Shown piece by piece: positions 1-64,000 of a stretch of DNA of 64,000 nucleotides (positions within the stretch are counted from its first letter, which is position 1; the number at the start of each line of letters is the position of its first letter). The notes under the pieces are model-generated. The model was not told where the DNA came from. It saw nothing but the letters and a program-made list of their open reading frames with translations, and searched no databases. Made by a program: the position numbers and the translations under genes. Origin of the DNA: an uncultured Clostridium sp. (GTDB lineage Bacteria; Bacillota; Clostridia; TANB77; CAG-508). The stretch is taken from positions 24,879-88,878 of the forward strand of contig CAZDPV010000002.1 of assembly GCA_964507565.1 (NCBI GenBank), given 5' to 3'.

Positions 1-3000
1 AAAAAAGAAATAAACGGATATGCAGAAATAGAATATGAAGATAATGAAATAGTAAATATCTATAATCAAGAAATAACTTATCAAACAATATCTTCAAAAG
101 CATATTTAGAAATTCCAAATGGAATAAAAATAAATTTATCAAATAAAGTTATTAGTCAAAACGGCGAAAATAAAATGAGTTTAAATAATATGGTAATAGA
201 TTCAGAAGATAATGTTACAATAACTGATTTAGAAGAGCTTCAGAAAAAAGAAAATACGATATCTGAAAATTCAACTAATGAAAACAACACATCTTTAGGA
301 ACAGGAAGTGTTACTCAAGGTCCTACAACAGTAATAAATAACCAAACATCAACTTCTATAACAGCAGGGAATGTAGGAGATTCAAAAACAGACTCAGAAG
401 AAACGGTAGATGAAACTAAAACTGTAATTGCTCCAACATATAAAGTAACAAAATTTGAAACAACATCAACTGGAATAAAAGCAACAATTGCGGTAAATGA
501 TGAAGAATCACTACTAACATCAGATAGCAAAATTAAAGTAATAGATGGTGAAACAGGAAAGTTAGTTTATGAAAATACGGAAAGCTTAGGAGTATATAGC
601 ATAGATGTTGACATATCTACACTTTCTCCAAATACAGAGTACACATTAGAAGTTGAATCAAGCTATACTGTTGATTCAATAAGCTATACAAAGAATTTTG
701 TATACAAGGTATTCAAAACTTTACCCATTGGATTAGGAATTACAAAAGATGTTTATACTTCTGATAGCTTAGGAATAAATGTAGTTTTTGAAAGTGAATC
801 AGATGTTAAAGAAGTAGAGGTTGCACTACTTAACAATAAAGGTGAAACAATAAAAACTCAAAAGGTTTATAATAAAGGTAAGACTGAAAACACAAGCAAC
901 GTGGAATTTACACAATTAGAATCAAATACAGAATACACAGTAGAATTACTTAATGCAATATATAATGGACAAGTTATATCAAATGGCTTCGACATAACTA
1001 AAAATTGCAAAACACTAAAGGAAAAACCACAAATTAGTAATCCTGAATTTGAAATAGACAAAAGAAATGGCAAATTTAACCTGGATTTAAAAAACTCAAT
1101 TGACAAAGATAGTGGAATTCAGGAATATAGATTTGAAGTATATGATACAAGACAATCTGCTGCAAAAACACCAATAATGTCATTATCAACAAATGGAACA
1201 CAAACAAGCTTAAAGGTTGATAACGATAAAATATTTAGAAATGTAGCATATATTTTCAAAGTTATTGCAATATTCAATGATAATGAAAAAATCCATGAAT
1301 ACGAAAGCGAATTTAGTGATATTATGCAATTAGATGGAACTGAATTTCCAACAATATCATTCGAAAAGAAAGAGGTTACGTACGAAAGAATCGAAGGGAC
1401 AATAATAGTTGAAGACAAAGGAAACGCAATCAGCCTAAAAAATGGAAATAAATTTACCGTAATCTATAATGACTCGGTTGGAGGAAAAAATGAGTCATTT
1501 ACATCAGAGGGAAGTCTTAAAATTCCAGTATCAGTAAATAATTTAAGAGCAAACGAGACTTACAAATTTTCAGTATATACAACAGTAGATTTACAAGATG
1601 GCAATGATCCAATTAAAGAATGCTTTATAGGTTCAGTAATTGTAAAAACAGAATTACCTAAAAATCTAGTAGCAAATTTTAAAACTAATAAACAAAATAC
1701 AAAAAGCACTTTTGATGTAACGTTTCAACTAGCAAAGGAAAATCAAAGCCAAACTGATTTAGAATCACAGACTCTTACAGGAGTTACATTTAGTATTTAT
1801 CCAGGACAAACAACTGATGGAAAATTGCCAACTGGAACTCCAAAGCGAACTGTTAAGATTGTGGATAGCGATGTTTCAGCATATTCAAGCGAAATAAAAA
1901 CAAATTATTATGACCAAAGTAAATCAATTAATCCAACGTTTTTTGGGTCACAAAACAATGATTTTAAGGACAAATATTATACACTTGTTGTTTCAAAGGC
2001 TTACGACTATACAGATTATCAAAATGCCTTACCAATAATAAATAATGTTTACACAATTGAAACAAATGGATATATGCCTGACCTACCAGGGGACGTTAAT
2101 GATGCACTGCAAGTCAACGTAATTAGAAACAGAGATTCTAGTTCAATAAGAGAAGAATTGGATGCAAGCACAATTGTGGGATATACCGTAAAAGCAAGTT
2201 ATGATAATTCCGATTACTATGCAAAAAAAATAATATATAAAGCGTATAATGCAATATCAAAAGCTTTAATATCAACTAAAGAAGTGAGCATGGACAAAAC
2301 ATTAGAAATTCCTAGTGTAACATTTGATGTAAAAGATGGAATAGATTCAGCTAGTACTGATGATGAAAATCTAACAAGAGGAAATACTTATTACTTTACT
2401 TATGAAGCAGAACTTGACTTAAATGGCGATGGAGAAGCAGAAACTCATTATCCATATAATAGCAACGGACAAGCAGTAACACTTAAATCAAAAGATGTTA
2501 TTCCAGAAAAGCAAGAGGCAAAAATAGAAATGTTTCCAATAATATCAACAAAAAACACATATTCATTTGGAATTAAAATAATAGATATTGACAAATCAAT
2601 AAATACAAATACAGCTAGTGCAAAGATAGATGATAAATTAGTAGATACAGAAGTATTAGACAAGACATCAAATCAATATGGACAAATAACATTTAAAAAC
2701 CTGTCAAAAGGAAATTTGGAAATATATATAACACAAAAAACAATCAATACTGAAGACTCAAAAAAAATATATTTAATTTATCAATACTTTGAAGGAATAA
2801 AAAGCATTAGTGATATTAAGTTTAAAAAGAGCTTAGAATCAAACAAATTACTTATAACATTGATAGATTCTGGAGAACAAATCAACAATATAATAGCGGT
2901 AAAAGTTACTCTTGAATCAACAGATGGAACGGTAAAAATAGAAAAAGATATGTTAAAACCAACAAATAATATTATAAGCATAAATTTAAATGACATTAGT

Positions 3001-4755
3001 GATTTACTCAATAAAGAAACTAAAGTATCAGTAAAAGCTTACTATGATAGTGGAATAACTGGATATAATTTAGAACAAAATCACTTTGTAACATATCAAA
3101 AACCATATCTGTCTGGGGAAACCGTATACTATTATAAGATAGATGGTAAAAAACAATTTGTTGATACTCCAGATATACTAGGAAATATATATATAAGTAC
3201 AAGAACAGAAAACTCTTTGCAAATAGTTAATGCTATGACAACAAGTTTAACAACAACAATAACACTTGATATTACAAAAAACGGATTCACATATAATGGA
3301 AATGTTATTCTACCAAAACAAGTAAATGAGCAGGAAATCGTTTCAGAGGATGGCGATAACATTATTAAATTCGATGTAATAATAACAGGAATAACTCTAA
3401 AAGATAATAAGGGAAATCTAACAATATCATCAGAGCTAGACAACGTTAGTTTTGAAGCATCTCTTTTAACAAAAGAATCTGTTAAGGATGATTTGATATA
3501 TATAGAGATATATCAAACTGACGAAAATGGAAAAACACAATACTTAACTAATACTATTTCAAAGTTAACAAGTGATTTTAACAGTAAAATTACAATAGAT
3601 GGTTTAAAACCAAAAACATATTATTTTCTTAAATTTAGAGCAAATTTTGACACATCAGATGGTGTTTCATCAAAATACTTATATGATATAGATTACGAGG
3701 TAGAGGGGAAGCAATATTATTTTTCAACGCTTGCAAATGTTGGAATAACAAATATAAGTGTAAAATATAATCCAGTTGATTATGATAACAAAACAATTGA
3801 CATAACATACAACCTTGATAAAATAATGGGATATAAGAAGATAGCATATAAGATAGAAAAATATAATGAAGTTACAAAATTATATGAAGAAACAGGAATA
3901 AAAATATCAAACGATGTACTATTTAAAAATGAAATGACTAAAAAAATAGTATGCAACCCAACTGGAGCAGATACAAAAATTATATTCGGAAAAAAATACA
4001 AAATTATAATTGCACCATTAACAGAATATACATATAATGGAACTACTACAACCTTAGATCTAGGCACAAAAGAATATGAATTTGAGCTTCAAGAACTTTC
4101 TAATCCAATTATTGCTTTAAAAGGTTCAAGATCGGGAGAAAGTAGTGCATATTTTAAAGTAACAATATATGATAATGATAAAATAATAGTTGGTGGAAAT
4201 TATTCTGTACAGATTTTTGAAAATGGTTCTATAGATATTACACCAGAGGAGTACGTAAATCAAAAATATTCAATAAATACATTTAATAAAACATTCTCTA
4301 TCTCAAACGTTAATAAAACAAGTAAATATAAAATACTAATAAAATGCAAAATAGATAAAAAGAACAATGGAAATGAAATAACAGACTTTGAAAAAAGTTA
4401 TGAATTACCATCTGTAAATGAATATGGAATTTCAGTAGGAAACGTTTCAACAGCAACAAACTTGAATGGTGGAATTTATAAAATTGATTTAATTTTTAAT
4501 AGTTCATACAAACTAAACGAAATAGACATGGTGAAATATTCAATTTATAATGTAAGCGGATATTCGCAAAGTAATGAGGAAAACTTTATACCAACTGAAA
4601 TAAATTCAGAAGATGGTGGTTTATACTATAAATTTACATTAAATAATAATATGAATGATTGTGATCAGGGAACTTATTATATTGAATTACAATTTTATAA
4701 AGATGGAAATTTAGTTGACGAAACAACAGTTGAACATGTTTATTTAAAAGAATAA
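1..4755 (+). CDS. Giant surface/secreted protein built from tandem FN3/Ig-like beta-sandwich modules (5' end lies outside the window)
   Basis: Frame 1 is open from nt 1, with no stop before the ATG at 175 used by the ORF track, so the gene is truncated by the window edge. It has at least 11 modules of about 90-110 aa, each with an FN3-like strand signature (SPNTEYTLEVES, ESNTEYTVELLN, RANETYKFSVYT, KPKTYYFLKFRA, KTSKYKILIKC). There is no C-terminal TM or LPXTG. The stop is TAA at 4753-4755. Confidence 0.8.
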   Translation, partial: KKEINGYAEIEYEDNEIVNIYNQEITYQTISSKAYLEIPNGIKINLSNKVISQNGENKMSLNNMVIDSEDNVTITDLEELQKKENTISENSTNENNTSLGTGSVTQGPTTVINNQTSTSITAGNVGDSKTDSEETVDETKTVIAPTYKVTKFETTSTGIKATIAVNDEESLLTSDSKIKVIDGETGKLVYENTESLGVYSIDVDISTLSPNTEYTLEVESSYTVDSISYTKNFVYKVFKTLPIGLGITKDVYTSDSLGINVVFESESDVKEVEVALLNNKGETIKTQKVYNKGKTENTSNVEFTQLESNTEYTVELLNAIYNGQVISNGFDITKNCKTLKEKPQISNPEFEIDKRNGKFNLDLKNSIDKDSGIQEYRFEVYDTRQSAAKTPIMSLSTNGTQTSLKVDNDKIFRNVAYIFKVIAIFNDNEKIHEYESEFSDIMQLDGTEFPTISFEKKEVTYERIEGTIIVEDKGNAISLKNGNKFTVIYNDSVGGKNESFTSEGSLKIPVSVNNLRANETYKFSVYTTVDLQDGNDPIKECFIGSVIVKTELPKNLVANFKTNKQNTKSTFDVTFQLAKENQSQTDLESQTLTGVTFSIYPGQTTDGKLPTGTPKRTVKIVDSDVSAYSSEIKTNYYDQSKSINPTFFGSQNNDFKDKYYTLVVSKAYDYTDYQNALPIINNVYTIETNGYMPDLPGDVNDALQVNVIRNRDSSSIREELDASTIVGYTVKASYDNSDYYAKKIIYKAYNAISKALISTKEVSMDKTLEIPSVTFDVKDGIDSASTDDENLTRGNTYYFTYEAELDLNGDGEAETHYPYNSNGQAVTLKSKDVIPEKQEAKIEMFPIISTKNTYSFGIKIIDIDKSINTNTASAKIDDKLVDTEVLDKTSNQYGQITFKNLSKGNLEIYITQKTINTEDSKKIYLIYQYFEGIKSISDIKFKKSLESNKLLITLIDSGEQINNIIAVKVTLESTDGTVKIEKDMLKPTNNIISINLNDISDLLNKETKVSVKAYYDSGITGYNLEQNHFVTYQKPYLSGETVYYYKIDGKKQFVDTPDILGNIYISTRTENSLQIVNAMTTSLTTTITLDITKNGFTYNGNVILPKQVNEQEIVSEDGDNIIKFDVIITGITLKDNKGNLTISSELDNVSFEASLLTKESVKDDLIYIEIYQTDENGKTQYLTNTISKLTSDFNSKITIDGLKPKTYYFLKFRANFDTSDGVSSKYLYDIDYEVEGKQYYFSTLANVGITNISVKYNPVDYDNKTIDITYNLDKIMGYKKIAYKIEKYNEVTKLYEETGIKISNDVLFKNEMTKKIVCNPTGADTKIIFGKKYKIIIAPLTEYTYNGTTTTLDLGTKEYEFELQELSNPIIALKGSRSGESSAYFKVTIYDNDKIIVGGNYSVQIFENGSIDITPEEYVNQKYSINTFNKTFSISNVNKTSKYKILIKCKIDKKNNGNEITDFEKSYELPSVNEYGISVGNVSTATNLNGGIYKIDLIFNSSYKLNEIDMVKYSIYNVSGYSQSNEENFIPTEINSEDGGLYYKFTLNNNMNDCDQGTYYIELQFYKDGNLVDETTVEHVYLKE

Positions 4756-4775
4756 AAATAAATTGGAGGTAAAAG

Positions 4776-6445
<1,670 letters not shown>

Positions 6446-6492
6446 ATAGATAAAATATAAAAAGTCTAATGCTATTTTACAGGAGAAAAAAT

Positions 6493-7320
6493 ATGATAAA
6501 ACTAATTATACCAGCAATAATAATGGAATTCTTAATGTTTGGATTTTCTATATATATTTTTGATAATCTCTCAAAAAGGATAAATAACAGAGTAAAAAAA
6601 TATTTTATAGACAAACTTCAAGATTATAATTATTTAATTGAAGAAAAAGCTAAAGAGCTTGAAAATTTGAGAAATTTGGTAGATAATGAAAATAATAAAA
6701 TAAAAAAACTTCAAGAAACGCCAGAAAGCACATTCTCAAAAACTATAGAGAGCAAGTTAAAGAAAATGAAGAAATTTAAAGAGGGAAAAATCAAACTAGT
6801 AGAAGAAGAAGATATAATTTATGATATACCAACTCCTGCATATAGGGAAGAGTCATTCTTTAAAAATTATAAAGAGCTAAAAAAGAACTTTAACGTGGAT
6901 ACACAAAATGTATTAGAGAAATTTGTTAAGGAACATAAGAATACAAAACAAGAAGATGAAGCATATAAAATTCTTACAGAATTCAGGTCTAAATTTAATC
7001 AAAATACAATTTATGATTGTTTAACATTAAATTCTAATAATCAATACAATTTAATGAAAGAAGTAATGTCCTCAAAAGAAAAAAACACAATTAACTTTGA
7101 GGAAAAATTTATGCAGGACAAGAAATTTACAATATTAAAATTATTAAATTATGTTGACGAGCTGATAAAAAAATACGATCCAACAATATATGTATATGTC
7201 GGATCAGACAGTGTTGATTATAATTATATTGAAAAGAACATCAAGACATATTTTTATAAAAACATGTCCGAAGGAATAATTATAAACTATAAAGGAAAAA
7301 TGTATGACTATAGTATATAG
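6493..7320 (+). CDS. Peripheral-stalk-like protein: b-subunit-like N-terminal TM plus coiled coil, with a delta/OSCP-like C-terminal end (candidate b-delta fusion)
   Basis: I prefer the ATG at 6493, 7 nt after AGGAG (6481-6485); the ORF track starts at 6469 in the same frame. It has one N-terminal TM (IIPAIIMEFLMFGFSIYIF) followed by a long K/E-rich helix. The C-terminus EGIIINYKGKMYDYSI resembles by eye the OSCP/delta C-terminal pattern (GG-x-x-[VI]-x-x-G-x-x-[IV]-x-D-x-S). It occupies the atpF/atpH position between c and alpha. Confidence 0.55.
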   Translation: MIKLIIPAIIMEFLMFGFSIYIFDNLSKRINNRVKKYFIDKLQDYNYLIEEKAKELENLRNLVDNENNKIKKLQETPESTFSKTIESKLKKMKKFKEGKIKLVEEEDIIYDIPTPAYREESFFKNYKELKKNFNVDTQNVLEKFVKEHKNTKQEDEAYKILTEFRSKFNQNTIYDCLTLNSNNQYNLMKEVMSSKEKNTINFEEKFMQDKKFTILKLLNYVDELIKKYDPTIYVYVGSDSVDYNYIEKNIKTYFYKNMSEGIIINYKGKMYDYSI

Positions 7321-7346
7321 AAAATAATTAAGAAAAGGAAGAAAAA

Positions 7347-8685
7347 ATGGGTACACATATTGAGGATTTATTAAATAAAAAAATAGAGCAAATTAAGACA
7401 GAAGAAAATGTTTTTGATTCTGGAAATGTTACAAAAATAAAAGACTATATAATTGAAGTTTCCGGATTGGAAAACGTTAGGTTTTTTGAAAAAGTAATAA
7501 TCCAAGGTAAGGGAATGGGATATGTAAATCAAATAAATGAAAATTCCGTAATAATTGCATTGGTAAAGCAATATGCCCCAATCCAAATTGGAGATATTGT
7601 AAATTCAACAGGAGAATTATTTAAAGCAATATTTGCAAAAGAAGCAATGGGAAGAATAACAGATTTATTTGGCGTCGATTTATTAACAGGAAGAGCTTTT
7701 GAAAACTTTGAATATATAAATATAGAAAACAAAACTACTCCAATAATGGACAGGCGAGAAGTAAACAGACCTCTTAAAACTGGAATATCAGGAATAGACT
7801 TAATATACCCAATAGGAAAAGGACAAAGACAGTTAATAATAGGCGATAAAAAAACTGGAAAAACGCAAATAGCTCTTGACATAATTGCAAATCAAGCAAA
7901 TGTAAGGCGAGAACAAGGAGACAATATAGTTTGCATATACATAGCGGTAGGAAAAACAAAAAAAGAGATTAAGAATATTTATAATGAACTACTTAGAAGA
8001 AATGCATTATCATATACAATGATTTGTGCTGCAACTAATGATGATAAGCCACCTGTATTAAGTCTTATTCCTTATGTAGGATTATCTATTGCAGAAGAAT
8101 ATATGAAAATGAAAAAGGATGTAATTGTAATAATAGATGATTTAAAAAAACATGCACAAGCATATAGAGAGATTAGCTTAATATCGAATAAAACACCAGG
8201 AAGAGACGCATATCCATCTGATATTTTCTATACGCATGCTCGTTTGTTAGAGAAAGGTTGCCAATATAAAGACGGAGGTTCAATTACAATTTTACCTATA
8301 ATGGAAACAAAAGGTGGAGATATAACAGATTATATATCAACCAATATTATTTCAATAACTGATGGACAGCTTGTATTATCAGAAAAAAACTTTAGCGCAG
8401 GATTTAAACCGGCAATTGACTATGGAGTATCAGTATCTAGATTAGGTGGAGCAGTTCAAGAGGAAAGTGTAAAGAAATTAGGAGCAACAGTAAGAAGAAA
8501 ATTCTTAAGCTACTTGGAAATGAAAGAAGTATATGAGCTTGCGAATATGGATGAAATGAGTCCAGAATTAAGACAAAAAATGAAAGAAGGAGAAGCTATA
8601 CAAGAAGCATTAAAACAAGATAAATTTTCTCCTCTGTCAAATGCGGAAATAATTGATAAATTTAATATGTTAGGTGAGGATGCAA

Positions 8686-8696
<11 letters not shown>
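7347..8696 (+). CDS. atpA: F1 ATPase alpha-subunit-like protein (449 aa, short C-terminal domain)
   Basis: Contains RPLKTGISGIDLIYPIGKGQRQLIIGDKKTGKT (alpha Walker A, GD-x-x-TGKT). Also has ITILPIMETKGGDITDYISTNIISITDGQ and FKPAIDYGVSVSRLGG, the region containing the alpha arginine finger. The N-terminal beta-barrel is present. It is about 50 aa shorter than typical alpha subunits of about 500 aa. Confidence 0.9.
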
Positions 8697-10828
<2,132 letters not shown>

Positions 10829-10865
10829 AATATACAAAACAAAATATTATATAGAGGTAAATTAG

Positions 10866-11159
<294 letters not shown>

Positions 11160-11174
11160 AAGAGGAGAGAATTT

Positions 11175-11744
11175 ATGATACAAACAATAATGTATAATGT
11201 TAGTAAAAGTGCAATTCCAATGTTAATATACTTAGGAATAATAGTATTTACTGGATTCCTCATAAATTTCTCAACAAAAAAATTTGATATTCATAAAAAA
11301 ACAGTTATGTTTGGAGGAATGTTAGTTAAACTTCATAGAAGGCAAATAATCTCAATAACTGCAGTTATGATAAGAACATTTCTAATAATATATGCATCTA
11401 TAAACTTTAAAGAAAATTTGGTATTGTACTTTACGATGATTATTATGGCAGATATAGTTTATATTTTTATGAATCCCAAAAAAATAGTATTTGAAATTAT
11501 AAATACTTCTGCACAGGGAATTTTAATATATATAATAAGTCTACTAAGCACATATCGAGTTGAAATTAGTGATGAACTATACGTAAAACTAATGCAAACA
11601 TTGCTTATTATTTTTATAATTGTGTATGCAATATACTTTTTATTTAAAAATTTTGAAGAAATAATATCAAAAAAATATAAAATAACAAAAAGAGAGAAAA
11701 AAGACCAAGAATTGAAGGGAGAATTAAATGAAAAAAATAGCTAA
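11175..11744 (+). CDS. Polytopic (about 5 TM) membrane protein of unknown family; speculative minimal stator or a-subunit substitute
   Basis: GAGGAG RBS. Hydrophobic segments include AIPMLIYLGIIVFTGFLINF, IISITAVMIRTFLIIYASI, LVLYFTMIIMADIVYIFM, AQGILIYIISLLSTY and LMQTLLIIFIIVYAIYFLF. There is a buried Arg in TM2 and an Asp in TM3. IRTFLIIYAS loosely resembles the a-subunit LRLFGNMYAG helix. The C-terminal tail is K/E-rich. Confidence 0.6.
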   Translation: MIQTIMYNVSKSAIPMLIYLGIIVFTGFLINFSTKKFDIHKKTVMFGGMLVKLHRRQIISITAVMIRTFLIIYASINFKENLVLYFTMIIMADIVYIFMNPKKIVFEIINTSAQGILIYIISLLSTYRVEISDELYVKLMQTLLIIFIIVYAIYFLFKNFEEIISKKYKITKREKKDQELKGELNEKNS

Positions 11745-12459
11745 TAAAACATCACAAAATGCTTTAATAAAAGATATTGTCATAAAAATAGTATTAGTAT
11801 TATTACTTCTAGATGTAATATTTATTGCAATATACTATATCAAACAGCTAAATACAACAGAAGTAGAAAATCATAGCTTCTATCAATACTTAGGTGGTCA
11901 AAAGCAAAGTTATGCAGGAAGTATTAAAATAAGCAAAAACGGTGATATAACAGAATTAAAATGTAACGATATTGAAATCGAATTAGACTCAACACCAGTG
12001 TATTATTCAGATATAGAAAATACCGCAATATTACCAGAACAAATGTCAATTATTTATCCAAAAGAAAATGGAAAAACATATAGAACAACAAGATTCTCTA
12101 TATGCTCAATAAAAGACAAATCTGTGTATATTGAAATGAGTAAAAGCGAAAAATTAGTGCAAAATGCAATTCTATATGATGGAGATAATTTGTATTTTTT
12201 TATAGAGCAAACAAAGCTAATGATTGGTAATAAAGAGTATGATATTTCACCATTATCTTATGTATATGCAAAATACAATGAATATGTAGAAATTTATGAT
12301 AAGAAAAGTGATACATTTCAAGTGGTAGAATGTGCAAAAAAGAATGTAACAGCAAGCAATGGCTCATATATAATAGACTTAAACACAGGCAGTTTAAAAA
12401 ATGGAGAAAAAGAACAGCTATTACTTAAAAAGTTTAATTCATTAGAAATTTTAAAATAG
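11728..12459 (+). CDS. Single-pass membrane protein, unknown function
   Basis: ATG follows AAGGGAG and overlaps the previous gene by 17 nt. The N-terminal TM is IVIKIVLVLLLLDVIFIAIYYI, followed by an extracytoplasmic domain of about 200 aa. Confidence 0.6.
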   Translation: MKKIANKTSQNALIKDIVIKIVLVLLLLDVIFIAIYYIKQLNTTEVENHSFYQYLGGQKQSYAGSIKISKNGDITELKCNDIEIELDSTPVYYSDIENTAILPEQMSIIYPKENGKTYRTTRFSICSIKDKSVYIEMSKSEKLVQNAILYDGDNLYFFIEQTKLMIGNKEYDISPLSYVYAKYNEYVEIYDKKSDTFQVVECAKKNVTASNGSYIIDLNTGSLKNGEKEQLLLKKFNSLEILK

Positions 12460-12505
12460 ATTTTAAAAATTGCGTATATGAAATTCTAAATCAGGAGAAC
12501 TAAAA

Positions 12506-15500
12506 ATGAATAAAAATGAAATAAAAGATAAACCAAAATTACATAAAAAAGGTAAAATAGCAAATCTAATAAGAAGCAATATACCAATGTTTCTAATAGT
12601 ATCAATTGGGCTACTAATAATATTATTAGTGGCACTTTATTATATATTTATGCACTTTGCTCCAGTATATGTAATCGAAAAAAGTGGATATGCAGTAAAG
12701 GATAAATTAATATATCAAGGATTACAGACATCAAATTTTAGTAGTGCAGAAAAACGAGTTAGCCTATTAGAAATTTCAGAAGAAGATACTCTATACAAAA
12801 AAATAAACAGTTATTATATTGGTGGAAATAGTAAAAAAGCTATAAACTTAAATTATCCAATATATTTAGAAGATTCAGCAATGCTAAATTTAAGTAAAGA
12901 AATGAATTTGATCACAAATTCTTTTGAAGAGGTAGGAGGATATCCAAATTTTACAATAATAGATGGAAAGATGTATAATGAAAAAGATTTAACAAGAGCA
13001 GATAGCAATGAATACATATTTCTTAAAAATAAAGAGAATTTGTTTGTAAATATTAAAGAAATATATATAAAGACTTCTACAAATGAATATAAAATACCAA
13101 TAAATAGTATTATAAATTTTAACAAAGAATTTGTTAGTTATTATAAATTACAAGACAAAGATAACTTAGAATATAGTGTAATACAAGATATAGACTTAAG
13201 TAGTATAATTACAATAAATAATGAAAGTGATAATTATGAAAATATATTAAAGAAACTTAAAATTATACAAGAAGAAAAGAAACAGGATGTAATTGTAAAT
13301 GAAATAGAAGAACCTGTTAAAAATGAAACACCCAAAAATGAAATAACGGAAAATAAAGAAGAAGAAAAAACGGACGATGAAGAAAAAAAATATATTGCTC
13401 CAGAAGTAAAATGTACAGACTTTACTGCAAATGTTTATACTGCAAAGACGAATTTATATATAAGTGACCCAAGCGGAACGATTCAAAAAGCAGTAGAATT
13501 TACAATATACAAAGATGGTAAGGTATATCAAAGAGCTCAAACTTTAGTAGGAGGAAACATTTTAATAAGTGGACTAATGCCAGATTCAAAATATTCAATA
13601 ACAGGAGAGTACACATACAAAAAAGAATCAGGAGAAAAAGTAATAAAAACATTTTATGAAGGTACGTTTAATACCAATAGATTAGAAACACTAGAAACTA
13701 TAAATTTGGAATTTGAGAATGGAGAAATATTTCCAACAAAGATTGAAATAAAAGATTTAAAAATAAATAATGATTTATATAATGACGAAGTTTTATATGG
13801 AATATCAAAAATAGTATTGGATACAGGAAAATCTAAATATAATTTAAGAGCTTCACAAATAAAAGAACTACTAAATGGAAATAAAATAACATATCAAACC
13901 GACCAAAATATAACAAGTAATAGTAATATAAAATATAAATTCCATATATATGATAAATTTGAAAATGAATTATCAGTCTCAAATAGTGAAGGGGAAACTA
14001 TAACTTCAAAAAGAGCTCCAACTTTAGTATTAAATGCAAAAAGTCAAAATATAACAGAAGTAAATGTAGGAATTAAAGTTAATAACAAGGATAACGTTAT
14101 AATAGAAAACTATAAATATGCTATATACGATGGGGAAGGGAAAGAAGTAGAAAGCCAAAACTTAAAATCATTACCAAGCGAAATTAAGATAAGAGATCTA
14201 GACCCTAATAAATTCTATGTAATAAAAATATTTGGAGATTATGATTTGGAAAACAATCAGGGAAAAACATATAATGTTGAACTGGGGGAAGCAAAATTTA
14301 CGACGTTACCAATATCTTCACTAGGATATGTATACATTGATGATAACTTAAAAGATATAAAAAGTAACCAAACAACAATTTCTATAAAAATAAATACTGA
14401 AAAAACTGATACTAGATTGGTAGAAATATTATCACAATTTAATATAAAAATAAAATCAAACAAAGATAATAAAGATACTCAAGACTATAACTTATCAAAC
14501 GAAGACCTTCTCAAAATAAAGCAGGGAAATGAATTTGAATACATATTCCAAAATCTAAATTCTAACACTAAATATTCTATTGAAGTAGAAACGAGGGCAA
14601 AACAAGGAGCTTCAACGGAAAAAGTAGGTGTAAATTTCGAGATAACGGACTTTATTACACTTAAGGAATCTGCTAGTGTACAAATTAAAAATCAATTTGT
14701 TACAGGAGAAATAATAGATTTTGATGCAAAAATAGTAGATAAAGATGAAGCTGTTTTAAATAATTCTGTACGTATGGAATTAAGGGACGAAATGGATAAG
14801 CTACTATCAATAGAAGATATGAAAACAAATGAAGAATATAAAAGAGAGACATTCAATAAATTGAGTAGTGGAAAAACATATAAAATATTATTTTACGCTG
14901 ATGAGTATAATGAGGGAAGTAAAGATGATACATACAAATCAAACTATCTTCTTAAAAAAATACAAGTTGTTACTGAGGAGGGGATAAGTGGAAATTTAAG
15001 ACTAAGTGAACTTAATAAAAAAGAAAACGGAAAAAATCTAATTGATATGGCTTCAGAAGTAAAATGGTATGTATATCCAAATTTTGACACAGGAGACTGG
15101 TATGGAAAAGAGTATAATGAAGTAACAGAAACATTGTCAATTGGAGGACATGGAAACAGTAGAAGATGTGTATATGACTTAACAGATTATTCAGGACAAA
15201 CTGTAACGATGTCTTTTAAGGCAAAGCGTATTACTAAGAACTCAAGCACTCTATATATTCAAAATGCAAGAACAGATAAAAATAGAACAATAGTTAGTGA
15301 CATAAATGAAACAGAATGGAAAAGTTATTCATATACCATAAAACTTGATGAAAGTGGATACCTTGGCTTTTATGTACAAGGTGGTGATGGAGTTCAAATA
15401 AAAGAATTACAGGTTGAACTGGGATCTAAGCAAACTCCATATCAAAAATATAAATATAATATGAGAACTAGATTACAAGTAAATTTAATTGACAAAAGAA

Positions 15501-18500
15501 ATGAAATAGAGTCGAACGAATATTTCATAAAAGAATATAAAAACAATGAGCTTATTGAAACTAAAAACTTTCAAGAAATAGATGAGAGCAACATAGTAAA
15601 AGATGTAATAAAAGAATTTTGGGTAGATGAAGAAGGAGAATACAAGTTTCAGTTAGTAATAAAGATAAGAAACAGAGAATATATACTAGATACACAAGAA
15701 ATTAAAACTGAAAAAGGAAAAGAAATAAAAGGAATTTATCAATATTCGGATTTTAAGTTGATCCAGCCAAATGGGAACTATACAGTATTTTGTGATTTAG
15801 ATTTTACAGTAGAAAGTAAACAATCATGTTCTTTTGGATATACATGGGACGAAAGATTTTCTTTTAATGGAAGCATAGATTTTAACGGACACAAAATTAT
15901 AAAAGATGCGTATGGAAATAATAGAAGTTGGCCTATATTCCCTAGAATAGGAAAAAACGGATATCTAAAAAATATAGTTATGGATGTAAGCCTAAGAAAT
16001 AATGTAGAAGTAAGAGAATTCTATGGATTATTTTATGTAAACTCTGGAACAATAGAAAATCTAGAAGTTAATTTATTAGAAAGTACAAAATATGGAAATA
16101 TACAAACTCATCTAATAGGTTTAACAAACTATGGAACAATAAATAAATTTGTTATAAATTCAAAGGTACCATACTATGGAAATTGTAGAGTAACACTGGG
16201 ATTGTATAACAATTATGGGACAATTAAAAATGGATACTTATATGGCAGTCCAATTGATGTATTTGGAGATATACCAGAAGAAATTGGATATAGATATGCA
16301 GCTGGACTGGTATTACAATCATATGGAAGTGGACAAATATCAAATGTTTATAGTTTAATAAATGTTAATGTGGAAGACCAAACTACTACTGGAAGAGAAA
16401 ATGTATCTAATATAGTAGAACATAATTACGCACACATAGATAATATTTACTCAGTAGGAACCGGAAATACAATTGAAATGTCACATGGACCATCAGTTGC
16501 ATATAATAATGGAAAAATAAATAATAACTATTACTTTGCAGATAAAGTATTTAATAACTCATATAATAATAAAACTACCAAACTTGCATTATTAGATGAA
16601 CAATTTCAAAATCAAATACTAAATAGTGAAGATGCATTTAATATAGATGATCTTATTTCAAGAGGATATTATCCACAAGTTGTTATGCCAGATTGTATGC
16701 CACGACAGGAATATATCAACCTACCTAAAGTAGATGATGCAGACTTACCAGATATAATTTCAACTAACATAATACAACAAGGCTCAGATACGGTAAAAGT
16801 TAGATTTAGTATAAATAATCCATCTGGAGAAAAAATTCAAAACATAAGTGTACAAAACCTACAAGTAAGAATAGAATCACAAAATTATGCAGATGGAAAA
16901 AGTGAAGTAATAGCAACACTACTAGAACCTACAAAGTATGTATCAACATATAATGTTCTAAGTATAACTACAAAAGGTGCATTCAATATACCATATACTA
17001 GAAAATATGCAAGCAATGAAAGAATAATAAATGTGGATTTATATAGGCAGATAAATTCTATATCAGATTGGAACAATATATCAAACCATACAGATGAAAA
17101 CTTTATGCTACTAACAGATTTAGATTTTAAAAATGAAGGAAGTTCTATATCAATAACTAAAACCTATTATGGAAAATTAGAAGGACAGGGTCACACCATT
17201 AAAAATATAAAGTCAAATAGAGGACTTCTTGCAACATTTACTGGACAAATAAATAATTTATTTATTGAAAATTATTATAATGAATCAGCATCAACAGACT
17301 ATACTGGAGTAATAGAATATTTAAATGGCGGAATAGTAAATAATGTACACATTAAAGGATTAGAGATAGACGTAAATCAAAAAAGAATAGGTGGAACAAT
17401 TACGTGTGGAGGCCTTGTTGGATATACTAATAGTGGCTCAGTAATAAAAAACAGCTCAATTGTAGATGCAACTATTATATCAAATGCAAAACTAGATAAT
17501 GCAAGATTTGGCGGATTAGTAGGATTATCAGACCAACTAGTAATAGATAACTGTTTTGCACAAAATGTAGATATTTCAGCTAATAAAAGTATTTATTATG
17601 AAGGAGTAGGAGGACTAATAGGAAGAGGAACTCCTTGTTACATAACTAATTGCTACTCGACAGGTAAAATTTTTTCAGATGGAGATAGATGTGGAGGAAT
17701 TATCGGAAACAGTAATACAAGCGGAACCCTAACAAATTGCTATAGCTTAGTAAATGTAGATAGTTATGGAGAATATATAGGAGGAATTATTGGATATAAT
17801 CTTACACCAACTTCATGCTTATCTATTGGAAATATTTATACTAGACAAGATACAAAAAACATATCTAGAACATCTGGATATCAAATAAGTAAAAAGATAA
17901 ACTATGCTTATGAGAATCAACTAATAAATGGATATATAAATGAAAATGAATTAGATTCAAATGTACTAAGTAGAGACGAAATATTTAAAAAATCCAATTA
18001 TTTAAGTGAGCTTAAATGGGATGATAATTACAATTATGATGGATTATCTAATTATATACTTCCAAAACTATATTACACAGATAAAAAAGAACTACTACCT
18101 AATCAAGAAGATAATACAATTTCAATAGACAGAGAAATAAAAGTAGAAGAGGTTCAAGCAGAGAAAACAGACGTTAATACTGTTGGTGTAAGAGTTGTAG
18201 TAAATAATCCAGGAAACAAACAAATTAAAAATGTAATAATTGATGACATGAATTCAATAATCTCAAAATCAATTTTTGATAATGGAAAAACTTATATAGA
18301 CTTAGTAACAACGCCTAAAAGATATTATGACAGCTATAAAATCTCAAGCATTGTATATGATGACAATGGAGAAGAAAAATCAAAAGAAACAGAAAATAGA
18401 ATTGATGTTAAATTTTATAAAGAAATATATAACTACAATGACTGGCAATCAATAGAAAAAGATACATTTCAAAATTATAAACTTATGAATGACATTGACT

Positions 18501-21500
18501 TTGAAGGAAAAAGTGAAGTAAATTATAATGTTACAATGGCTAGATTCGAAGCGGTAGGTGATAATAAAACATTAAAAAATATTACATTAGCAGAAATTGA
18601 GCAACAATCTGGACTAATAAACAAAATTTCCATAAATTTAGAAAATATAAATTTCGAAAATATTAACATTACATCTACTAAGTCTGGAAATGCAGTAGGA
18701 ATAATTAGAAAAGCAAGTGGAAATGTAACAAACATCAATTTTAAAGACATAACAATAACCGCAAAAAAAGTTTCTTATGTGGGATGCTTTGCTGTGGTAG
18801 ATTCCGTAACGAAAGATGTTGGACTAGAACACATTACATGCTATGGAATACACTACGTTGGTGGATATGCAGGTTCTGTCTCGAATTTAGGAAAAAATAT
18901 AAATGGAAACAACATCACGATTATTTCAACAGGAAATTATGTCGGTGGAATAGTTGGACTAAATGGTAATGGAATAGAGCCAAATCATTATAACATAAAT
19001 ATAAGTAATTCAAATGTTACAGGATATGATGTTGTTGGTGGACTTGCTGGACAATCTCCTAATATAATGGGTGCGAAAGCTACTTTTGTAACAGTAAATG
19101 GACATAGCAATGTTGGAGGAATGTATGGATATATATATGACTCTTGGGATGGATATAGCAATATTGTAACGGATTCAAATATAGCAGGTTCAGGTTCAAA
19201 TATTGGTGGATTAGCAGGACAATCAACAGACTGGTGGGGAGGAATTAGAACTGTTAAAAACAGTACTGTTACGGGTAAAAATTCAGGATCAAACAACGTG
19301 GGAGGAATCTTTGGATACTCAACAGGAGCATGTAATGCTATGAATACAATAGATGTAACTGTTACAACATTAGGAAGCAATGTAGGTGGAATTATAGGAA
19401 ACTGGAATAGATCGAATTCAACATCTGGATACTGGAGTACAGATAATGTAACGCTAACAGGATATTCAAATGTAGGAGGTTTGGTTGGTTATCATAAAGC
19501 AGGAAGAATAAATTATGCATATAGTAATGCAAAAGTAACAGCAACAGGGTATGCAGCAGGAGGAATATCTGGATATTTGGCCAATACTGGAATGACAGCA
19601 ATAACAAATGATACAGCAATAGTACAAGTTTATGTAGCTAAATCTACTGTAATTGCTCCAATAAATGCAGGAGGAATATTTGGAAAAGTTGAAACAGACT
19701 TTTATATGCCAGTATCTTTATATACTAAAATATTTGTAGAAGCCAACGTAAAATCAAATTATGACACGACATCTTCAATGATTGTGGGTTCAGACAAGAC
19801 AATGAATAGTCAATTATCAAAAATATACATCTACCAATACAGCAAGATAAATGAAAATTACATTACAAAATATAACGACAATATAGAAGCAAATAATTTC
19901 TTAAATGAAAGTAATTTAAAGCTAGCAAAAACATATTCTTCAACACTAGGATTTAATACAGGGGTATTTAATACGAATATGTTATCAAGTAATATTTATC
20001 CAACAATAAAATATGGTAGAGATGGAAATACAATGGAGCAAAGAGGAATTTCATTGCCAATGGATCCAGTAGACGTAGTTATAAATTTAGAAGAAATACA
20101 AACAATGGATTTGAAAGAAGATGAATATCCACTTATGGTAGCATCTAATTTCTTAATTAACTTAAATACTGAAAACGACCAAAAAGTGAATAACTTACCA
20201 ACGTATAGTGCATATCCAATAAGTGTAAATGAGTTTAATATAGATTTTAGTAAAATAGACGAAAATGCTTTCTTTGAATGCTATGTAAATGGTAGAAGTG
20301 CTGTAAAACAATATATAAAAAATAAAACATATACATTTAAATATGACTTTAAAACTAATATTGAAATCAATATAGGAAAAGATGATGTGGTAAAAACATT
20401 AACAATTATACCAAGTGATATAAATAAACGAACAAGTTTAAAGGGAGAAAGCATTGCATATATAAATGAAAATAAATTATATGTAAATAATGAGGAAAAA
20501 AGTGAACAATCTGTAAACTTATATGATTCCCAAGCTTTAACGAACAATGGAAAGATATACAACATATTAACTGGTGAGTATACAAATAGCAATGAAAAAA
20601 CAAATACTACAAGCATAGATGAAGAGAGCCAAAACAATAATGTTCAAAACACATTAGCATTAGAAGAAACTAAAGCGTTAGAAAAATACCAATATGATGG
20701 AAATAATATTGAAAGCTTTGGAACGTACAGCATAGTAAATGGCAATAGAAAGTCACAAATTTATATAGTAAAAAACAACAAGTTATCAGTGATAGATAGC
20801 TCATTAGATATCAAAATTTCAAACCAAGTAATTGATTTCTACAATGGAAAAGAATATCAATCAGTACTAAAAAAAGATGGAAAGATAAACAATTTAAAAG
20901 AAAGTCTAAAATATCCTAAAAATTTTAATAATAGTACAATAAAAGAAATAACAATGAATCAAGAAGAAGAAAGAAAAGAAGTAATGGTACTATATGAAAA
21001 CGGAAAGGTCATAGTATTCAATTACATGGATGGAAATGAAAAATACAATAATAATGTGAAAGAAGAAGTAAGTTTATTAGACTTTTTAAAAGAAAATTTG
21101 TTTAATGCAAATATGATATATGAAGACTTATCAGAAGAATATGAACAATGCAAACAAGTACAAGAAAAGCTAGAAGAAACTCCAATAAGTGAGCTAAACA
21201 TAAATTCGAGTTCAAATAATAGTTCATCTAATGCAACATCAAGTGGATCAAACAATAATAAAACAAATAAATACACTACAATGTACAATGCAACAAGCAA
21301 AAAATATGAAGTATATAATGAAAATGAACTATTAACAAGCAAAGAAGAGGTACCAGAATCAGAAACTACTAAGATTGAAAAAACAGAATTATTATCTAAA
21401 TATTATCTAAGTGGAATAAAAGAAAAATCAAATTCTAATAAAAATAATGGTACGGTTTGGATAATATCAACAATAATTGGAATTTTAATAATTCTCATAA

Positions 21501-21562
21501 TATTATACAAAGTAAACAACAGAAAAAGAATAGCAATTAAAAAAAATACAAATAAAAAATAA
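12506..21562 (+). CDS. Giant (3018 aa) envelope protein with TM helices at both termini, FN3-like repeats, a CBM-like jelly-roll and GLUG-motif beta-helix arrays
   Basis: CAGGAG RBS. N-terminal TM (IPMFLIVSIGLLIILLVALYYIF, about nt 12584-12652). FN3-like signatures include MPDSKYSITGEY, LDPNKFYVIKIFGDY, LNSNTKYSIEVETRA and SSGKTYKILFYA. A CBM-like segment spans about 15060-15450. F-x-G-x-(L/F)-x-G-x-G-H-x-I-x-N modules are present (FNGSIDFNGHKIIKD, YYGKLEGQGHTIKNI). About 10 consecutive x-V-G-G-(L/I)-x-G repeats span about 18850-19690. An S/N-rich linker precedes the C-terminal TM VWIISTIIGILIILIILY (21455-21508), which is followed by a basic tail. There is no LPXTG and no HEXXH. Confidence 0.85.
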   Translation: MNKNEIKDKPKLHKKGKIANLIRSNIPMFLIVSIGLLIILLVALYYIFMHFAPVYVIEKSGYAVKDKLIYQGLQTSNFSSAEKRVSLLEISEEDTLYKKINSYYIGGNSKKAINLNYPIYLEDSAMLNLSKEMNLITNSFEEVGGYPNFTIIDGKMYNEKDLTRADSNEYIFLKNKENLFVNIKEIYIKTSTNEYKIPINSIINFNKEFVSYYKLQDKDNLEYSVIQDIDLSSIITINNESDNYENILKKLKIIQEEKKQDVIVNEIEEPVKNETPKNEITENKEEEKTDDEEKKYIAPEVKCTDFTANVYTAKTNLYISDPSGTIQKAVEFTIYKDGKVYQRAQTLVGGNILISGLMPDSKYSITGEYTYKKESGEKVIKTFYEGTFNTNRLETLETINLEFENGEIFPTKIEIKDLKINNDLYNDEVLYGISKIVLDTGKSKYNLRASQIKELLNGNKITYQTDQNITSNSNIKYKFHIYDKFENELSVSNSEGETITSKRAPTLVLNAKSQNITEVNVGIKVNNKDNVIIENYKYAIYDGEGKEVESQNLKSLPSEIKIRDLDPNKFYVIKIFGDYDLENNQGKTYNVELGEAKFTTLPISSLGYVYIDDNLKDIKSNQTTISIKINTEKTDTRLVEILSQFNIKIKSNKDNKDTQDYNLSNEDLLKIKQGNEFEYIFQNLNSNTKYSIEVETRAKQGASTEKVGVNFEITDFITLKESASVQIKNQFVTGEIIDFDAKIVDKDEAVLNNSVRMELRDEMDKLLSIEDMKTNEEYKRETFNKLSSGKTYKILFYADEYNEGSKDDTYKSNYLLKKIQVVTEEGISGNLRLSELNKKENGKNLIDMASEVKWYVYPNFDTGDWYGKEYNEVTETLSIGGHGNSRRCVYDLTDYSGQTVTMSFKAKRITKNSSTLYIQNARTDKNRTIVSDINETEWKSYSYTIKLDESGYLGFYVQGGDGVQIKELQVELGSKQTPYQKYKYNMRTRLQVNLIDKRNEIESNEYFIKEYKNNELIETKNFQEIDESNIVKDVIKEFWVDEEGEYKFQLVIKIRNREYILDTQEIKTEKGKEIKGIYQYSDFKLIQPNGNYTVFCDLDFTVESKQSCSFGYTWDERFSFNGSIDFNGHKIIKDAYGNNRSWPIFPRIGKNGYLKNIVMDVSLRNNVEVREFYGLFYVNSGTIENLEVNLLESTKYGNIQTHLIGLTNYGTINKFVINSKVPYYGNCRVTLGLYNNYGTIKNGYLYGSPIDVFGDIPEEIGYRYAAGLVLQSYGSGQISNVYSLINVNVEDQTTTGRENVSNIVEHNYAHIDNIYSVGTGNTIEMSHGPSVAYNNGKINNNYYFADKVFNNSYNNKTTKLALLDEQFQNQILNSEDAFNIDDLISRGYYPQVVMPDCMPRQEYINLPKVDDADLPDIISTNIIQQGSDTVKVRFSINNPSGEKIQNISVQNLQVRIESQNYADGKSEVIATLLEPTKYVSTYNVLSITTKGAFNIPYTRKYASNERIINVDLYRQINSISDWNNISNHTDENFMLLTDLDFKNEGSSISITKTYYGKLEGQGHTIKNIKSNRGLLATFTGQINNLFIENYYNESASTDYTGVIEYLNGGIVNNVHIKGLEIDVNQKRIGGTITCGGLVGYTNSGSVIKNSSIVDATIISNAKLDNARFGGLVGLSDQLVIDNCFAQNVDISANKSIYYEGVGGLIGRGTPCYITNCYSTGKIFSDGDRCGGIIGNSNTSGTLTNCYSLVNVDSYGEYIGGIIGYNLTPTSCLSIGNIYTRQDTKNISRTSGYQISKKINYAYENQLINGYINENELDSNVLSRDEIFKKSNYLSELKWDDNYNYDGLSNYILPKLYYTDKKELLPNQEDNTISIDREIKVEEVQAEKTDVNTVGVRVVVNNPGNKQIKNVIIDDMNSIISKSIFDNGKTYIDLVTTPKRYYDSYKISSIVYDDNGEEKSKETENRIDVKFYKEIYNYNDWQSIEKDTFQNYKLMNDIDFEGKSEVNYNVTMARFEAVGDNKTLKNITLAEIEQQSGLINKISINLENINFENINITSTKSGNAVGIIRKASGNVTNINFKDITITAKKVSYVGCFAVVDSVTKDVGLEHITCYGIHYVGGYAGSVSNLGKNINGNNITIISTGNYVGGIVGLNGNGIEPNHYNINISNSNVTGYDVVGGLAGQSPNIMGAKATFVTVNGHSNVGGMYGYIYDSWDGYSNIVTDSNIAGSGSNIGGLAGQSTDWWGGIRTVKNSTVTGKNSGSNNVGGIFGYSTGACNAMNTIDVTVTTLGSNVGGIIGNWNRSNSTSGYWSTDNVTLTGYSNVGGLVGYHKAGRINYAYSNAKVTATGYAAGGISGYLANTGMTAITNDTAIVQVYVAKSTVIAPINAGGIFGKVETDFYMPVSLYTKIFVEANVKSNYDTTSSMIVGSDKTMNSQLSKIYIYQYSKINENYITKYNDNIEANNFLNESNLKLAKTYSSTLGFNTGVFNTNMLSSNIYPTIKYGRDGNTMEQRGISLPMDPVDVVINLEEIQTMDLKEDEYPLMVASNFLINLNTENDQKVNNLPTYSAYPISVNEFNIDFSKIDENAFFECYVNGRSAVKQYIKNKTYTFKYDFKTNIEINIGKDDVVKTLTIIPSDINKRTSLKGESIAYINENKLYVNNEEKSEQSVNLYDSQALTNNGKIYNILTGEYTNSNEKTNTTSIDEESQNNNVQNTLALEETKALEKYQYDGNNIESFGTYSIVNGNRKSQIYIVKNNKLSVIDSSLDIKISNQVIDFYNGKEYQSVLKKDGKINNLKESLKYPKNFNNSTIKEITMNQEEERKEVMVLYENGKVIVFNYMDGNEKYNNNVKEEVSLLDFLKENLFNANMIYEDLSEEYEQCKQVQEKLEETPISELNINSSSNNSSSNATSSGSNNNKTNKYTTMYNATSKKYEVYNENELLTSKEEVPESETTKIEKTELLSKYYLSGIKEKSNSNKNNGTVWIISTIIGILIILIILYKVNNRKRIAIKKNTNKK

Positions 21563-21579
21563 AGAATATATAAAAAACG

Positions 21580-21608
21580 TTGACATAAGCAACAAAAAAA
21601 TGTATAAT
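21580..21608 (+). promoter_or_regulatory. Sigma-A type promoter of the thrS leader
   Basis: TTGACA (21580-21585), a 17-nt spacer, then TATAAT (21603-21608). This is the first clear promoter after the long upstream gene array. Confidence 0.65.
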
Positions 21609-21614
21609 AAAAAT

Positions 21615-21856
21615 AGTTTAAGAAAGCTAATGGAAGGAAAAGTAAAGTAAAAGTTACTTATAAGAGAAAATTAGTCGTGGGCTGAAAGCTAATTTAAGCA
21701 AACATACTTGAAAAACTACCTTCAAAAAGTGCTAGTGAGTAAGCTAGACGTTTAAGCTACGTTATAAGCTATAAAAATAAGTGAAAAATCCGGGTGGAAC
21801 CGTACTAAATAAAGTACCCCAGAACATATCTTTTTAGATATGTTCTGTTTTTTATT
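21615..21856 (+). promoter_or_regulatory. T-box riboswitch leader (threonine specifier) with terminator/antiterminator
   Basis: Stem I elements are present (AGAGA box in taagagaaaa; gggctgaaag GNUGA-like). The specifier region gaaaaACUACCuuc contains Thr codons ACU/ACC. A T-box sequence aatccGGGTGGaACCGtac lies at about 21788-21806. An intrinsic terminator follows: agaacatatc (21821-21830) pairs with gatatgttct (21837-21846), then a T-run. Confidence 0.8.
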
Positions 21857-21898
21857 TTATAAAGACTATCTAGATTTGTAAGAAGAAAGGAAAATATT

Positions 21899-23824
21899 AT
21901 GATTAAAGTAACTTTAAAAGATGGCTCTTGTAGAGAAGCTCAAAATGGAATATCAGTATGTGATTTTGCTAAATCTATTAGTGAAGGATTAGCAAGAATG
22001 GCAACATGTGCAAGGATAGATGGAAAGGTTGTAGATTTAAGAACAAAAATAGAATCTGACTGCAAGCTAGAAGTATTAACTTTTGACTCAGATTTAGATG
22101 GACAAAAAGCTTATTGGCATACAACATCACACATTATGGCTCAAGCAGTTAAACATTTATTTCCAGATACAAAATTCGCAATTGGACCTGCTATTGATGA
22201 TGGAGGTTTTTACTACGATTTCGATACAACAGAAAATTTTACAGAAGATGATAAATTAAAAATAGAAGAAGAAATGAAAAAAATTATTAAGGAAGACTTG
22301 CCAATTGAAAGATTTGAACTACCAAAAGAAGAAGCTTTAAAACTTATGGAAGGGCAACAATATAAACAAGAACTTATAAATGACTTAGCAGATGATGTAA
22401 CTATTTCATTCTATAAACAGGGAGATTTTACAGACCTTTGCGCAGGACCACACTTAATGAGTACAGGAAAAGTTAAAGCAGTTAAATTACTATCTAATTC
22501 AGGAGCATATTGGAGAGGAAATGAGCATAACAAAATGCTACAAAGAATTTATGCAATATCATTCCCTAAACAAAGTGAACTTGATGAATATATGCAAAAA
22601 TTAGAAGATGCTAAAGAAAGAGATCACAGAAAAATAGGAAAAGATTTAAACTTATTTATGACACATAAATTAGTAGGCTCAGGATTTCCAATGTATTTAC
22701 CAGATGGAGCAACTATAAGAAGACTTTTAGAAAGATATATTCAAGATAAGGAAATTGCTTTAGGATATGAACATGTGTATACTCCATCTTTAGCAACTAC
22801 AGAATTATACAAAACAAGTGGACACTGGGACCATTATAAAGATGATATGTTCCCTATTATGAAAATGGACAATGAAGAATTGGTTTTAAGACCAATGAAC
22901 TGTCCTCATCATATGTTAATTTATAAAAACAGTTTACACTCATATAAGGATTTACCAATTAGAATTGGAGAACTAGCACATGATTTTAGATACGAAAATA
23001 GCGGAGCTGTTTGCGGTCTAGAAAGAGTTCGTGAAATGTGTCAAAATGATGCACATTTATTTGTAAGGCCAGACCAAATAAAATCAGAAGTTGGAAATGT
23101 AGTTAAATTGATTTTATCAGTTTACAAAGATTTTGGATTTAAAGATTACAAATTCAGATTATCATTAAGAGACAAAAAAGATAAAGTTAAATATATAGAC
23201 GATGATGAAATGTGGGAAACAGCAGAAAGTCAGCTAAGAGAAATATTAAATGAACTTGGACTAGACTTTTATGAAGCAGAAGGAGAAGCAGCATTCTATG
23301 GACCTAAATTAGATGTACAAATTAAATCTGCTTTAGGACATGATGTAACAGTTTCAACTTGTCAATTAGACTTTGCACTTCCTGAAAGATTTGAATTAAC
23401 ATATATAGGAGAAGATGGAAAAGAGCATAGACCAGTTGTAATTCATAGAGCTATCCTAGGAACACTTGACAGATTTATGGCATTTTTAATAGAAGAAACT
23501 AAGGGAGCATTACCACTATGGCTTGCACCACATCAAGTAAAAATACTTCCAGTTTCTGATAAGCATTTAGAATACGCTCAATTATTGAAAGAAAAAATGG
23601 TTAAAGAGAAAATTCGTGTTACAGTTGATGATAGAAACGAAAAAATAGGATATAAGATACGTGAAGCACAACTTTCAAAAGTACCATATATGCTAATAGT
23701 AGGAGACAAGGAAGCCCAATCTAATACAGTTTCTGTAAGAGATAGAAAGCAAGGAGATTTAGGACAAATGGCTTCAAGTGAGTTTATTGAAAAAATTACA
23801 AAAGAAATTAAAACAATAAATTAA
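21899..23824 (+). CDS. thrS: Threonine--tRNA ligase (full length: TGS, editing, class II core, anticodon-binding domains)
   Basis: 641 aa. Contains HTTSHIMAQAV (editing/second additional domain). Class II motifs include RPMNCPHHMLIY, FRYENSGAVCGLERVREMCQNDAHLF and VIHRAILGTLDRF. It is preceded by a Thr T-box. Confidence 0.97.
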   Translation: MIKVTLKDGSCREAQNGISVCDFAKSISEGLARMATCARIDGKVVDLRTKIESDCKLEVLTFDSDLDGQKAYWHTTSHIMAQAVKHLFPDTKFAIGPAIDDGGFYYDFDTTENFTEDDKLKIEEEMKKIIKEDLPIERFELPKEEALKLMEGQQYKQELINDLADDVTISFYKQGDFTDLCAGPHLMSTGKVKAVKLLSNSGAYWRGNEHNKMLQRIYAISFPKQSELDEYMQKLEDAKERDHRKIGKDLNLFMTHKLVGSGFPMYLPDGATIRRLLERYIQDKEIALGYEHVYTPSLATTELYKTSGHWDHYKDDMFPIMKMDNEELVLRPMNCPHHMLIYKNSLHSYKDLPIRIGELAHDFRYENSGAVCGLERVREMCQNDAHLFVRPDQIKSEVGNVVKLILSVYKDFGFKDYKFRLSLRDKKDKVKYIDDDEMWETAESQLREILNELGLDFYEAEGEAAFYGPKLDVQIKSALGHDVTVSTCQLDFALPERFELTYIGEDGKEHRPVVIHRAILGTLDRFMAFLIEETKGALPLWLAPHQVKILPVSDKHLEYAQLLKEKMVKEKIRVTVDDRNEKIGYKIREAQLSKVPYMLIVGDKEAQSNTVSVRDRKQGDLGQMASSEFIEKITKEIKTIN

Positions 23825-23850
23825 AACTGTAAGACAAAACATATTTATTA

Positions 23851-23890
23851 AAACAGTATTTTTAGAAAATACTGTTTTTTTTTATTTTTT
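23851..23890 (+). terminator. Intrinsic terminator after thrS
   Basis: aaacagtatt (23851-23860) pairs with aatactgttt (23868-23877), followed by a long T-run. Confidence 0.75.
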
Positions 23891-23931
23891 AATGATATAA
23901 TTTTATAAAATATAGGAAAAGGAATTGTATT

Positions 23932-25134
23932 ATGGAAACAACGGAAATAAATAAATTAGGAAAAGAACTAGAGCTATATAAAACAGTAGATTATATTGGA
24001 AAGGGATTCCCAATAATTTTGCCCAGAGGAGCTAAAATACTAAAAATAATTAAAGATTATGTTGAACAAGAAGAAGAAAAAGAAGGGTATAAAATTGTAC
24101 AAACTCCTAGCGTCTCAAATGCAGAAATATATATAATAGAAGACAGATTTGAAAATGAAAAAGATGAAATGTTTATAATAAAAAATAATGAATCAGATAA
24201 TGATTGCGATGAAAAGTCAACAAACCAAATAGTATTAAGACCATATGTACAACCGTTTCATTGTAGTATTTATAAATCAAAACAATATAGTTATAAAGAA
24301 TTACCAGTAAAGTTTAGTGAAACATCAACAGTATTTAGAAATGAAAGAGATATAAAAGGAATAACTAGAACAAGGCAGATAACTATGTCTGATGCAAGTA
24401 TATATTCTACACCTGAAAAAATAGAAAAAACTATTAGAGAAGCAATTATGATGCAACAAAGATTTATAAAGAAGCTAAATTTAGATGTAGAATATGTAAT
24501 AGAAACATGGAATGATACAAAAAAAGAAGAATATATTGGAAATATTGAAGAATGGGACTTTCTTACAGAAAGTATGAAATCTGCGTTAAATAGCTTAAAT
24601 ATAGAATATAAAGAAAAAGAAAATGCAAAAATGTATGGACCAACAATAAAAATATTATATAATAAAAAATACTTTTCAAGCTTACAAATTGACTTTGAAA
24701 TTACCCATAGATTTAATTTAAAATATATTAGCGAAAATAATGAGGAAAAATTCCCAGTATATATGCACTTAACATTTGTTGGAAGTTATGAAAATATGCT
24801 TGGCATTCTCTTAGAAAAATACAAGGGTACTTTTCCACTGTGGTTATCACCAACGCAAATTATGATAATAGACGAAGGTGAAGAATTTGATGACTATGCT
24901 GATAATCTGAAAAATGAATTTATAAAAAATGGATTAAGAGCAGAAACAGACAATTCAAGTAATAGCAGTCAAAACAAAATAGGAAAAGCGGTAGACTTTA
25001 AAATACCATATATAGTAACTATTGGAAAGAAAGAATTAAACCAAAATACAATAAAAATTCACGGAGTAGATAAACCATACAAAATAGAAGAATTTATAGA
25101 GGAGGTTCTAAATTGCAACAAGATTCAAAAGTAA
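23932..25134 (+). CDS. Truncated, degenerate ThrRS paralogue (class II core plus anticodon-binding domain only)
   Basis: 400 aa, collinear with thrS residues about 242-641. Conserved blocks include FPIILPRGAKI, LRPYVQPFHCSIY, FRNERDIKGITRTRQ and GTFPLWLSPTQI. The N-terminal TGS and editing domains are absent, and several catalytic and zinc positions are substituted (see finding). Confidence 0.8.
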   Translation: METTEINKLGKELELYKTVDYIGKGFPIILPRGAKILKIIKDYVEQEEEKEGYKIVQTPSVSNAEIYIIEDRFENEKDEMFIIKNNESDNDCDEKSTNQIVLRPYVQPFHCSIYKSKQYSYKELPVKFSETSTVFRNERDIKGITRTRQITMSDASIYSTPEKIEKTIREAIMMQQRFIKKLNLDVEYVIETWNDTKKEEYIGNIEEWDFLTESMKSALNSLNIEYKEKENAKMYGPTIKILYNKKYFSSLQIDFEITHRFNLKYISENNEEKFPVYMHLTFVGSYENMLGILLEKYKGTFPLWLSPTQIMIIDEGEEFDDYADNLKNEFIKNGLRAETDNSSNSSQNKIGKAVDFKIPYIVTIGKKELNQNTIKIHGVDKPYKIEEFIEEVLNCNKIQK

Positions 25135-27311
25135 TAGAAGAAAATAATTTTGAAGAAATATTAAATTACATTGGACTAAATATGAATGAAAATTATCAAG
25201 AAGATAATCAAAAGCCTGAATATAATATTGCAAAAGCCTATGACAATAATGTTTTATATAAAATCTATAAAAAAATAAATATAAATGATATAGTTATTTT
25301 AATAAGCAATACAGATAGAACAACAGATATAAAAGAAAGATATGAAACTGCTAAACCAATATTCACATATATAAAGGAAAACAAAAATGATTTTAAAAAT
25401 ATAGTAGAAAGAGCATCTATACAAGAAATAAAAAAATTGGAAAACATACAAGAAGAATTTAAAACAAAAATACCATATTTTATAAAATATGATAAAAACT
25501 ATTTATGGCAGATTTATTACTCAAAAGCAGATGATAAATATTTTATGCTATTTCCAGCAAAAGAAGGAGAAACATCAGTAGTACTATACTTACTAAAAGA
25601 ACAATTAAAAAAAGAAGATAATTATATATATATACCAATCTGCAAAGAAGAATATAGTGAAGAAATACTGTCTAAAAAGCAAATAAGTGATATGGAAAAT
25701 TATATTTGGCTATTTACTAACCAATTTCCAACCACTTATGAATATACAACTACTGATGGTAGCAAAACATTATTCTTAATTGGAGAAACTAATATTCAAG
25801 AAAATTTAAAAACAAAATATAAAATAGAAATAAAAAATAAAGATGAAGCGGAAAAACAATATGCACTATTTAAAGCATTATTTATATTAACAACAGAAAC
25901 TAACTATAATTACGAATTTGAACCAAGACTTGATGAAATGGGAAAATTAGTTTTAACATACAATGATAAAATAATCTCATTTGATAATCTCGAGCAATTT
26001 ATTAAAACGGAAAACTTGGAAAAGAGAACATTGGAAAAGAGTTTAAACACGAAAATTGGAAATGAAAAAAAGTATTTAGAAGAACTAAAACAACAAATAA
26101 AAGAACAAACAGATACTTATGCAAAACAAGAGAAGCAAATTGTTATGTTTTTAAACTGCAAAAAAAGTTTTTTCAAGAGGATAAAGTTTTTTTTCTCTGG
26201 AAATAAAAAACTAAAATTAAAAATAAAAAATGATGAAGAATTACCAAAAAAAGATACAGACTTTGTTTCTGAAGAAGTAAAACAAGAAGAAAATAATCAG
26301 GAAGAAATAGTAAGTAGAACATATTCAATAGCTGACTTAATAAAAATCTGCACAGAAGCTAAGAAAATAATAGAAGAAGAAAAAAACATAAGTGCAGATA
26401 TAAAAGCATTAGAGCTAAAAAAAGAAAATATGATTAGAAAAATAGAAAACGCACAAAATTATATTGAAGAAATAGAAAAACACAAGAAAAGTATCTTTGA
26501 CTTTTGGAAATTTACTAATAAGGATAATTTACCAGAACTATCGGTAGGAGAAAAAAAAGAAGTCGAAGCAAAAGTGAAAATTGGTTTTAATTTTGAAGAA
26601 GATTTACCAGAACTTATGATAAAGGCTGATGAATTGCAAAGAAGAAAACTTTCAATAGATGAATGTAACTCTATTTATTTATGCGATAAAATTTTGCCAG
26701 CAATAAATAGCTCAATTTGTAAATGTGATACATACAAAATTGGAGAGGAATATGAAAAATTAGTTAAAGAGTATTCGCCAATAAATAAAATATCTGAATT
26801 ATTTGGTGGAATTGAAGATGACTATACTAAAATAAAAACTTTGAATAATAGAAAGCATAGAGAAAACCAAAAGAATATTTATTCAATTTTAAAAATAAAT
26901 CAAACCACAAGCGTTGATGATTTTAAAAATATAATAAAAGAAAAATCAAGACTTGTGAATGAAGCATATCAAAAAATCACTTCAATTTGCAGTATGCCTA
27001 TTTATTATACAAATAAACAAAAAGGATTTACAATTGGAAATATAAATCCGTACAAATTATTTCAAGAATTGGAATGTAATAAAATATATAAAATGAATCT
27101 AAATGAAAATTCACATATTTTATATATGAGCAATATCATATTTTATGATAATTACAATAAAACTTTACCACTAGGAATGGATGAGTCAACTGAAGTAATA
27201 ATAAAAGTCGGAGAAAATAGAAAAATCTCGGAAAAAAATATAAATATCTTAATAGAAAAAGATTTATACAATGTTGAAATAAAGCAAATAAAACTAATAG
27301 AGGAACAGTAA
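25113..27311 (+). CDS. Hypothetical 732-aa protein with a central coiled-coil/K-E-rich region, translationally coupled to the ThrRS paralogue
   Basis: TTG start at 25113, 7 nt after GGAGG (25101-25105), overlapping the upstream stop by 22 nt. I recognise no motif. There are long predicted helical segments (EKKYLEELKQQIKEQTDTYAKQEKQ; IRKIENAQNYIEEIEKHKK). Confidence 0.7.
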   Translation: MQQDSKVIEENNFEEILNYIGLNMNENYQEDNQKPEYNIAKAYDNNVLYKIYKKININDIVILISNTDRTTDIKERYETAKPIFTYIKENKNDFKNIVERASIQEIKKLENIQEEFKTKIPYFIKYDKNYLWQIYYSKADDKYFMLFPAKEGETSVVLYLLKEQLKKEDNYIYIPICKEEYSEEILSKKQISDMENYIWLFTNQFPTTYEYTTTDGSKTLFLIGETNIQENLKTKYKIEIKNKDEAEKQYALFKALFILTTETNYNYEFEPRLDEMGKLVLTYNDKIISFDNLEQFIKTENLEKRTLEKSLNTKIGNEKKYLEELKQQIKEQTDTYAKQEKQIVMFLNCKKSFFKRIKFFFSGNKKLKLKIKNDEELPKKDTDFVSEEVKQEENNQEEIVSRTYSIADLIKICTEAKKIIEEEKNISADIKALELKKENMIRKIENAQNYIEEIEKHKKSIFDFWKFTNKDNLPELSVGEKKEVEAKVKIGFNFEEDLPELMIKADELQRRKLSIDECNSIYLCDKILPAINSSICKCDTYKIGEEYEKLVKEYSPINKISELFGGIEDDYTKIKTLNNRKHRENQKNIYSILKINQTTSVDDFKNIIKEKSRLVNEAYQKITSICSMPIYYTNKQKGFTIGNINPYKLFQELECNKIYKMNLNENSHILYMSNIIFYDNYNKTLPLGMDESTEVIIKVGENRKISEKNINILIEKDLYNVEIKQIKLIEEQ

Positions 27312-27343
27312 CACCATACATAATAAGAATGGATTATAAAATG

Positions 27344-27396
27344 AGGTTGTAAAATATGATGTGCTAATTATAAAAATAACACCATATTTACAACCT
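27344..27396. terminator. Imperfect long hairpin between convergent genes (candidate bidirectional terminator)
   Basis: aggttgtaaaatatgatgtg ... caccatatttacaacct forms an arm of about 17 bp with bulges. No strong T-run on either side, so confidence is low. Confidence 0.35.
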
Positions 27397-27443
27397 TAAT
27401 AGTTTCTAATAAATATATATCCAAGCTTAATAGGTAATGAGAA

Positions 27444-28925
27444 TTACAATATAATGCAAATCAATCCTCCAGAACCCTCATTTACAATACGCTCTAATGT
27501 CTGCTGTAATTTTACTTGAGCATCTTCAGGCATACATGCCAGTTTGTTTTGAAGACCTTCATTAACAAGCTCATGTAAACTTCTACCAAATATATTAGAC
27601 TCCCAAATTTTCTTGGGATCATTTTCAAACTGAGAAAGAAGATATTTTACTAAATCTTCAGATTGTTTTTCACTTCCAACAATAGGAGAAATTTCAGTTT
27701 CAACATCAGTTTTAATTAAATGAATTGAAGGTGCTTTTGCTTTTAACTTTACTCCAAATTTAGAACCTTGTTTAACCATTTCAGGTTCATCTAAAATTAA
27801 ATCTTCCATAGAAGGTGTAATAATTCCATATCCCTTAGCTTTAACTTCCTCTAATGCGGGTTCAATCTTATCATATTCTGTTTTAATTTTAGAAAATTTA
27901 TAAAATGTTGAAAACAGTTCAAATTCATTGGAAATTGTTTGACCTGACATTTCTGTAAGTACCTTATAGAACAAATCGGATTTTACATTCATAGTAACTG
28001 TAACATTTCCATTCCCAAGATTTATTTCATCGACTGAACTTGACGTTACAATGTTACTTTCAGGCATTGATGCAACTGTAGCACTTACTTGTTTTATAAT
28101 TCTTACGTTTTGAAAATCTGTTTTTATTTCTTTAAACATTTCTTTTCTTAACCAGTGATCAAACCCAAGGGCATCAATCCATTTAGGATAATTTATGTTA
28201 ATTCTCTGTGTTGGAAATTCATACAACATTTTACCGAATATTTCATTTACATTATCTATATTTAGATTTGCACAGTCCATTGAAATAACAGAAACTCCAT
28301 ACTTCTCCTGTAAGGAATTAGCTAAATCCTTTGAATAATCAGAGTTCGGGTCAACACTATTTAAAACAATTACGAATGGTTTATTTAGAGATTTTAATTC
28401 TTTTGCAACTCTTTCTTCTGCTAAAATGTAATCATCACGAGGAATTCCAGAAAAGCTTCCATCTGTTGTTACTAAAATGCCAACTGTTGAATGATCTTGA
28501 ATTACTTTTTTTGTGCCTATTTCAGCTGCTTCTTCAAAAGGAATTTCATCAGCAGACCACGGAGTTTTTACCATTCTTGGAATATCATTTTCTAAATATC
28601 CAATAGCATTACTAACCAAATATCCAACGCAATCAACAAATCTTGCTTTAAATTTCACATTTCCGTTAACAGTAATTGGAACAGCCTCATTAGGAATAAA
28701 TTTGGGTTCTGTAGTCATTATTGTTTTTCCAGAACCACTTTGAGGCATTTCATCTAAAGTTCTTTCTCTTTTATATTGATTGTCAATATTAGGAATTACA
28801 AGTAAATCCATAAAATTTTTAATAAACGTGGACTTACCAGTCCTTACTGGACCAACAACACCAACATAAATGTCACCATCTGTACGCTTTGCAATATCTT
28901 CATATAATTTTGAATTGTCCTCCAT
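27444..28925 (-). CDS. spoIVA: Stage IV sporulation protein A (spore coat morphogenetic ATPase)
   Basis: The N-terminus DIAKRTDGDIYVGVVGPVRTGKSTFIKNFM carries the Walker A motif. Overall collinearity with SpoIVA ends in GGLICIIL. An AAAGGAGG RBS sits upstream on the - strand. Confidence 0.95.
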   Translation of the reverse strand: MEDNSKLYEDIAKRTDGDIYVGVVGPVRTGKSTFIKNFMDLLVIPNIDNQYKRERTLDEMPQSGSGKTIMTTEPKFIPNEAVPITVNGNVKFKARFVDCVGYLVSNAIGYLENDIPRMVKTPWSADEIPFEEAAEIGTKKVIQDHSTVGILVTTDGSFSGIPRDDYILAEERVAKELKSLNKPFVIVLNSVDPNSDYSKDLANSLQEKYGVSVISMDCANLNIDNVNEIFGKMLYEFPTQRININYPKWIDALGFDHWLRKEMFKEIKTDFQNVRIIKQVSATVASMPESNIVTSSSVDEINLGNGNVTVTMNVKSDLFYKVLTEMSGQTISNEFELFSTFYKFSKIKTEYDKIEPALEEVKAKGYGIITPSMEDLILDEPEMVKQGSKFGVKLKAKAPSIHLIKTDVETEISPIVGSEKQSEDLVKYLLSQFENDPKKIWESNIFGRSLHELVNEGLQNKLACMPEDAQVKLQQTLERIVNEGSGGLICIIL

Positions 28926-28965
28926 TTTAAACCTCCTTTAGAGCGTTTGTACAAAACTTTATTAA

Positions 28966-28995
28966 AGTATATTAGACTTTTCAAAAAGTTATGAC
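28966..28995 (-). promoter_or_regulatory. Candidate sigma-E-like sporulation promoter for spoIVA
   Basis: The - strand reads GTCATAAC, then about 14 nt, then AATATACT. This loosely resembles sigma-E -35 (cATAtt-like) and -10 (CATACA-T) elements. It is a weak by-eye call. Confidence 0.25.
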
Positions 28996-29119
28996 TAATT
29001 TAACAAAGAAAAAAATATTGCATAATATATTGTAATGTGATAAAATGTGAAAAGTTATTTAACAACACGTGCAAAGCTAAGCAAAAAATGATTGAATACA
29101 GATAGAAAGGACTTTAATA

Positions 29120-30364
29120 ATGATGGAAAATTATAAGGAAAAGTTAGAAAAATATAAACAAACTCACTTACTAAAATACTTAGAAATGTGTAATAACAAC
29201 CAACAAAGTCAACTAATAGACGAAATTGAAAATTTAGATTTTGAAACATTAAACAGATTGTATGAAATAAGTAATAGAAATAATGATAAAGCTATTTCAA
29301 GTTGTATAATAGAACATACAAAATTTTCCGATAAATATAAAATGTCAGAAGGAGAATTTAAAGACTTAAAGAAAATAGGAGAAGACACAATAAAAAATAA
29401 TCAATATGCTGTTGTTACTATGGCTGGAGGGCAAGGAACCAGATTAGGCCATGATGGACCAAAAGGAACCTTTCTTTTAAATGTAGAACCAAAACCAAAG
29501 TATTTATTTGAAATTATTGCTGATGGTTTGAAAAAGGCTAACGAAAAATACAATGTTACTTTACAATGGTACATAATGACAAGTTCTGAAAACAATGAAA
29601 AAACAAAGAATTTTTTTGAAGAACATAATTATTTTGATTATCCAAAAGATAAGGTAATGTTCTTTAAACAAGGAAACCTACCTCTTTTAAGTCAAGAAGG
29701 AAAAGTACTTATTGATGAAAATTTTAATATAAAGTTAGCAGCAGATGGAAATGGTTGCATATATAAAGCAATGAAAAAAGATGGAGTACTTAACGATATG
29801 AAAAGTAAAGGAATTAAGTGGGTGTTCATTGGAGCCGTTGATAATGCGTTACTAAATATGGTTGACCCAATATTATTAGGTCTTACAATAAATGATTGCA
29901 ATGAAATAGGATCAAAATCAGTAGTTAAGGCAAATCCACATGAAAAAGTTGGAGTTTTCTGCAAGAAAAATAATGCACCAGCTGTTATTGAATATACTGA
30001 ACTACCAGAAGAAATGGCAGAAGAAACAGATGAGGATGGAGAATTATTATTTGGAGAATCACATATTATGTGTAATTTATATAGTCTTAAAGCACTAGAA
30101 AAGATTAGTAGCATGGAACTTCCATATCATAGTGCACATAAAAAAGCAAGCTATATGAAAGAAAATGGAGAAATGTTTATTGCAACAGAGCCTAACGCAT
30201 ATAAATATGAGGCATTCATATTTGATGGATTTAACTATTTTGATGATATTTCAATATTAAGAGGAAGAAGAGAAGAAGACTTTGCACCTATTAAAAATAA
30301 AGAAGGAAACGATAGTCCAAAAACAGCTGCAAAATTATATAATGAATATTGGGGCAGAAAATAA
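29120..30364 (+). CDS. UDP-sugar (UDP-N-acetylhexosamine) pyrophosphorylase, UDPGP/UAP1 family
   Basis: Contains VVTMAGGQGTRLGHDGPKGTF, the nucleotide-binding signature of the UDPGP family. DGNGCIYKAM and FIGAVDNAL blocks are also present. 414 aa. Confidence 0.85.
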   Translation: MMENYKEKLEKYKQTHLLKYLEMCNNNQQSQLIDEIENLDFETLNRLYEISNRNNDKAISSCIIEHTKFSDKYKMSEGEFKDLKKIGEDTIKNNQYAVVTMAGGQGTRLGHDGPKGTFLLNVEPKPKYLFEIIADGLKKANEKYNVTLQWYIMTSSENNEKTKNFFEEHNYFDYPKDKVMFFKQGNLPLLSQEGKVLIDENFNIKLAADGNGCIYKAMKKDGVLNDMKSKGIKWVFIGAVDNALLNMVDPILLGLTINDCNEIGSKSVVKANPHEKVGVFCKKNNAPAVIEYTELPEEMAEETDEDGELLFGESHIMCNLYSLKALEKISSMELPYHSAHKKASYMKENGEMFIATEPNAYKYEAFIFDGFNYFDDISILRGRREEDFAPIKNKEGNDSPKTAAKLYNEYWGRK

Positions 30365-30453
30365 TACAAACTAACAAGTTTTAAATAGCAAATATCAAAT
30401 AATTTTAAGAAATAGCTTCAGAATTGATTTTAAATAAATAGATTGGAGAAAAA

Positions 30454-31119
30454 ATGGAAGAGTGTAAAATTAAAAACCTTTATAATCTGGATGAAACAAT
30501 AGCAAAAGAGCTGTTAGAAGAATATGAATATCCATGGGAAGTATTACCTAACATTAGTGACTTTATTTTAAAACTTGGCAATAAACTACCTAAAGAAGAG
30601 TACAATAAAATAGGAGAAGATGTGTGGATACATAAAACAGCCAATGTATTTCCATCAGCATATATAAAAGGACCTGCTATAATTTGTGCTGGAGCTGAAA
30701 TAAGACATTGTGCTTTTATTAGGGGAAAAGCAATAGTAGGAGTTGGTGCGGTTGTTGGAAATTCTACAGAATTAAAAAATGTAATATTATTTAATAAGGT
30801 ACAAGTACCACATTACAACTATGTTGGAGATTCAATTTTGGGATACAAATCACATATGGGTGCAGGATCTATTACGTCTAATGTTAAATCAGACAAAAAG
30901 CTTGTAGTTATAAAAGGAAGTAAAGAAAAAATTGAAACTGGAATTAAAAAAATAGGAGCAATGATAGGCGATAATGTTGAAGTTGGATGTGGAAGCGTTT
31001 TAAATCCAGGAACAGTAATTGGTAGAAATACAAATATTTATCCTTTATCTTCAGTAAGAGGAGTAGTTCAACAAGATATGATTTACAAAAACAAAAACGA
31101 AATTGTGAAAAAAGCTTGA
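30454..31119 (+). CDS. Left-handed beta-helix (hexapeptide repeat) acyltransferase resembling the GlmU acetyltransferase domain
   Basis: PHYNYVGDSILGYKSHMGAGSITSNVKSDKK and IGDNVEVGCGSVLNPGTVIG match the GlmU C-terminal pattern (H-x-x-Y-[IV]-GD-x-x-[IL]-G, N-x-GAG-x-IT-x-N). Confidence 0.75.
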   Translation: MEECKIKNLYNLDETIAKELLEEYEYPWEVLPNISDFILKLGNKLPKEEYNKIGEDVWIHKTANVFPSAYIKGPAIICAGAEIRHCAFIRGKAIVGVGAVVGNSTELKNVILFNKVQVPHYNYVGDSILGYKSHMGAGSITSNVKSDKKLVVIKGSKEKIETGIKKIGAMIGDNVEVGCGSVLNPGTVIGRNTNIYPLSSVRGVVQQDMIYKNKNEIVKKA

Positions 31120-31258
31120 CAAATAGGGAAAAAATAAGTATAATTAAAACATACATAAGAGATAGCAAAGAGTGGAAACAAATTCCACTCTTTCATTTAT
31201 GCTAAAAGATAGAAAATTTTTAAATATTAAAATAAATGGAAGGAATAATATTAAGAAG

Positions 31259-31852
31259 ATGACAGGTATAGAAGTTAAAATAAGCGAGTGTATTCAGCCA
31301 ATTATAACAAATCTTGGATATGAATTATATGATGTTATCTATGAAAAGGAAGGCAGAGATAATTATTTAAGAATATACATAGACAGTTCGCAGGGAATTA
31401 GTTTAAATGATTGTGAGAATGTTAATAATAATATAACTGAAGTACTAGACGAGAAAGACTTTATAAAATCACAATATTTTTTGGAAGTATCATCAACAGG
31501 CGTTGAAAAGAGACTAAGAAGTGATGAACAACTAGAAAAAAACATTGGAAATAAAATAGAAGTACATACATATAAAGCAATAGAAAATATGAAGGTTCTA
31601 ATAGGAATATTAAGAAATAATTCTAGCCAAGATATAACTCTTGAACTTGTAGAAAATCAAACTGACAAAAGTAAAACAGAAAAATCAAAAGAAAAAAAGA
31701 AAAAGTCAAAAAGCAATGAGAATAATGTTCTACCACAAAATGAAGACAAATTATTGGTAAAAACAGATAACTCAGAAGTAACAAATATAATAAAAATAAA
31801 TAAAAGTAATATTTCAAATATGAAAACAGTTTTTAATTGGGAGGAAATGTAA
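31259..31852 (+). CDS. rimP: Ribosome maturation factor RimP (with K/S/E-rich insertion near the C-terminus)
   Basis: Contains LGYELYDVIYEKEGRDNYLRIYID...ISLNDCENV...YFLEVSSTGVEKRL. I prefer the ATG at 31259 (MTGIEVKI...) over the GTG at 31172 used by the ORF track. It is immediately followed by nusA. Confidence 0.8.
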   Translation: MTGIEVKISECIQPIITNLGYELYDVIYEKEGRDNYLRIYIDSSQGISLNDCENVNNNITEVLDEKDFIKSQYFLEVSSTGVEKRLRSDEQLEKNIGNKIEVHTYKAIENMKVLIGILRNNSSQDITLELVENQTDKSKTEKSKEKKKKSKSNENNVLPQNEDKLLVKTDNSEVTNIIKINKSNISNMKTVFNWEEM

Positions 31853-31853
31853 A

Positions 31854-33047
31854 ATGAAAAAGAAAGAAGTAAAAATAGTTAACAAAGGTATAGATATGAC
31901 AGAGCTAATGTCTGCAATGAATGAATTAGAAAAGAATAATGGAATAAAGAAAGAATTTCTAATGGAATCAATTGAAACTGCATTATTAGTAGCATATAAA
32001 AGAAATTTTGATTCTGCAGATGAAAATATCAAGGTAATAATAGATAAAATAGATGGACAAATGCACGTATATCAAGAAAAAGATATTGTAGAAAATGTTG
32101 AAGATGATAAAAAAGAGATTTCATTAGAAGATGCAAATAAAAAAGGTAATAAATACGAATTAGGAGATAAATTCGAAATTGAGCTTATGCCTAAAGAATT
32201 TGGAAGAATTGCCGCACAAACAGCAAGACAAGTGATAACTCAAAAAATAAGAGAAGCTTCAAGAGATGTTATATTTAAGGAGTTTGAAAATAAAAAAGGC
32301 GAAATAATGACAGGGTTAGTTCAAAAAGCAGATGGAGGAGCCATTGTTCTTGATTTAGGAAGAATAGAAGGAATAATGCCAAGAAAAGAACAAATACCAA
32401 CTGAAAGATATTCTGTAAATGATAAAATTAAAGCATGTATAATAAGTGTTGAAAAGGGAGTTAAGGGTTCTACTCAAATACTACTATCAAGAGCAAGTAT
32501 TGAATTTGTTAGAAAATTATTTGAAATAGAAATTCCTGAAATATATGAAGGCCTTATAGAAATAAAGAGCATTTCAAGAGAAGCAGGAGCAAGAAGCAAA
32601 ATTGCTGTATACTCTCCAAACCCCAATATTGATCCAGTTGGCTCTTGTGTTGGACAAAAGGGAATACGTATTCAAAATATAATAAATGAATTAAATGGAG
32701 AAAAAATAGACGTAATCGAATGGAATGAAGATCCATCAATATTTATATCTACTGCATTATTACCTGCGAAAGTATTAGCTGTTGACATAAAAGAAGAAGA
32801 CAAATTTGCACAAGTAATTGTACCAGATGATCAATTATCTTTAGCAATAGGTAAAGGTGGTCAGAATGCTAAATTAGCTGCAAGACTTACTAATTGGAAA
32901 ATTGATATAAAGAGCGAATCTCAATTTAGAAAAATGATAGAAGATAGCCAAGAGGAACAAAATCAAGTAGAAACTGTCGATGAAAATATATTAGAAGATG
33001 ACGAAATACCTGATAATGAAAATCAATCAGAAAAAGAAGAAGAATAG
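31854..33047 (+). CDS. nusA: Transcription termination/antitermination factor NusA
   Basis: Has the N-terminal domain (FLMESIETALLVAYKR), an S1 domain (GEIMTGLVQKADGGAIVLDLG) and two KH domains (VGSCVGQKGIRIQNI; LAIGKGGQNAKLAARL). The tail is acidic. Confidence 0.96.
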   Translation: MKKKEVKIVNKGIDMTELMSAMNELEKNNGIKKEFLMESIETALLVAYKRNFDSADENIKVIIDKIDGQMHVYQEKDIVENVEDDKKEISLEDANKKGNKYELGDKFEIELMPKEFGRIAAQTARQVITQKIREASRDVIFKEFENKKGEIMTGLVQKADGGAIVLDLGRIEGIMPRKEQIPTERYSVNDKIKACIISVEKGVKGSTQILLSRASIEFVRKLFEIEIPEIYEGLIEIKSISREAGARSKIAVYSPNPNIDPVGSCVGQKGIRIQNIINELNGEKIDVIEWNEDPSIFISTALLPAKVLAVDIKEEDKFAQVIVPDDQLSLAIGKGGQNAKLAARLTNWKIDIKSESQFRKMIEDSQEEQNQVETVDENILEDDEIPDNENQSEKEEE

Positions 33048-33179
33048 AAGTAAAACTAATTAAAAGGAATAATATTCAAATGTTTTATATAAAATATAAG
33101 GAAAATGTAAGAGGTGTAATATTGAGAAAGTTTAATAAAGGGACAAATCAAAATAAAAAAATGGGAGGTGAAGAATAAT

Positions 33180-36100
33180 ATGAGTAAAACAAAAATATAT
33201 GAATTAGCAAAAGAATTAAATGTAGAAAATAAGAAACTAGTAGAAATGGCTCAAAAATTGGGGATAAAAGCAACAAGTCATTTAAGTGGAATAGAAGATA
33301 GTGATGTAGAAAAAATAAAAAATAATATATCAAAAAATACATCATCTGAAAAAGAAGCAAAGAAACAAACAATCCAAAGCCCTTCTAGTAAAGATAAAAA
33401 AGTCGAAGCAAAAAAAATTAACTCTTCAAAAAATAATAAAAAGAAAAGTTCTTCAAACAAAAGCAATGAAGTAATGAATGAAAAAAGTAAAGAAGAGCAA
33501 AAGGGAGAACAGGTTAAAAAGACAGAATCGATAAATGTAAAAAAAGAAAGCAAAGATAGTTCAAAAAAAGAAGAAATAAAAACAACGGGTCATGTTATTA
33601 TAAGAAGAGAAGTAATTGTTGAAGAAGAAAAGAAAAATTCAAAACCAGTAAGAGAAAATAAAAATGGTATTGGATTTACTGAAAGACGCAACAAGGATTT
33701 TAATATTGTTTACAGAGAAAAGCCTGTAAAACCAATGACAGTAAATGAATTATTTGGAATAAAACCTAAAATAGCACCTAAAAAAGAAGAGCCTATTGCT
33801 TCTAATGAAGAACCAAAACAAATTGCTGAAAAAGAATTAAAATCTGTTGACCAAAATCAAAAAACATTAGATGATAAAAAAGTTATAATTAAAGAAGAAT
33901 CAGCTAAAAATGAAAATCAAGAAGAAAACAAACAGTCAAACGATAGAAACAATAAAAATGATTTTCAAAGAAATAATACTGTAAATAGAAATAATAGAAC
34001 TGAAAATGGTTTTAATAATAAAGATATGAATGGCTATAATAGAGATAATAGAAATAACAGAGAGTCTGGTTCATATAATAGAGACAATAGAAATTATAGA
34101 GATTCAAAAGATTCAGCAACATATAATAGAGATTCTGGCAATCCAAACAGAGAGTATAGAAATAACAATTATAACAACAGAAATAATAATTTCAACAATA
34201 ACAGAAGTAATTTCGGAAGAGATAATAGCAACAATAGAGATAATAACTTTGGAAGAAATAATTATAACAATAATAGAAGTAATTTTGGAAGAGATAATTA
34301 CAATAACAGAGATAACAACTCTTTCCAAAGAAATGTACAAAACAATCAAGACAGAGGATATTCAAGACAAAATGACAATGATTCTAGCAATACATTTAGA
34401 CATAATGATAGATTTGGAAATAGAAATCCAAATAGCAATTTTAATAGAAGTAATAACTCTGGATTTAATAATCATGTTGGAAACGGAACAAATTTTGCCA
34501 ATAGAGGAAATGGAACATTCCAAAGAAATAACAACAATGGATTTAAAAAGGATTTCAGAAAGCCTGGCATGGGACATTCTACAATTGATAAAGATATTAA
34601 GGATATTGTTTCAGTTGATTTTGGAGAAAAAGATAATCAAAGAGATTATAGTACAAAAATAATAGACAAACAAAAGGCAAATAGAAATTTTGATGACAAG
34701 AAAAAGACATCAAAAAGTAGAAGAAATGATGGTGAAGAGAATTTTGATGAAGACAAATTAAGAAACCTTAAACAAGTTGATAAACTTTCTAACATGTTTG
34801 AAGATCAAGAAGGTGGAATGTTAGATTATTATGATTTAACAACCGAAAGAGGAAAGAAAAATAAGAGAAAGATTAAGAGAAATGAAGATAGAAATAAGCA
34901 AAAAATCTTTGAACTAAAATCTATTCTAATTCCTGAAACTATTTCTGTAAAAGATTTGGCAGCAGAACTTAAAAAAACAAGTACAGAAGTTATAAAAAAA
35001 TTATTTGACTTGGGAATAATGGCATCAATAAATCAATCTTTAGATTTTGATACAGCATATCTTGTAGCGGATGGATTTGGTGTATATGCAACTAAAAAAG
35101 AAGTTGTAAAGGATGAAGACATACTATTTGATGACACAGACGATAAAGAGCAAGACTTACAAGACCGTCCACCAGTAGTAGTAGTTATGGGTCACGTTGA
35201 TCATGGAAAAACTTCTTTACTTGATGCAATTAGAAAAACAAATGTAATTGAAGGAGAAGCTGGAGGAATTACACAACATATTGGTGCGTATAAGGTAAAT
35301 GTTAATGGAAGAGAAATAACATTCTTAGATACTCCAGGTCACGAAGCATTTACAAGTATGCGTGCAAGAGGAGCACAAATAACAGATATTGCAATATTAG
35401 TAGTTGCAGCAGATGATGGTGTTATGCCTCAAACAATCGAAGCTATTAACCATGCTAAATCAGCTGGAATTCCAATAATTGTTGCTGTAAATAAAATTGA
35501 TTTACCAGGAGCAAATGTTGAAAAAGTAAAACAAGAGTTAATGAAATATGAGCTAGTTCCAGAAGAGTGGGGAGGAGATACAATTTTTGTACCAATCTCA
35601 GCTAAAAACAATATAAACATAGACAATTTACTAGAAATGGTATTATTAGTTGCAGATATGCAAAACCTTAAAGCTGATCCGAATAGACAATCTAAAGGTA
35701 CTGTTATTGAAGCTAGACTAGATAAGGCACAAGGACCAATAGCATCTGTATTAGTACAAAGAGGAACATTAAATGTTGGTGATACAATTATTCTTGGAAG
35801 TTCAATTGGAAAAATTAGAACAATGAAGAATGATAAAGGTAAGAATGTTAAAGAAGCAGGACCATCTACACCAGTTGAAATAACAGGATTGCATGATGTA
35901 CCAGAAGCAGGAGACACATTCTACGAAGTAAAAAATGAAAAGGTTGCTAAACATTTAATAGAACAAAGAAAACTTGAAAATCGTGAAAAGGCAATAGAAA
36001 ATACAGACACAGTAACATTAGACAATTTATTTGAGAAGATGGAAAGTGAAGAACTAAAACAATTAAGTATTATTTTAAAGACAGATGTTCAAGGAACAGC

Positions 36101-36662
36101 AGAAGCTTTGAAAACATCACTAGAAAAATTATCAAATGATGAAGTAAGAGTAAAAGTAATTCATTCAAATGCAGGAGGGGTTACTGAATCTGATGTTGAG
36201 CTTGCAAAAGCAGCGCATGCAATAATTATAGCATTTAATGTACGCCCTGTTGGTGCAACTAAAAAATTAGCTGAAAAAGAGGGTGTTGAAATAAAGCAAT
36301 ACTCAATTATTTATCAAGCATTAGAGGATGTTGAAGATGCTATGAAGGGAATGCTTGCACCAGTTTATAAAGAAGTTAATATTGGAAATGCAGAAGTTAG
36401 ACAAACATTTAAGATTTCAAATGTCGGAACTATTGCAGGATGTTTCGTACTAGATGGTAAACTTGCTAGAAATGCAGGAGTCAGAGTAATTCGTGATAGC
36501 GTTGTCATTCATGAAGGAAAGTTAATTTCATTAAAGAGATTTAAAGATGACGCAAAAGAAGTTTCAAAGGGATTTGAATGTGGACTTCAAATAGAAAGTT
36601 TTGATGATCTAAAAGAAGGAGACACAATAGAAGCCTTTATAAATGAGGAAGTTAAAAGATAA
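33180..36662 (+). CDS. infB: Translation initiation factor IF-2, unusually long (about 1160 aa) owing to an N/R/K-rich low-complexity insert
   Basis: Has the IF2_N domain ([29 protein letters not shown]). The G domain carries [20 protein letters not shown] and NKID, followed by C-terminal domains. I prefer the ATG at 33180, 11 nt after GGAGG (33164-33168); the ORF track starts at the in-frame GTG at 33168. Confidence 0.95.
34194..34337 (+). repeat. Tandem 72-nt (24-codon) duplication inside the infB low-complexity region
   Basis: Unit 1 starts at 34194 (aacaataacagaagtaatttcggaagagataat...). Unit 2 starts at 34266 (aacaataatagaagtaattttggaagagataat...). They encode [24 protein letters not shown] and [24 protein letters not shown]. 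Confidence 0.8.
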
Positions 36663-36688
36663 ATAAACTTTTTGGAAAGGATAAAATA

Positions 36689-37042
36689 ATGGCTAAAAAT
36701 ACAAATAGACTTGGAAGGGTTAATGAGGAATTAAAAAAAGAAATAAGCCAAGTTATAAATTATGAATTAAAAAATCCCAACGTAAGTGGAATGGTCAGTG
36801 TAACTAGAGTAAACATAACACCTGATTTCAGATACGCAAAAGTTTACATTAGTTTGCTAAATTCAAAAAGTATAAAAGGAACCATAGAAGGGCTTAAAGA
36901 ATCGGCAGGATTTATAAGAAGCAGAGTTGCAAATACAATAAATTTAAGAATTACTCCACAATTAGTATTTGAATATGATGATTCTGAACTTCAAGGAGAA
37001 AAAATTGATGCCATATTAAGAGGGCTGAAAGAAAAGGAGTAA
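36689..37042 (+). CDS. rbfA: Ribosome-binding factor A
   Basis: 117 aa, with RLGRVNEELKKEISQVINYELKNP...VSVTRVNITPDFRYAKVYIS. It sits in the conserved position after infB. Confidence 0.92.
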   Translation: MAKNTNRLGRVNEELKKEISQVINYELKNPNVSGMVSVTRVNITPDFRYAKVYISLLNSKSIKGTIEGLKESAGFIRSRVANTINLRITPQLVFEYDDSELQGEKIDAILRGLKEKE

Positions 37043-37044
37043 AA

Positions 37045-37998
37045 ATGTCTACTTTAGATGAAATATTAAAAGAAATAAATAAAGCAAATAACATTATAAT
37101 ACTTACACATGAAAATCCAGATGGAGATGCTATAGGTTCAAGCCTTGCAGTATATAATATGTTAAAAAAACAGGGAAAGAATGTAGAAGTAGTAATACCA
37201 ACATATTCAAGGATATTCTCAAAATTACCTGGAATGAAAGATGCTAAAACAGAAGGAAAACTAAAACAATATGATTTAGCTATATCATTAGATTGTGCGA
37301 CAATAAAATTATTAAATGGATGGTCAAATTATTTTGAAGATGCATCACAAAGAATTGTAATAGATCATCATAGTACAAATGACATGTTTGGAGACTTAAA
37401 TTATGTAGATTTAAGTGCTCCAGCATGTGCACAGGTTTTATATACAATATTCAAATCTTATGGCTGGCAAATAGACCAAGATATTGGAACATGTCTAATG
37501 ACAGGGATTATTACAGATACAGGAGGATTTCAGTATTCTGGGGTATCAAAAGAAACATTTGAAATAGCATCAAATTTATTATCATTAGGAGTAAATATTT
37601 CTAAAATATATAAACAAGTTATGGAAACACATACTAAGGCTAGTATGGAACTAATGAAAATAGCATTAAATAGAATGGAATTTATACATGATAGTAAAAT
37701 AACATTTACATATATAACTAAAGAAGATGAAGAAAAAGTTGGAGCTGAAACTGGAGACTATGAAGGGATTGTAAATGAAGGAAGAAACATTGAAGGTGTT
37801 GAGGTTTCAATATTCTTACATGAAATGAATGATTGCTATAAGGCCTCTCTAAGGGCAAATGAATATGTAAATGTTTCTGATGTATGCTTAATGTTTGGAG
37901 GCGGTGGACATATCAAGGCAGCAGGTGCAAAAATGATTGGAACTCCAGAACAAATTAAAGAAAAATTAGTAAAAGAAGTGGAAAGACAGCTTAAATAA
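37045..37998 (+). CDS. nrnA: DHH/DHHA1 phosphoesterase, NrnA-type nanoRNase/pAp phosphatase
   Basis: Contains HENPDGDAIGS, LDCA, VIDHHSTN (DHH) and FGGGGHIKAAGA (DHHA1 GGGH). It sits between rbfA and truB, as is typical in Firmicutes. Confidence 0.85.
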   Translation: MSTLDEILKEINKANNIIILTHENPDGDAIGSSLAVYNMLKKQGKNVEVVIPTYSRIFSKLPGMKDAKTEGKLKQYDLAISLDCATIKLLNGWSNYFEDASQRIVIDHHSTNDMFGDLNYVDLSAPACAQVLYTIFKSYGWQIDQDIGTCLMTGIITDTGGFQYSGVSKETFEIASNLLSLGVNISKIYKQVMETHTKASMELMKIALNRMEFIHDSKITFTYITKEDEEKVGAETGDYEGIVNEGRNIEGVEVSIFLHEMNDCYKASLRANEYVNVSDVCLMFGGGGHIKAAGAKMIGTPEQIKEKLVKEVERQLK

Positions 37999-38039
37999 AT
38001 TTTAAAAGAATATTTTACATAATAATTGGAGAAAATAAA

Positions 38040-38867
38040 ATGAACGGATTAGTAATAGTTGATAAACCAATAGGAGTTACATCTTTTGATGTAATTAGGA
38101 ATATTAGAAAAGAATATAATATAAAAAAAGTTGGACATATTGGAACTCTTGATCCAATGGCAACGGGAGTATTACCAGTACTTATAGGCGAAGCAACTAA
38201 ACTATCTGATTATTTAATGGAACATGATAAAGAATATATAGCTGTATTAAAACTAGGAGAAAAAAGAGATACAGGGGACAGCGAAGGAAGTATTATTGAA
38301 GAAGATAACCTTTCAAACTGCATATTATCAAAAGATAATATTTTAAAAAATCTTAAATATTTTGAAGGTGAAAGCATGCAAATTCCACCAATGTATTCGG
38401 CTATTAAAGTAAATGGAAAAAAACTATATGAACTTGCTAGAAAAGGAGAAACAATACAAAGAACTCCCAGAAAAATTCATATAAGCAATATTATGTTAAA
38501 TAAAATAGACAACGAAAATAATGAAATAGAGTATGGTGTTACTTGTTCAAAAGGAACGTATATTAGAGTATTGTGTGAAGATATAGCAAAAAAACTTAAT
38601 ACGGTTGGCTATATGAAGTCTTTAAGAAGAATTAAAGTAGGCAATTTTAAAATTTCAGAAGCTGGAAAGTTTATAGAAATGGAAAAAATATTAGATAGTA
38701 ATAAAAAAATAGAGATAATACATGATGATGATATCAAAAAGCTTTTAAATGGAGTTTCTATAAATATCGCAAATGCAAATGACTTATATAATTTATACTA
38801 TAATAATAAATACTTAGGAATTGGAGAAGTTAAAAACCAAATTTTAAGAAGAAAAATTATTATATAA
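38040..38867 (+). CDS. truB: tRNA pseudouridine(55) synthase TruB
   Basis: Contains GLVIVDKPIGVTSFDV...KKVGHIGTLDPMATGVLPV (catalytic Asp motif) and IPPMYSAIKVNGKKLYELAR. Confidence 0.94.
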   Translation: MNGLVIVDKPIGVTSFDVIRNIRKEYNIKKVGHIGTLDPMATGVLPVLIGEATKLSDYLMEHDKEYIAVLKLGEKRDTGDSEGSIIEEDNLSNCILSKDNILKNLKYFEGESMQIPPMYSAIKVNGKKLYELARKGETIQRTPRKIHISNIMLNKIDNENNEIEYGVTCSKGTYIRVLCEDIAKKLNTVGYMKSLRRIKVGNFKISEAGKFIEMEKILDSNKKIEIIHDDDIKKLLNGVSINIANANDLYNLYYNNKYLGIGEVKNQILRRKIII

Positions 38868-38960
38868 TATATAAAAATTATGGAAAAAACATACAAATTA
38901 TTATACAATCTTAATAGTAAATTTTTCTAAAAAAAATTTTTGGAAAATGCAAAAAAAGTA

Positions 38961-38989
38961 TTGCAATTTTTTTAAATATATGGTATTGT
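38961..38989 (+). promoter_or_regulatory. Candidate promoter of the 6S-like RNA
   Basis: TTGCAA (38961-38966), a 17-nt spacer, then TATTGT (38984-38989), preceded by TG at 38981-38982 (extended -10 geometry). Confidence 0.5.
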
Positions 38990-38997
38990 ATAAATGT

Positions 38998-39190
38998 AAA
39001 GTGAATTCATTCCTGCCTGGTTCGTGCAAATTAGGATTTTAGAACCAACAAATAGATTAAAGGGAGTCCGCCTTTGAATGTGGCGTGTATGCTTAACATA
39101 ACGTTATGAAACCCAGAAGCATTCGACAAGACACCCACCTGTGTAAACAGGCTCTTAAAATTCTTAATTAACGGCCGAGGCGGGCCTTTT
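38998..39190 (+). ncRNA. ssrS: 6S RNA (RNA-polymerase-binding regulatory RNA); ends uncertain by about 10 nt
   Basis: A GC-rich island of about 190 nt in AT-rich DNA with no ORF. cctgcctggttcgt (39012-39025) pairs with acggccgaggcggg (39171-39184). aattaggattttagaacc pairs with ggctcttaaaattcttaatt, giving the long irregular helix. The central region TTTGAATGTGGCGTGTATGCT ... CAGAAGCATTCGACAAGACACCCACCT resembles, from memory, the conserved bubble-flanking sequence of E. coli 6S (GAAUGUGGCG ... GAGAAGCC...CGACGACACAUUCACCU) and B. subtilis 6S-1. It ends in a T9 run (39187-39195). Confidence 0.7.
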
Positions 39191-39301
39191 TTTTTGCCAA
39201 AAAAACAGTTAATTTATTTATAGCTAAAACACTTTAATTATTGTTGAAAAATGGAACTTAATGTGATAAAATGATAAAAAATATATTATGGAGATGCAGT
39301 T

Positions 39302-40144
39302 ATGAGAAAAGAAACTACTGTAATAGTAAATGGAAACGATAATTATAAAATAAAGAGAAAATTACTAATTACTATAATACTTTTAATTTGTGCAATAATA
39401 ATAAGTGCTTACTCTATAAATACATATATTACATCTAAAAAATTTGCAAATGAGGTAAATGAATTTGCAAAGTTGAATTCCAAAACAGTATTCAGTATAG
39501 ACAAAATATATTTATATAGTTCAGCAAATGCGATAAATAACGAAGAAAAAAGACCAATATGGAACGTTAATATTTATCAATATACAGATATAGCACTTTA
39601 CATAAATAATAAATCTACAGAAAAATTAAACTATGAAAATTCAATAAAGCAATTATATATAGACAATGTAAAGTTCTCTGGCTTAAATACTGGAAATCCG
39701 AGCCTATATTATAAAAATATAAATGATTTTGCAAAATTTAAAATTGAAAAAGAAAATCAAATTACAGATAAATTGGAATACAAAGTATTAAATGATGGCG
39801 ATTTAGACTACTCAAAACCGGAAATTTATGCAGACACATCAACTCCTATTACTCTCGAATATATAAATAGTAATATAAAAGAAAATACAATACTTTCAGA
39901 TATAACAACTGATTTAAAATATGACGGAACAATACTAAGAAAAAGTGCGGTAATATTAGGTGATATTAAGTGCACGATGTCTTTTAATATAACAATAATA
40001 AATTATTACAATCAAAAATTTATTGCAACTGCCTATATTGAAGTTCCACTAGAAGATTCAGTAACAGGCGAAACAATATATAATGGTAAAATTGTTAAAA
40101 AGGTAGAAAATGCAAATACAATAAGATTTTTTAGAATGGAATAG
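39302..40144 (+). CDS. Single-pass membrane protein, unknown function
   Basis: GGAGA RBS. N-terminal TM is LLITIILLICAIIISAYSI, followed by an extracytoplasmic domain of about 240 aa with no recognised motif. Confidence 0.6.
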   Translation: MRKETTVIVNGNDNYKIKRKLLITIILLICAIIISAYSINTYITSKKFANEVNEFAKLNSKTVFSIDKIYLYSSANAINNEEKRPIWNVNIYQYTDIALYINNKSTEKLNYENSIKQLYIDNVKFSGLNTGNPSLYYKNINDFAKFKIEKENQITDKLEYKVLNDGDLDYSKPEIYADTSTPITLEYINSNIKENTILSDITTDLKYDGTILRKSAVILGDIKCTMSFNITIINYYNQKFIATAYIEVPLEDSVTGETIYNGKIVKKVENANTIRFFRME

Positions 40145-40255
40145 GATGAATTAAATCTTTTGCTATAAAACTTTTAAAAATAGCATAATTTTAATTTTAG
40201 AAACAATATAGTATTATACAAAAGAATAAAAAAGCAGAGAGGAAATAAAAAATAA

Positions 40256-41092
40256 ATGACAATAAAAGAAGCAATAAACTTGGGAAGTAAAATAATAAAT
40301 ATAATTGATGCAAAGTCACTATTAAAATATGCATTAAATGTAGATAATCAATATTTAATAATAAATTATGAAAAAGAATTAACTAATGATAATATAAACA
40401 AATATTTTAAGCAAATAGATTTAATCAAAAATGGAAAACCTTTGCAGTACATAACAAATAAACAAGAATTTATGGGACTTAATTTTTATGTAAATGAAGA
40501 TGTTCTAATACCACAGCCAGATACGGAAATTCTTGTAGAAGAAACATTAAAAATAGTAGAAAAAATAAAAAATGAACAGTCAAGAAAAATTAGAATATTA
40601 GATCTTTGCACAGGAAGTGGAGCCATAGGAATCTCAATAAAGAAAATGGCTCAAAATAGTGATATTGAGATGTGGGCATCAGACATAAGTCCCAAAGCAC
40701 TGGAAGTTGCAAAAATGAATACTAAAAACATTCTAAATGATGAGAATAATATTAAATTTATACAATCAGACTTATTTGATAATATCCACTCTTTAAAGAA
40801 ATTTGATATAATTATTTCAAATCCACCGTACATAAAAACAGAAATGATTAAAACATTAGACAAAGATGTGCAAAACGAACCTATATTAGCATTAGATGGA
40901 GGAATAGATGGTTGCGATTTTTATAGAAAAATTCGATCAAATATTGTAAACTATGTTGACGGGTATGTTCTACTTGAAATTGGATATGACCTAAAAGAAG
41001 AAGTAATAAATATTTTTGAAGGAGCTACTTGCAAAAAGGATTATGCAGGTAACGATAGGGTAATAATATGGAATCATTTTCTGCAAAGATAA
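40256..41092 (+). CDS. prmC: Peptide chain release factor N5-glutamine methyltransferase (PrmC/HemK)
   Basis: Contains PLQYITNKQEFMGLNFYVNEDVLIPQPDTE, the SAM motif ILDLCTGSGAIG, and the catalytic motif IISNPPYI. Confidence 0.9.
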   Translation: MTIKEAINLGSKIINIIDAKSLLKYALNVDNQYLIINYEKELTNDNINKYFKQIDLIKNGKPLQYITNKQEFMGLNFYVNEDVLIPQPDTEILVEETLKIVEKIKNEQSRKIRILDLCTGSGAIGISIKKMAQNSDIEMWASDISPKALEVAKMNTKNILNDENNIKFIQSDLFDNIHSLKKFDIIISNPPYIKTEMIKTLDKDVQNEPILALDGGIDGCDFYRKIRSNIVNYVDGYVLLEIGYDLKEEVINIFEGATCKKDYAGNDRVIIWNHFLQR

Positions 41093-41898
41093 AAGAAGAA
41101 CTAAGCAAACTAAATAATTTATCAAATAAAGATTTAGTAAAAGCTGAATTAGAAGGATACTTGAGTGTAAATTCATCTAATCAGTTTGTAACAGAAAATC
41201 AATATAATATAAATAGATTTGGAAAACTTTTAAATAATATAGGACAAAATAGCTACTCTATTGAAATACAGGGAAAAAAATTTTGCATTAAAACAAAGAA
41301 AAAAATAAAAATAAATGAAGAAATAAAAACAAATGAACAAATTAGGGCTTTTGTAAGAGGTTGCTTTTTAGCATCTGGTTCAGTAAGTAATCCGAGAAAT
41401 CTTTATCATTTAGAAATAATATTTGAAAACGAGGAAAATGCATTAAATATTAAATATTTTTTATCAGAAAATGAAATAAACTCAAAAATTATTACAAGAG
41501 AAGATAAGTACATTATATATATAAAAGAAGGAGATAGCATATCTAAATTTTTAGCATTTATTGGAGCAAGCAAAGCAGTGCTGGATTTTGAAGATATGAG
41601 AGTAATAAAATCTGTAAGGAATAATGTTAATAGGCTAGTAAATTGCGAAACGGCAAATCTTAATAAAACAATTTCTGCGTCCGTAAAACAAATTGAATAT
41701 ATAAAACTAATAAAGGAAAAACATAAATTTGATAAACTTTCGGAAAAAGAAAAAGAACTGGCAAATTTAAGATTAGAAAACGAGGACTTAACTCTTGAAG
41801 AATTGGGAAAATTACTAGAGCCAAGCATAAGTAAATCTGGTGTAAATCATAGAATGTCAAATATACTAAAATTTGCAGAAGAATTAAAAAATAAATAG
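41068..41898 (+). CDS. whiA: DNA-binding protein WhiA
   Basis: Contains MESFSAKIKEELS..., RAFVRGCFLASGSVSNPRNLYHLEI (degenerate LAGLIDADG fold) and the C-terminal HTH LTLEELGKLLEPSISKSGVNHRMSNI. It overlaps the end of prmC by 25 nt. Confidence 0.9.
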   Translation: MESFSAKIKEELSKLNNLSNKDLVKAELEGYLSVNSSNQFVTENQYNINRFGKLLNNIGQNSYSIEIQGKKFCIKTKKKIKINEEIKTNEQIRAFVRGCFLASGSVSNPRNLYHLEIIFENEENALNIKYFLSENEINSKIITREDKYIIYIKEGDSISKFLAFIGASKAVLDFEDMRVIKSVRNNVNRLVNCETANLNKTISASVKQIEYIKLIKEKHKFDKLSEKEKELANLRLENEDLTLEELGKLLEPSISKSGVNHRMSNILKFAEELKNK

Positions 41899-41913
41899 AA
41901 AGAAAGGCATGGA

Positions 41914-43047
41914 ATGAAAGATATTGGAATATATGTGCATATACCATTTTGCAAAAGTAAATGCAATTATTGCGACTTTACATCTTTTCAAAATAAAGAC
42001 AATAAAATAAGTGAATATATTGCATGCTTAAAAAAAGAAATAGAGAGTAAATCGGATGATGAGTATTTTGTAAAGACAATATATATAGGTGGAGGAACGC
42101 CTTCATATATAAATTCACAATATATTGAAGAAATATTACAGACAATTGAAACCAGCTTTAAAGTGTATGAAAAATGTGAGATTTCAATAGAAGTAAATCC
42201 AGGAAGTGCAGACGAAAAAAAACTAGAGGAATACTTTAATTCAGGAATCAATAGATTAAGTATAGGAATGCAGTCAGGTAATGATAATATTCTAAAAACA
42301 ATAGGTAGAATTCATACATATAGTGATTTCAAAACAACGGTTATAAATGCAAAAAAAGTTGGTTTTACTAACTTAAATGCAGATATAATAATTGGACTGC
42401 CAAATCAAACAATTTATGATGTTGAAAATACGATAGATAGCTTACTAGAGTTAGATTTAAAGCATATTTCAGTATATTCACTCATAGTTGAAGAAAATAC
42501 TAAACTAGAAAAAATGCTGAATAACAAAGAATTAAAACTGCCAGATGAAGAAATTGAAAGATATATGTACTGGTTTGCTAAAAGAAAATTGGAAGGTAAG
42601 GGTTATAATCATTATGAAATATCAAATTTTGCAAAACCAGGATATTGCTCTAAGCATAATTTAGACTGCTGGAATCAAAAAGAGTATTTAGGGTTTGGAG
42701 TATCTGCATCTTCATATGAAAATGCAGTAAGATATACTAATACAAATTGCATAGAAACATATATTAGAAACATATTAGAAAATAATAATTATAAAAACAT
42801 TAAAATAGAGGAAAAACAAGATAAACAGGCAAAAATGAATGAATATATGATGTTAGGACTAAGAAAGATAAGTGGAGTTAGCATAAATGAGTTTAGAACA
42901 AAATTTGACAGAAATCCGATACAACTATATAAGGAAATATTAACCAAATTACTACAAGAGAATCTTATTATAGTGGATACAAATTGCATAAAATTAAGCA
43001 AGAAAGGAATAGATTTAGCAAATTTGGTATGGGAAGAATTTGTCTGA
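41914..43047 (+). CDS. hemW: Radical SAM family heme chaperone HemW (HemN-like)
   Basis: Contains YVHIPFCKSKCNYCDF (CxxxCxxC), IYIGGGTPS, GINRLSIGMQS and a C-terminal HemN_C-like region. Confidence 0.87.
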   Translation: MKDIGIYVHIPFCKSKCNYCDFTSFQNKDNKISEYIACLKKEIESKSDDEYFVKTIYIGGGTPSYINSQYIEEILQTIETSFKVYEKCEISIEVNPGSADEKKLEEYFNSGINRLSIGMQSGNDNILKTIGRIHTYSDFKTTVINAKKVGFTNLNADIIIGLPNQTIYDVENTIDSLLELDLKHISVYSLIVEENTKLEKMLNNKELKLPDEEIERYMYWFAKRKLEGKGYNHYEISNFAKPGYCSKHNLDCWNQKEYLGFGVSASSYENAVRYTNTNCIETYIRNILENNNYKNIKIEEKQDKQAKMNEYMMLGLRKISGVSINEFRTKFDRNPIQLYKEILTKLLQENLIIVDTNCIKLSKKGIDLANLVWEEFV

Positions 43048-43117
43048 AATCATTGACTTTAAACATTGCAAATGCTAAAATAACTTATATGAAAATAATA
43101 TGCTAAGGAGAATAATA

Positions 43118-43288
43118 ATGTCAAAAAATAAAACTGAATTAGATAATGAAATACGAGATAATAAAGTAAAAATAAAAAAACATCATAATCCCGCTCGTGG
43201 AGCAGTTAGGATAATAGCACTACTTTTAGCTTTAATTATGCTATTTGCATCTGCAGGTACCCTAATATTTTATCTAATGTTAAAATAA
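43118..43288 (+). CDS. Small C-terminally anchored membrane protein (56 aa), unknown function
   Basis: ATG at 43118 lies 7 nt after AAGGAG; the ORF track starts at 43100 in the same frame. A basic N-terminal half is followed by the TM IIALLLALIMLFASAGTLIFYLML. Confidence 0.45.
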   Translation: MSKNKTELDNEIRDNKVKIKKHHNPARGAVRIIALLLALIMLFASAGTLIFYLMLK

Positions 43289-43320
43289 AAAAATAAAACT
43301 ATGTAACAGGAGGATAAATT

Positions 43321-44274
43321 ATGTTTGAAGAATTAAATAAGCAAATGTCCATTGATTTCCCAGCATATATAAAAGAATTGCAAACGAGTCCTTGGGAGAT
43401 ATTTACTCTCATATTGGACTTGATAGTTGTAGGATTTCTAGTATATGGATTTGTGAAAATTGCAAAGAAGTCAAGAGTATGGCAATTACTAAAAGGAATA
43501 GCGTTCTTAATAATAATAACTGTGCTTAGTGGTTTATTAAAATTACGTATTCTTAATTTTATTTTAACTTCATTTATGACGTATGGAGTAATAGCACTTC
43601 TTGTTATCTTTCAGCCAGAACTTAGAAGAGCACTAGAGCAATTAGGTTCTAACACATTTTCAAAAATGTTTGGAATGGATAAAAGCCTAATGGATAAAAC
43701 AAAAGAAGATATTTACAAAATAGTAATAGCAATAGAGGAACTTGCTAAAACTAGGACTGGAGCGTTAATTGTTTTTGAAAGAGAAATTAAATTGCAAGAT
43801 ATTGTTGAAACTGGAGTAGAAATGGATTCAATAATTTCTCCTCAAATTTTAGTAAATATATTTGTGCCTAATACACCATTGCATGATGGGGCGGTTATAA
43901 TTAGTAATAATAAAATTATTTCTGCAGCATGCATTTTACCTCTTGCAGATGATAAAGATATTGCAAAGGAGCTTGGAACAAGACACAGAGCCGCAATTGG
44001 AATATCAAAAGATTCTGATGCGATTGCAGTCGTTGTGTCGGAGGAAACTGGCAAGGTTTCTATTGCAAAAGATGGAACATTAATTGCTGATGTAAAAGAA
44101 GATGCATTAAAAAGAATTTTAATAAAGCATTTAGTAACTGCTAGATTTGGAACAGAGGAACAAGTTGATAGAGTCACTAAAATAAAAGAAAAAATAAAAA
44201 ACAAAAAAGCTGAAATACAAGAAAAAAGAAAAAATAGACAATCAAAAAAAGAAGAAAATAAAGAGGCAAAATGA
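43321..44274 (+). CDS. cdaA: Diadenylate cyclase CdaA (membrane-bound c-di-AMP synthase) with K-rich C-terminal tail
   Basis: Three N-terminal TMs. The DAC domain contains TGALIVFERE, PLHDGAVII (DGA), GTRHRAAIG (RHR) and AVVVSEETG. Confidence 0.92.
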   Translation: MFEELNKQMSIDFPAYIKELQTSPWEIFTLILDLIVVGFLVYGFVKIAKKSRVWQLLKGIAFLIIITVLSGLLKLRILNFILTSFMTYGVIALLVIFQPELRRALEQLGSNTFSKMFGMDKSLMDKTKEDIYKIVIAIEELAKTRTGALIVFEREIKLQDIVETGVEMDSIISPQILVNIFVPNTPLHDGAVIISNNKIISAACILPLADDKDIAKELGTRHRAAIGISKDSDAIAVVVSEETGKVSIAKDGTLIADVKEDALKRILIKHLVTARFGTEEQVDRVTKIKEKIKNKKAEIQEKRKNRQSKKEENKEAK

Positions 44275-45026
44275 GAAATATAAAATTAACAATCGAATAT
44301 GATGGAAAAGACTTTAATGGATGGCAAAAACAACAAAATAAATTAAACATTCAAGGAGAAATAGAACGAGCAATAGAAGTTGTTACAGGTGAGAGGGTAA
44401 ATCTAATTGCTTCTGGAAGGACAGATGCTGGTGTTCATGCTATTGGGCAAGTTGCAAATTTTAAAATTGAAAAAGACATCCCAATTCAAAAGATACCGTA
44501 TGCCCTAAATTCACAGCTTAAAAAATCAATTAGAATAAAATCTGCCCAAGAGGTTGATGAACAATTTCATAGTAGATATACTTGTAAAAGAAAAACATAC
44601 AGATATGTTATAAATAATTCAGAACAAGGTAGTGCAATATACAGAAATATGCAATATCATTTTCCAAATAAGCTAAATGCAGATAAAATGAACAGAGCAG
44701 TAAAGTATTTAATAGGAGAACATGATTTTAAATCTTTTAAAGCAAGCGGAACAAGTAGTAAAAGTAGCGTAAGAACAATTTTTGATGCAAAAGTATATAG
44801 AGATAAAGAAGATAATGAAATTATTAAGATAGAGCTAACGGGAAACGGATTTTTATACAATATGGTAAGAATCATTGCGGGAACATTACTTGATGTGGGA
44901 GAAGAAAAGATAGAACCAGAAAAAGTAAAGGAAATATTAGAAGCAAAAAACAGATTAGAGGCAGGAAAAACGCTTCCTGCAACAGGATTATTTTTAATAA
45001 ATGTAGAATATGAAAATATAGATTAA
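44271..45026 (+). CDS. truA: tRNA pseudouridine(38-40) synthase TruA
   Basis: Contains IEYDGKDFNGWQKQ, ASGRTDAGVHAIGQV (catalytic Asp) and FLYNMVRIIAGTL. A 4-nt ATGA overlap joins it to cdaA. Confidence 0.94.
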   Translation: MRNIKLTIEYDGKDFNGWQKQQNKLNIQGEIERAIEVVTGERVNLIASGRTDAGVHAIGQVANFKIEKDIPIQKIPYALNSQLKKSIRIKSAQEVDEQFHSRYTCKRKTYRYVINNSEQGSAIYRNMQYHFPNKLNADKMNRAVKYLIGEHDFKSFKASGTSSKSSVRTIFDAKVYRDKEDNEIIKIELTGNGFLYNMVRIIAGTLLDVGEEKIEPEKVKEILEAKNRLEAGKTLPATGLFLINVEYENID

Positions 45027-45071
45027 CATAATTTAATAGTTAACATATAATATAGTAGGAAAGGAGCACAA

Positions 45072-45431
45072 ATGGATCCAATCTTACTATATTTTGTATT
45101 TCCACTTGTAACAATAATATTTGCAATAGCACTAGAAAAAATATTCAACAACCCATTATTAGTTGCAGCAATAATATTTGCTGTATTCTTAATTGTAACA
45201 TTTGCAGCATTTACCGTAGATTTTCTAATCTATGCAATAGCATATACAATAATTGCATTTGTTACCGCATATTTAACGAGTGTTATATCAGGACTTATTG
45301 AAAGACTGAATAATTCTAATAATAATTCTAACAACAATGATAATGATAACAACAATCGTGATCCTAATACAACTGCTTGCAGAGTATGCCAATGTCAAAG
45401 ACAATATTGCAGATGCCTACGTGGAAGATAA
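45072..45431 (+). CDS. Small 3-TM membrane protein with N-rich linker and Cys/Arg-rich C-terminal tail
   Basis: AAAGGAG RBS. Three hydrophobic helices are followed by NNSNNNSNNNDNDNNN and the terminal CRVCQCQRQYCRCLRGR. Confidence 0.55.
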   Translation: MDPILLYFVFPLVTIIFAIALEKIFNNPLLVAAIIFAVFLIVTFAAFTVDFLIYAIAYTIIAFVTAYLTSVISGLIERLNNSNNNSNNNDNDNNNRDPNTTACRVCQCQRQYCRCLRGR

Positions 45432-45439
45432 AAAAATAA

Positions 45440-45488
45440 AAAACTGTAAAACCTCGATTTTAAGGGGTTTTTACAGTTTTATTTTTTT
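45440..45488. terminator. Bidirectional intrinsic terminator between convergent genes
   Basis: aaaactgtaaaacc (45440-45453) pairs with ggtttttacagtttt (45466-45480). T-runs are present on both strands. Confidence 0.75.
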
Positions 45489-45554
45489 ACTTATGAACAC
45501 TTTTTATTGTTAATAAATTATAAATAAAGAAAAAATAGCTTTAACATTTTATAT

Positions 45555-47741
45555 TTATTTTAAGTTAACAATAGTTACTCCGTAGTCACCCTCACCAAAT
45601 CCAGCAATACTATATGAATCAACATACTTACAATTTTTTAAATATGAATGAATACCTTGACGAAGTTTTCCAGTTCCTTTTCCATGTACAATCCTTACTT
45701 GACGCAAATGGGCCATACAACAGCTATCTAAATATTTATCTAAAATATCAACGGCACTTGCAACAGTTTCTCCAATCAAATTTATTTCTGTAGAAGTTGT
45801 TAATGCTTTATTATTTCCAATATGAACTGAACCAGTGCTTAAATTATTTTTGCTCTTCAGGTCAACTTTTTTTGTTTTATTATTTATATTTGGATTAACA
45901 TTTTTATGTTTTGAGTTTTCATCATATTTAGAATTTAAATTCAACAAAACGCTTAAATCTAACTCATTTGCACCAAATTTTGATACTGAATTATTCAAAT
46001 TATTTCTAAGATTATTTGCTTTTTTCATATCAGGTTCATTCATTTTAGAAAGTTCACTAATTATACTATCAGCTTCTTCTTTAGCATCTATAAGTATTTG
46101 TTTAGCCTCTTTTTTAGCTTCCTCTATTTTTTCTTTTTCATGAAATAACTTATCAGAGCAATCATGCTCCAAAGATTTTCTAAGAAGGGAAACTTGATTT
46201 AGATTTTTAGCAATCTCAAGTTTATCAGCTTCAATTTTAGCTTTGTTATCGTATATTTCTTTAAGCAAAGACTCAATATCTGTATCAGGCTTACTAATTA
46301 AGCTAGAAGCTCTATCTAAAATATCTTGAGATATACCTAACTTTTTACTAATGGCAAAAGCATTACTTTTACCAGGAATACCTATTAAGAGATGATAGGT
46401 AGGTTTTAAATTCTTAATATCAAATTCACAACTTGCGTTTTCAAAGCCTTCATGAGTTATTGCATAATTTTTAATTTCATGATAATGAGTGGTAGCTATA
46501 GTAAATGCACAAGTTTCATGAAATTTTTCTAGCAGACTAATAGCTAGATTAGCACCCTCAATGGGATCAGTTCCAGAACCAAGCTCGTCTACTAATATTA
46601 AACTATTTTTAGTAAAAGTATTTAATATTTGAACAATATTAGTTATATGTGAAGAAAAAGTACTTAAAGACTCTTCAATACTTTGCTCATCACCAATATC
46701 AGCAAAAATATTATCAAAGATTCTTATTGAGCTTCCATCTTGAACTGGTATATGAAGACCAGATTGAGCCATACAACATAATAAGCCAACGGTCTTTAAT
46801 GTAACTGTTTTTCCGCCTGTATTTGGACCTGTAATTACTAAGGTAGTAAAAGTCTTGTCAACTGCACCAACCAAATTTGGCATTCCAATAAAAACATTAA
46901 CAGGAATAACTTTAGATTTATCTATTAAAGGGTGTCTTGCATTTTTAAAATTAACAAAAGAAGTTATATTAGGGCATGAACAGTTATCATCAATAGAAAG
47001 CTTTGCTTTTGCTGATATAAAATCCAATTTACCAATTATGTTAATATCTTGCTTTAAAAGACCAGTAATAGAAAATAAAAGACCAGACAAATTCTCCAAA
47101 ATTCTTTCAATTTCTCTATTTTCCTCAACAAGTAAATTCCCAATAGTATTATTCATGTCAAATACAGCCATTGGCTCAATATAAACCGTAGAACCGCTAC
47201 TTGAGGTATCGTGAATAAACCCTTTAATATTATTTCTATATTCTTCTTTAACAGGAACAACATACCTTCCATTACGAATTGTTACGACCTGATCCATGAT
47301 ATATTTTGAATATGTATTTGAATGTATAATTCCGTTTAATTTATTTTTTATCTCTAATTCAAGATTCTTTCTATTTCGTCTAATTGATGCAAGCTTAGAA
47401 GAAGCCTCATCTGCAATAGCATCTTCTGATAAGATACTTGAAAAAATCTTTTTCTCTATATCTTGATTAAAATAAAGGTCGTCAAAATATTTTGACAAAC
47501 AAGTTAGCGGCAATTCATAACTTTTATAATATGCTGATAATTCTCTGGATGTTTTTAAACAATAGGCCATATCTAATAGATTTCTAGCAGACAAACTAAT
47601 ACAACTTTCTATTTTTTTAATAGGCAAAGAAAGGTCTGAAATTTCAGAAATAGGGAAAGAACCTAATGAATGCACTAAATTACATCCTTCAGTAGTTTCC
47701 TTAAGCATATTTCCAACCTTTTCTTGGTTATCAGAAGGCAT
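45555..47741 (-). CDS. mutS2: Endonuclease MutS2 (MutS domain plus C-terminal Smr); N-terminal about 35 codons are in another frame (see finding)
   Basis: Has Walker A ITGPNTGGKTV, then LVDELGSGTDP, a long coiled coil, and the Smr domain VRIVHGKGTGKLRQGIHSYL. Confidence 0.9.
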   Translation of the reverse strand: MPSDNQEKVGNMLKETTEGCNLVHSLGSFPISEISDLSLPIKKIESCISLSARNLLDMAYCLKTSRELSAYYKSYELPLTCLSKYFDDLYFNQDIEKKIFSSILSEDAIADEASSKLASIRRNRKNLELEIKNKLNGIIHSNTYSKYIMDQVVTIRNGRYVVPVKEEYRNNIKGFIHDTSSSGSTVYIEPMAVFDMNNTIGNLLVEENREIERILENLSGLLFSITGLLKQDINIIGKLDFISAKAKLSIDDNCSCPNITSFVNFKNARHPLIDKSKVIPVNVFIGMPNLVGAVDKTFTTLVITGPNTGGKTVTLKTVGLLCCMAQSGLHIPVQDGSSIRIFDNIFADIGDEQSIEESLSTFSSHITNIVQILNTFTKNSLILVDELGSGTDPIEGANLAISLLEKFHETCAFTIATTHYHEIKNYAITHEGFENASCEFDIKNLKPTYHLLIGIPGKSNAFAISKKLGISQDILDRASSLISKPDTDIESLLKEIYDNKAKIEADKLEIAKNLNQVSLLRKSLEHDCSDKLFHEKEKIEEAKKEAKQILIDAKEEADSIISELSKMNEPDMKKANNLRNNLNNSVSKFGANELDLSVLLNLNSKYDENSKHKNVNPNINNKTKKVDLKSKNNLSTGSVHIGNNKALTTSTEINLIGETVASAVDILDKYLDSCCMAHLRQVRIVHGKGTGKLRQGIHSYLKNCKYVDSYSIAGFGEGDYGVTIVNLK

Positions 47742-47844
47742 TAAGCCCTGAGAAATAGATTTTCCTATATAAGTTTGACACTTCCCGAGTTAACTTGTCT
47801 ATTATAATATTATATTCTAATTTATCTAAATATTTTTCTATCAT
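47731..47844 (-). other. mutS2: Out-of-frame N-terminal fragment of mutS2 (37 codons)
   Basis: ATG at 47844 follows GTGAGG. MIEKYLDKLEYNIIIDKLT... matches the MutS2 N-terminal pattern (LEF-x-KI). The main frame continues upstream as ...GKCQTYIGKSISQGLMPS. The two frames can be joined by removing one G from the GGG run (47784-47786). Confidence 0.75.
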
Positions 47845-47997
47845 TTTTACCTCACAATAACTTAATTATAGCGCAAAAACAATATTTTTTCAATTCTAAT
47901 TTAAATATTATTTGAGCGTACATAACTTATATTACTAAAATAATCCTAATAATTCCAAAATTAGATTAAATTACCCTATTTTTTTTTTCAAATATAC

Positions 47998-48026
47998 TTG
48001 AAAATCTACAAAATTATTGATATGAT
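47998..48026 (+). promoter_or_regulatory. Candidate sigma-A promoter for ftsEX
   Basis: TTGAAA (47998-48003), a 17-nt spacer, then TATGAT (48021-48026). Confidence 0.45.
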
Positions 48027-48062
48027 AATGTAAATATTTTATATTTGTAAAGGATGATTAAA

Positions 48063-48746
48063 ATGATAGAATTTAGAAATGTTTGTAAAACCTATGATAC
48101 AGGCACAGAAGCAGTACATAATGCAAACTTTAAAATAGAAAAAGGTGAATTTGCTTTTTTAGTTGGTAGTTCAGGTTCTGGAAAATCTACATTAATTAAG
48201 CTGATTTTAAAAGAAGAAGAACCAACTTCAGGTAACATAATTATAAATGGGAAGGATACTACTTTTTTAAAACCAAGTAGAGTACCATTTTTAAGAAGAA
48301 GTATGGGAATAGTTTTTCAGGATTTTAGATTGTTACCAGACAAAACCGTATATGAAAATGTTGCATTTGCAATGTATGTAGTTAAAGCAACACCAAAGCA
48401 TATAAGGAGACAAGTACCAATGGTACTTTCACTTGTAGGGTTGAGTAACAAGGCAAAAGTATATCCTAATGAATTATCTGGTGGTGAACAACAAAGAGTT
48501 GCACTAGCACGAGCAATAGTAAATAATCCTTCAATGCTAATAGCGGATGAGCCTACAGGAAACTTAGATCCAAATACTGCATGGGATATAATGGAACTAT
48601 TAAATGATATAAATTTAAGGGGAACAACTGTAGTTGTTGCAACACACGCAAAAGATATAGTAGACAGAATGAAAAAGAGAGTTATCCGTGTAGACCATGG
48701 AAATATTGTAAGAGATGAAAAAGGTGGGTATGACGGTGAGATATAA
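48063..48746 (+). CDS. ftsE: Cell division ATP-binding protein FtsE
   Basis: Starts MIEFRNVCKTY, with Walker A GSSGSGKST, signature LSGGEQQR and Walker B LIADEPTG. I prefer the ATG at 48063, 9 nt after AAAGGA; the ORF track starts at 48054. Confidence 0.93.
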   Translation: MIEFRNVCKTYDTGTEAVHNANFKIEKGEFAFLVGSSGSGKSTLIKLILKEEEPTSGNIIINGKDTTFLKPSRVPFLRRSMGIVFQDFRLLPDKTVYENVAFAMYVVKATPKHIRRQVPMVLSLVGLSNKAKVYPNELSGGEQQRVALARAIVNNPSMLIADEPTGNLDPNTAWDIMELLNDINLRGTTVVVATHAKDIVDRMKKRVIRVDHGNIVRDEKGGYDGEI

Positions 48747-49635
48747 TGTTATAGGATATATAATATCCGAGGGATTTAAAAGTGTAATTAAACAGAAAAA
48801 GATGACGAGTGCATCTATCGTAATAATGTGTGCAACTATGTTTATGTTTGGTATGTTTTTCTTAATTGGAGAAAATATAAACTTTATAATGAAACAAGTT
48901 GAAAGCCAACAAGGTATGAAAGTAGTTATAAAAGAAGATTTAAGTGAAGATAAAATAGAAGAATTAGGAAACAAAATAAGACAAGTAGATGGAGTAAATA
49001 AAGCAACTTTTAATTCTAAAGAAGATGCCTTAGCAACTGTTAAAACTTGGCTCGGAACACATCAAGACTTAATTACTGGATACGATGAGGACAATCCATT
49101 TCCAGCATCTTATTTTGTAACACTAACGGATTTAACTAAAAATAAAGATGTACAAGATCAAATTAAAAGTCTTGATGGGGTAGAAGAAATTACAAGTAAC
49201 AATGATACTATTTCAAATCTAGCAAGTGTAGCCAATGGAATTCAAATTGTTACAATAATACTACTACTATTACTTGTAATTATTTCAATATTTATTATTT
49301 CTTATACAATAAAGCTAACTGTGTATGCGAGAAGAAGAGAAATATCAATTATGAAGTATGTTGGTGCAACTAATGGATTTATTAGAGGACCATTTGTAGT
49401 AGAAGGTATTATAATTGGGGTTATATCAGCATTTATAACCTTAGGTGTAGTTGGACTTGTATATAATACAACAATTTCTAAAGTTCTAACATCAAATGTA
49501 ATACAAAGAATGTCAATATCATTATATAGCTTTTCAGATTTATTTATTAAAGTACTATTTGTATATTTAGTATTAGGAATAGGCATAGGAATATTAGGAA
49601 GTATAATTTCAATGAGAAAGTACTTAAAAGTTTAA
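48715..49635 (+). CDS. ftsX: Cell division permease-like protein FtsX
   Basis: Begins with IISEGFKSVIKQKKMTSASIVIM (TM1). A large extracellular domain is followed by three C-terminal TMs containing ISIMKYVGATNGFIRGPF. The start is ambiguous (in-frame ATG 48715, ATG 48730 or GTG 48736). Confidence 0.88.
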   Translation: MKKVGMTVRYNVIGYIISEGFKSVIKQKKMTSASIVIMCATMFMFGMFFLIGENINFIMKQVESQQGMKVVIKEDLSEDKIEELGNKIRQVDGVNKATFNSKEDALATVKTWLGTHQDLITGYDEDNPFPASYFVTLTDLTKNKDVQDQIKSLDGVEEITSNNDTISNLASVANGIQIVTIILLLLLVIISIFIISYTIKLTVYARRREISIMKYVGATNGFIRGPFVVEGIIIGVISAFITLGVVGLVYNTTISKVLTSNVIQRMSISLYSFSDLFIKVLFVYLVLGIGIGILGSIISMRKYLKV

Positions 49636-49674
49636 ATTTATAATTTATTCAAAGTTATAAATTAAGGAGGAACA

Positions 49675-50874
49675 ATGAGAAGAAAATTATTAGGAATAAT
49701 AGTAATAGTTATATTATTTTTTACATATACTTTAAATGCTTACGCAGAAAGTGAAGCAGATTTAAAAAGCGAAAAAGATGATATTAAAAATAAACAAAAT
49801 AAGGTTAATGAAACACTAAACCAAATTACCAGCCAAAAAGCTGAAGAAAAAACAGCACTTGATACAATAAATGATCAAGTAACTAGCTTAAATAATGAAA
49901 TTTTGTCTCTACAGTCTCAATTAGAGGAATTAAATTCTTCTATTGAAACAAAACAAAATGAAATAAATCAGAAAGAAAAAGAAATTAAAGAAAAATCAGA
50001 ACTACTAAAGAAAAGATTAGTAGCAATGTATAAAAACGGAGGAACTTCATATTTGGATGTGCTACTTGGTTCAGGTAGTTACTTAGATATGCTCTCAAGT
50101 TTCGATGTTGTAGAAAAGATAGCAAATGCTGATACACAGCTTATAAATCAAATAACAGATCAAAAATCCGAAATAGAAAAGGGAAAAAAAGAATTAGAAG
50201 AGAAAAAAGCTGAAATAGATACAATAAAATCAGAAAAAGACGCTAAAAGTCAAACTCTAAAAGCTAAAAAAGTTGAAAAGCAAAAACAAATAGAAAAATT
50301 ATCAGAAGAACAAAAAAGTGCCCAAGCAGAAATAGAAAAATATAATGATGCAATGGAAAGAGTAAACCAAAAATTAGAAGAAATTGCCAAAAAGGCAGAA
50401 GAACAAATAAAAGATCACAACGGTGGAGCAGGATTAAAATTTGACGGAACATTTATCTGGCCATGCAATAATAAAATAGTTACTTCAAGGATGAAGTGGA
50501 GATGGGGAAGGCAGCATAAAGGAATTGACATTGGAGCAAACTATGAGTCAGTATATGCAACAGCATCTGGATATGCATATAATGCATATGATGCAAATGG
50601 ATATGGATATTACATAATGATATTTCATGGCGATAATTATATTTCTTTATATGGACACTTATCACAAAGAAAAGTCTCTGATGGTCAATTTGTTAAACAA
50701 GGGCAAATAATTGCAACATCTGGCGGAAGAGCAGGAGCAGCAGGAAGTGGTTCAAGCCAAGGACCTCATTTACACTTTGAATTACGACGTGCATCATCGG
50801 TATACGAATTCTTTAATAAATCACCTTTAGATCCATTGGATTATCTTCCAGGTGGATATACTATTAGCGAATAG
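49675..50874 (+). CDS. Secreted coiled-coil plus M23 (LytM) peptidoglycan metalloendopeptidase, EnvC/PcsB-like
   Basis: AAGGAGG RBS and a signal peptide (LLGIIVIVILFFTYTLNAYA). A coiled coil of about 230 aa is followed by the M23 motifs HKGIDIGA, YGHLS and GPHLHFE. Confidence 0.87.
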   Translation: MRRKLLGIIVIVILFFTYTLNAYAESEADLKSEKDDIKNKQNKVNETLNQITSQKAEEKTALDTINDQVTSLNNEILSLQSQLEELNSSIETKQNEINQKEKEIKEKSELLKKRLVAMYKNGGTSYLDVLLGSGSYLDMLSSFDVVEKIANADTQLINQITDQKSEIEKGKKELEEKKAEIDTIKSEKDAKSQTLKAKKVEKQKQIEKLSEEQKSAQAEIEKYNDAMERVNQKLEEIAKKAEEQIKDHNGGAGLKFDGTFIWPCNNKIVTSRMKWRWGRQHKGIDIGANYESVYATASGYAYNAYDANGYGYYIMIFHGDNYISLYGHLSQRKVSDGQFVKQGQIIATSGGRAGAAGSGSSQGPHLHFELRRASSVYEFFNKSPLDPLDYLPGGYTISE

Positions 50875-50980
50875 CAAAAAAATGAAATTAAGGAGGCACA
50901 GTATGTTATTTTTGATGATATAAAATATCAACTAAAATAAAAGCCATATACTTGTGCCTTATTTAATGGAAAGGGGTAAG

Positions 50981-52189
50981 ATGAAAAATAAAAGTATTAA
51001 GTATAAAATATTTATAATTATATTAGTTTTATTGACTATTTTTACCCTTTTTTATGTTGTTTTTGCAGATGAAAATGCAAACAATGTAGTAAATACTACA
51101 AATAGAACATTATCACTCCAAGAACAACAAAATCAAGTAAATGAACAACTAGCAAACGCACACAATCAGCTACTATATGTAGAAAGTGAACTATCAGCCT
51201 CTCTAGTGCAAATTCAAAAACTTGAAGATAAAATATCTGAGTATCAAAAAAAAGTAGATGAAGTGAATGCGAAATATCAAGAATTACAAAGTAAGGTTAC
51301 TACTTATGAAAAACAATTATCAAATATTCAAGCTCAATATGACAAAAAAGACAAACTGCTAAAAGACAGATTAGTTCAAATGTATAAAAGAGGGACAACT
51401 AGTTATTTAGATGTATTACTAAGCTCAAGAGATATAATAGAATTTATATCTAATTATTTCATAATTCAGCAGGTTGTAGAATATGACTCTAAGACATTAA
51501 AAGAAATAGAAGAAAAAAAGCAGGAATCTGAGAAGATAACTAATGAATTAAAGGAAGCAAAGGCAAATATGAAATTAACAAAAGTTGAAGCAGAAAAACA
51601 AACTATTATTTTATCAAACACTAAAACTATACTTGAAAATCAAAAAACAAGTTTAACAGAAAGTGAGCAAAAGATATCAGCAGAAATAGACTCATATAAA
51701 AAACAACAAGAGGAACTAGAAAATTTAATAAACTATGCAATAAATGGTTCAAATTACGAATTACAATATTCAGGTGGGGTTATGATATGGCCAACACTAA
51801 ATTCATCATACATAACATCTCCATTTGGAACAAGGTTGCATCCAATTCAAGGAATTATTAAAAATCATGACGGAATTGACATAGGAGGTTCAATAGGAAA
51901 TCCTGTATATGCATCGGCAGACGGACTAATAATATATTCTAATTACAATACAGGGGGATATGGAAACATGGTTATGATTGACCATGGAACAAATGCAGAA
52001 GGAATAAAAATTGTTACACTATACGGACATGGAAACAAACTGCTGAAAAATGTAGGAGATGTTGTAAAACAAGGAGATTTAATAATGGAAATGGGATCTA
52101 CAGGGAATTCAACAGGACCTCATGTACATTTTGAAGTTAGAGAAAATGGAATTCCAACTGATCCAAAAAAATATTTATCATCAAATTAA
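50981..52189 (+). CDS. Second coiled-coil plus M23 (LytM) metalloendopeptidase paralogue
   Basis: I prefer the ATG at 50981, after AAGGGG; the ORF track starts at 50954. It has a signal/anchor helix, a coiled coil, and M23 motifs HDGIDIGG, YGHGN and GPHVHFE. Both paralogues share the block MYK(N/R)G(G/T)TSYLDVLL. Confidence 0.85.
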   Translation: MKNKSIKYKIFIIILVLLTIFTLFYVVFADENANNVVNTTNRTLSLQEQQNQVNEQLANAHNQLLYVESELSASLVQIQKLEDKISEYQKKVDEVNAKYQELQSKVTTYEKQLSNIQAQYDKKDKLLKDRLVQMYKRGTTSYLDVLLSSRDIIEFISNYFIIQQVVEYDSKTLKEIEEKKQESEKITNELKEAKANMKLTKVEAEKQTIILSNTKTILENQKTSLTESEQKISAEIDSYKKQQEELENLINYAINGSNYELQYSGGVMIWPTLNSSYITSPFGTRLHPIQGIIKNHDGIDIGGSIGNPVYASADGLIIYSNYNTGGYGNMVMIDHGTNAEGIKIVTLYGHGNKLLKNVGDVVKQGDLIMEMGSTGNSTGPHVHFEVRENGIPTDPKKYLSSN

Positions 52190-52249
52190 AAGTGGTTTAT
52201 GGGTAAAGACCAATAAAAACCTAAATTAGTAATGTAAGGAAAAATTAAA

Positions 52250-53449
52250 ATGAAAAAAAATACAATAATGAGAACAATGATGACTATCATCATAACATCA
52301 ATTATTACTTTCACTGTAACATATTTATGGTTATATGGAAGTAAAGGAAGAACAATAGCATCTGAATCTTTAATTGGAAACGCTTTAGCAACAGACACAT
52401 TAACATCTAAATTAAAAATTATTAAGGACAAAATAAATGAAGTGTATCTTGGAGATATAGATGAAAATAACTTAAAAGAATATACAATTAAAGGATATGT
52501 TGCAGGGTTAAAAGATAAATATAGTGGATATTTAACTTCAGACGAAATGTCAGAATATACAACAGATACTTTAGGAGAATATGTTGGAATTGGAGTATAC
52601 ATAACTAAAGACGAAACTAACAATCAGATTTTAATATATAGCACGATTAAAGACTCTTCAGCTGAAAAAGCAGGTTTACTAGCCGGAGATGTAATAACAG
52701 AAGTAGATGGTACAAAGTGCAATGGAGATGATTACGAAACAATTACCAATAGGATAAAAGGAAAAGAAGGTACAAAAGTTAACATAAAGATACTTAGAAA
52801 TAAAGAAGAAAAAACATTTGAGATTGAAAGAAAAAAGGTTACTCAGATTAGAGTTAATTCACAAATGCTAGAAAACAATATAGGATATATATATATTTCA
52901 AGTTTTGATGGAAATATTGCAAAACAGTTTAAAGAACAATATGATGAACTTGAAAATAATGGTGCCACATCGCTAATAGTAGACGTTCGTAATAATGGTG
53001 GTGGAATGATTGATGAAGCAACTGGTATTGGCGACTTATTTACGGATAAAGATTCAGTTCTACTAATTGAAAAAGATAAAAATGGAAAAGAAACTACAAC
53101 TAAGGCAAAAAGTGATAAAAAAATAACAATGAAAACAGTATTATTAGTAAATAAAGATTCAGCAAGTGCATCTGAAATTTTAGCCGGAATATTCCAAGAC
53201 AGTATAGAAAACTCGAAAATTATTGGCACAAAAACTTATGGAAAAGGTGTAATACAAACAGTATTCCAGCTATCAGATGGAAGTGGGTTAAAACTTACAA
53301 CTAATGAATACTTTACACCAAAACACAATAAAATAAACAAAATAGGAGTTACTCCTGATATTGTAGTAGATGATTATCAATATACAGGGATCCTTGAAAC
53401 AGAAAAAGATACACAACTAAAAAAAGCAATAGAAGAACTAAAAAAATAA
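52250..53449 (+). CDS. Carboxy-terminal processing protease (S41 family, CtpA/CtpB-like) with PDZ domain
   Basis: N-terminal anchor. The PDZ domain contains SSAEKAGLLAGDVITEVDG. The S41 core contains LIVDVRNNGGG, VLLVNKDSASASEILAG and GTKTYGKGVIQ. Confidence 0.9.
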   Translation: MKKNTIMRTMMTIIITSIITFTVTYLWLYGSKGRTIASESLIGNALATDTLTSKLKIIKDKINEVYLGDIDENNLKEYTIKGYVAGLKDKYSGYLTSDEMSEYTTDTLGEYVGIGVYITKDETNNQILIYSTIKDSSAEKAGLLAGDVITEVDGTKCNGDDYETITNRIKGKEGTKVNIKILRNKEEKTFEIERKKVTQIRVNSQMLENNIGYIYISSFDGNIAKQFKEQYDELENNGATSLIVDVRNNGGGMIDEATGIGDLFTDKDSVLLIEKDKNGKETTTKAKSDKKITMKTVLLVNKDSASASEILAGIFQDSIENSKIIGTKTYGKGVIQTVFQLSDGSGLKLTTNEYFTPKHNKINKIGVTPDIVVDDYQYTGILETEKDTQLKKAIEELKK

Positions 53450-53694
53450 TTTTAATTATAACTTGAGTAATTATAGCTTGAGTGAAAGGCACATAAATTG
53501 AATTACTCATTACTGAAAAGTACAATGAGGTGACATGAGAGAGGAGAAATTCATTAAGAATTATCCTCTACTCAATTAACTAAAAAACACATTTAAAAAG
53601 TAAAAGGCATTTATAGACAAAGATATATTTACTAGCAAAAGATTATTTTTAAAATTAAAAAACTCAAAAATTTTTAAAAATTTCAAAAAAAACA

Positions 53695-53723
53695 TTGACA
53701 TTATACAAATAATTTAGTATACT
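53695..53723 (+). promoter_or_regulatory. Sigma-A promoter of the tRNA cluster
   Basis: TTGACA (53695-53700), a 17-nt spacer, then TATACT (53718-53723), about 20 nt upstream of tRNA-Val. Confidence 0.65.
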
Positions 53724-53744
53724 AAGAAAGTCAGATAAACAAAT

Positions 53745-53820
53745 GGTCGCTTAGCTCAGCTGGGAGAGCATCTGCCTTACAAGCAGAGGGTCATAGGTTC
53801 GAGCCCTATAGCGACCACCA
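53745..53820 (+). tRNA. tRNA-Val (anticodon TAC)
   Basis: Manual cloverleaf: ggtcgct|ta|gctc|agctggga|gagc|a|tctgc|ctTACaa|gcaga|gggtc|atagg|ttcgagc|cctat|agcgacc|a|cca. CCA is encoded. Confidence 0.95.
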
Positions 53821-53826
53821 TTTAAT

Positions 53827-53904
53827 GGCCCGGTAGTTCAGTTGGTTTAGAACGCTAGCCTGTCACGCTAGAGGTCGACGGTTCGAGCCCGTTCCGGGTC
53901 GCCA
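53827..53904 (+). tRNA. tRNA-Asp (anticodon GTC)
   Basis: Manual cloverleaf: ggcccgg|ta|gttc|agttggttta|gaac|g|ctagc|ctGTCac|gctag|aggtc|gacgg|ttcgagc|ccgtt|ccgggtc|g|cca. CCA is encoded. Confidence 0.95.
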
Positions 53905-54014
53905 TTTTTTTATTAGAGATAATAAAGATGGTGACTTTTGTTATATTACTAAGAAATATAAATTCTTGTTATTTAAGTAATATAAAATTAAATAAACTTT
54001 CAATTAAGCAAAAC

Positions 54015-54090
54015 GCCTCGATAGCTCAGTCGGTAGAGCAAGGGACTGAAAATCCCTGTGTCAGTGGTTCGATTCCACTTCGAGGCACCA
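54015..54090 (+). tRNA. tRNA-Phe (anticodon GAA)
   Basis: Manual cloverleaf: gcctcga|ta|gctc|agtcggta|gagc|a|aggga|ctGAAaa|tccct|gtgtc|agtgg|ttcgatt|ccact|tcgaggc|a|cca. CCA is encoded. Confidence 0.95.
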
Positions 54091-54097
54091 TACACAA

Positions 54098-54137
54098 AAA
54101 AGAAATCTTAGAGAAATCTAAGATTTCTTTTTTTTTG
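54098..54137 (+). terminator. Intrinsic terminator after the tRNA cluster
   Basis: agaaatcttag (54101-54111) pairs with ctaagatttct (54118-54128), followed by T9. Confidence 0.78.
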
Positions 54138-54357
54138 TGTAAATATTAAATTATATTTGTTTGTAATTAGTTCTTTTATAGGGTTATTTAATAATTATAG
54201 TAAATTTGAATAGATGTGATGTAAACTTAGCAGATGAAATCAACATAATTGAAATTTTAGGCATAGTATATTATGAGGCAGAATTACTTTAAAAAATAGC
54301 AGATTTAATTAAAGTATCAACTGCACTTAATAATAAAATCAAAAAGGAGGAATAAAT

Positions 54358-55407
54358 ATGAAATACGGTATAGATATTTCAGGTTGGCAAAAAAATATTG
54401 ATTATGAAACTTTATCGCAGAATATTGGATTTGCAATTGTTCGTATAGGATATGGAGTTCAATATTTACCAAATAAACAAAAAGATAGTGAATTAGAAAA
54501 TCATTATTATGGATTAATTGATAAGGTTCCAGTCGGAGGATACTATTATCAATATGCTAATGAAGAGGGAGAAGGAATTAAAGAAGCACAGAATTGTTTA
54601 TTGTATATTGAAAATAAACAATTTAACTTACCAATTTATTATGATATAGAAGATAAAAGTGTTTTAGGATTAGATAAAGATATTTTAACTAATATTGCAT
54701 TAGAATTTTGCGAAACTATTGAGGCAAATGGATATAAAGCCGGAATTTATGCAAGTAAATCAGTTTTAGAAGATAAACTTGATACAGATAGAATTTCTAA
54801 ATATTCAATATGGTGTGCAAGTTACGGGAAAAACGATAGTTCAAAATACGAATGGGCAAAATATAATGGAAAACATGAAATTTGGCAATATACTTCTAGA
54901 GGAGAAATAAATGGAATTAATGGATATGTAGATATGAATATTATGTATGAAGATGATTTACCATCTAATGCTAATAATTCTCCTTCTCAAGGTGCCAGTG
55001 AGCCAACAATATATTCAGGAGATGATTCAATTAGAACTATTCAACAATGGTTACAAAACAATTATGGATATAGTCTAAGAATTGATGGATACTTTGGAAA
55101 TGAGACAAAAAAATATTTAACAATGGCTTTGCAACATGAATTAAATACGCAATTTAATGCTAGCCTTGTTGAAGATGGAATATTTGGCAAGAACACATTT
55201 AATGCTTGTATAAACGTAAGAAAAGGAGCAAATGGCAATATTACTTGGCTAATTCAAGCAATGCTAGTTTGTAATAAATTTGATATTGCAGTAGATGGAG
55301 ACTTTGGAAATAATACAGAAAATGCAGTAAGAAAGTTCCAATTAAGAAACGGACTCTCAGCAGATGGAATAGTAGGCAAGAACACATTTAATAAATTATT
55401 TAGATAA
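54358..55407 (+). CDS. GH25 muramidase (lysozyme) with C-terminal PG_binding_1 repeats; no signal peptide
   Basis: AAAGGAGG RBS. The N-terminus MKYGIDISGWQKNIDY is followed by FAIVRIGYG and HEIWQYTSRGEINGI (GH25 signatures). The C-terminal repeats are DGYFGNETKKYL, DGIFGKNTFNA and DGDFGNNTENAVRKFQLRNGLSADGIVGKNTF. Confidence 0.87.
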   Translation: MKYGIDISGWQKNIDYETLSQNIGFAIVRIGYGVQYLPNKQKDSELENHYYGLIDKVPVGGYYYQYANEEGEGIKEAQNCLLYIENKQFNLPIYYDIEDKSVLGLDKDILTNIALEFCETIEANGYKAGIYASKSVLEDKLDTDRISKYSIWCASYGKNDSSKYEWAKYNGKHEIWQYTSRGEINGINGYVDMNIMYEDDLPSNANNSPSQGASEPTIYSGDDSIRTIQQWLQNNYGYSLRIDGYFGNETKKYLTMALQHELNTQFNASLVEDGIFGKNTFNACINVRKGANGNITWLIQAMLVCNKFDIAVDGDFGNNTENAVRKFQLRNGLSADGIVGKNTFNKLFR

Positions 55408-55412
55408 AAATT

Positions 55413-55447
55413 AGGTAGCTTTAATCAGCTACCTTTAATTTTTTTGC
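55413..55447 (+). terminator. Intrinsic terminator after the GH25 gene
   Basis: aggtagct (55413-55420) pairs with agctacct (55427-55434), followed by ttaattttttt. Confidence 0.6.
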
Positions 55448-55730
55448 CAACCAAATATAATTCTTACTAAAAATAAAACAACAAATGTATACCAAAAATA
55501 TAAATGGACTTAAAATGAATTGTCACTAAAATTCACTAAAACATGAAATAAAGCTAGCTCTAAGAATATAGAAAACTAATTCATAATATATTTTTTAAAA
55601 TATATCCAAATTTAATAAAAGTGTAATATCATTAAAATTTAAAATAAAATATCTAATAACACTTGAATAAATCACTACTTTTGTGATAATATGTAATACA
55701 AGTAAATTTAATTTATGCAAAAGGAAGAAA

Positions 55731-55967
55731 ATGAATATGACAAATGAAAAAGGTATAACAATTTTATCATTAGTTGTAACAATGATTGTTATGATTATAT
55801 TAGCAGGTGTAACCATAAGCATTATAGGAAATGATAAGGGATCAACAAATGAAATAATATCACAGGTGCAAAATCATGTTTCTAATCAATCTCAGATGAT
55901 TGACAAGGAAAATGATAAAATGAATCAAACACTTAAAAATCAAGAAGAAGATTGGGGCATAACATAG
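55731..55967 (+). CDS. Small protein with prepilin-type (type IV pilin-like) N-terminal segment, atypical +5 residue
   Basis: ATG at 55731 follows AAGGAAG; the ORF track starts at 55683. MNMTNEKG|ITILSLVVTMIVMIILAGVTISI resembles the class III signal (K/R)G-(F/I)T-L-x-E plus a hydrophobic helix, but Ser replaces the usual Glu at +5. No pilus genes are nearby. Confidence 0.4.
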   Translation: MNMTNEKGITILSLVVTMIVMIILAGVTISIIGNDKGSTNEIISQVQNHVSNQSQMIDKENDKMNQTLKNQEEDWGIT

Positions 55968-55970
55968 AAG

Positions 55971-56699
55971 ATGTATAATTTTTTTGTAGAAAACAACCAA
56001 ATTGAAAACGAAAACGTATATATAATGGGTAAAGATGTTAATCATATTACAAATGTTCTAAGAATGACAATCGGACAAAAAATTTTTGTGTGCAACAATG
56101 AAAAAGCAGAGAGTTTTCTAGCAGAGATTATAGAAATAGAAAAAGAAATTGTAAAATGTAAAATAATTCAAAAAAACAATTCAACTGAATTACCAGTAAA
56201 GGTTACACTATACCAGGGACTACCTAAATTTGATAAAATGGAATATATTATTCAAAAATCTGTTGAACTAGGTGTTTCTAAAATAGTACCAGTTGATATG
56301 AAATATTGCGTTGCAAAGATGAAAGATGATGGCAAAAAAATAACAAGATGGCAAGCAATTTCAGAGTCGGCAGCTAAACAAAGTAAAAGAAATTTAATAC
56401 CAAAAGTTGAAAATATTATTAGTTTTACAAAATTATGTAATGAAATAAGTAAATACGATTGCACGATAATTGCATATGAAGATGAGAAAAAAACCTCTTT
56501 AAAGCAGATTCTTAAAGAAAATAAAAATTGTAACAATATTGCAATAATTGTTGGTCCAGAGGGTGGAATTAGCACTGATGAAGTTAAAGTACTTAGCGAA
56601 AATGGAGCCAAAAAAGCTACCTTAGGAAATAGAATTTTAAGAACTGAAACGGCACCTATTGCTATGCTTAGTATGATTGCTTATGAATATGAATTGTAA
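55971..56699 (+). CDS. rsmE: 16S rRNA (uracil1498-N3)-methyltransferase RsmE
   Basis: Has the N-terminal PUA-like part (FFVENNQ...GKDVNHITNVLRM), a KFDKMEYIIQKSVELGV block and IVGPEGGISTDE at the SPOUT C-terminus. Confidence 0.88.
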   Translation: MYNFFVENNQIENENVYIMGKDVNHITNVLRMTIGQKIFVCNNEKAESFLAEIIEIEKEIVKCKIIQKNNSTELPVKVTLYQGLPKFDKMEYIIQKSVELGVSKIVPVDMKYCVAKMKDDGKKITRWQAISESAAKQSKRNLIPKVENIISFTKLCNEISKYDCTIIAYEDEKKTSLKQILKENKNCNNIAIIVGPEGGISTDEVKVLSENGAKKATLGNRILRTETAPIAMLSMIAYEYEL

Positions 56700-56732
56700 A
56701 TATAATAGATAATAGATTGGTTGGAGGAAAAA

Positions 56733-57920
56733 ATGAAAGAAAAAAGTTTAAATTCTGATGATGAAATCATGGAGGACATAAAGAGAAACAGCAAAAACAT
56801 TAATGCCAAAGAAGACGATAATAAAAAAAATAAAGGAAAACAAAAAGCATTAAGAGAGTCTAAAGTTAAAACTGCCAAAAGTGAAAATACAGAGTCAAAA
56901 GCTAAAGCTACCAAAAGTGAAAAGAAAGAGAAAAAAGCTAAAACTACAAAAGGTGAAAAGTCGGAATTAAAAGTTAAAACTGTAAAAAAAGAAACTCAAA
57001 ATACAAAAATACGAGTTAACTTAGAAAAGTTAGATAGTTCAGAAGATTTGGAAGACAAAGAAAAAAAGAAAACGAAAGAAGAAACTTTTAAGAATCAAGA
57101 AAATAAAAAACAAGAAACAGATAAAAAAAATAATAAGCAAAAAAATTCTTATAAAAACGAAAAAAGTCAGGAAAAAGAAAAAACATCAAAAGTGGGAAAA
57201 AATGTAGCAGATGACAGCAAAAATCAAAATAACAAGAAAAAAGAAGAAAATAAATTAAACAATAAAAAGAAAAAAACATTTAACAATAAAGAAAAAAACA
57301 ATGATAAACAAAAAGATGTTAAGAATGCAAAAATAAATGAAAAGAATGACAAAAAAACGAAACAACCTTTAAAAAGAAAGAAAAATGTTGATGAAGAATT
57401 AACTGTTGCACTAGTAGAAAATGCTGGAGATGAAGAATTAGAAAACAATAAAAACAATGCAATAACAGAAATTGATGAAAACAAAATTGAACAAATTGAA
57501 AAAGAAATTAAGGCAAACAAAAAGAACAAGAAACAAAATGAATCAAGAATAAAAAAATATAAAGAAATAATAAAGAATGTTTTAATTGCAATTATAGCTA
57601 CAATATATTTTGCTTTACTAATATTAGGACAAAAAAATATACCAACAATAGAGTATATCATAGATTTAAAAACATTCTCTATTTTTGAATTGATAATATC
57701 TATAATCCTTATGGAAATTGCCTATAAAAAGGATAGCGGAGTAATAGGATTACATTCAGTAGAAATGATAGGAATTGCAAGCGAAACAATAGTACTATTA
57801 AGCTTATACAGCAGACAAAGTGAAAAAATAAATTTAGCTTTACAAATAATGATTATATCAACAGATTTGTATTATTTAATAAAATCAATAGTAATAGCAC
57901 TAAAAAAGGAAAAACATTGA
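56733..57920 (+). CDS. Lysine-rich low-complexity protein with C-terminal polytopic membrane domain, unknown function
   Basis: ATG at 56733 lies 5 nt after GGAGG (56723-56727); the ORF track starts at the TTG at 56721. About 270 aa of K/E/N-rich sequence are followed by about 4 TM helices ([72 protein letters not shown]). Confidence 0.6.
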
Positions 57921-57970
57921 CTTATAAGAAAGAAAGTAGTAAAATAATGGTTATAAGTTTAGGAGGATTT

Positions 57971-58231
57971 ATGCAACTCATAAATATAGGATTTGGAAAT
58001 ATTATTTCTGCTGAAAGAGTTATAGCAATAGTTAGCCCAGAATCTGCACCAATAAAAAGAATGATACAAGAAGGAAAAGACAATGGAAAAGTTATTGATG
58101 CAACATGTGGGAGAAAAACTAGAGCAGTTATAATTATGGATTCTGGTAATAATATTTTATCAGCAATTCAACCAGAAACAATAGCAGGTAGACTATCTGC
58201 AGATAATAGTATAATAGAAGATAAGGAGTGA
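57971..58231 (+). CDS. remA: Extracellular matrix/biofilm regulator RemA (YlzA, DUF370)
   Basis: [75 protein letters not shown] is near-collinear with RemA. ATG at 57971 lies 4 nt after AGGAGG (57961-57966); the ORF track starts upstream at 57917. Confidence 0.9.
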
Positions 58232-58236
58232 TAAAT

Positions 58237-58707
58237 ATGTTAGTTAAACCTACAGTAGTAGAATTATTAAACAAGGCTGAAAATAGATACAGATTAGTAG
58301 TAGCTACAGCCAAAAGAGCAAGACAAATTTCACAAGGAAGTATACCTATGACGGAAGAAGACGATATTTCTCCTGTTTCACTAGCAGCAGATGAGATTGA
58401 AGAAGGGAAACTAGAAATTTTCAATGAAAAACAATGGGAAAGCTTTAAGACTGAACAGGAAAAGACAAACAGTGAAAATAATTCAAATAATGATGCCGTC
58501 GAAAATGTTGAAAAAATAGATACTGATGATTCAGAAGGAAAAGTAGAAAACAAGGAAGATTCAGAAAAAAAGATATCTAAAAAATCAGATAAAGAAGATA
58601 CTTCTAATGGTGCAACTGTAAACAAAGAAGATAAGATTTCTGGAAAGACAAAGAAAACATCTAAAAAAACATCAAAAAAAGTTTCAAAGAAATTGGATAA
58701 TGAGTAA
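58237..58707 (+). CDS. rpoZ: DNA-directed RNA polymerase subunit omega with a long acidic/lysine-rich C-terminal extension
   Basis: MLVKPTVVELLNKAENRYRLVVATAKRARQI is the omega core. ATG at 58237 lies 8 nt after AAGGAG; the ORF track uses the GTG at 58228. At about 156 aa it is much longer than the usual roughly 70 aa in Firmicutes. Confidence 0.85.
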   Translation: MLVKPTVVELLNKAENRYRLVVATAKRARQISQGSIPMTEEDDISPVSLAADEIEEGKLEIFNEKQWESFKTEQEKTNSENNSNNDAVENVEKIDTDDSEGKVENKEDSEKKISKKSDKEDTSNGATVNKEDKISGKTKKTSKKTSKKVSKKLDNE

Positions 58708-58731
58708 AATAAAATTAACCGGAGAAAATGT

Positions 58732-59292
58732 ATGAATAAAAGACATATAATATCAATAGCAGGTGACTTAGCTAGTGGAAAAGGTGAAACCTCAAAATTA
58801 CTTATTGACAAACTAAACTATGGAATATACAGAAATGGTGAGTATTTCAGAAGTCTAGCTAAAAACATGAATATGAGTGTTACAGAATTTAATATTTATG
58901 TAAAGGATCATCCTGAAATTGATAAGAAGATAGAAAATAGTGCGGCAGAATATGCCAAAACACACGACCACTTTATAATAGATGCTAGACTTGGATGGTA
59001 TGCTGTTCCAGAATCTTTTAAGGTGTATTTAAAAGTAGACATAGATATTGCAGCAAAAAGAGCATTTCTAGACGAAAATAGAAAAGACACAGAATCTTTT
59101 GAAACTATTGAAGATCAAAAACAGGATATGCTAGTAAGATACGAGCTTGAAAATAAACGATATTTTGAATTATATAATGTACATAAAGAGGATATGTCAA
59201 ATTATGATTTAGTAGTAGATACCACTAAAATAACGCCAATTCAAGTTGCAACTCAAATAATAGAAGAATATGAAAAATGGTTAAAAAATTAA
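58732..59292 (+). CDS. Cytidylate kinase-like (archaeal/short CMK-type) nucleotide kinase family protein with variant P-loop
   Basis: IISIAGDLASGKGETSKLL has P-loop geometry, with GKG in place of GK[ST]. GEYFRSLAKNMNMSVTEFN, DHPEIDKKIE, IIDARLGWY and YDLVVDTT are collinear, from memory, with short CMP kinases. Confidence 0.65.
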   Translation: MNKRHIISIAGDLASGKGETSKLLIDKLNYGIYRNGEYFRSLAKNMNMSVTEFNIYVKDHPEIDKKIENSAAEYAKTHDHFIIDARLGWYAVPESFKVYLKVDIDIAAKRAFLDENRKDTESFETIEDQKQDMLVRYELENKRYFELYNVHKEDMSNYDLVVDTTKITPIQVATQIIEEYEKWLKN

Positions 59293-59307
59293 AATAAAAA
59301 TACTAAA

Positions 59308-59345
59308 AAACGGACTAATTATAAAATAATTAGCCCGTTTTTGCA
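59308..59345 (+). terminator. Intrinsic terminator
   Basis: aacggactaatt (59309-59320) pairs with aattagcccgtt (59328-59339) with one mismatch, followed by a short T-run (tttt, 59339-59342). Confidence 0.55.
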
Positions 59346-59360
59346 AAGGAGGAAATTTAC

Positions 59361-60051
59361 ATAAATACTATAACTGAAAATAAAAAAAATATATTTAATA
59401 AAGAAACAATAACAATAAACCAAGGTGATTTAGATTATCCTTTTCTTTTATCACAAATTTATAATAAACCTAAAAAAATATATGTCCTTGGAAATAAAGA
59501 AATTTTAAGAGAAGAATGCATATCAATAGTAGGATGCAGACAATGTAGCAATTATGGAAAAGAATGTGCACAAAAAATAGCTTTTCTCTTAGCAAAACAA
59601 GGAAAAATAATTGTTAGTGGTCTAGCAATTGGAATAGATTCTTATGCACATATAGGAGCAATTCAAGCAAAGGGCAGAACCATAGCTGTTATGGCTACAC
59701 GGATTAGATAAAATTTACCCTCCATCTAATTACAATTTAGCAAAAGAAATATTAGACAATGGAGGAGCAATAGTAACCGAATATGACATAGAAAGTAAAT
59801 TAGAAAAGACCAACTTCCCTGAAAGAAACAGAATAATAAGCGGATTATCAACAAGTACAATTATAGTTGAAGCTAAGGAAAAAAGCGGGGCGCTAATAAC
59901 CGCAAACTTTGCCATTGAACAAGGCAGAAATTTATATGCTGTTCCAGGAAGTATATTTAATGAAAATTCAATTGGCACAAATGAACTTATAAAATACGGT
60001 GCAGAAATAATAACTAATATTGATAAAATTTCCGGAAATAAAAAAATATAA
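59361..60051 (+). pseudogene. dprA: DNA processing protein DprA/Smf, disrupted: no canonical start codon and a +1 frameshift at about 59697-59701
   Basis: Frame A reads ...IYVLGNKEILREECISIVGCRQCSNYGKECAQKIAFLLAKQGKIIVSGLAIGIDSYAHIGAIQAKGRTIAVMAT, then TAA at 59709-59711. Frame B (from 59701) reads GLDKIYPPSNYNLAKEILDNGGAIVTEY...FPERNRIISGLSTSTIIVEAKEKSGALITANFAIEQGRNLYAVPGSIF. Deleting one nt in acac/gg restores AVMATGLDKIYP. A perfect AAAGGAGG (59345-59352) sits 8 nt before an ATA codon (59361). There is no in-frame ATG, GTG or TTG until 59691. Confidence 0.8.
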
Positions 60052-60135
60052 TTATTTACAAAAATATGTAATGAATGTTGTAATTATGTATTTTTTGTAA
60101 TATAATATACCTATCAATACCTATAGGAGGCATAT

Positions 60136-62769
60136 ATGGAAAGAAAAAACAAACATATAAGAGAAGATAAAGCAATAAAGAAAGAAGAAAAAATCATAAA
60201 CAAAAAAGACAAAAAGATGAAAAAAAAGCATCCTAAATTGAGACTAGCAATAAAAATAATTCTAATATTATTCTTAGTAACAATAATAGCTGGAATAGCT
60301 ACAGTAGTGGCAATATTTAAAACAGATAAATGGGCAATTACAAAAGAACAACTTTTAAATGAGGCAGGAGCAACCATTTATGATATTAACGGAAACGAAA
60401 TAGCAACACTTACTGGAGACGAAATAAACAAAAAAATAGCATTAACAGAAATGGGAAAGGTACCAGAAGCGTTTATTTCAATAGAGGATGAAAGGTTTTA
60501 TGAGCATAATGGAATTGATCTTACAAGAACACTTCATGCAATTGTAAAATACATATTAAGCGCTGGAAAGACATCATTTGGTGGAAGCACAATAACACAG
60601 CAACTTGTAAAAATAACAATGAAAGATGACAGTAGGTCAGGTATTGCAGGAGTTGAAAGAAAAATAAGAGAATGGTCAAGAGCAGTACAAGTAGAAAAAA
60701 TGCTTACCAAGGATCAAATAATTGAAAGATATTTAAATAGGATTTATCTAGGATCTTCATCGGGACTTGAAGTTAGGGGTGTAGAGGCAGCAGCAAATTA
60801 TTACTTCAACAAAGTTGCCAAAGACTTAAGCATTGCACAATCAGCATTTATTGCTGGAATAAACCATTCACCTGCATATTATAATCCATTTACATCTACA
60901 AAAGACATATCAGAAAAGATAAAAGATAGAACATTAACAGTACTTGGAAAAATGCATGAATTAAAGAAAATATCAGATGATGAATATAATCAAGCAGTTG
61001 AAGAAACAAAAAATGGATTAAAATTTGAGCAAGGCAAAGTATCAAATGGTAAAGGAGATTTATCATACCATACTGCAGCAGCAATAAACCAAATTGCAAA
61101 CGAATTATCTGACAAAAATGATATTTCTTATAATGAAGCAAGAGAATTACTTGTAAACAGTGGATACAAAATTCATACAACAGTGGATAATAATGTTCAA
61201 AAGAATATGGAAACAACTTTTCAAAATGATAAATACATATACAAAGGAAGTTATGCTAAAGATCCAAATGATAGATATGGTCAATCAGCAATGGTAATAA
61301 TAGATCCTAGTACAGGATACGTTGTTGGAGAAGTTGGAGGATTAGGCTCAGATCAAAATACATTGGGATTAAATAGAGGAATTTCAAAAAGACAAGGTGG
61401 ATCAGCATTTAAACCTTTAGTAACAATAGCACCGGGACTTGAAAACAAAGTCATTACAGCCTCAACACTGTTTTATGATGTTAAGACTACATTTGGAAGC
61501 AACTATACTGTTTCTAATGATGGGAATTCTTATTATGGAATTGCAAATATGAGAACTATATTAACTCATTCGTGCAATGTTCCAGAAATAAAACTACTAT
61601 CAATAATGGGAACAAATAAAGCACAAGATTTCTTATCACAAATAAATATAAAAATGGATGCTGCATCAGCAGGATTAAGTATGGCACTTGGCACAGTTGA
61701 TATAAGCCCAGTACAAATGGCAGCTGGTTATGCAATGCTTGCAAACGGTGGAACATATATTACTCCAACATTCTATACAAAAGTAGAAGACAAAGATGGG
61801 AATACAATAATTGAATCTAAACAAGATAAAAAGAGAGTAATGTCCGAAGCTAATGCATATATAGAAGCATCATTGCTACAAGGACCAGTTAAAAGTGGAA
61901 CAGCATCATCATTTAGAAATTATCTAGGAAGCATGGATGTAGCAGGAAAAACAGGAACGACAGATGGAGCAATAGACAGATGGTTTTGCGGATTTACTCC
62001 ATATTATGCTGCAGCTTGTTGGTATGGAAATGATAACAACAACGCATCATTCTATAATTCGAATTCTGGAGGAAACAATCCAGCAGGAACATTATGGTTT
62101 AACACAATGAAATTAGTACACAGCGAATTAGAGGTTAAAAAATTTGCAAGACCAGATGATATAGTAGAAGTTACAGTTTGCAAGGCTTCTGGTAAAAAGG
62201 CAACAGATAAATGCACAGATACATATACTGAAATATTTGCTAAGGATAATATTCCTGGAGATTGTGACGCACATACATCTACAGTTAAGGTTTGTAAAGA
62301 ATCGGGAAAGTTGGCAACTGAATTCTGTACAGATACTGAGGAAAGAAATGTAGGATATGTAATTGAAACAGAAAAAAATGCATCATGGAGTCCAAGACAA
62401 GACGAATCATCAGTACCTACTGAAAAATGTAACATTCATACACAAGCACAAAAATTTGATGTGCCAAATGTAATTGGAAAGTCACAAGCATCAGCAACTA
62501 AGGCTTTAGAAGATGCAGGATTTAAAGTTAAAATAGAAAAAGATAATGATAAGACAAAAGCTAAAGGCGTTGTGCTAAAACAAAGCGAAACAAAAGCACC
62601 TAAAGGTGCAGAAATTATTATAAGCATAAATCAATATGACGGTTCATCAAATACAACAGATGATGACCCAAAAAACAACACTACTGGAAATACGAATACA
62701 ACAGAACCACCCGCAAAAAATGAAACAACAGGAAATAAAACGGAAGAGAATAAAACAGCAGGAGAATAA
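60136..62769 (+). CDS. Class A penicillin-binding protein (bifunctional GT51 transglycosylase/transpeptidase, PBP1A-type) with Cys-rich modules and a PASTA domain
   Basis: AGGAGG RBS and an N-terminal anchor. The GT51 motifs are EDERFYEHNGID, GGSTITQQLVK and RKIREW. The TP motifs are SAFKP (SxxK), SCN (SxN) and KTGTT. The C-terminal part has two C-K-x-SGK-x-AT-x-x-C modules and the PASTA-like FDVPNVIGKSQASATKALEDAGFKVKIE. Confidence 0.93.
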   Translation: MERKNKHIREDKAIKKEEKIINKKDKKMKKKHPKLRLAIKIILILFLVTIIAGIATVVAIFKTDKWAITKEQLLNEAGATIYDINGNEIATLTGDEINKKIALTEMGKVPEAFISIEDERFYEHNGIDLTRTLHAIVKYILSAGKTSFGGSTITQQLVKITMKDDSRSGIAGVERKIREWSRAVQVEKMLTKDQIIERYLNRIYLGSSSGLEVRGVEAAANYYFNKVAKDLSIAQSAFIAGINHSPAYYNPFTSTKDISEKIKDRTLTVLGKMHELKKISDDEYNQAVEETKNGLKFEQGKVSNGKGDLSYHTAAAINQIANELSDKNDISYNEARELLVNSGYKIHTTVDNNVQKNMETTFQNDKYIYKGSYAKDPNDRYGQSAMVIIDPSTGYVVGEVGGLGSDQNTLGLNRGISKRQGGSAFKPLVTIAPGLENKVITASTLFYDVKTTFGSNYTVSNDGNSYYGIANMRTILTHSCNVPEIKLLSIMGTNKAQDFLSQINIKMDAASAGLSMALGTVDISPVQMAAGYAMLANGGTYITPTFYTKVEDKDGNTIIESKQDKKRVMSEANAYIEASLLQGPVKSGTASSFRNYLGSMDVAGKTGTTDGAIDRWFCGFTPYYAAACWYGNDNNNASFYNSNSGGNNPAGTLWFNTMKLVHSELEVKKFARPDDIVEVTVCKASGKKATDKCTDTYTEIFAKDNIPGDCDAHTSTVKVCKESGKLATEFCTDTEERNVGYVIETEKNASWSPRQDESSVPTEKCNIHTQAQKFDVPNVIGKSQASATKALEDAGFKVKIEKDNDKTKAKGVVLKQSETKAPKGAEIIISINQYDGSSNTTDDDPKNNTTGNTNTTEPPAKNETTGNKTEENKTAGE

Positions 62770-62800
62770 TATAAAATTAGAATCATAAGTGGAGGATTAA

Positions 62801-64000
62801 ATGCAAATAAAACTATATAATACATTAACACATAAAAAAGAAGAATTTATTCCTATAAAACAAAAAGAAGTTAGCATTTATAGCTGTGGACCAACAGTCT
62901 ACAGCTATGCCCATATAGGCAATTTCAGAACATATATATTTGTTGATAGCCTTAGGAGAATGTTTAAATATAATGGATATAAATTAAATCATGTTATGAA
63001 TATTACAGATGTTGGACACTTAACATCTGATGCAGATACGGGCGAAGACAAAATGGAAAAGGCTGCAAAAAAAGAAGGAAAAAATCCTTATGAAATTGCA
63101 CAATTCTATACTGATGCATTTATGAAAGACATAGCAAGTCTTAATATAGATAGTCCAAACATCATAACAAAAGCAACTGACAACATAAATCAGATGGAAG
63201 AAATGGTAAAAGAAATAATCAAAAATGGTTATGCGTATGAAACAAGTAAAGGAATATACTTTGATGTTTCAAAGCTAGATAAATATCCTGTACTTTCTAA
63301 CAATGATGTATCAGGGCAAGAAGCAGGGGCAAGAATAGAAGTAGACAAAGAAAAAAGAAATCCATACGATTTTGCAATTTGGATAAAAGCACCTGAAAAT
63401 CATATAATGAAATGGGATAGCCCATGGGGAAAAGCTTATCCTGGCTGGCATATAGAGTGCTCTACCATGGGGAGAAGATTTTTAGGAGAACATTTTGATA
63501 TACATACAGGAGGAGTAGACCATATTCCAGTACATCATGAAAATGAAATAGCACAGTGCAAAGGAGCTTTTGGACATAACCCAGCTAATTTTTGGATGCA
63601 TTGCGAATTTCTACTAGTAGACAATGGGAAAATGTCAAAATCACTCGGAAATGTATACACCCTTACACAGCTAAGTGAAAAAGGATTAGAACCTTTAGCA
63701 TATAAACTATTTTGCTTTAGCTCTCATTACAGAAATAAGCTTAATTTCACATTTGAGGGAATTGCCTCGAGCCAAAAAGCATTAAATAGATTAAGAGAAG
63801 GATTTCTTAAAAACAAAAATGGAAGTGATTGTATTTCGGAAAATACAATAAAGGAATATGAAAACAGATTTCACGAAGCTATAAATGATGACTTAAATAT
63901 GCCTCTAGCGATAGGAGTTATTTGGGATGTTATTAGAAATGAAAAAAAATCAAAACAATTCGCAGATCTTATTCTTAAATTTGATGAAGTGTTAGGACTA
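62801..64000 (+). CDS. cysS: Cysteine--tRNA ligase (3' end outside window)
   Basis: ATG at 62801 lies 5 nt after GGAGG (62791-62795). MQIKLYNTLTHKKEEFIP...YSCGPTVYSYAHIGNFR carries the HIGH motif as HIGN. WPGWHIECS and GKMSKSLGN (KMSKS) are present. The frame is open to the window end. It is missing from the ORF track because no stop is reached. Confidence 0.93.
   Translation, partial: MQIKLYNTLTHKKEEFIPIKQKEVSIYSCGPTVYSYAHIGNFRTYIFVDSLRRMFKYNGYKLNHVMNITDVGHLTSDADTGEDKMEKAAKKEGKNPYEIAQFYTDAFMKDIASLNIDSPNIITKATDNINQMEEMVKEIIKNGYAYETSKGIYFDVSKLDKYPVLSNNDVSGQEAGARIEVDKEKRNPYDFAIWIKAPENHIMKWDSPWGKAYPGWHIECSTMGRRFLGEHFDIHTGGVDHIPVHHENEIAQCKGAFGHNPANFWMHCEFLLVDNGKMSKSLGNVYTLTQLSEKGLEPLAYKLFCFSSHYRNKLNFTFEGIASSQKALNRLREGFLKNKNGSDCISENTIKEYENRFHEAINDDLNMPLAIGVIWDVIRNEKKSKQFADLILKFDEVLGL

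Follow-up and report, generated by a model that had tools for sequence, protein, structure and literature searches.

Results

The window analysed here, a stretch of 64,000 nucleotides from an uncultured Clostridium sp., carries on its forward strand a canonical threonyl-tRNA synthetase (ThrRS) gene, a truncated ThrRS paralogue and a third gene, ORF732. The canonical thrS (21899..23824, 641 aa) encodes TGS, editing, class II core and anticodon-binding domains, scores 739.7 bits against TIGR00418 and has all its catalytic residues intact. It is preceded by a promoter-like site (TTGACA-17-TATAAT, 21580..21608; 12/12 positions, a consensus match only) and by a probable T-box leader (21621..21857; Rfam RF00230, E 6.6e-11) that spans the full-length model, with 55.9 bits against a gathering score of 93. 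This leader contains the T-box core GGGUGGAACC, an overlapping terminator hairpin with a T-run (21820-21847), and ACU/ACC in its specifier region. The earlier note had placed a thrS terminator ahead of the paralogue, and the spacer does hold an AT-rich 13-bp hairpin followed by a T-run (23850..23889), a probable terminator. Its minimum-free-energy stem covers 23850-23878, the z-score of the whole spacer is -1.55, and similar hairpins occur in 14/17 thrS-paralogue spacers according to a lenient home-made search; a consensus terminator scanner makes no call on it because it has fewer than three G-C pairs. An extended -10-like element, TGATATAAT (23893..23901), read from the sequence 31 nt before the paralogue ATG, is a possible promoter of its own for this gene. 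A T-box of its own was considered and rejected: the core motif is found solely upstream of thrS, and directly upstream of the paralogue in none of the loci.

The paralogue (23932..25134, 400 aa, ATG start) is a truncated ThrRS homologue. BLASTP aligns its residues 7-376 with residues 244-613 of the adjacent 641-aa ThrRS (31% identity, E 4e-67), in keeping with the collinearity that the earlier note had described. Pfam recognises only tRNA-synt_2b (PF00587, E 5e-27) and HGTP_anticodon (PF03129, E 5.5e-13), that is, a class II core with motifs 1-3 followed by an HGTP-type anticodon-binding domain (ABD), as in ThrRS; the TGS and editing (tRNA_SAD) domains, rightly said to be missing from the paralogue, are detected in thrS alone. 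The best Foldseek matches of its AF2 model are all ThrRSs (E 3e-32, TM ~0.75), and crenarchaeal ThrRS-cat (PDB 3a31) and yeast mitochondrial MST1 (PDB 3ugq) match it in both structure and sequence. Its TIGR00418 score is 305.2 bits, under the equivalog cutoff of 383.65, and a weak match to TIGR00443 (E 0.0032) reflects general class II similarity only. A scan of a genome collection gave the loci studied below with an alignment as query, and no match with the single protein. The family comprises more than 120 orthologues, intact, similar in length and 50-63% identical, from uncultured Clostridia that live in the gut of humans, mice, rabbits and ruminants. In a neighbour-joining tree it is monophyletic (100% bootstrap), with an attachment point within ThrRS that the tree does not settle; its distance is 1.50 to Firmicutes-type ThrRS and 1.8-1.9 to the E. 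coli or human enzymes.

To number residues we added E. coli ThrRS to the alignment, and family counts are given over 120 orthologues. The four substitutions that had been read by eye all fall in register, in the pairwise alignment as well as in that with the E. coli enzyme: in the window paralogue, Cys334 is replaced by Gln, His385 by Ser, SGHW by EDRF (His309 to Arg) and the motif-3 Arg520 by Asn. His385 has become Ser and His309 Arg in 119/120 orthologues each, Lys465 is Ser (93) or Ala (20) in 113/120, and Arg520 is Asn in 93/120, with R or K in only 11. Position 334, a Cys in 25/25 reference ThrRSs, is variable among the orthologues (Q65, S14, R9, M8, Y7, A6). The third zinc ligand, His511, is kept in the window and in 108/120 orthologues. 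Thus two of the three catalytic zinc ligands (Cys334, His385, His511) are replaced, and the set of ATP-phosphate ligands (Arg363, Arg520, Lys465) is also incomplete. Phe379, which stacks on the adenine, is mostly Ile. On the other hand, the motif-2 Arg363 is retained (114 R, 6 K), as are Asp383 (120/120), Glu365, Gln484, Tyr462, Arg375 (as R or K), Gly516 and Ser517. In total, 28 positions have switched, being conserved within the paralogues and within ThrRSs but differing between the two groups. The proposal that this is probably not a threonyl-tRNA synthetase is therefore well supported: in more than 120 orthologues two zinc ligands are replaced, together with Lys465 and the motif-3 Arg, and the score lies under the TIGR00418 cutoff.

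That the paralogue could nevertheless be a ThrRS that works without zinc, perhaps an isoform for stress or zinc starvation in the manner of Anabaena T2, seems very improbable to us. It does retain the overall ThrRS fold, motif 2 and His511, and Cys111, conserved in 118/120 orthologues, lies four residues past the lost Cys334. However, human ThrRS has a Cys at the position of Cys111 beside its own residue, which we take to be the Cys334 equivalent and ligand; Cys111 alone is therefore no evidence of a shifted zinc site, and we rejected it as a relocated ligand. H385S, K465S and R520N extend across the family, the paralogue has lost the anticodon contacts and can do without the ABD (see below), and the known T2-type duplicates are full length and keep their zinc ligands.

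The alternative of a changed substrate is conceivable. The retained motif-2 Arg/Glu, Asp383, Tyr462 and Gln484 may leave room for residual or altered catalysis, as judged from sequence conservation, but two ATP-phosphate ligands are gone, which speaks against adenylation. A neo-functionalised enzyme would bind ATP in this pocket and activate a different, zinc-independent substrate for an acceptor other than tRNA-Thr, be it a small molecule, a carrier protein or even ORF732; parallels are known in AsnA, the aa:carrier-protein ligases and PoxA/EpmA. All the retained residues listed above, including Arg375, Gly516 and Ser517, agree with this, together with the new near-invariant Arg at position 309 (119/120), the conserved rather than random nature of the other pocket replacements, and strong purifying selection. 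Yet the Arg520 to Asn and Lys465 to Ser/Ala changes and the mostly missing Phe379 speak against it, and to our knowledge all characterised class II aaRS-derived enzymes keep the motif-3 Arg. We consider such an enzyme rather unlikely.

Selection has clearly maintained the paralogue. Omega is 0.02-0.15 for close pairs, versus 0.04-0.08 for the co-resident thrS. A decaying duplicate on its way to becoming a pseudogene could be suspected from its faster evolution (within-family distance 0.59 versus 0.17 for thrS) and from a frameshift in one lineage, but this reading is effectively refuted by those omega values, by the intactness and conserved length of more than 120 orthologues and by the invariance of the replacement residues themselves. 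An incomplete catalytic set together with purifying selection is what characterises a HisZ-type pseudo-synthetase, and the family has both. Because the replacements are family-wide and purifying selection is strong, we interpret the paralogue as a repurposed pseudo-synthetase, neither a ThrRS nor a decaying gene, in which aminoacylation would have been lost.

The ABD had been thought to be the better conserved part, which the data contradict. Identity between paralogue and ThrRS is 30.4% in the ABD and 30.4% in the core, only the first ABD strand (PLWLSPxQ) stands out, and among the paralogues themselves the ABD (50%) lags behind the core (63%) in conservation. The segment through which ThrRS contacts the anticodon (Ec 574-584, RNEKIGFKIRE) and R609 are replaced and variable. 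Among the residues that we take to recognise the anticodon (Ec Arg574, Asn575, Lys577, Arg583, Glu600 and Arg609; 1QF6), Glu600 alone is kept, a softer observation than those on the active site. In one lineage (L038, L052) the whole ABD is gone while the gene is kept before the same ORF732 partner, with an omega of ~0.12 for this core-only form. The replaced contacts, a motif-2 loop two residues shorter than in ThrRS and this loss of the ABD all weaken the suggestion that the protein may bind tRNA-Thr or an RNA mimic. Net charge and pI, used as a proxy for RNA binding, do not differ between paralogue and ThrRS.

Our main result, which the earlier note did not anticipate, is the invariant coupling of the paralogue to ORF732 (25113..27311, 732 aa, TTG start), a protein with a predicted ADP-ribosyltransferase (ART) fold whose gene is linked elsewhere to canonical thrS. 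In the window the two open reading frames overlap by 22 nt, and a strong Shine-Dalgarno sequence (GAGGAGG, 25100..25106) lies within the last paralogue codons, 6 nt before the TTG at 25113. The earlier note had proposed to follow the distribution of the paralogue and its linkage to this downstream gene, and the linkage turned out to be complete: in 38/38 genome loci the gene that directly follows the paralogue is an ORF732 homologue. At most junctions, -21 to +40 nt separate the stop codon of the paralogue from the ORF732 codon at which the alignment starts, and the pairing holds over a divergence down to 48% identity for the paralogue and about 40% for ORF732. No fusion of the two was found among long ORF732 homologues in a Rosetta-stone search. 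The paralogue and ORF732 look like a new two-protein module, whose products would form a physical complex.

The thrS side of the locus is far more labile. thrS adjoins the paralogue in 17/24 evaluable paralogue lineages and has been repeatedly rearranged; in seven lineages the paralogue-ORF732 pair is intact with no thrS within 4-8 kb. This bears on the possibility that the paralogue regulates ThrRS or thrS, by forming a heterodimer with ThrRS through the class II interface or by binding tRNA-Thr or the T-box leader, and thereby modulates the supply of threonyl-tRNA, ORF732 being a mere neighbour. The frequent proximity to thrS would fit, as would the segments INKLGKELELY / GKGFPxxLPxG (N-terminal) and the motif-1 Pro, which are common to paralogue and ThrRS, and there is a precedent in duplicated ThrRS subunits, reported to trans-oligomerise in Anabaena (PMC4787780, cited in the review PMC9437257). 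However, in loci that have broken up the paralogue has remained beside ORF732 rather than thrS, it has lost the anticodon contacts and, in one lineage, the entire ABD, and it lacks a T-box core directly upstream in every locus. We find this role quite unlikely.

Among 27 evaluable ORF732 lineages without the paralogue, a full-length canonical thrS lies directly upstream of ORF732 in 10 and within 1-4 kb in 4 more, and these thrS genes include divergent ThrRS types. thrS is thus found beside ORF732 in about half of the sampled lineages, and no other recurrent neighbour was found. The neighbourhood of thrS and ORF732 therefore predates the paralogue, and the birth of the latter by tandem duplication next to ORF732, with inherited synteny, could partly account for the adjacency. 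Taken further, the paralogue would have an independent function and the adjacency would be purely historical. A mirror-tree analysis gives no specific signal of co-evolution; its partial correlations are similar to those of controls, so that it is uninformative on this point. Against a purely historical adjacency stand the 38/38 pairing despite divergence, the overlapping or very short junctions and the repeated rearrangements on the thrS side, and we deem it improbable, much like the regulatory role discussed above.

ORF732 itself gives no match in sequence and profile searches of Pfam (including its ART families), NCBIfam, PADLOC and PDB apart from coiled-coil noise, and forms a family of 527 clusters at 50% identity. 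Its predicted structure has an N-terminal alpha/beta domain, a long helical hairpin (~290-560) and a C-terminal alpha/beta domain, that is, a 270-residue coiled-coil hairpin inserted between two alpha/beta domains, and on this model it has an ART-like fold with a split beta-sheet core. We built a small C3/EDIN profile from EDIN-C (plasmid NC_003265), C3stau2, C3lim and C3bot1, for which a homologue search gave only 9 close EDINs, and hhalign matches of ORF732 to it are not significant (probability 2.7% and 0.1%); the mapping of catalytic residues is therefore tentative. We did not recognise a clear conserved R-S-E triad in the family alignment, in which N-x-N-K-T-L-P-x-G is the best-conserved motif. 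In the C-domain, a tentative register would place Y631-[K/Y] on the Arg strand and N680-x-N682 on Q/E-x-E; R69 (86%), S137 (87%) and E210 (94%) are possible candidates in the N-domain, from sequence register only. The protein has no signal peptide and no toxin context, and its gene sits in conserved housekeeping neighbourhoods. A role in anti-phage defence or a phage origin was also considered. Both were rejected on the lack of PADLOC matches and on a conserved chromosomal synteny that argues against a mobile island; in PHROG, the paralogue matches phage ThrRS-like families and the ORF732 match is noise.

Discussion

The explanation that we favour, with about even confidence, is that the paralogue is a ThrRS-derived pseudo-synthetase acting jointly with the ART-fold, coiled-coil protein of the next gene downstream, whose translation is coupled to its own. 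Its role would most probably be that of a non-catalytic binding or ligand-sensing subunit, as HisZ is for HisG or the accessory subunit for Pol-gamma. As for its origin, a partial duplication of thrS, limited to the core and the anticodon-binding domain, is the most likely event, and it would have taken place at a locus where thrS already adjoined the ORF732 gene. The copy would then have lost Thr-tRNA synthesis along with the zinc site, Lys465 and the motif-3 Arg, and selection would have fixed a new set of pocket residues: Asp-Arg (Ec 308-309), Phe336, Ser382, Ser385, Ser465 and Asn520.

A bolder and, we think, unlikely proposal concerns ORF732 itself, which might be an ART-fold enzyme or a NAD/ADP-ribose-binding regulator that targets ThrRS or Thr-tRNA-Thr, with the paralogue acting as a ThrRS-mimic docking subunit, decoy or sensor in the CAG-793-like clade. 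This would explain why the ORF732 gene tracks thrS across divergent Clostridia, and, if true, would reveal a new housekeeping circuit between the threonine branch of translation and an ART-like protein. Whatever the mechanism, solving the paralogue-ORF732 pair would give a function to two unknown families and might show that ThrRS is tied through regulation to ADP-ribosylation-like chemistry. ORF732 belongs to a large uncharacterised family that combines a predicted toxin-type ART fold with housekeeping contexts. There is also a practical consequence for annotation: since thrS is the best family match of the paralogue, genes of this type can be mis-annotated as a second threonine-tRNA ligase.

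We compared ORF732 with C3-like and binary-toxin ARTs (C3stau2, C3bot, CPILE-a, iota Ia, CDTa, C2-I, VIP2 and Certhrax), from which it differs in lacking a sequence-family match, a recognised Arg / Ser-Thr-Ser / Glu-x-Glu triad and a toxin context, and in carrying the coiled-coil hairpin insert. That a protein with an ART fold can act specifically on the threonine branch of translation is known from Tre-Thr, a T6SS toxin whose substrate for ADP-ribosylation is charged tRNA-Thr (PMC13617354). Tre-Thr is, however, a Gram-negative Rhs toxin with an immunity protein and proven Arg and Glu catalytic residues (PMC13617354), and we take it as a lead only.

Extra ThrRS genes beside the housekeeping thrS have been described, such as Anabaena T2, metazoan ThrRS-L/TARSL2 and antibiotic-resistance copies (PMC9437257; PMC5909460), but these are full length and keep their zinc ligands and aminoacylation; a 2022 review of aaRS duplications contains no truncated, catalytically degenerate bacterial ThrRS paralogue (PMC9437257). 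ThrRS-cat and MST1 resemble our paralogue in length and in lacking the editing domain, yet they are true synthetases whose zinc and ATP sites are intact, whereas those of the paralogue are substituted. The closest likeness in kind is to HisZ, the HisRS paralogue that serves as regulatory subunit of short-form HisG: it too is a class IIa aaRS core without aminoacylation, under selection, with a partner from another gene and a reused amino-acid pocket. HisZ derives from HisRS and has no ABD, and its partner and pathway are known, whereas our paralogue has a ThrRS parent, usually keeps the ABD and is paired with an uncharacterised ART-fold protein. POLG2 (Pol gamma-B) has a class IIa aaRS-like core and an HGTP-type ABD fold, is dead as a synthetase and acts as a polymerase accessory subunit. 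It shares its core and ABD fold with the paralogue, a likeness by description only, and differs in being eukaryotic, GlyRS/ProRS-related and bound to a DNA polymerase. Through aaRS-derived pseudoenzymes such as HisZ, Pol gamma-B and SLIMP, translation was found in each case to be tied unexpectedly to another process.

Results

The window, with a G+C content of about 27% and a Firmicutes-like character, encodes a 641-aa ThrRS (thrS, 21899-23824, +) with the PF00587 class II core, the PF03129 HGTP anticodon-binding domain (ABD), TGS and tRNA_SAD, scoring 740 bits on the NCBIfam ThrRS equivalog TIGR00418 (cutoff 383.65). A consensus promoter, a T-box leader (21621-21857, +) and a terminator lie 5' of it. 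The leader scores 55.9 bits (E 6.6e-11), under the Rfam gathering score of 93, although the model match is full-length and the T-box core and terminator are present; the Rfam model may suit T-boxes of this low-GC clade poorly. A 3018-aa ORF (12506-21562), ending 337 nt before thrS, probably encodes a giant surface protein: it has hydrophobic segments at both termini, repetitive beta-rich content and a faint Pfam 'Glug' match in the public record. Elsewhere in the window are a 6S RNA (39007-39190, 90.7 bits) and, at 53745-54087, three clustered tRNA genes.

The 400-aa paralogue (23932-25134, +) starts 107 nt downstream of thrS; the thrS terminator that the earlier note placed before it is probably the 13-bp AT-rich hairpin, with a trailing T-run, in this spacer. 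Its collinearity with the ThrRS core and ABD, lacking the TGS and editing domains, is borne out both by BLASTP against the adjacent ThrRS (residues 7-376 on 244-613, 31% identity, E 4e-67) and by Pfam, which finds PF00587 and PF03129 and neither TGS nor tRNA_SAD. By sequence, its top solved-structure match is S. aureus ThrRS (E 1.4e-55), and the best structural matches of its predicted fold are all ThrRS (E ~3e-32, TM ~0.75). With E. coli thrS retrieved as the reference for residue numbering, all the quoted substitutions align in register: Gln replaces Cys334, Ser replaces His385, Arg replaces His309 (SGHW to EDRF) and Asn replaces the Arg520 of motif 3. The zinc-ligand position His511 is unchanged in the window paralogue, and the motif-2 loop is 2 residues shorter than in ThrRS.

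This is not an isolated case but a conserved family of gut Clostridia. The best 120 matches among 5.8 billion proteins are all truncated (369-449 aa, 50-63% identity), and a one-genome-per-species scan yielded 39 loci, every one of them in a MAG of uncultured gut Clostridia (Clostridium sp. CAG:793 included), the hosts being rabbit, mouse, sheep, chicken and human. Of the 120 aligned orthologues none has Cys at position 334, which varies; 119 have Ser at 385, 119 have Arg at 309, 113 have Ser or Ala at 465, and 93 have Asn at 520, against just 11 with Arg or Lys there. Arg363 and Glu365 of motif 2, Tyr462, Gln484, His511, Gly516 and Ser517 are kept, as is Asp383 (120/120). Compared with 25 genuine ThrRSs, the family shares 65 invariant positions and differs at 28 switched ones, each conserved within both groups, which cluster round the amino-acid/zinc pocket (G308D, H309R, H336F, M338C, N382S, H385S). 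Close pairs give dN/dS values of 0.02-0.15, versus 0.04-0.08 for thrS of the same genomes, and decay of the gene is scarcely credible. Since the active-site changes are themselves conserved and selection is purifying, the paralogue is functional, but its role is almost certainly not that of a threonyl-tRNA synthetase. The earlier judgement that it is probably no ThrRS is thus strengthened, the more so as it scores 305 bits on TIGR00418, below the cutoff; a zinc-independent ThrRS is very improbable. An enzyme with a changed substrate, also suggested earlier, deserves a minor share of belief: the paralogue keeps motif 2 and some of the pocket residues but has lost two phosphate ligands. In locus L041 (8007-9183) the paralogue is divided into two overlapping ORFs, the frame shifting by 1 nt where YIGTI/EWN is conserved, and a second, independent assembly (L061) has the identical sequence; a pseudogene, a split gene and an error common to both are all conceivable.

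The suggestion that the ABD is the better conserved part does not hold. Core and ABD are each 30.4% identical to ThrRS, only the first ABD strand (PLWLSPxQ) is strikingly ThrRS-like, and within the family conservation drops from 63% in the core to 50% in the ABD, the opposite of the order in real ThrRS. The residues with which ThrRS reads the anticodon (Ec 574-584 and Arg609, as in the 1QF6 complex) have been replaced and vary within the family. In one lineage, represented by two independent assemblies (L038:4622-5518, L052:2057-2953), the paralogue is a core-only protein of 298 aa ending just after motif 3, no ABD remnant is left in the spacer behind it, and an ORF732 homologue still follows directly. 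The copies of these two species are 71% identical (dN 0.18, dS ~1.5, omega ~0.12), and selection persists. Replacement of the anticodon segment and deletion of the ABD argue that anticodon-dependent binding of tRNA-Thr is unlikely to be the conserved function, which weakens the earlier proposal of tRNA-Thr binding.

What is constant is the partner. ORF732 (25113-27311, +; 732 aa) begins at a TTG at 25113, overlaps the paralogue by 22 nt and is preceded by a GAGGAGG Shine-Dalgarno ending 6 nt before the start. The linkage pointed out earlier recurs in all 38 genome loci having downstream sequence, where an ORF732 homologue (39-54% identity) lies immediately 3' of the paralogue, mostly -21 to +40 nt from its stop to the first aligned codon; that the two are merely historical neighbours seems improbable. 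thrS lies 5' of the paralogue in 17 of 24 evaluable lineages, at 41-4192 nt; in the other seven it is absent within 4-8 kb, and the pair is nonetheless intact. We give only a slim chance to the paralogue regulating ThrRS or thrS, through heterodimerisation or RNA binding. On a 532-kb mouse-gut MAG contig (L012), split tblastn matches to thrS (5624-7544) and ORF732 (9194-11426) point to frameshifts or assembly errors. Convergent to ORF732 is spoIVA (27444-28925, -), and many paralogue loci keep spoIVA, followed by a gene of the UDP-glucose pyrophosphorylase family, downstream of ORF732; spoVT and the gene for the germination protease occur in other ORF732 contexts. These neighbours may reflect no more than synteny among spore-formers.

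Purifying selection acts on ORF732 as well (omega 0.08-0.21). Its predicted structure has a C3-toxin-like ADP-ribosyltransferase (ART) fold, a model-based assignment in which we have good confidence, and a long coiled-coil hairpin, the Lys/Glu-rich tip of which (residues 366-400) is disordered. No obvious R-S-E triad appears among the family invariants. The strongest motif is NxNKTLPxGM, near the C-terminus; a non-significant hhalign alignment to a small C3/EDIN profile puts Y631-[K/Y] on the catalytic-Arg strand and N680-x-N682-K-T-L-P-x-G onto C3 Q-x-E-V-L-L-P-R-G. R69, S137 and E210 of the N-terminal domain (86-94% conserved) are alternative catalytic candidates.

An exhaustive HMM search (E up to 1e-3) shows a large, uncharacterised ORF732 family of 527 clusters at 50% identity, extending well below the 39-54% range of paralogue-linked copies. 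Targeted look-ups and 80 metagenome loci, with ORF732 clustered at 80% identity, gave 61 lineages: the paralogue precedes ORF732 in 29, a full-length canonical thrS lies directly upstream in 10 (gaps of 64-264 nt) and 1-4 kb upstream in four, 13 have other neighbours and five are too short to judge. Upstream of ORF732 in paralogue-free lineages, thrS has intact QDDAH, GPK, HRxxxGSxER and RxEKIGYKIRE motifs, its products being 45%-80% identical to the window ThrRS. The remaining contexts consist of unrelated housekeeping genes, and no other partner recurs among them. Between a full-length thrS and ORF732, one lineage (loci L046, 6442-6960, and L047, 1407-1925) carries a 172-aa YbaK/ProX-like tRNA_edit gene (PF04073), a second tRNA-quality-control gene in that neighbourhood.

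Discussion

ORF732 predates the paralogue, and its location tracks that of thrS. The paralogues are monophyletic in an NJ tree (100% bootstrap) and lie at a shorter distance from Firmicutes-type ThrRS than from the E. coli or human enzyme, their attachment point to ThrRS not being resolved. The simplest history is an ancestral thrS-ORF732 arrangement into which a partial thrS duplicate (core and ABD) was inserted in one gut clade. Because thrS-ORF732 adjacency recurs, ThrRS itself may fill the partner role where the paralogue is missing, which would amount to subfunctionalisation after duplication.

We propose, with about an even chance of being right, that the paralogue is a pseudo-synthetase specialised as a binding or ligand-sensing subunit of the ART-fold protein. 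Aminoacylation would be left to thrS, the paralogue would be devoted to its partnership with ORF732, and its rebuilt, conserved pocket would serve ligand or protein contact.

Non-synthetases derived from aaRSs have been described before. A 2022 review of aaRS duplications (PMC9437257) lists no bacterial ThrRS paralogue that is both truncated and catalytically degenerate, nor did our literature search find one, and we found no name for either protein in public sources. The family matters for being widespread in gut bacteria and for bringing a concrete, testable partner. As analogues of the paralogue with ORF732 we would propose HisZ with HisG and Pol gamma-B with Pol gamma-A, while the ART toxin demonstrated to be specific for charged tRNA-Thr (PMC13617354) offers ORF732 a useful precedent from an unrelated context.
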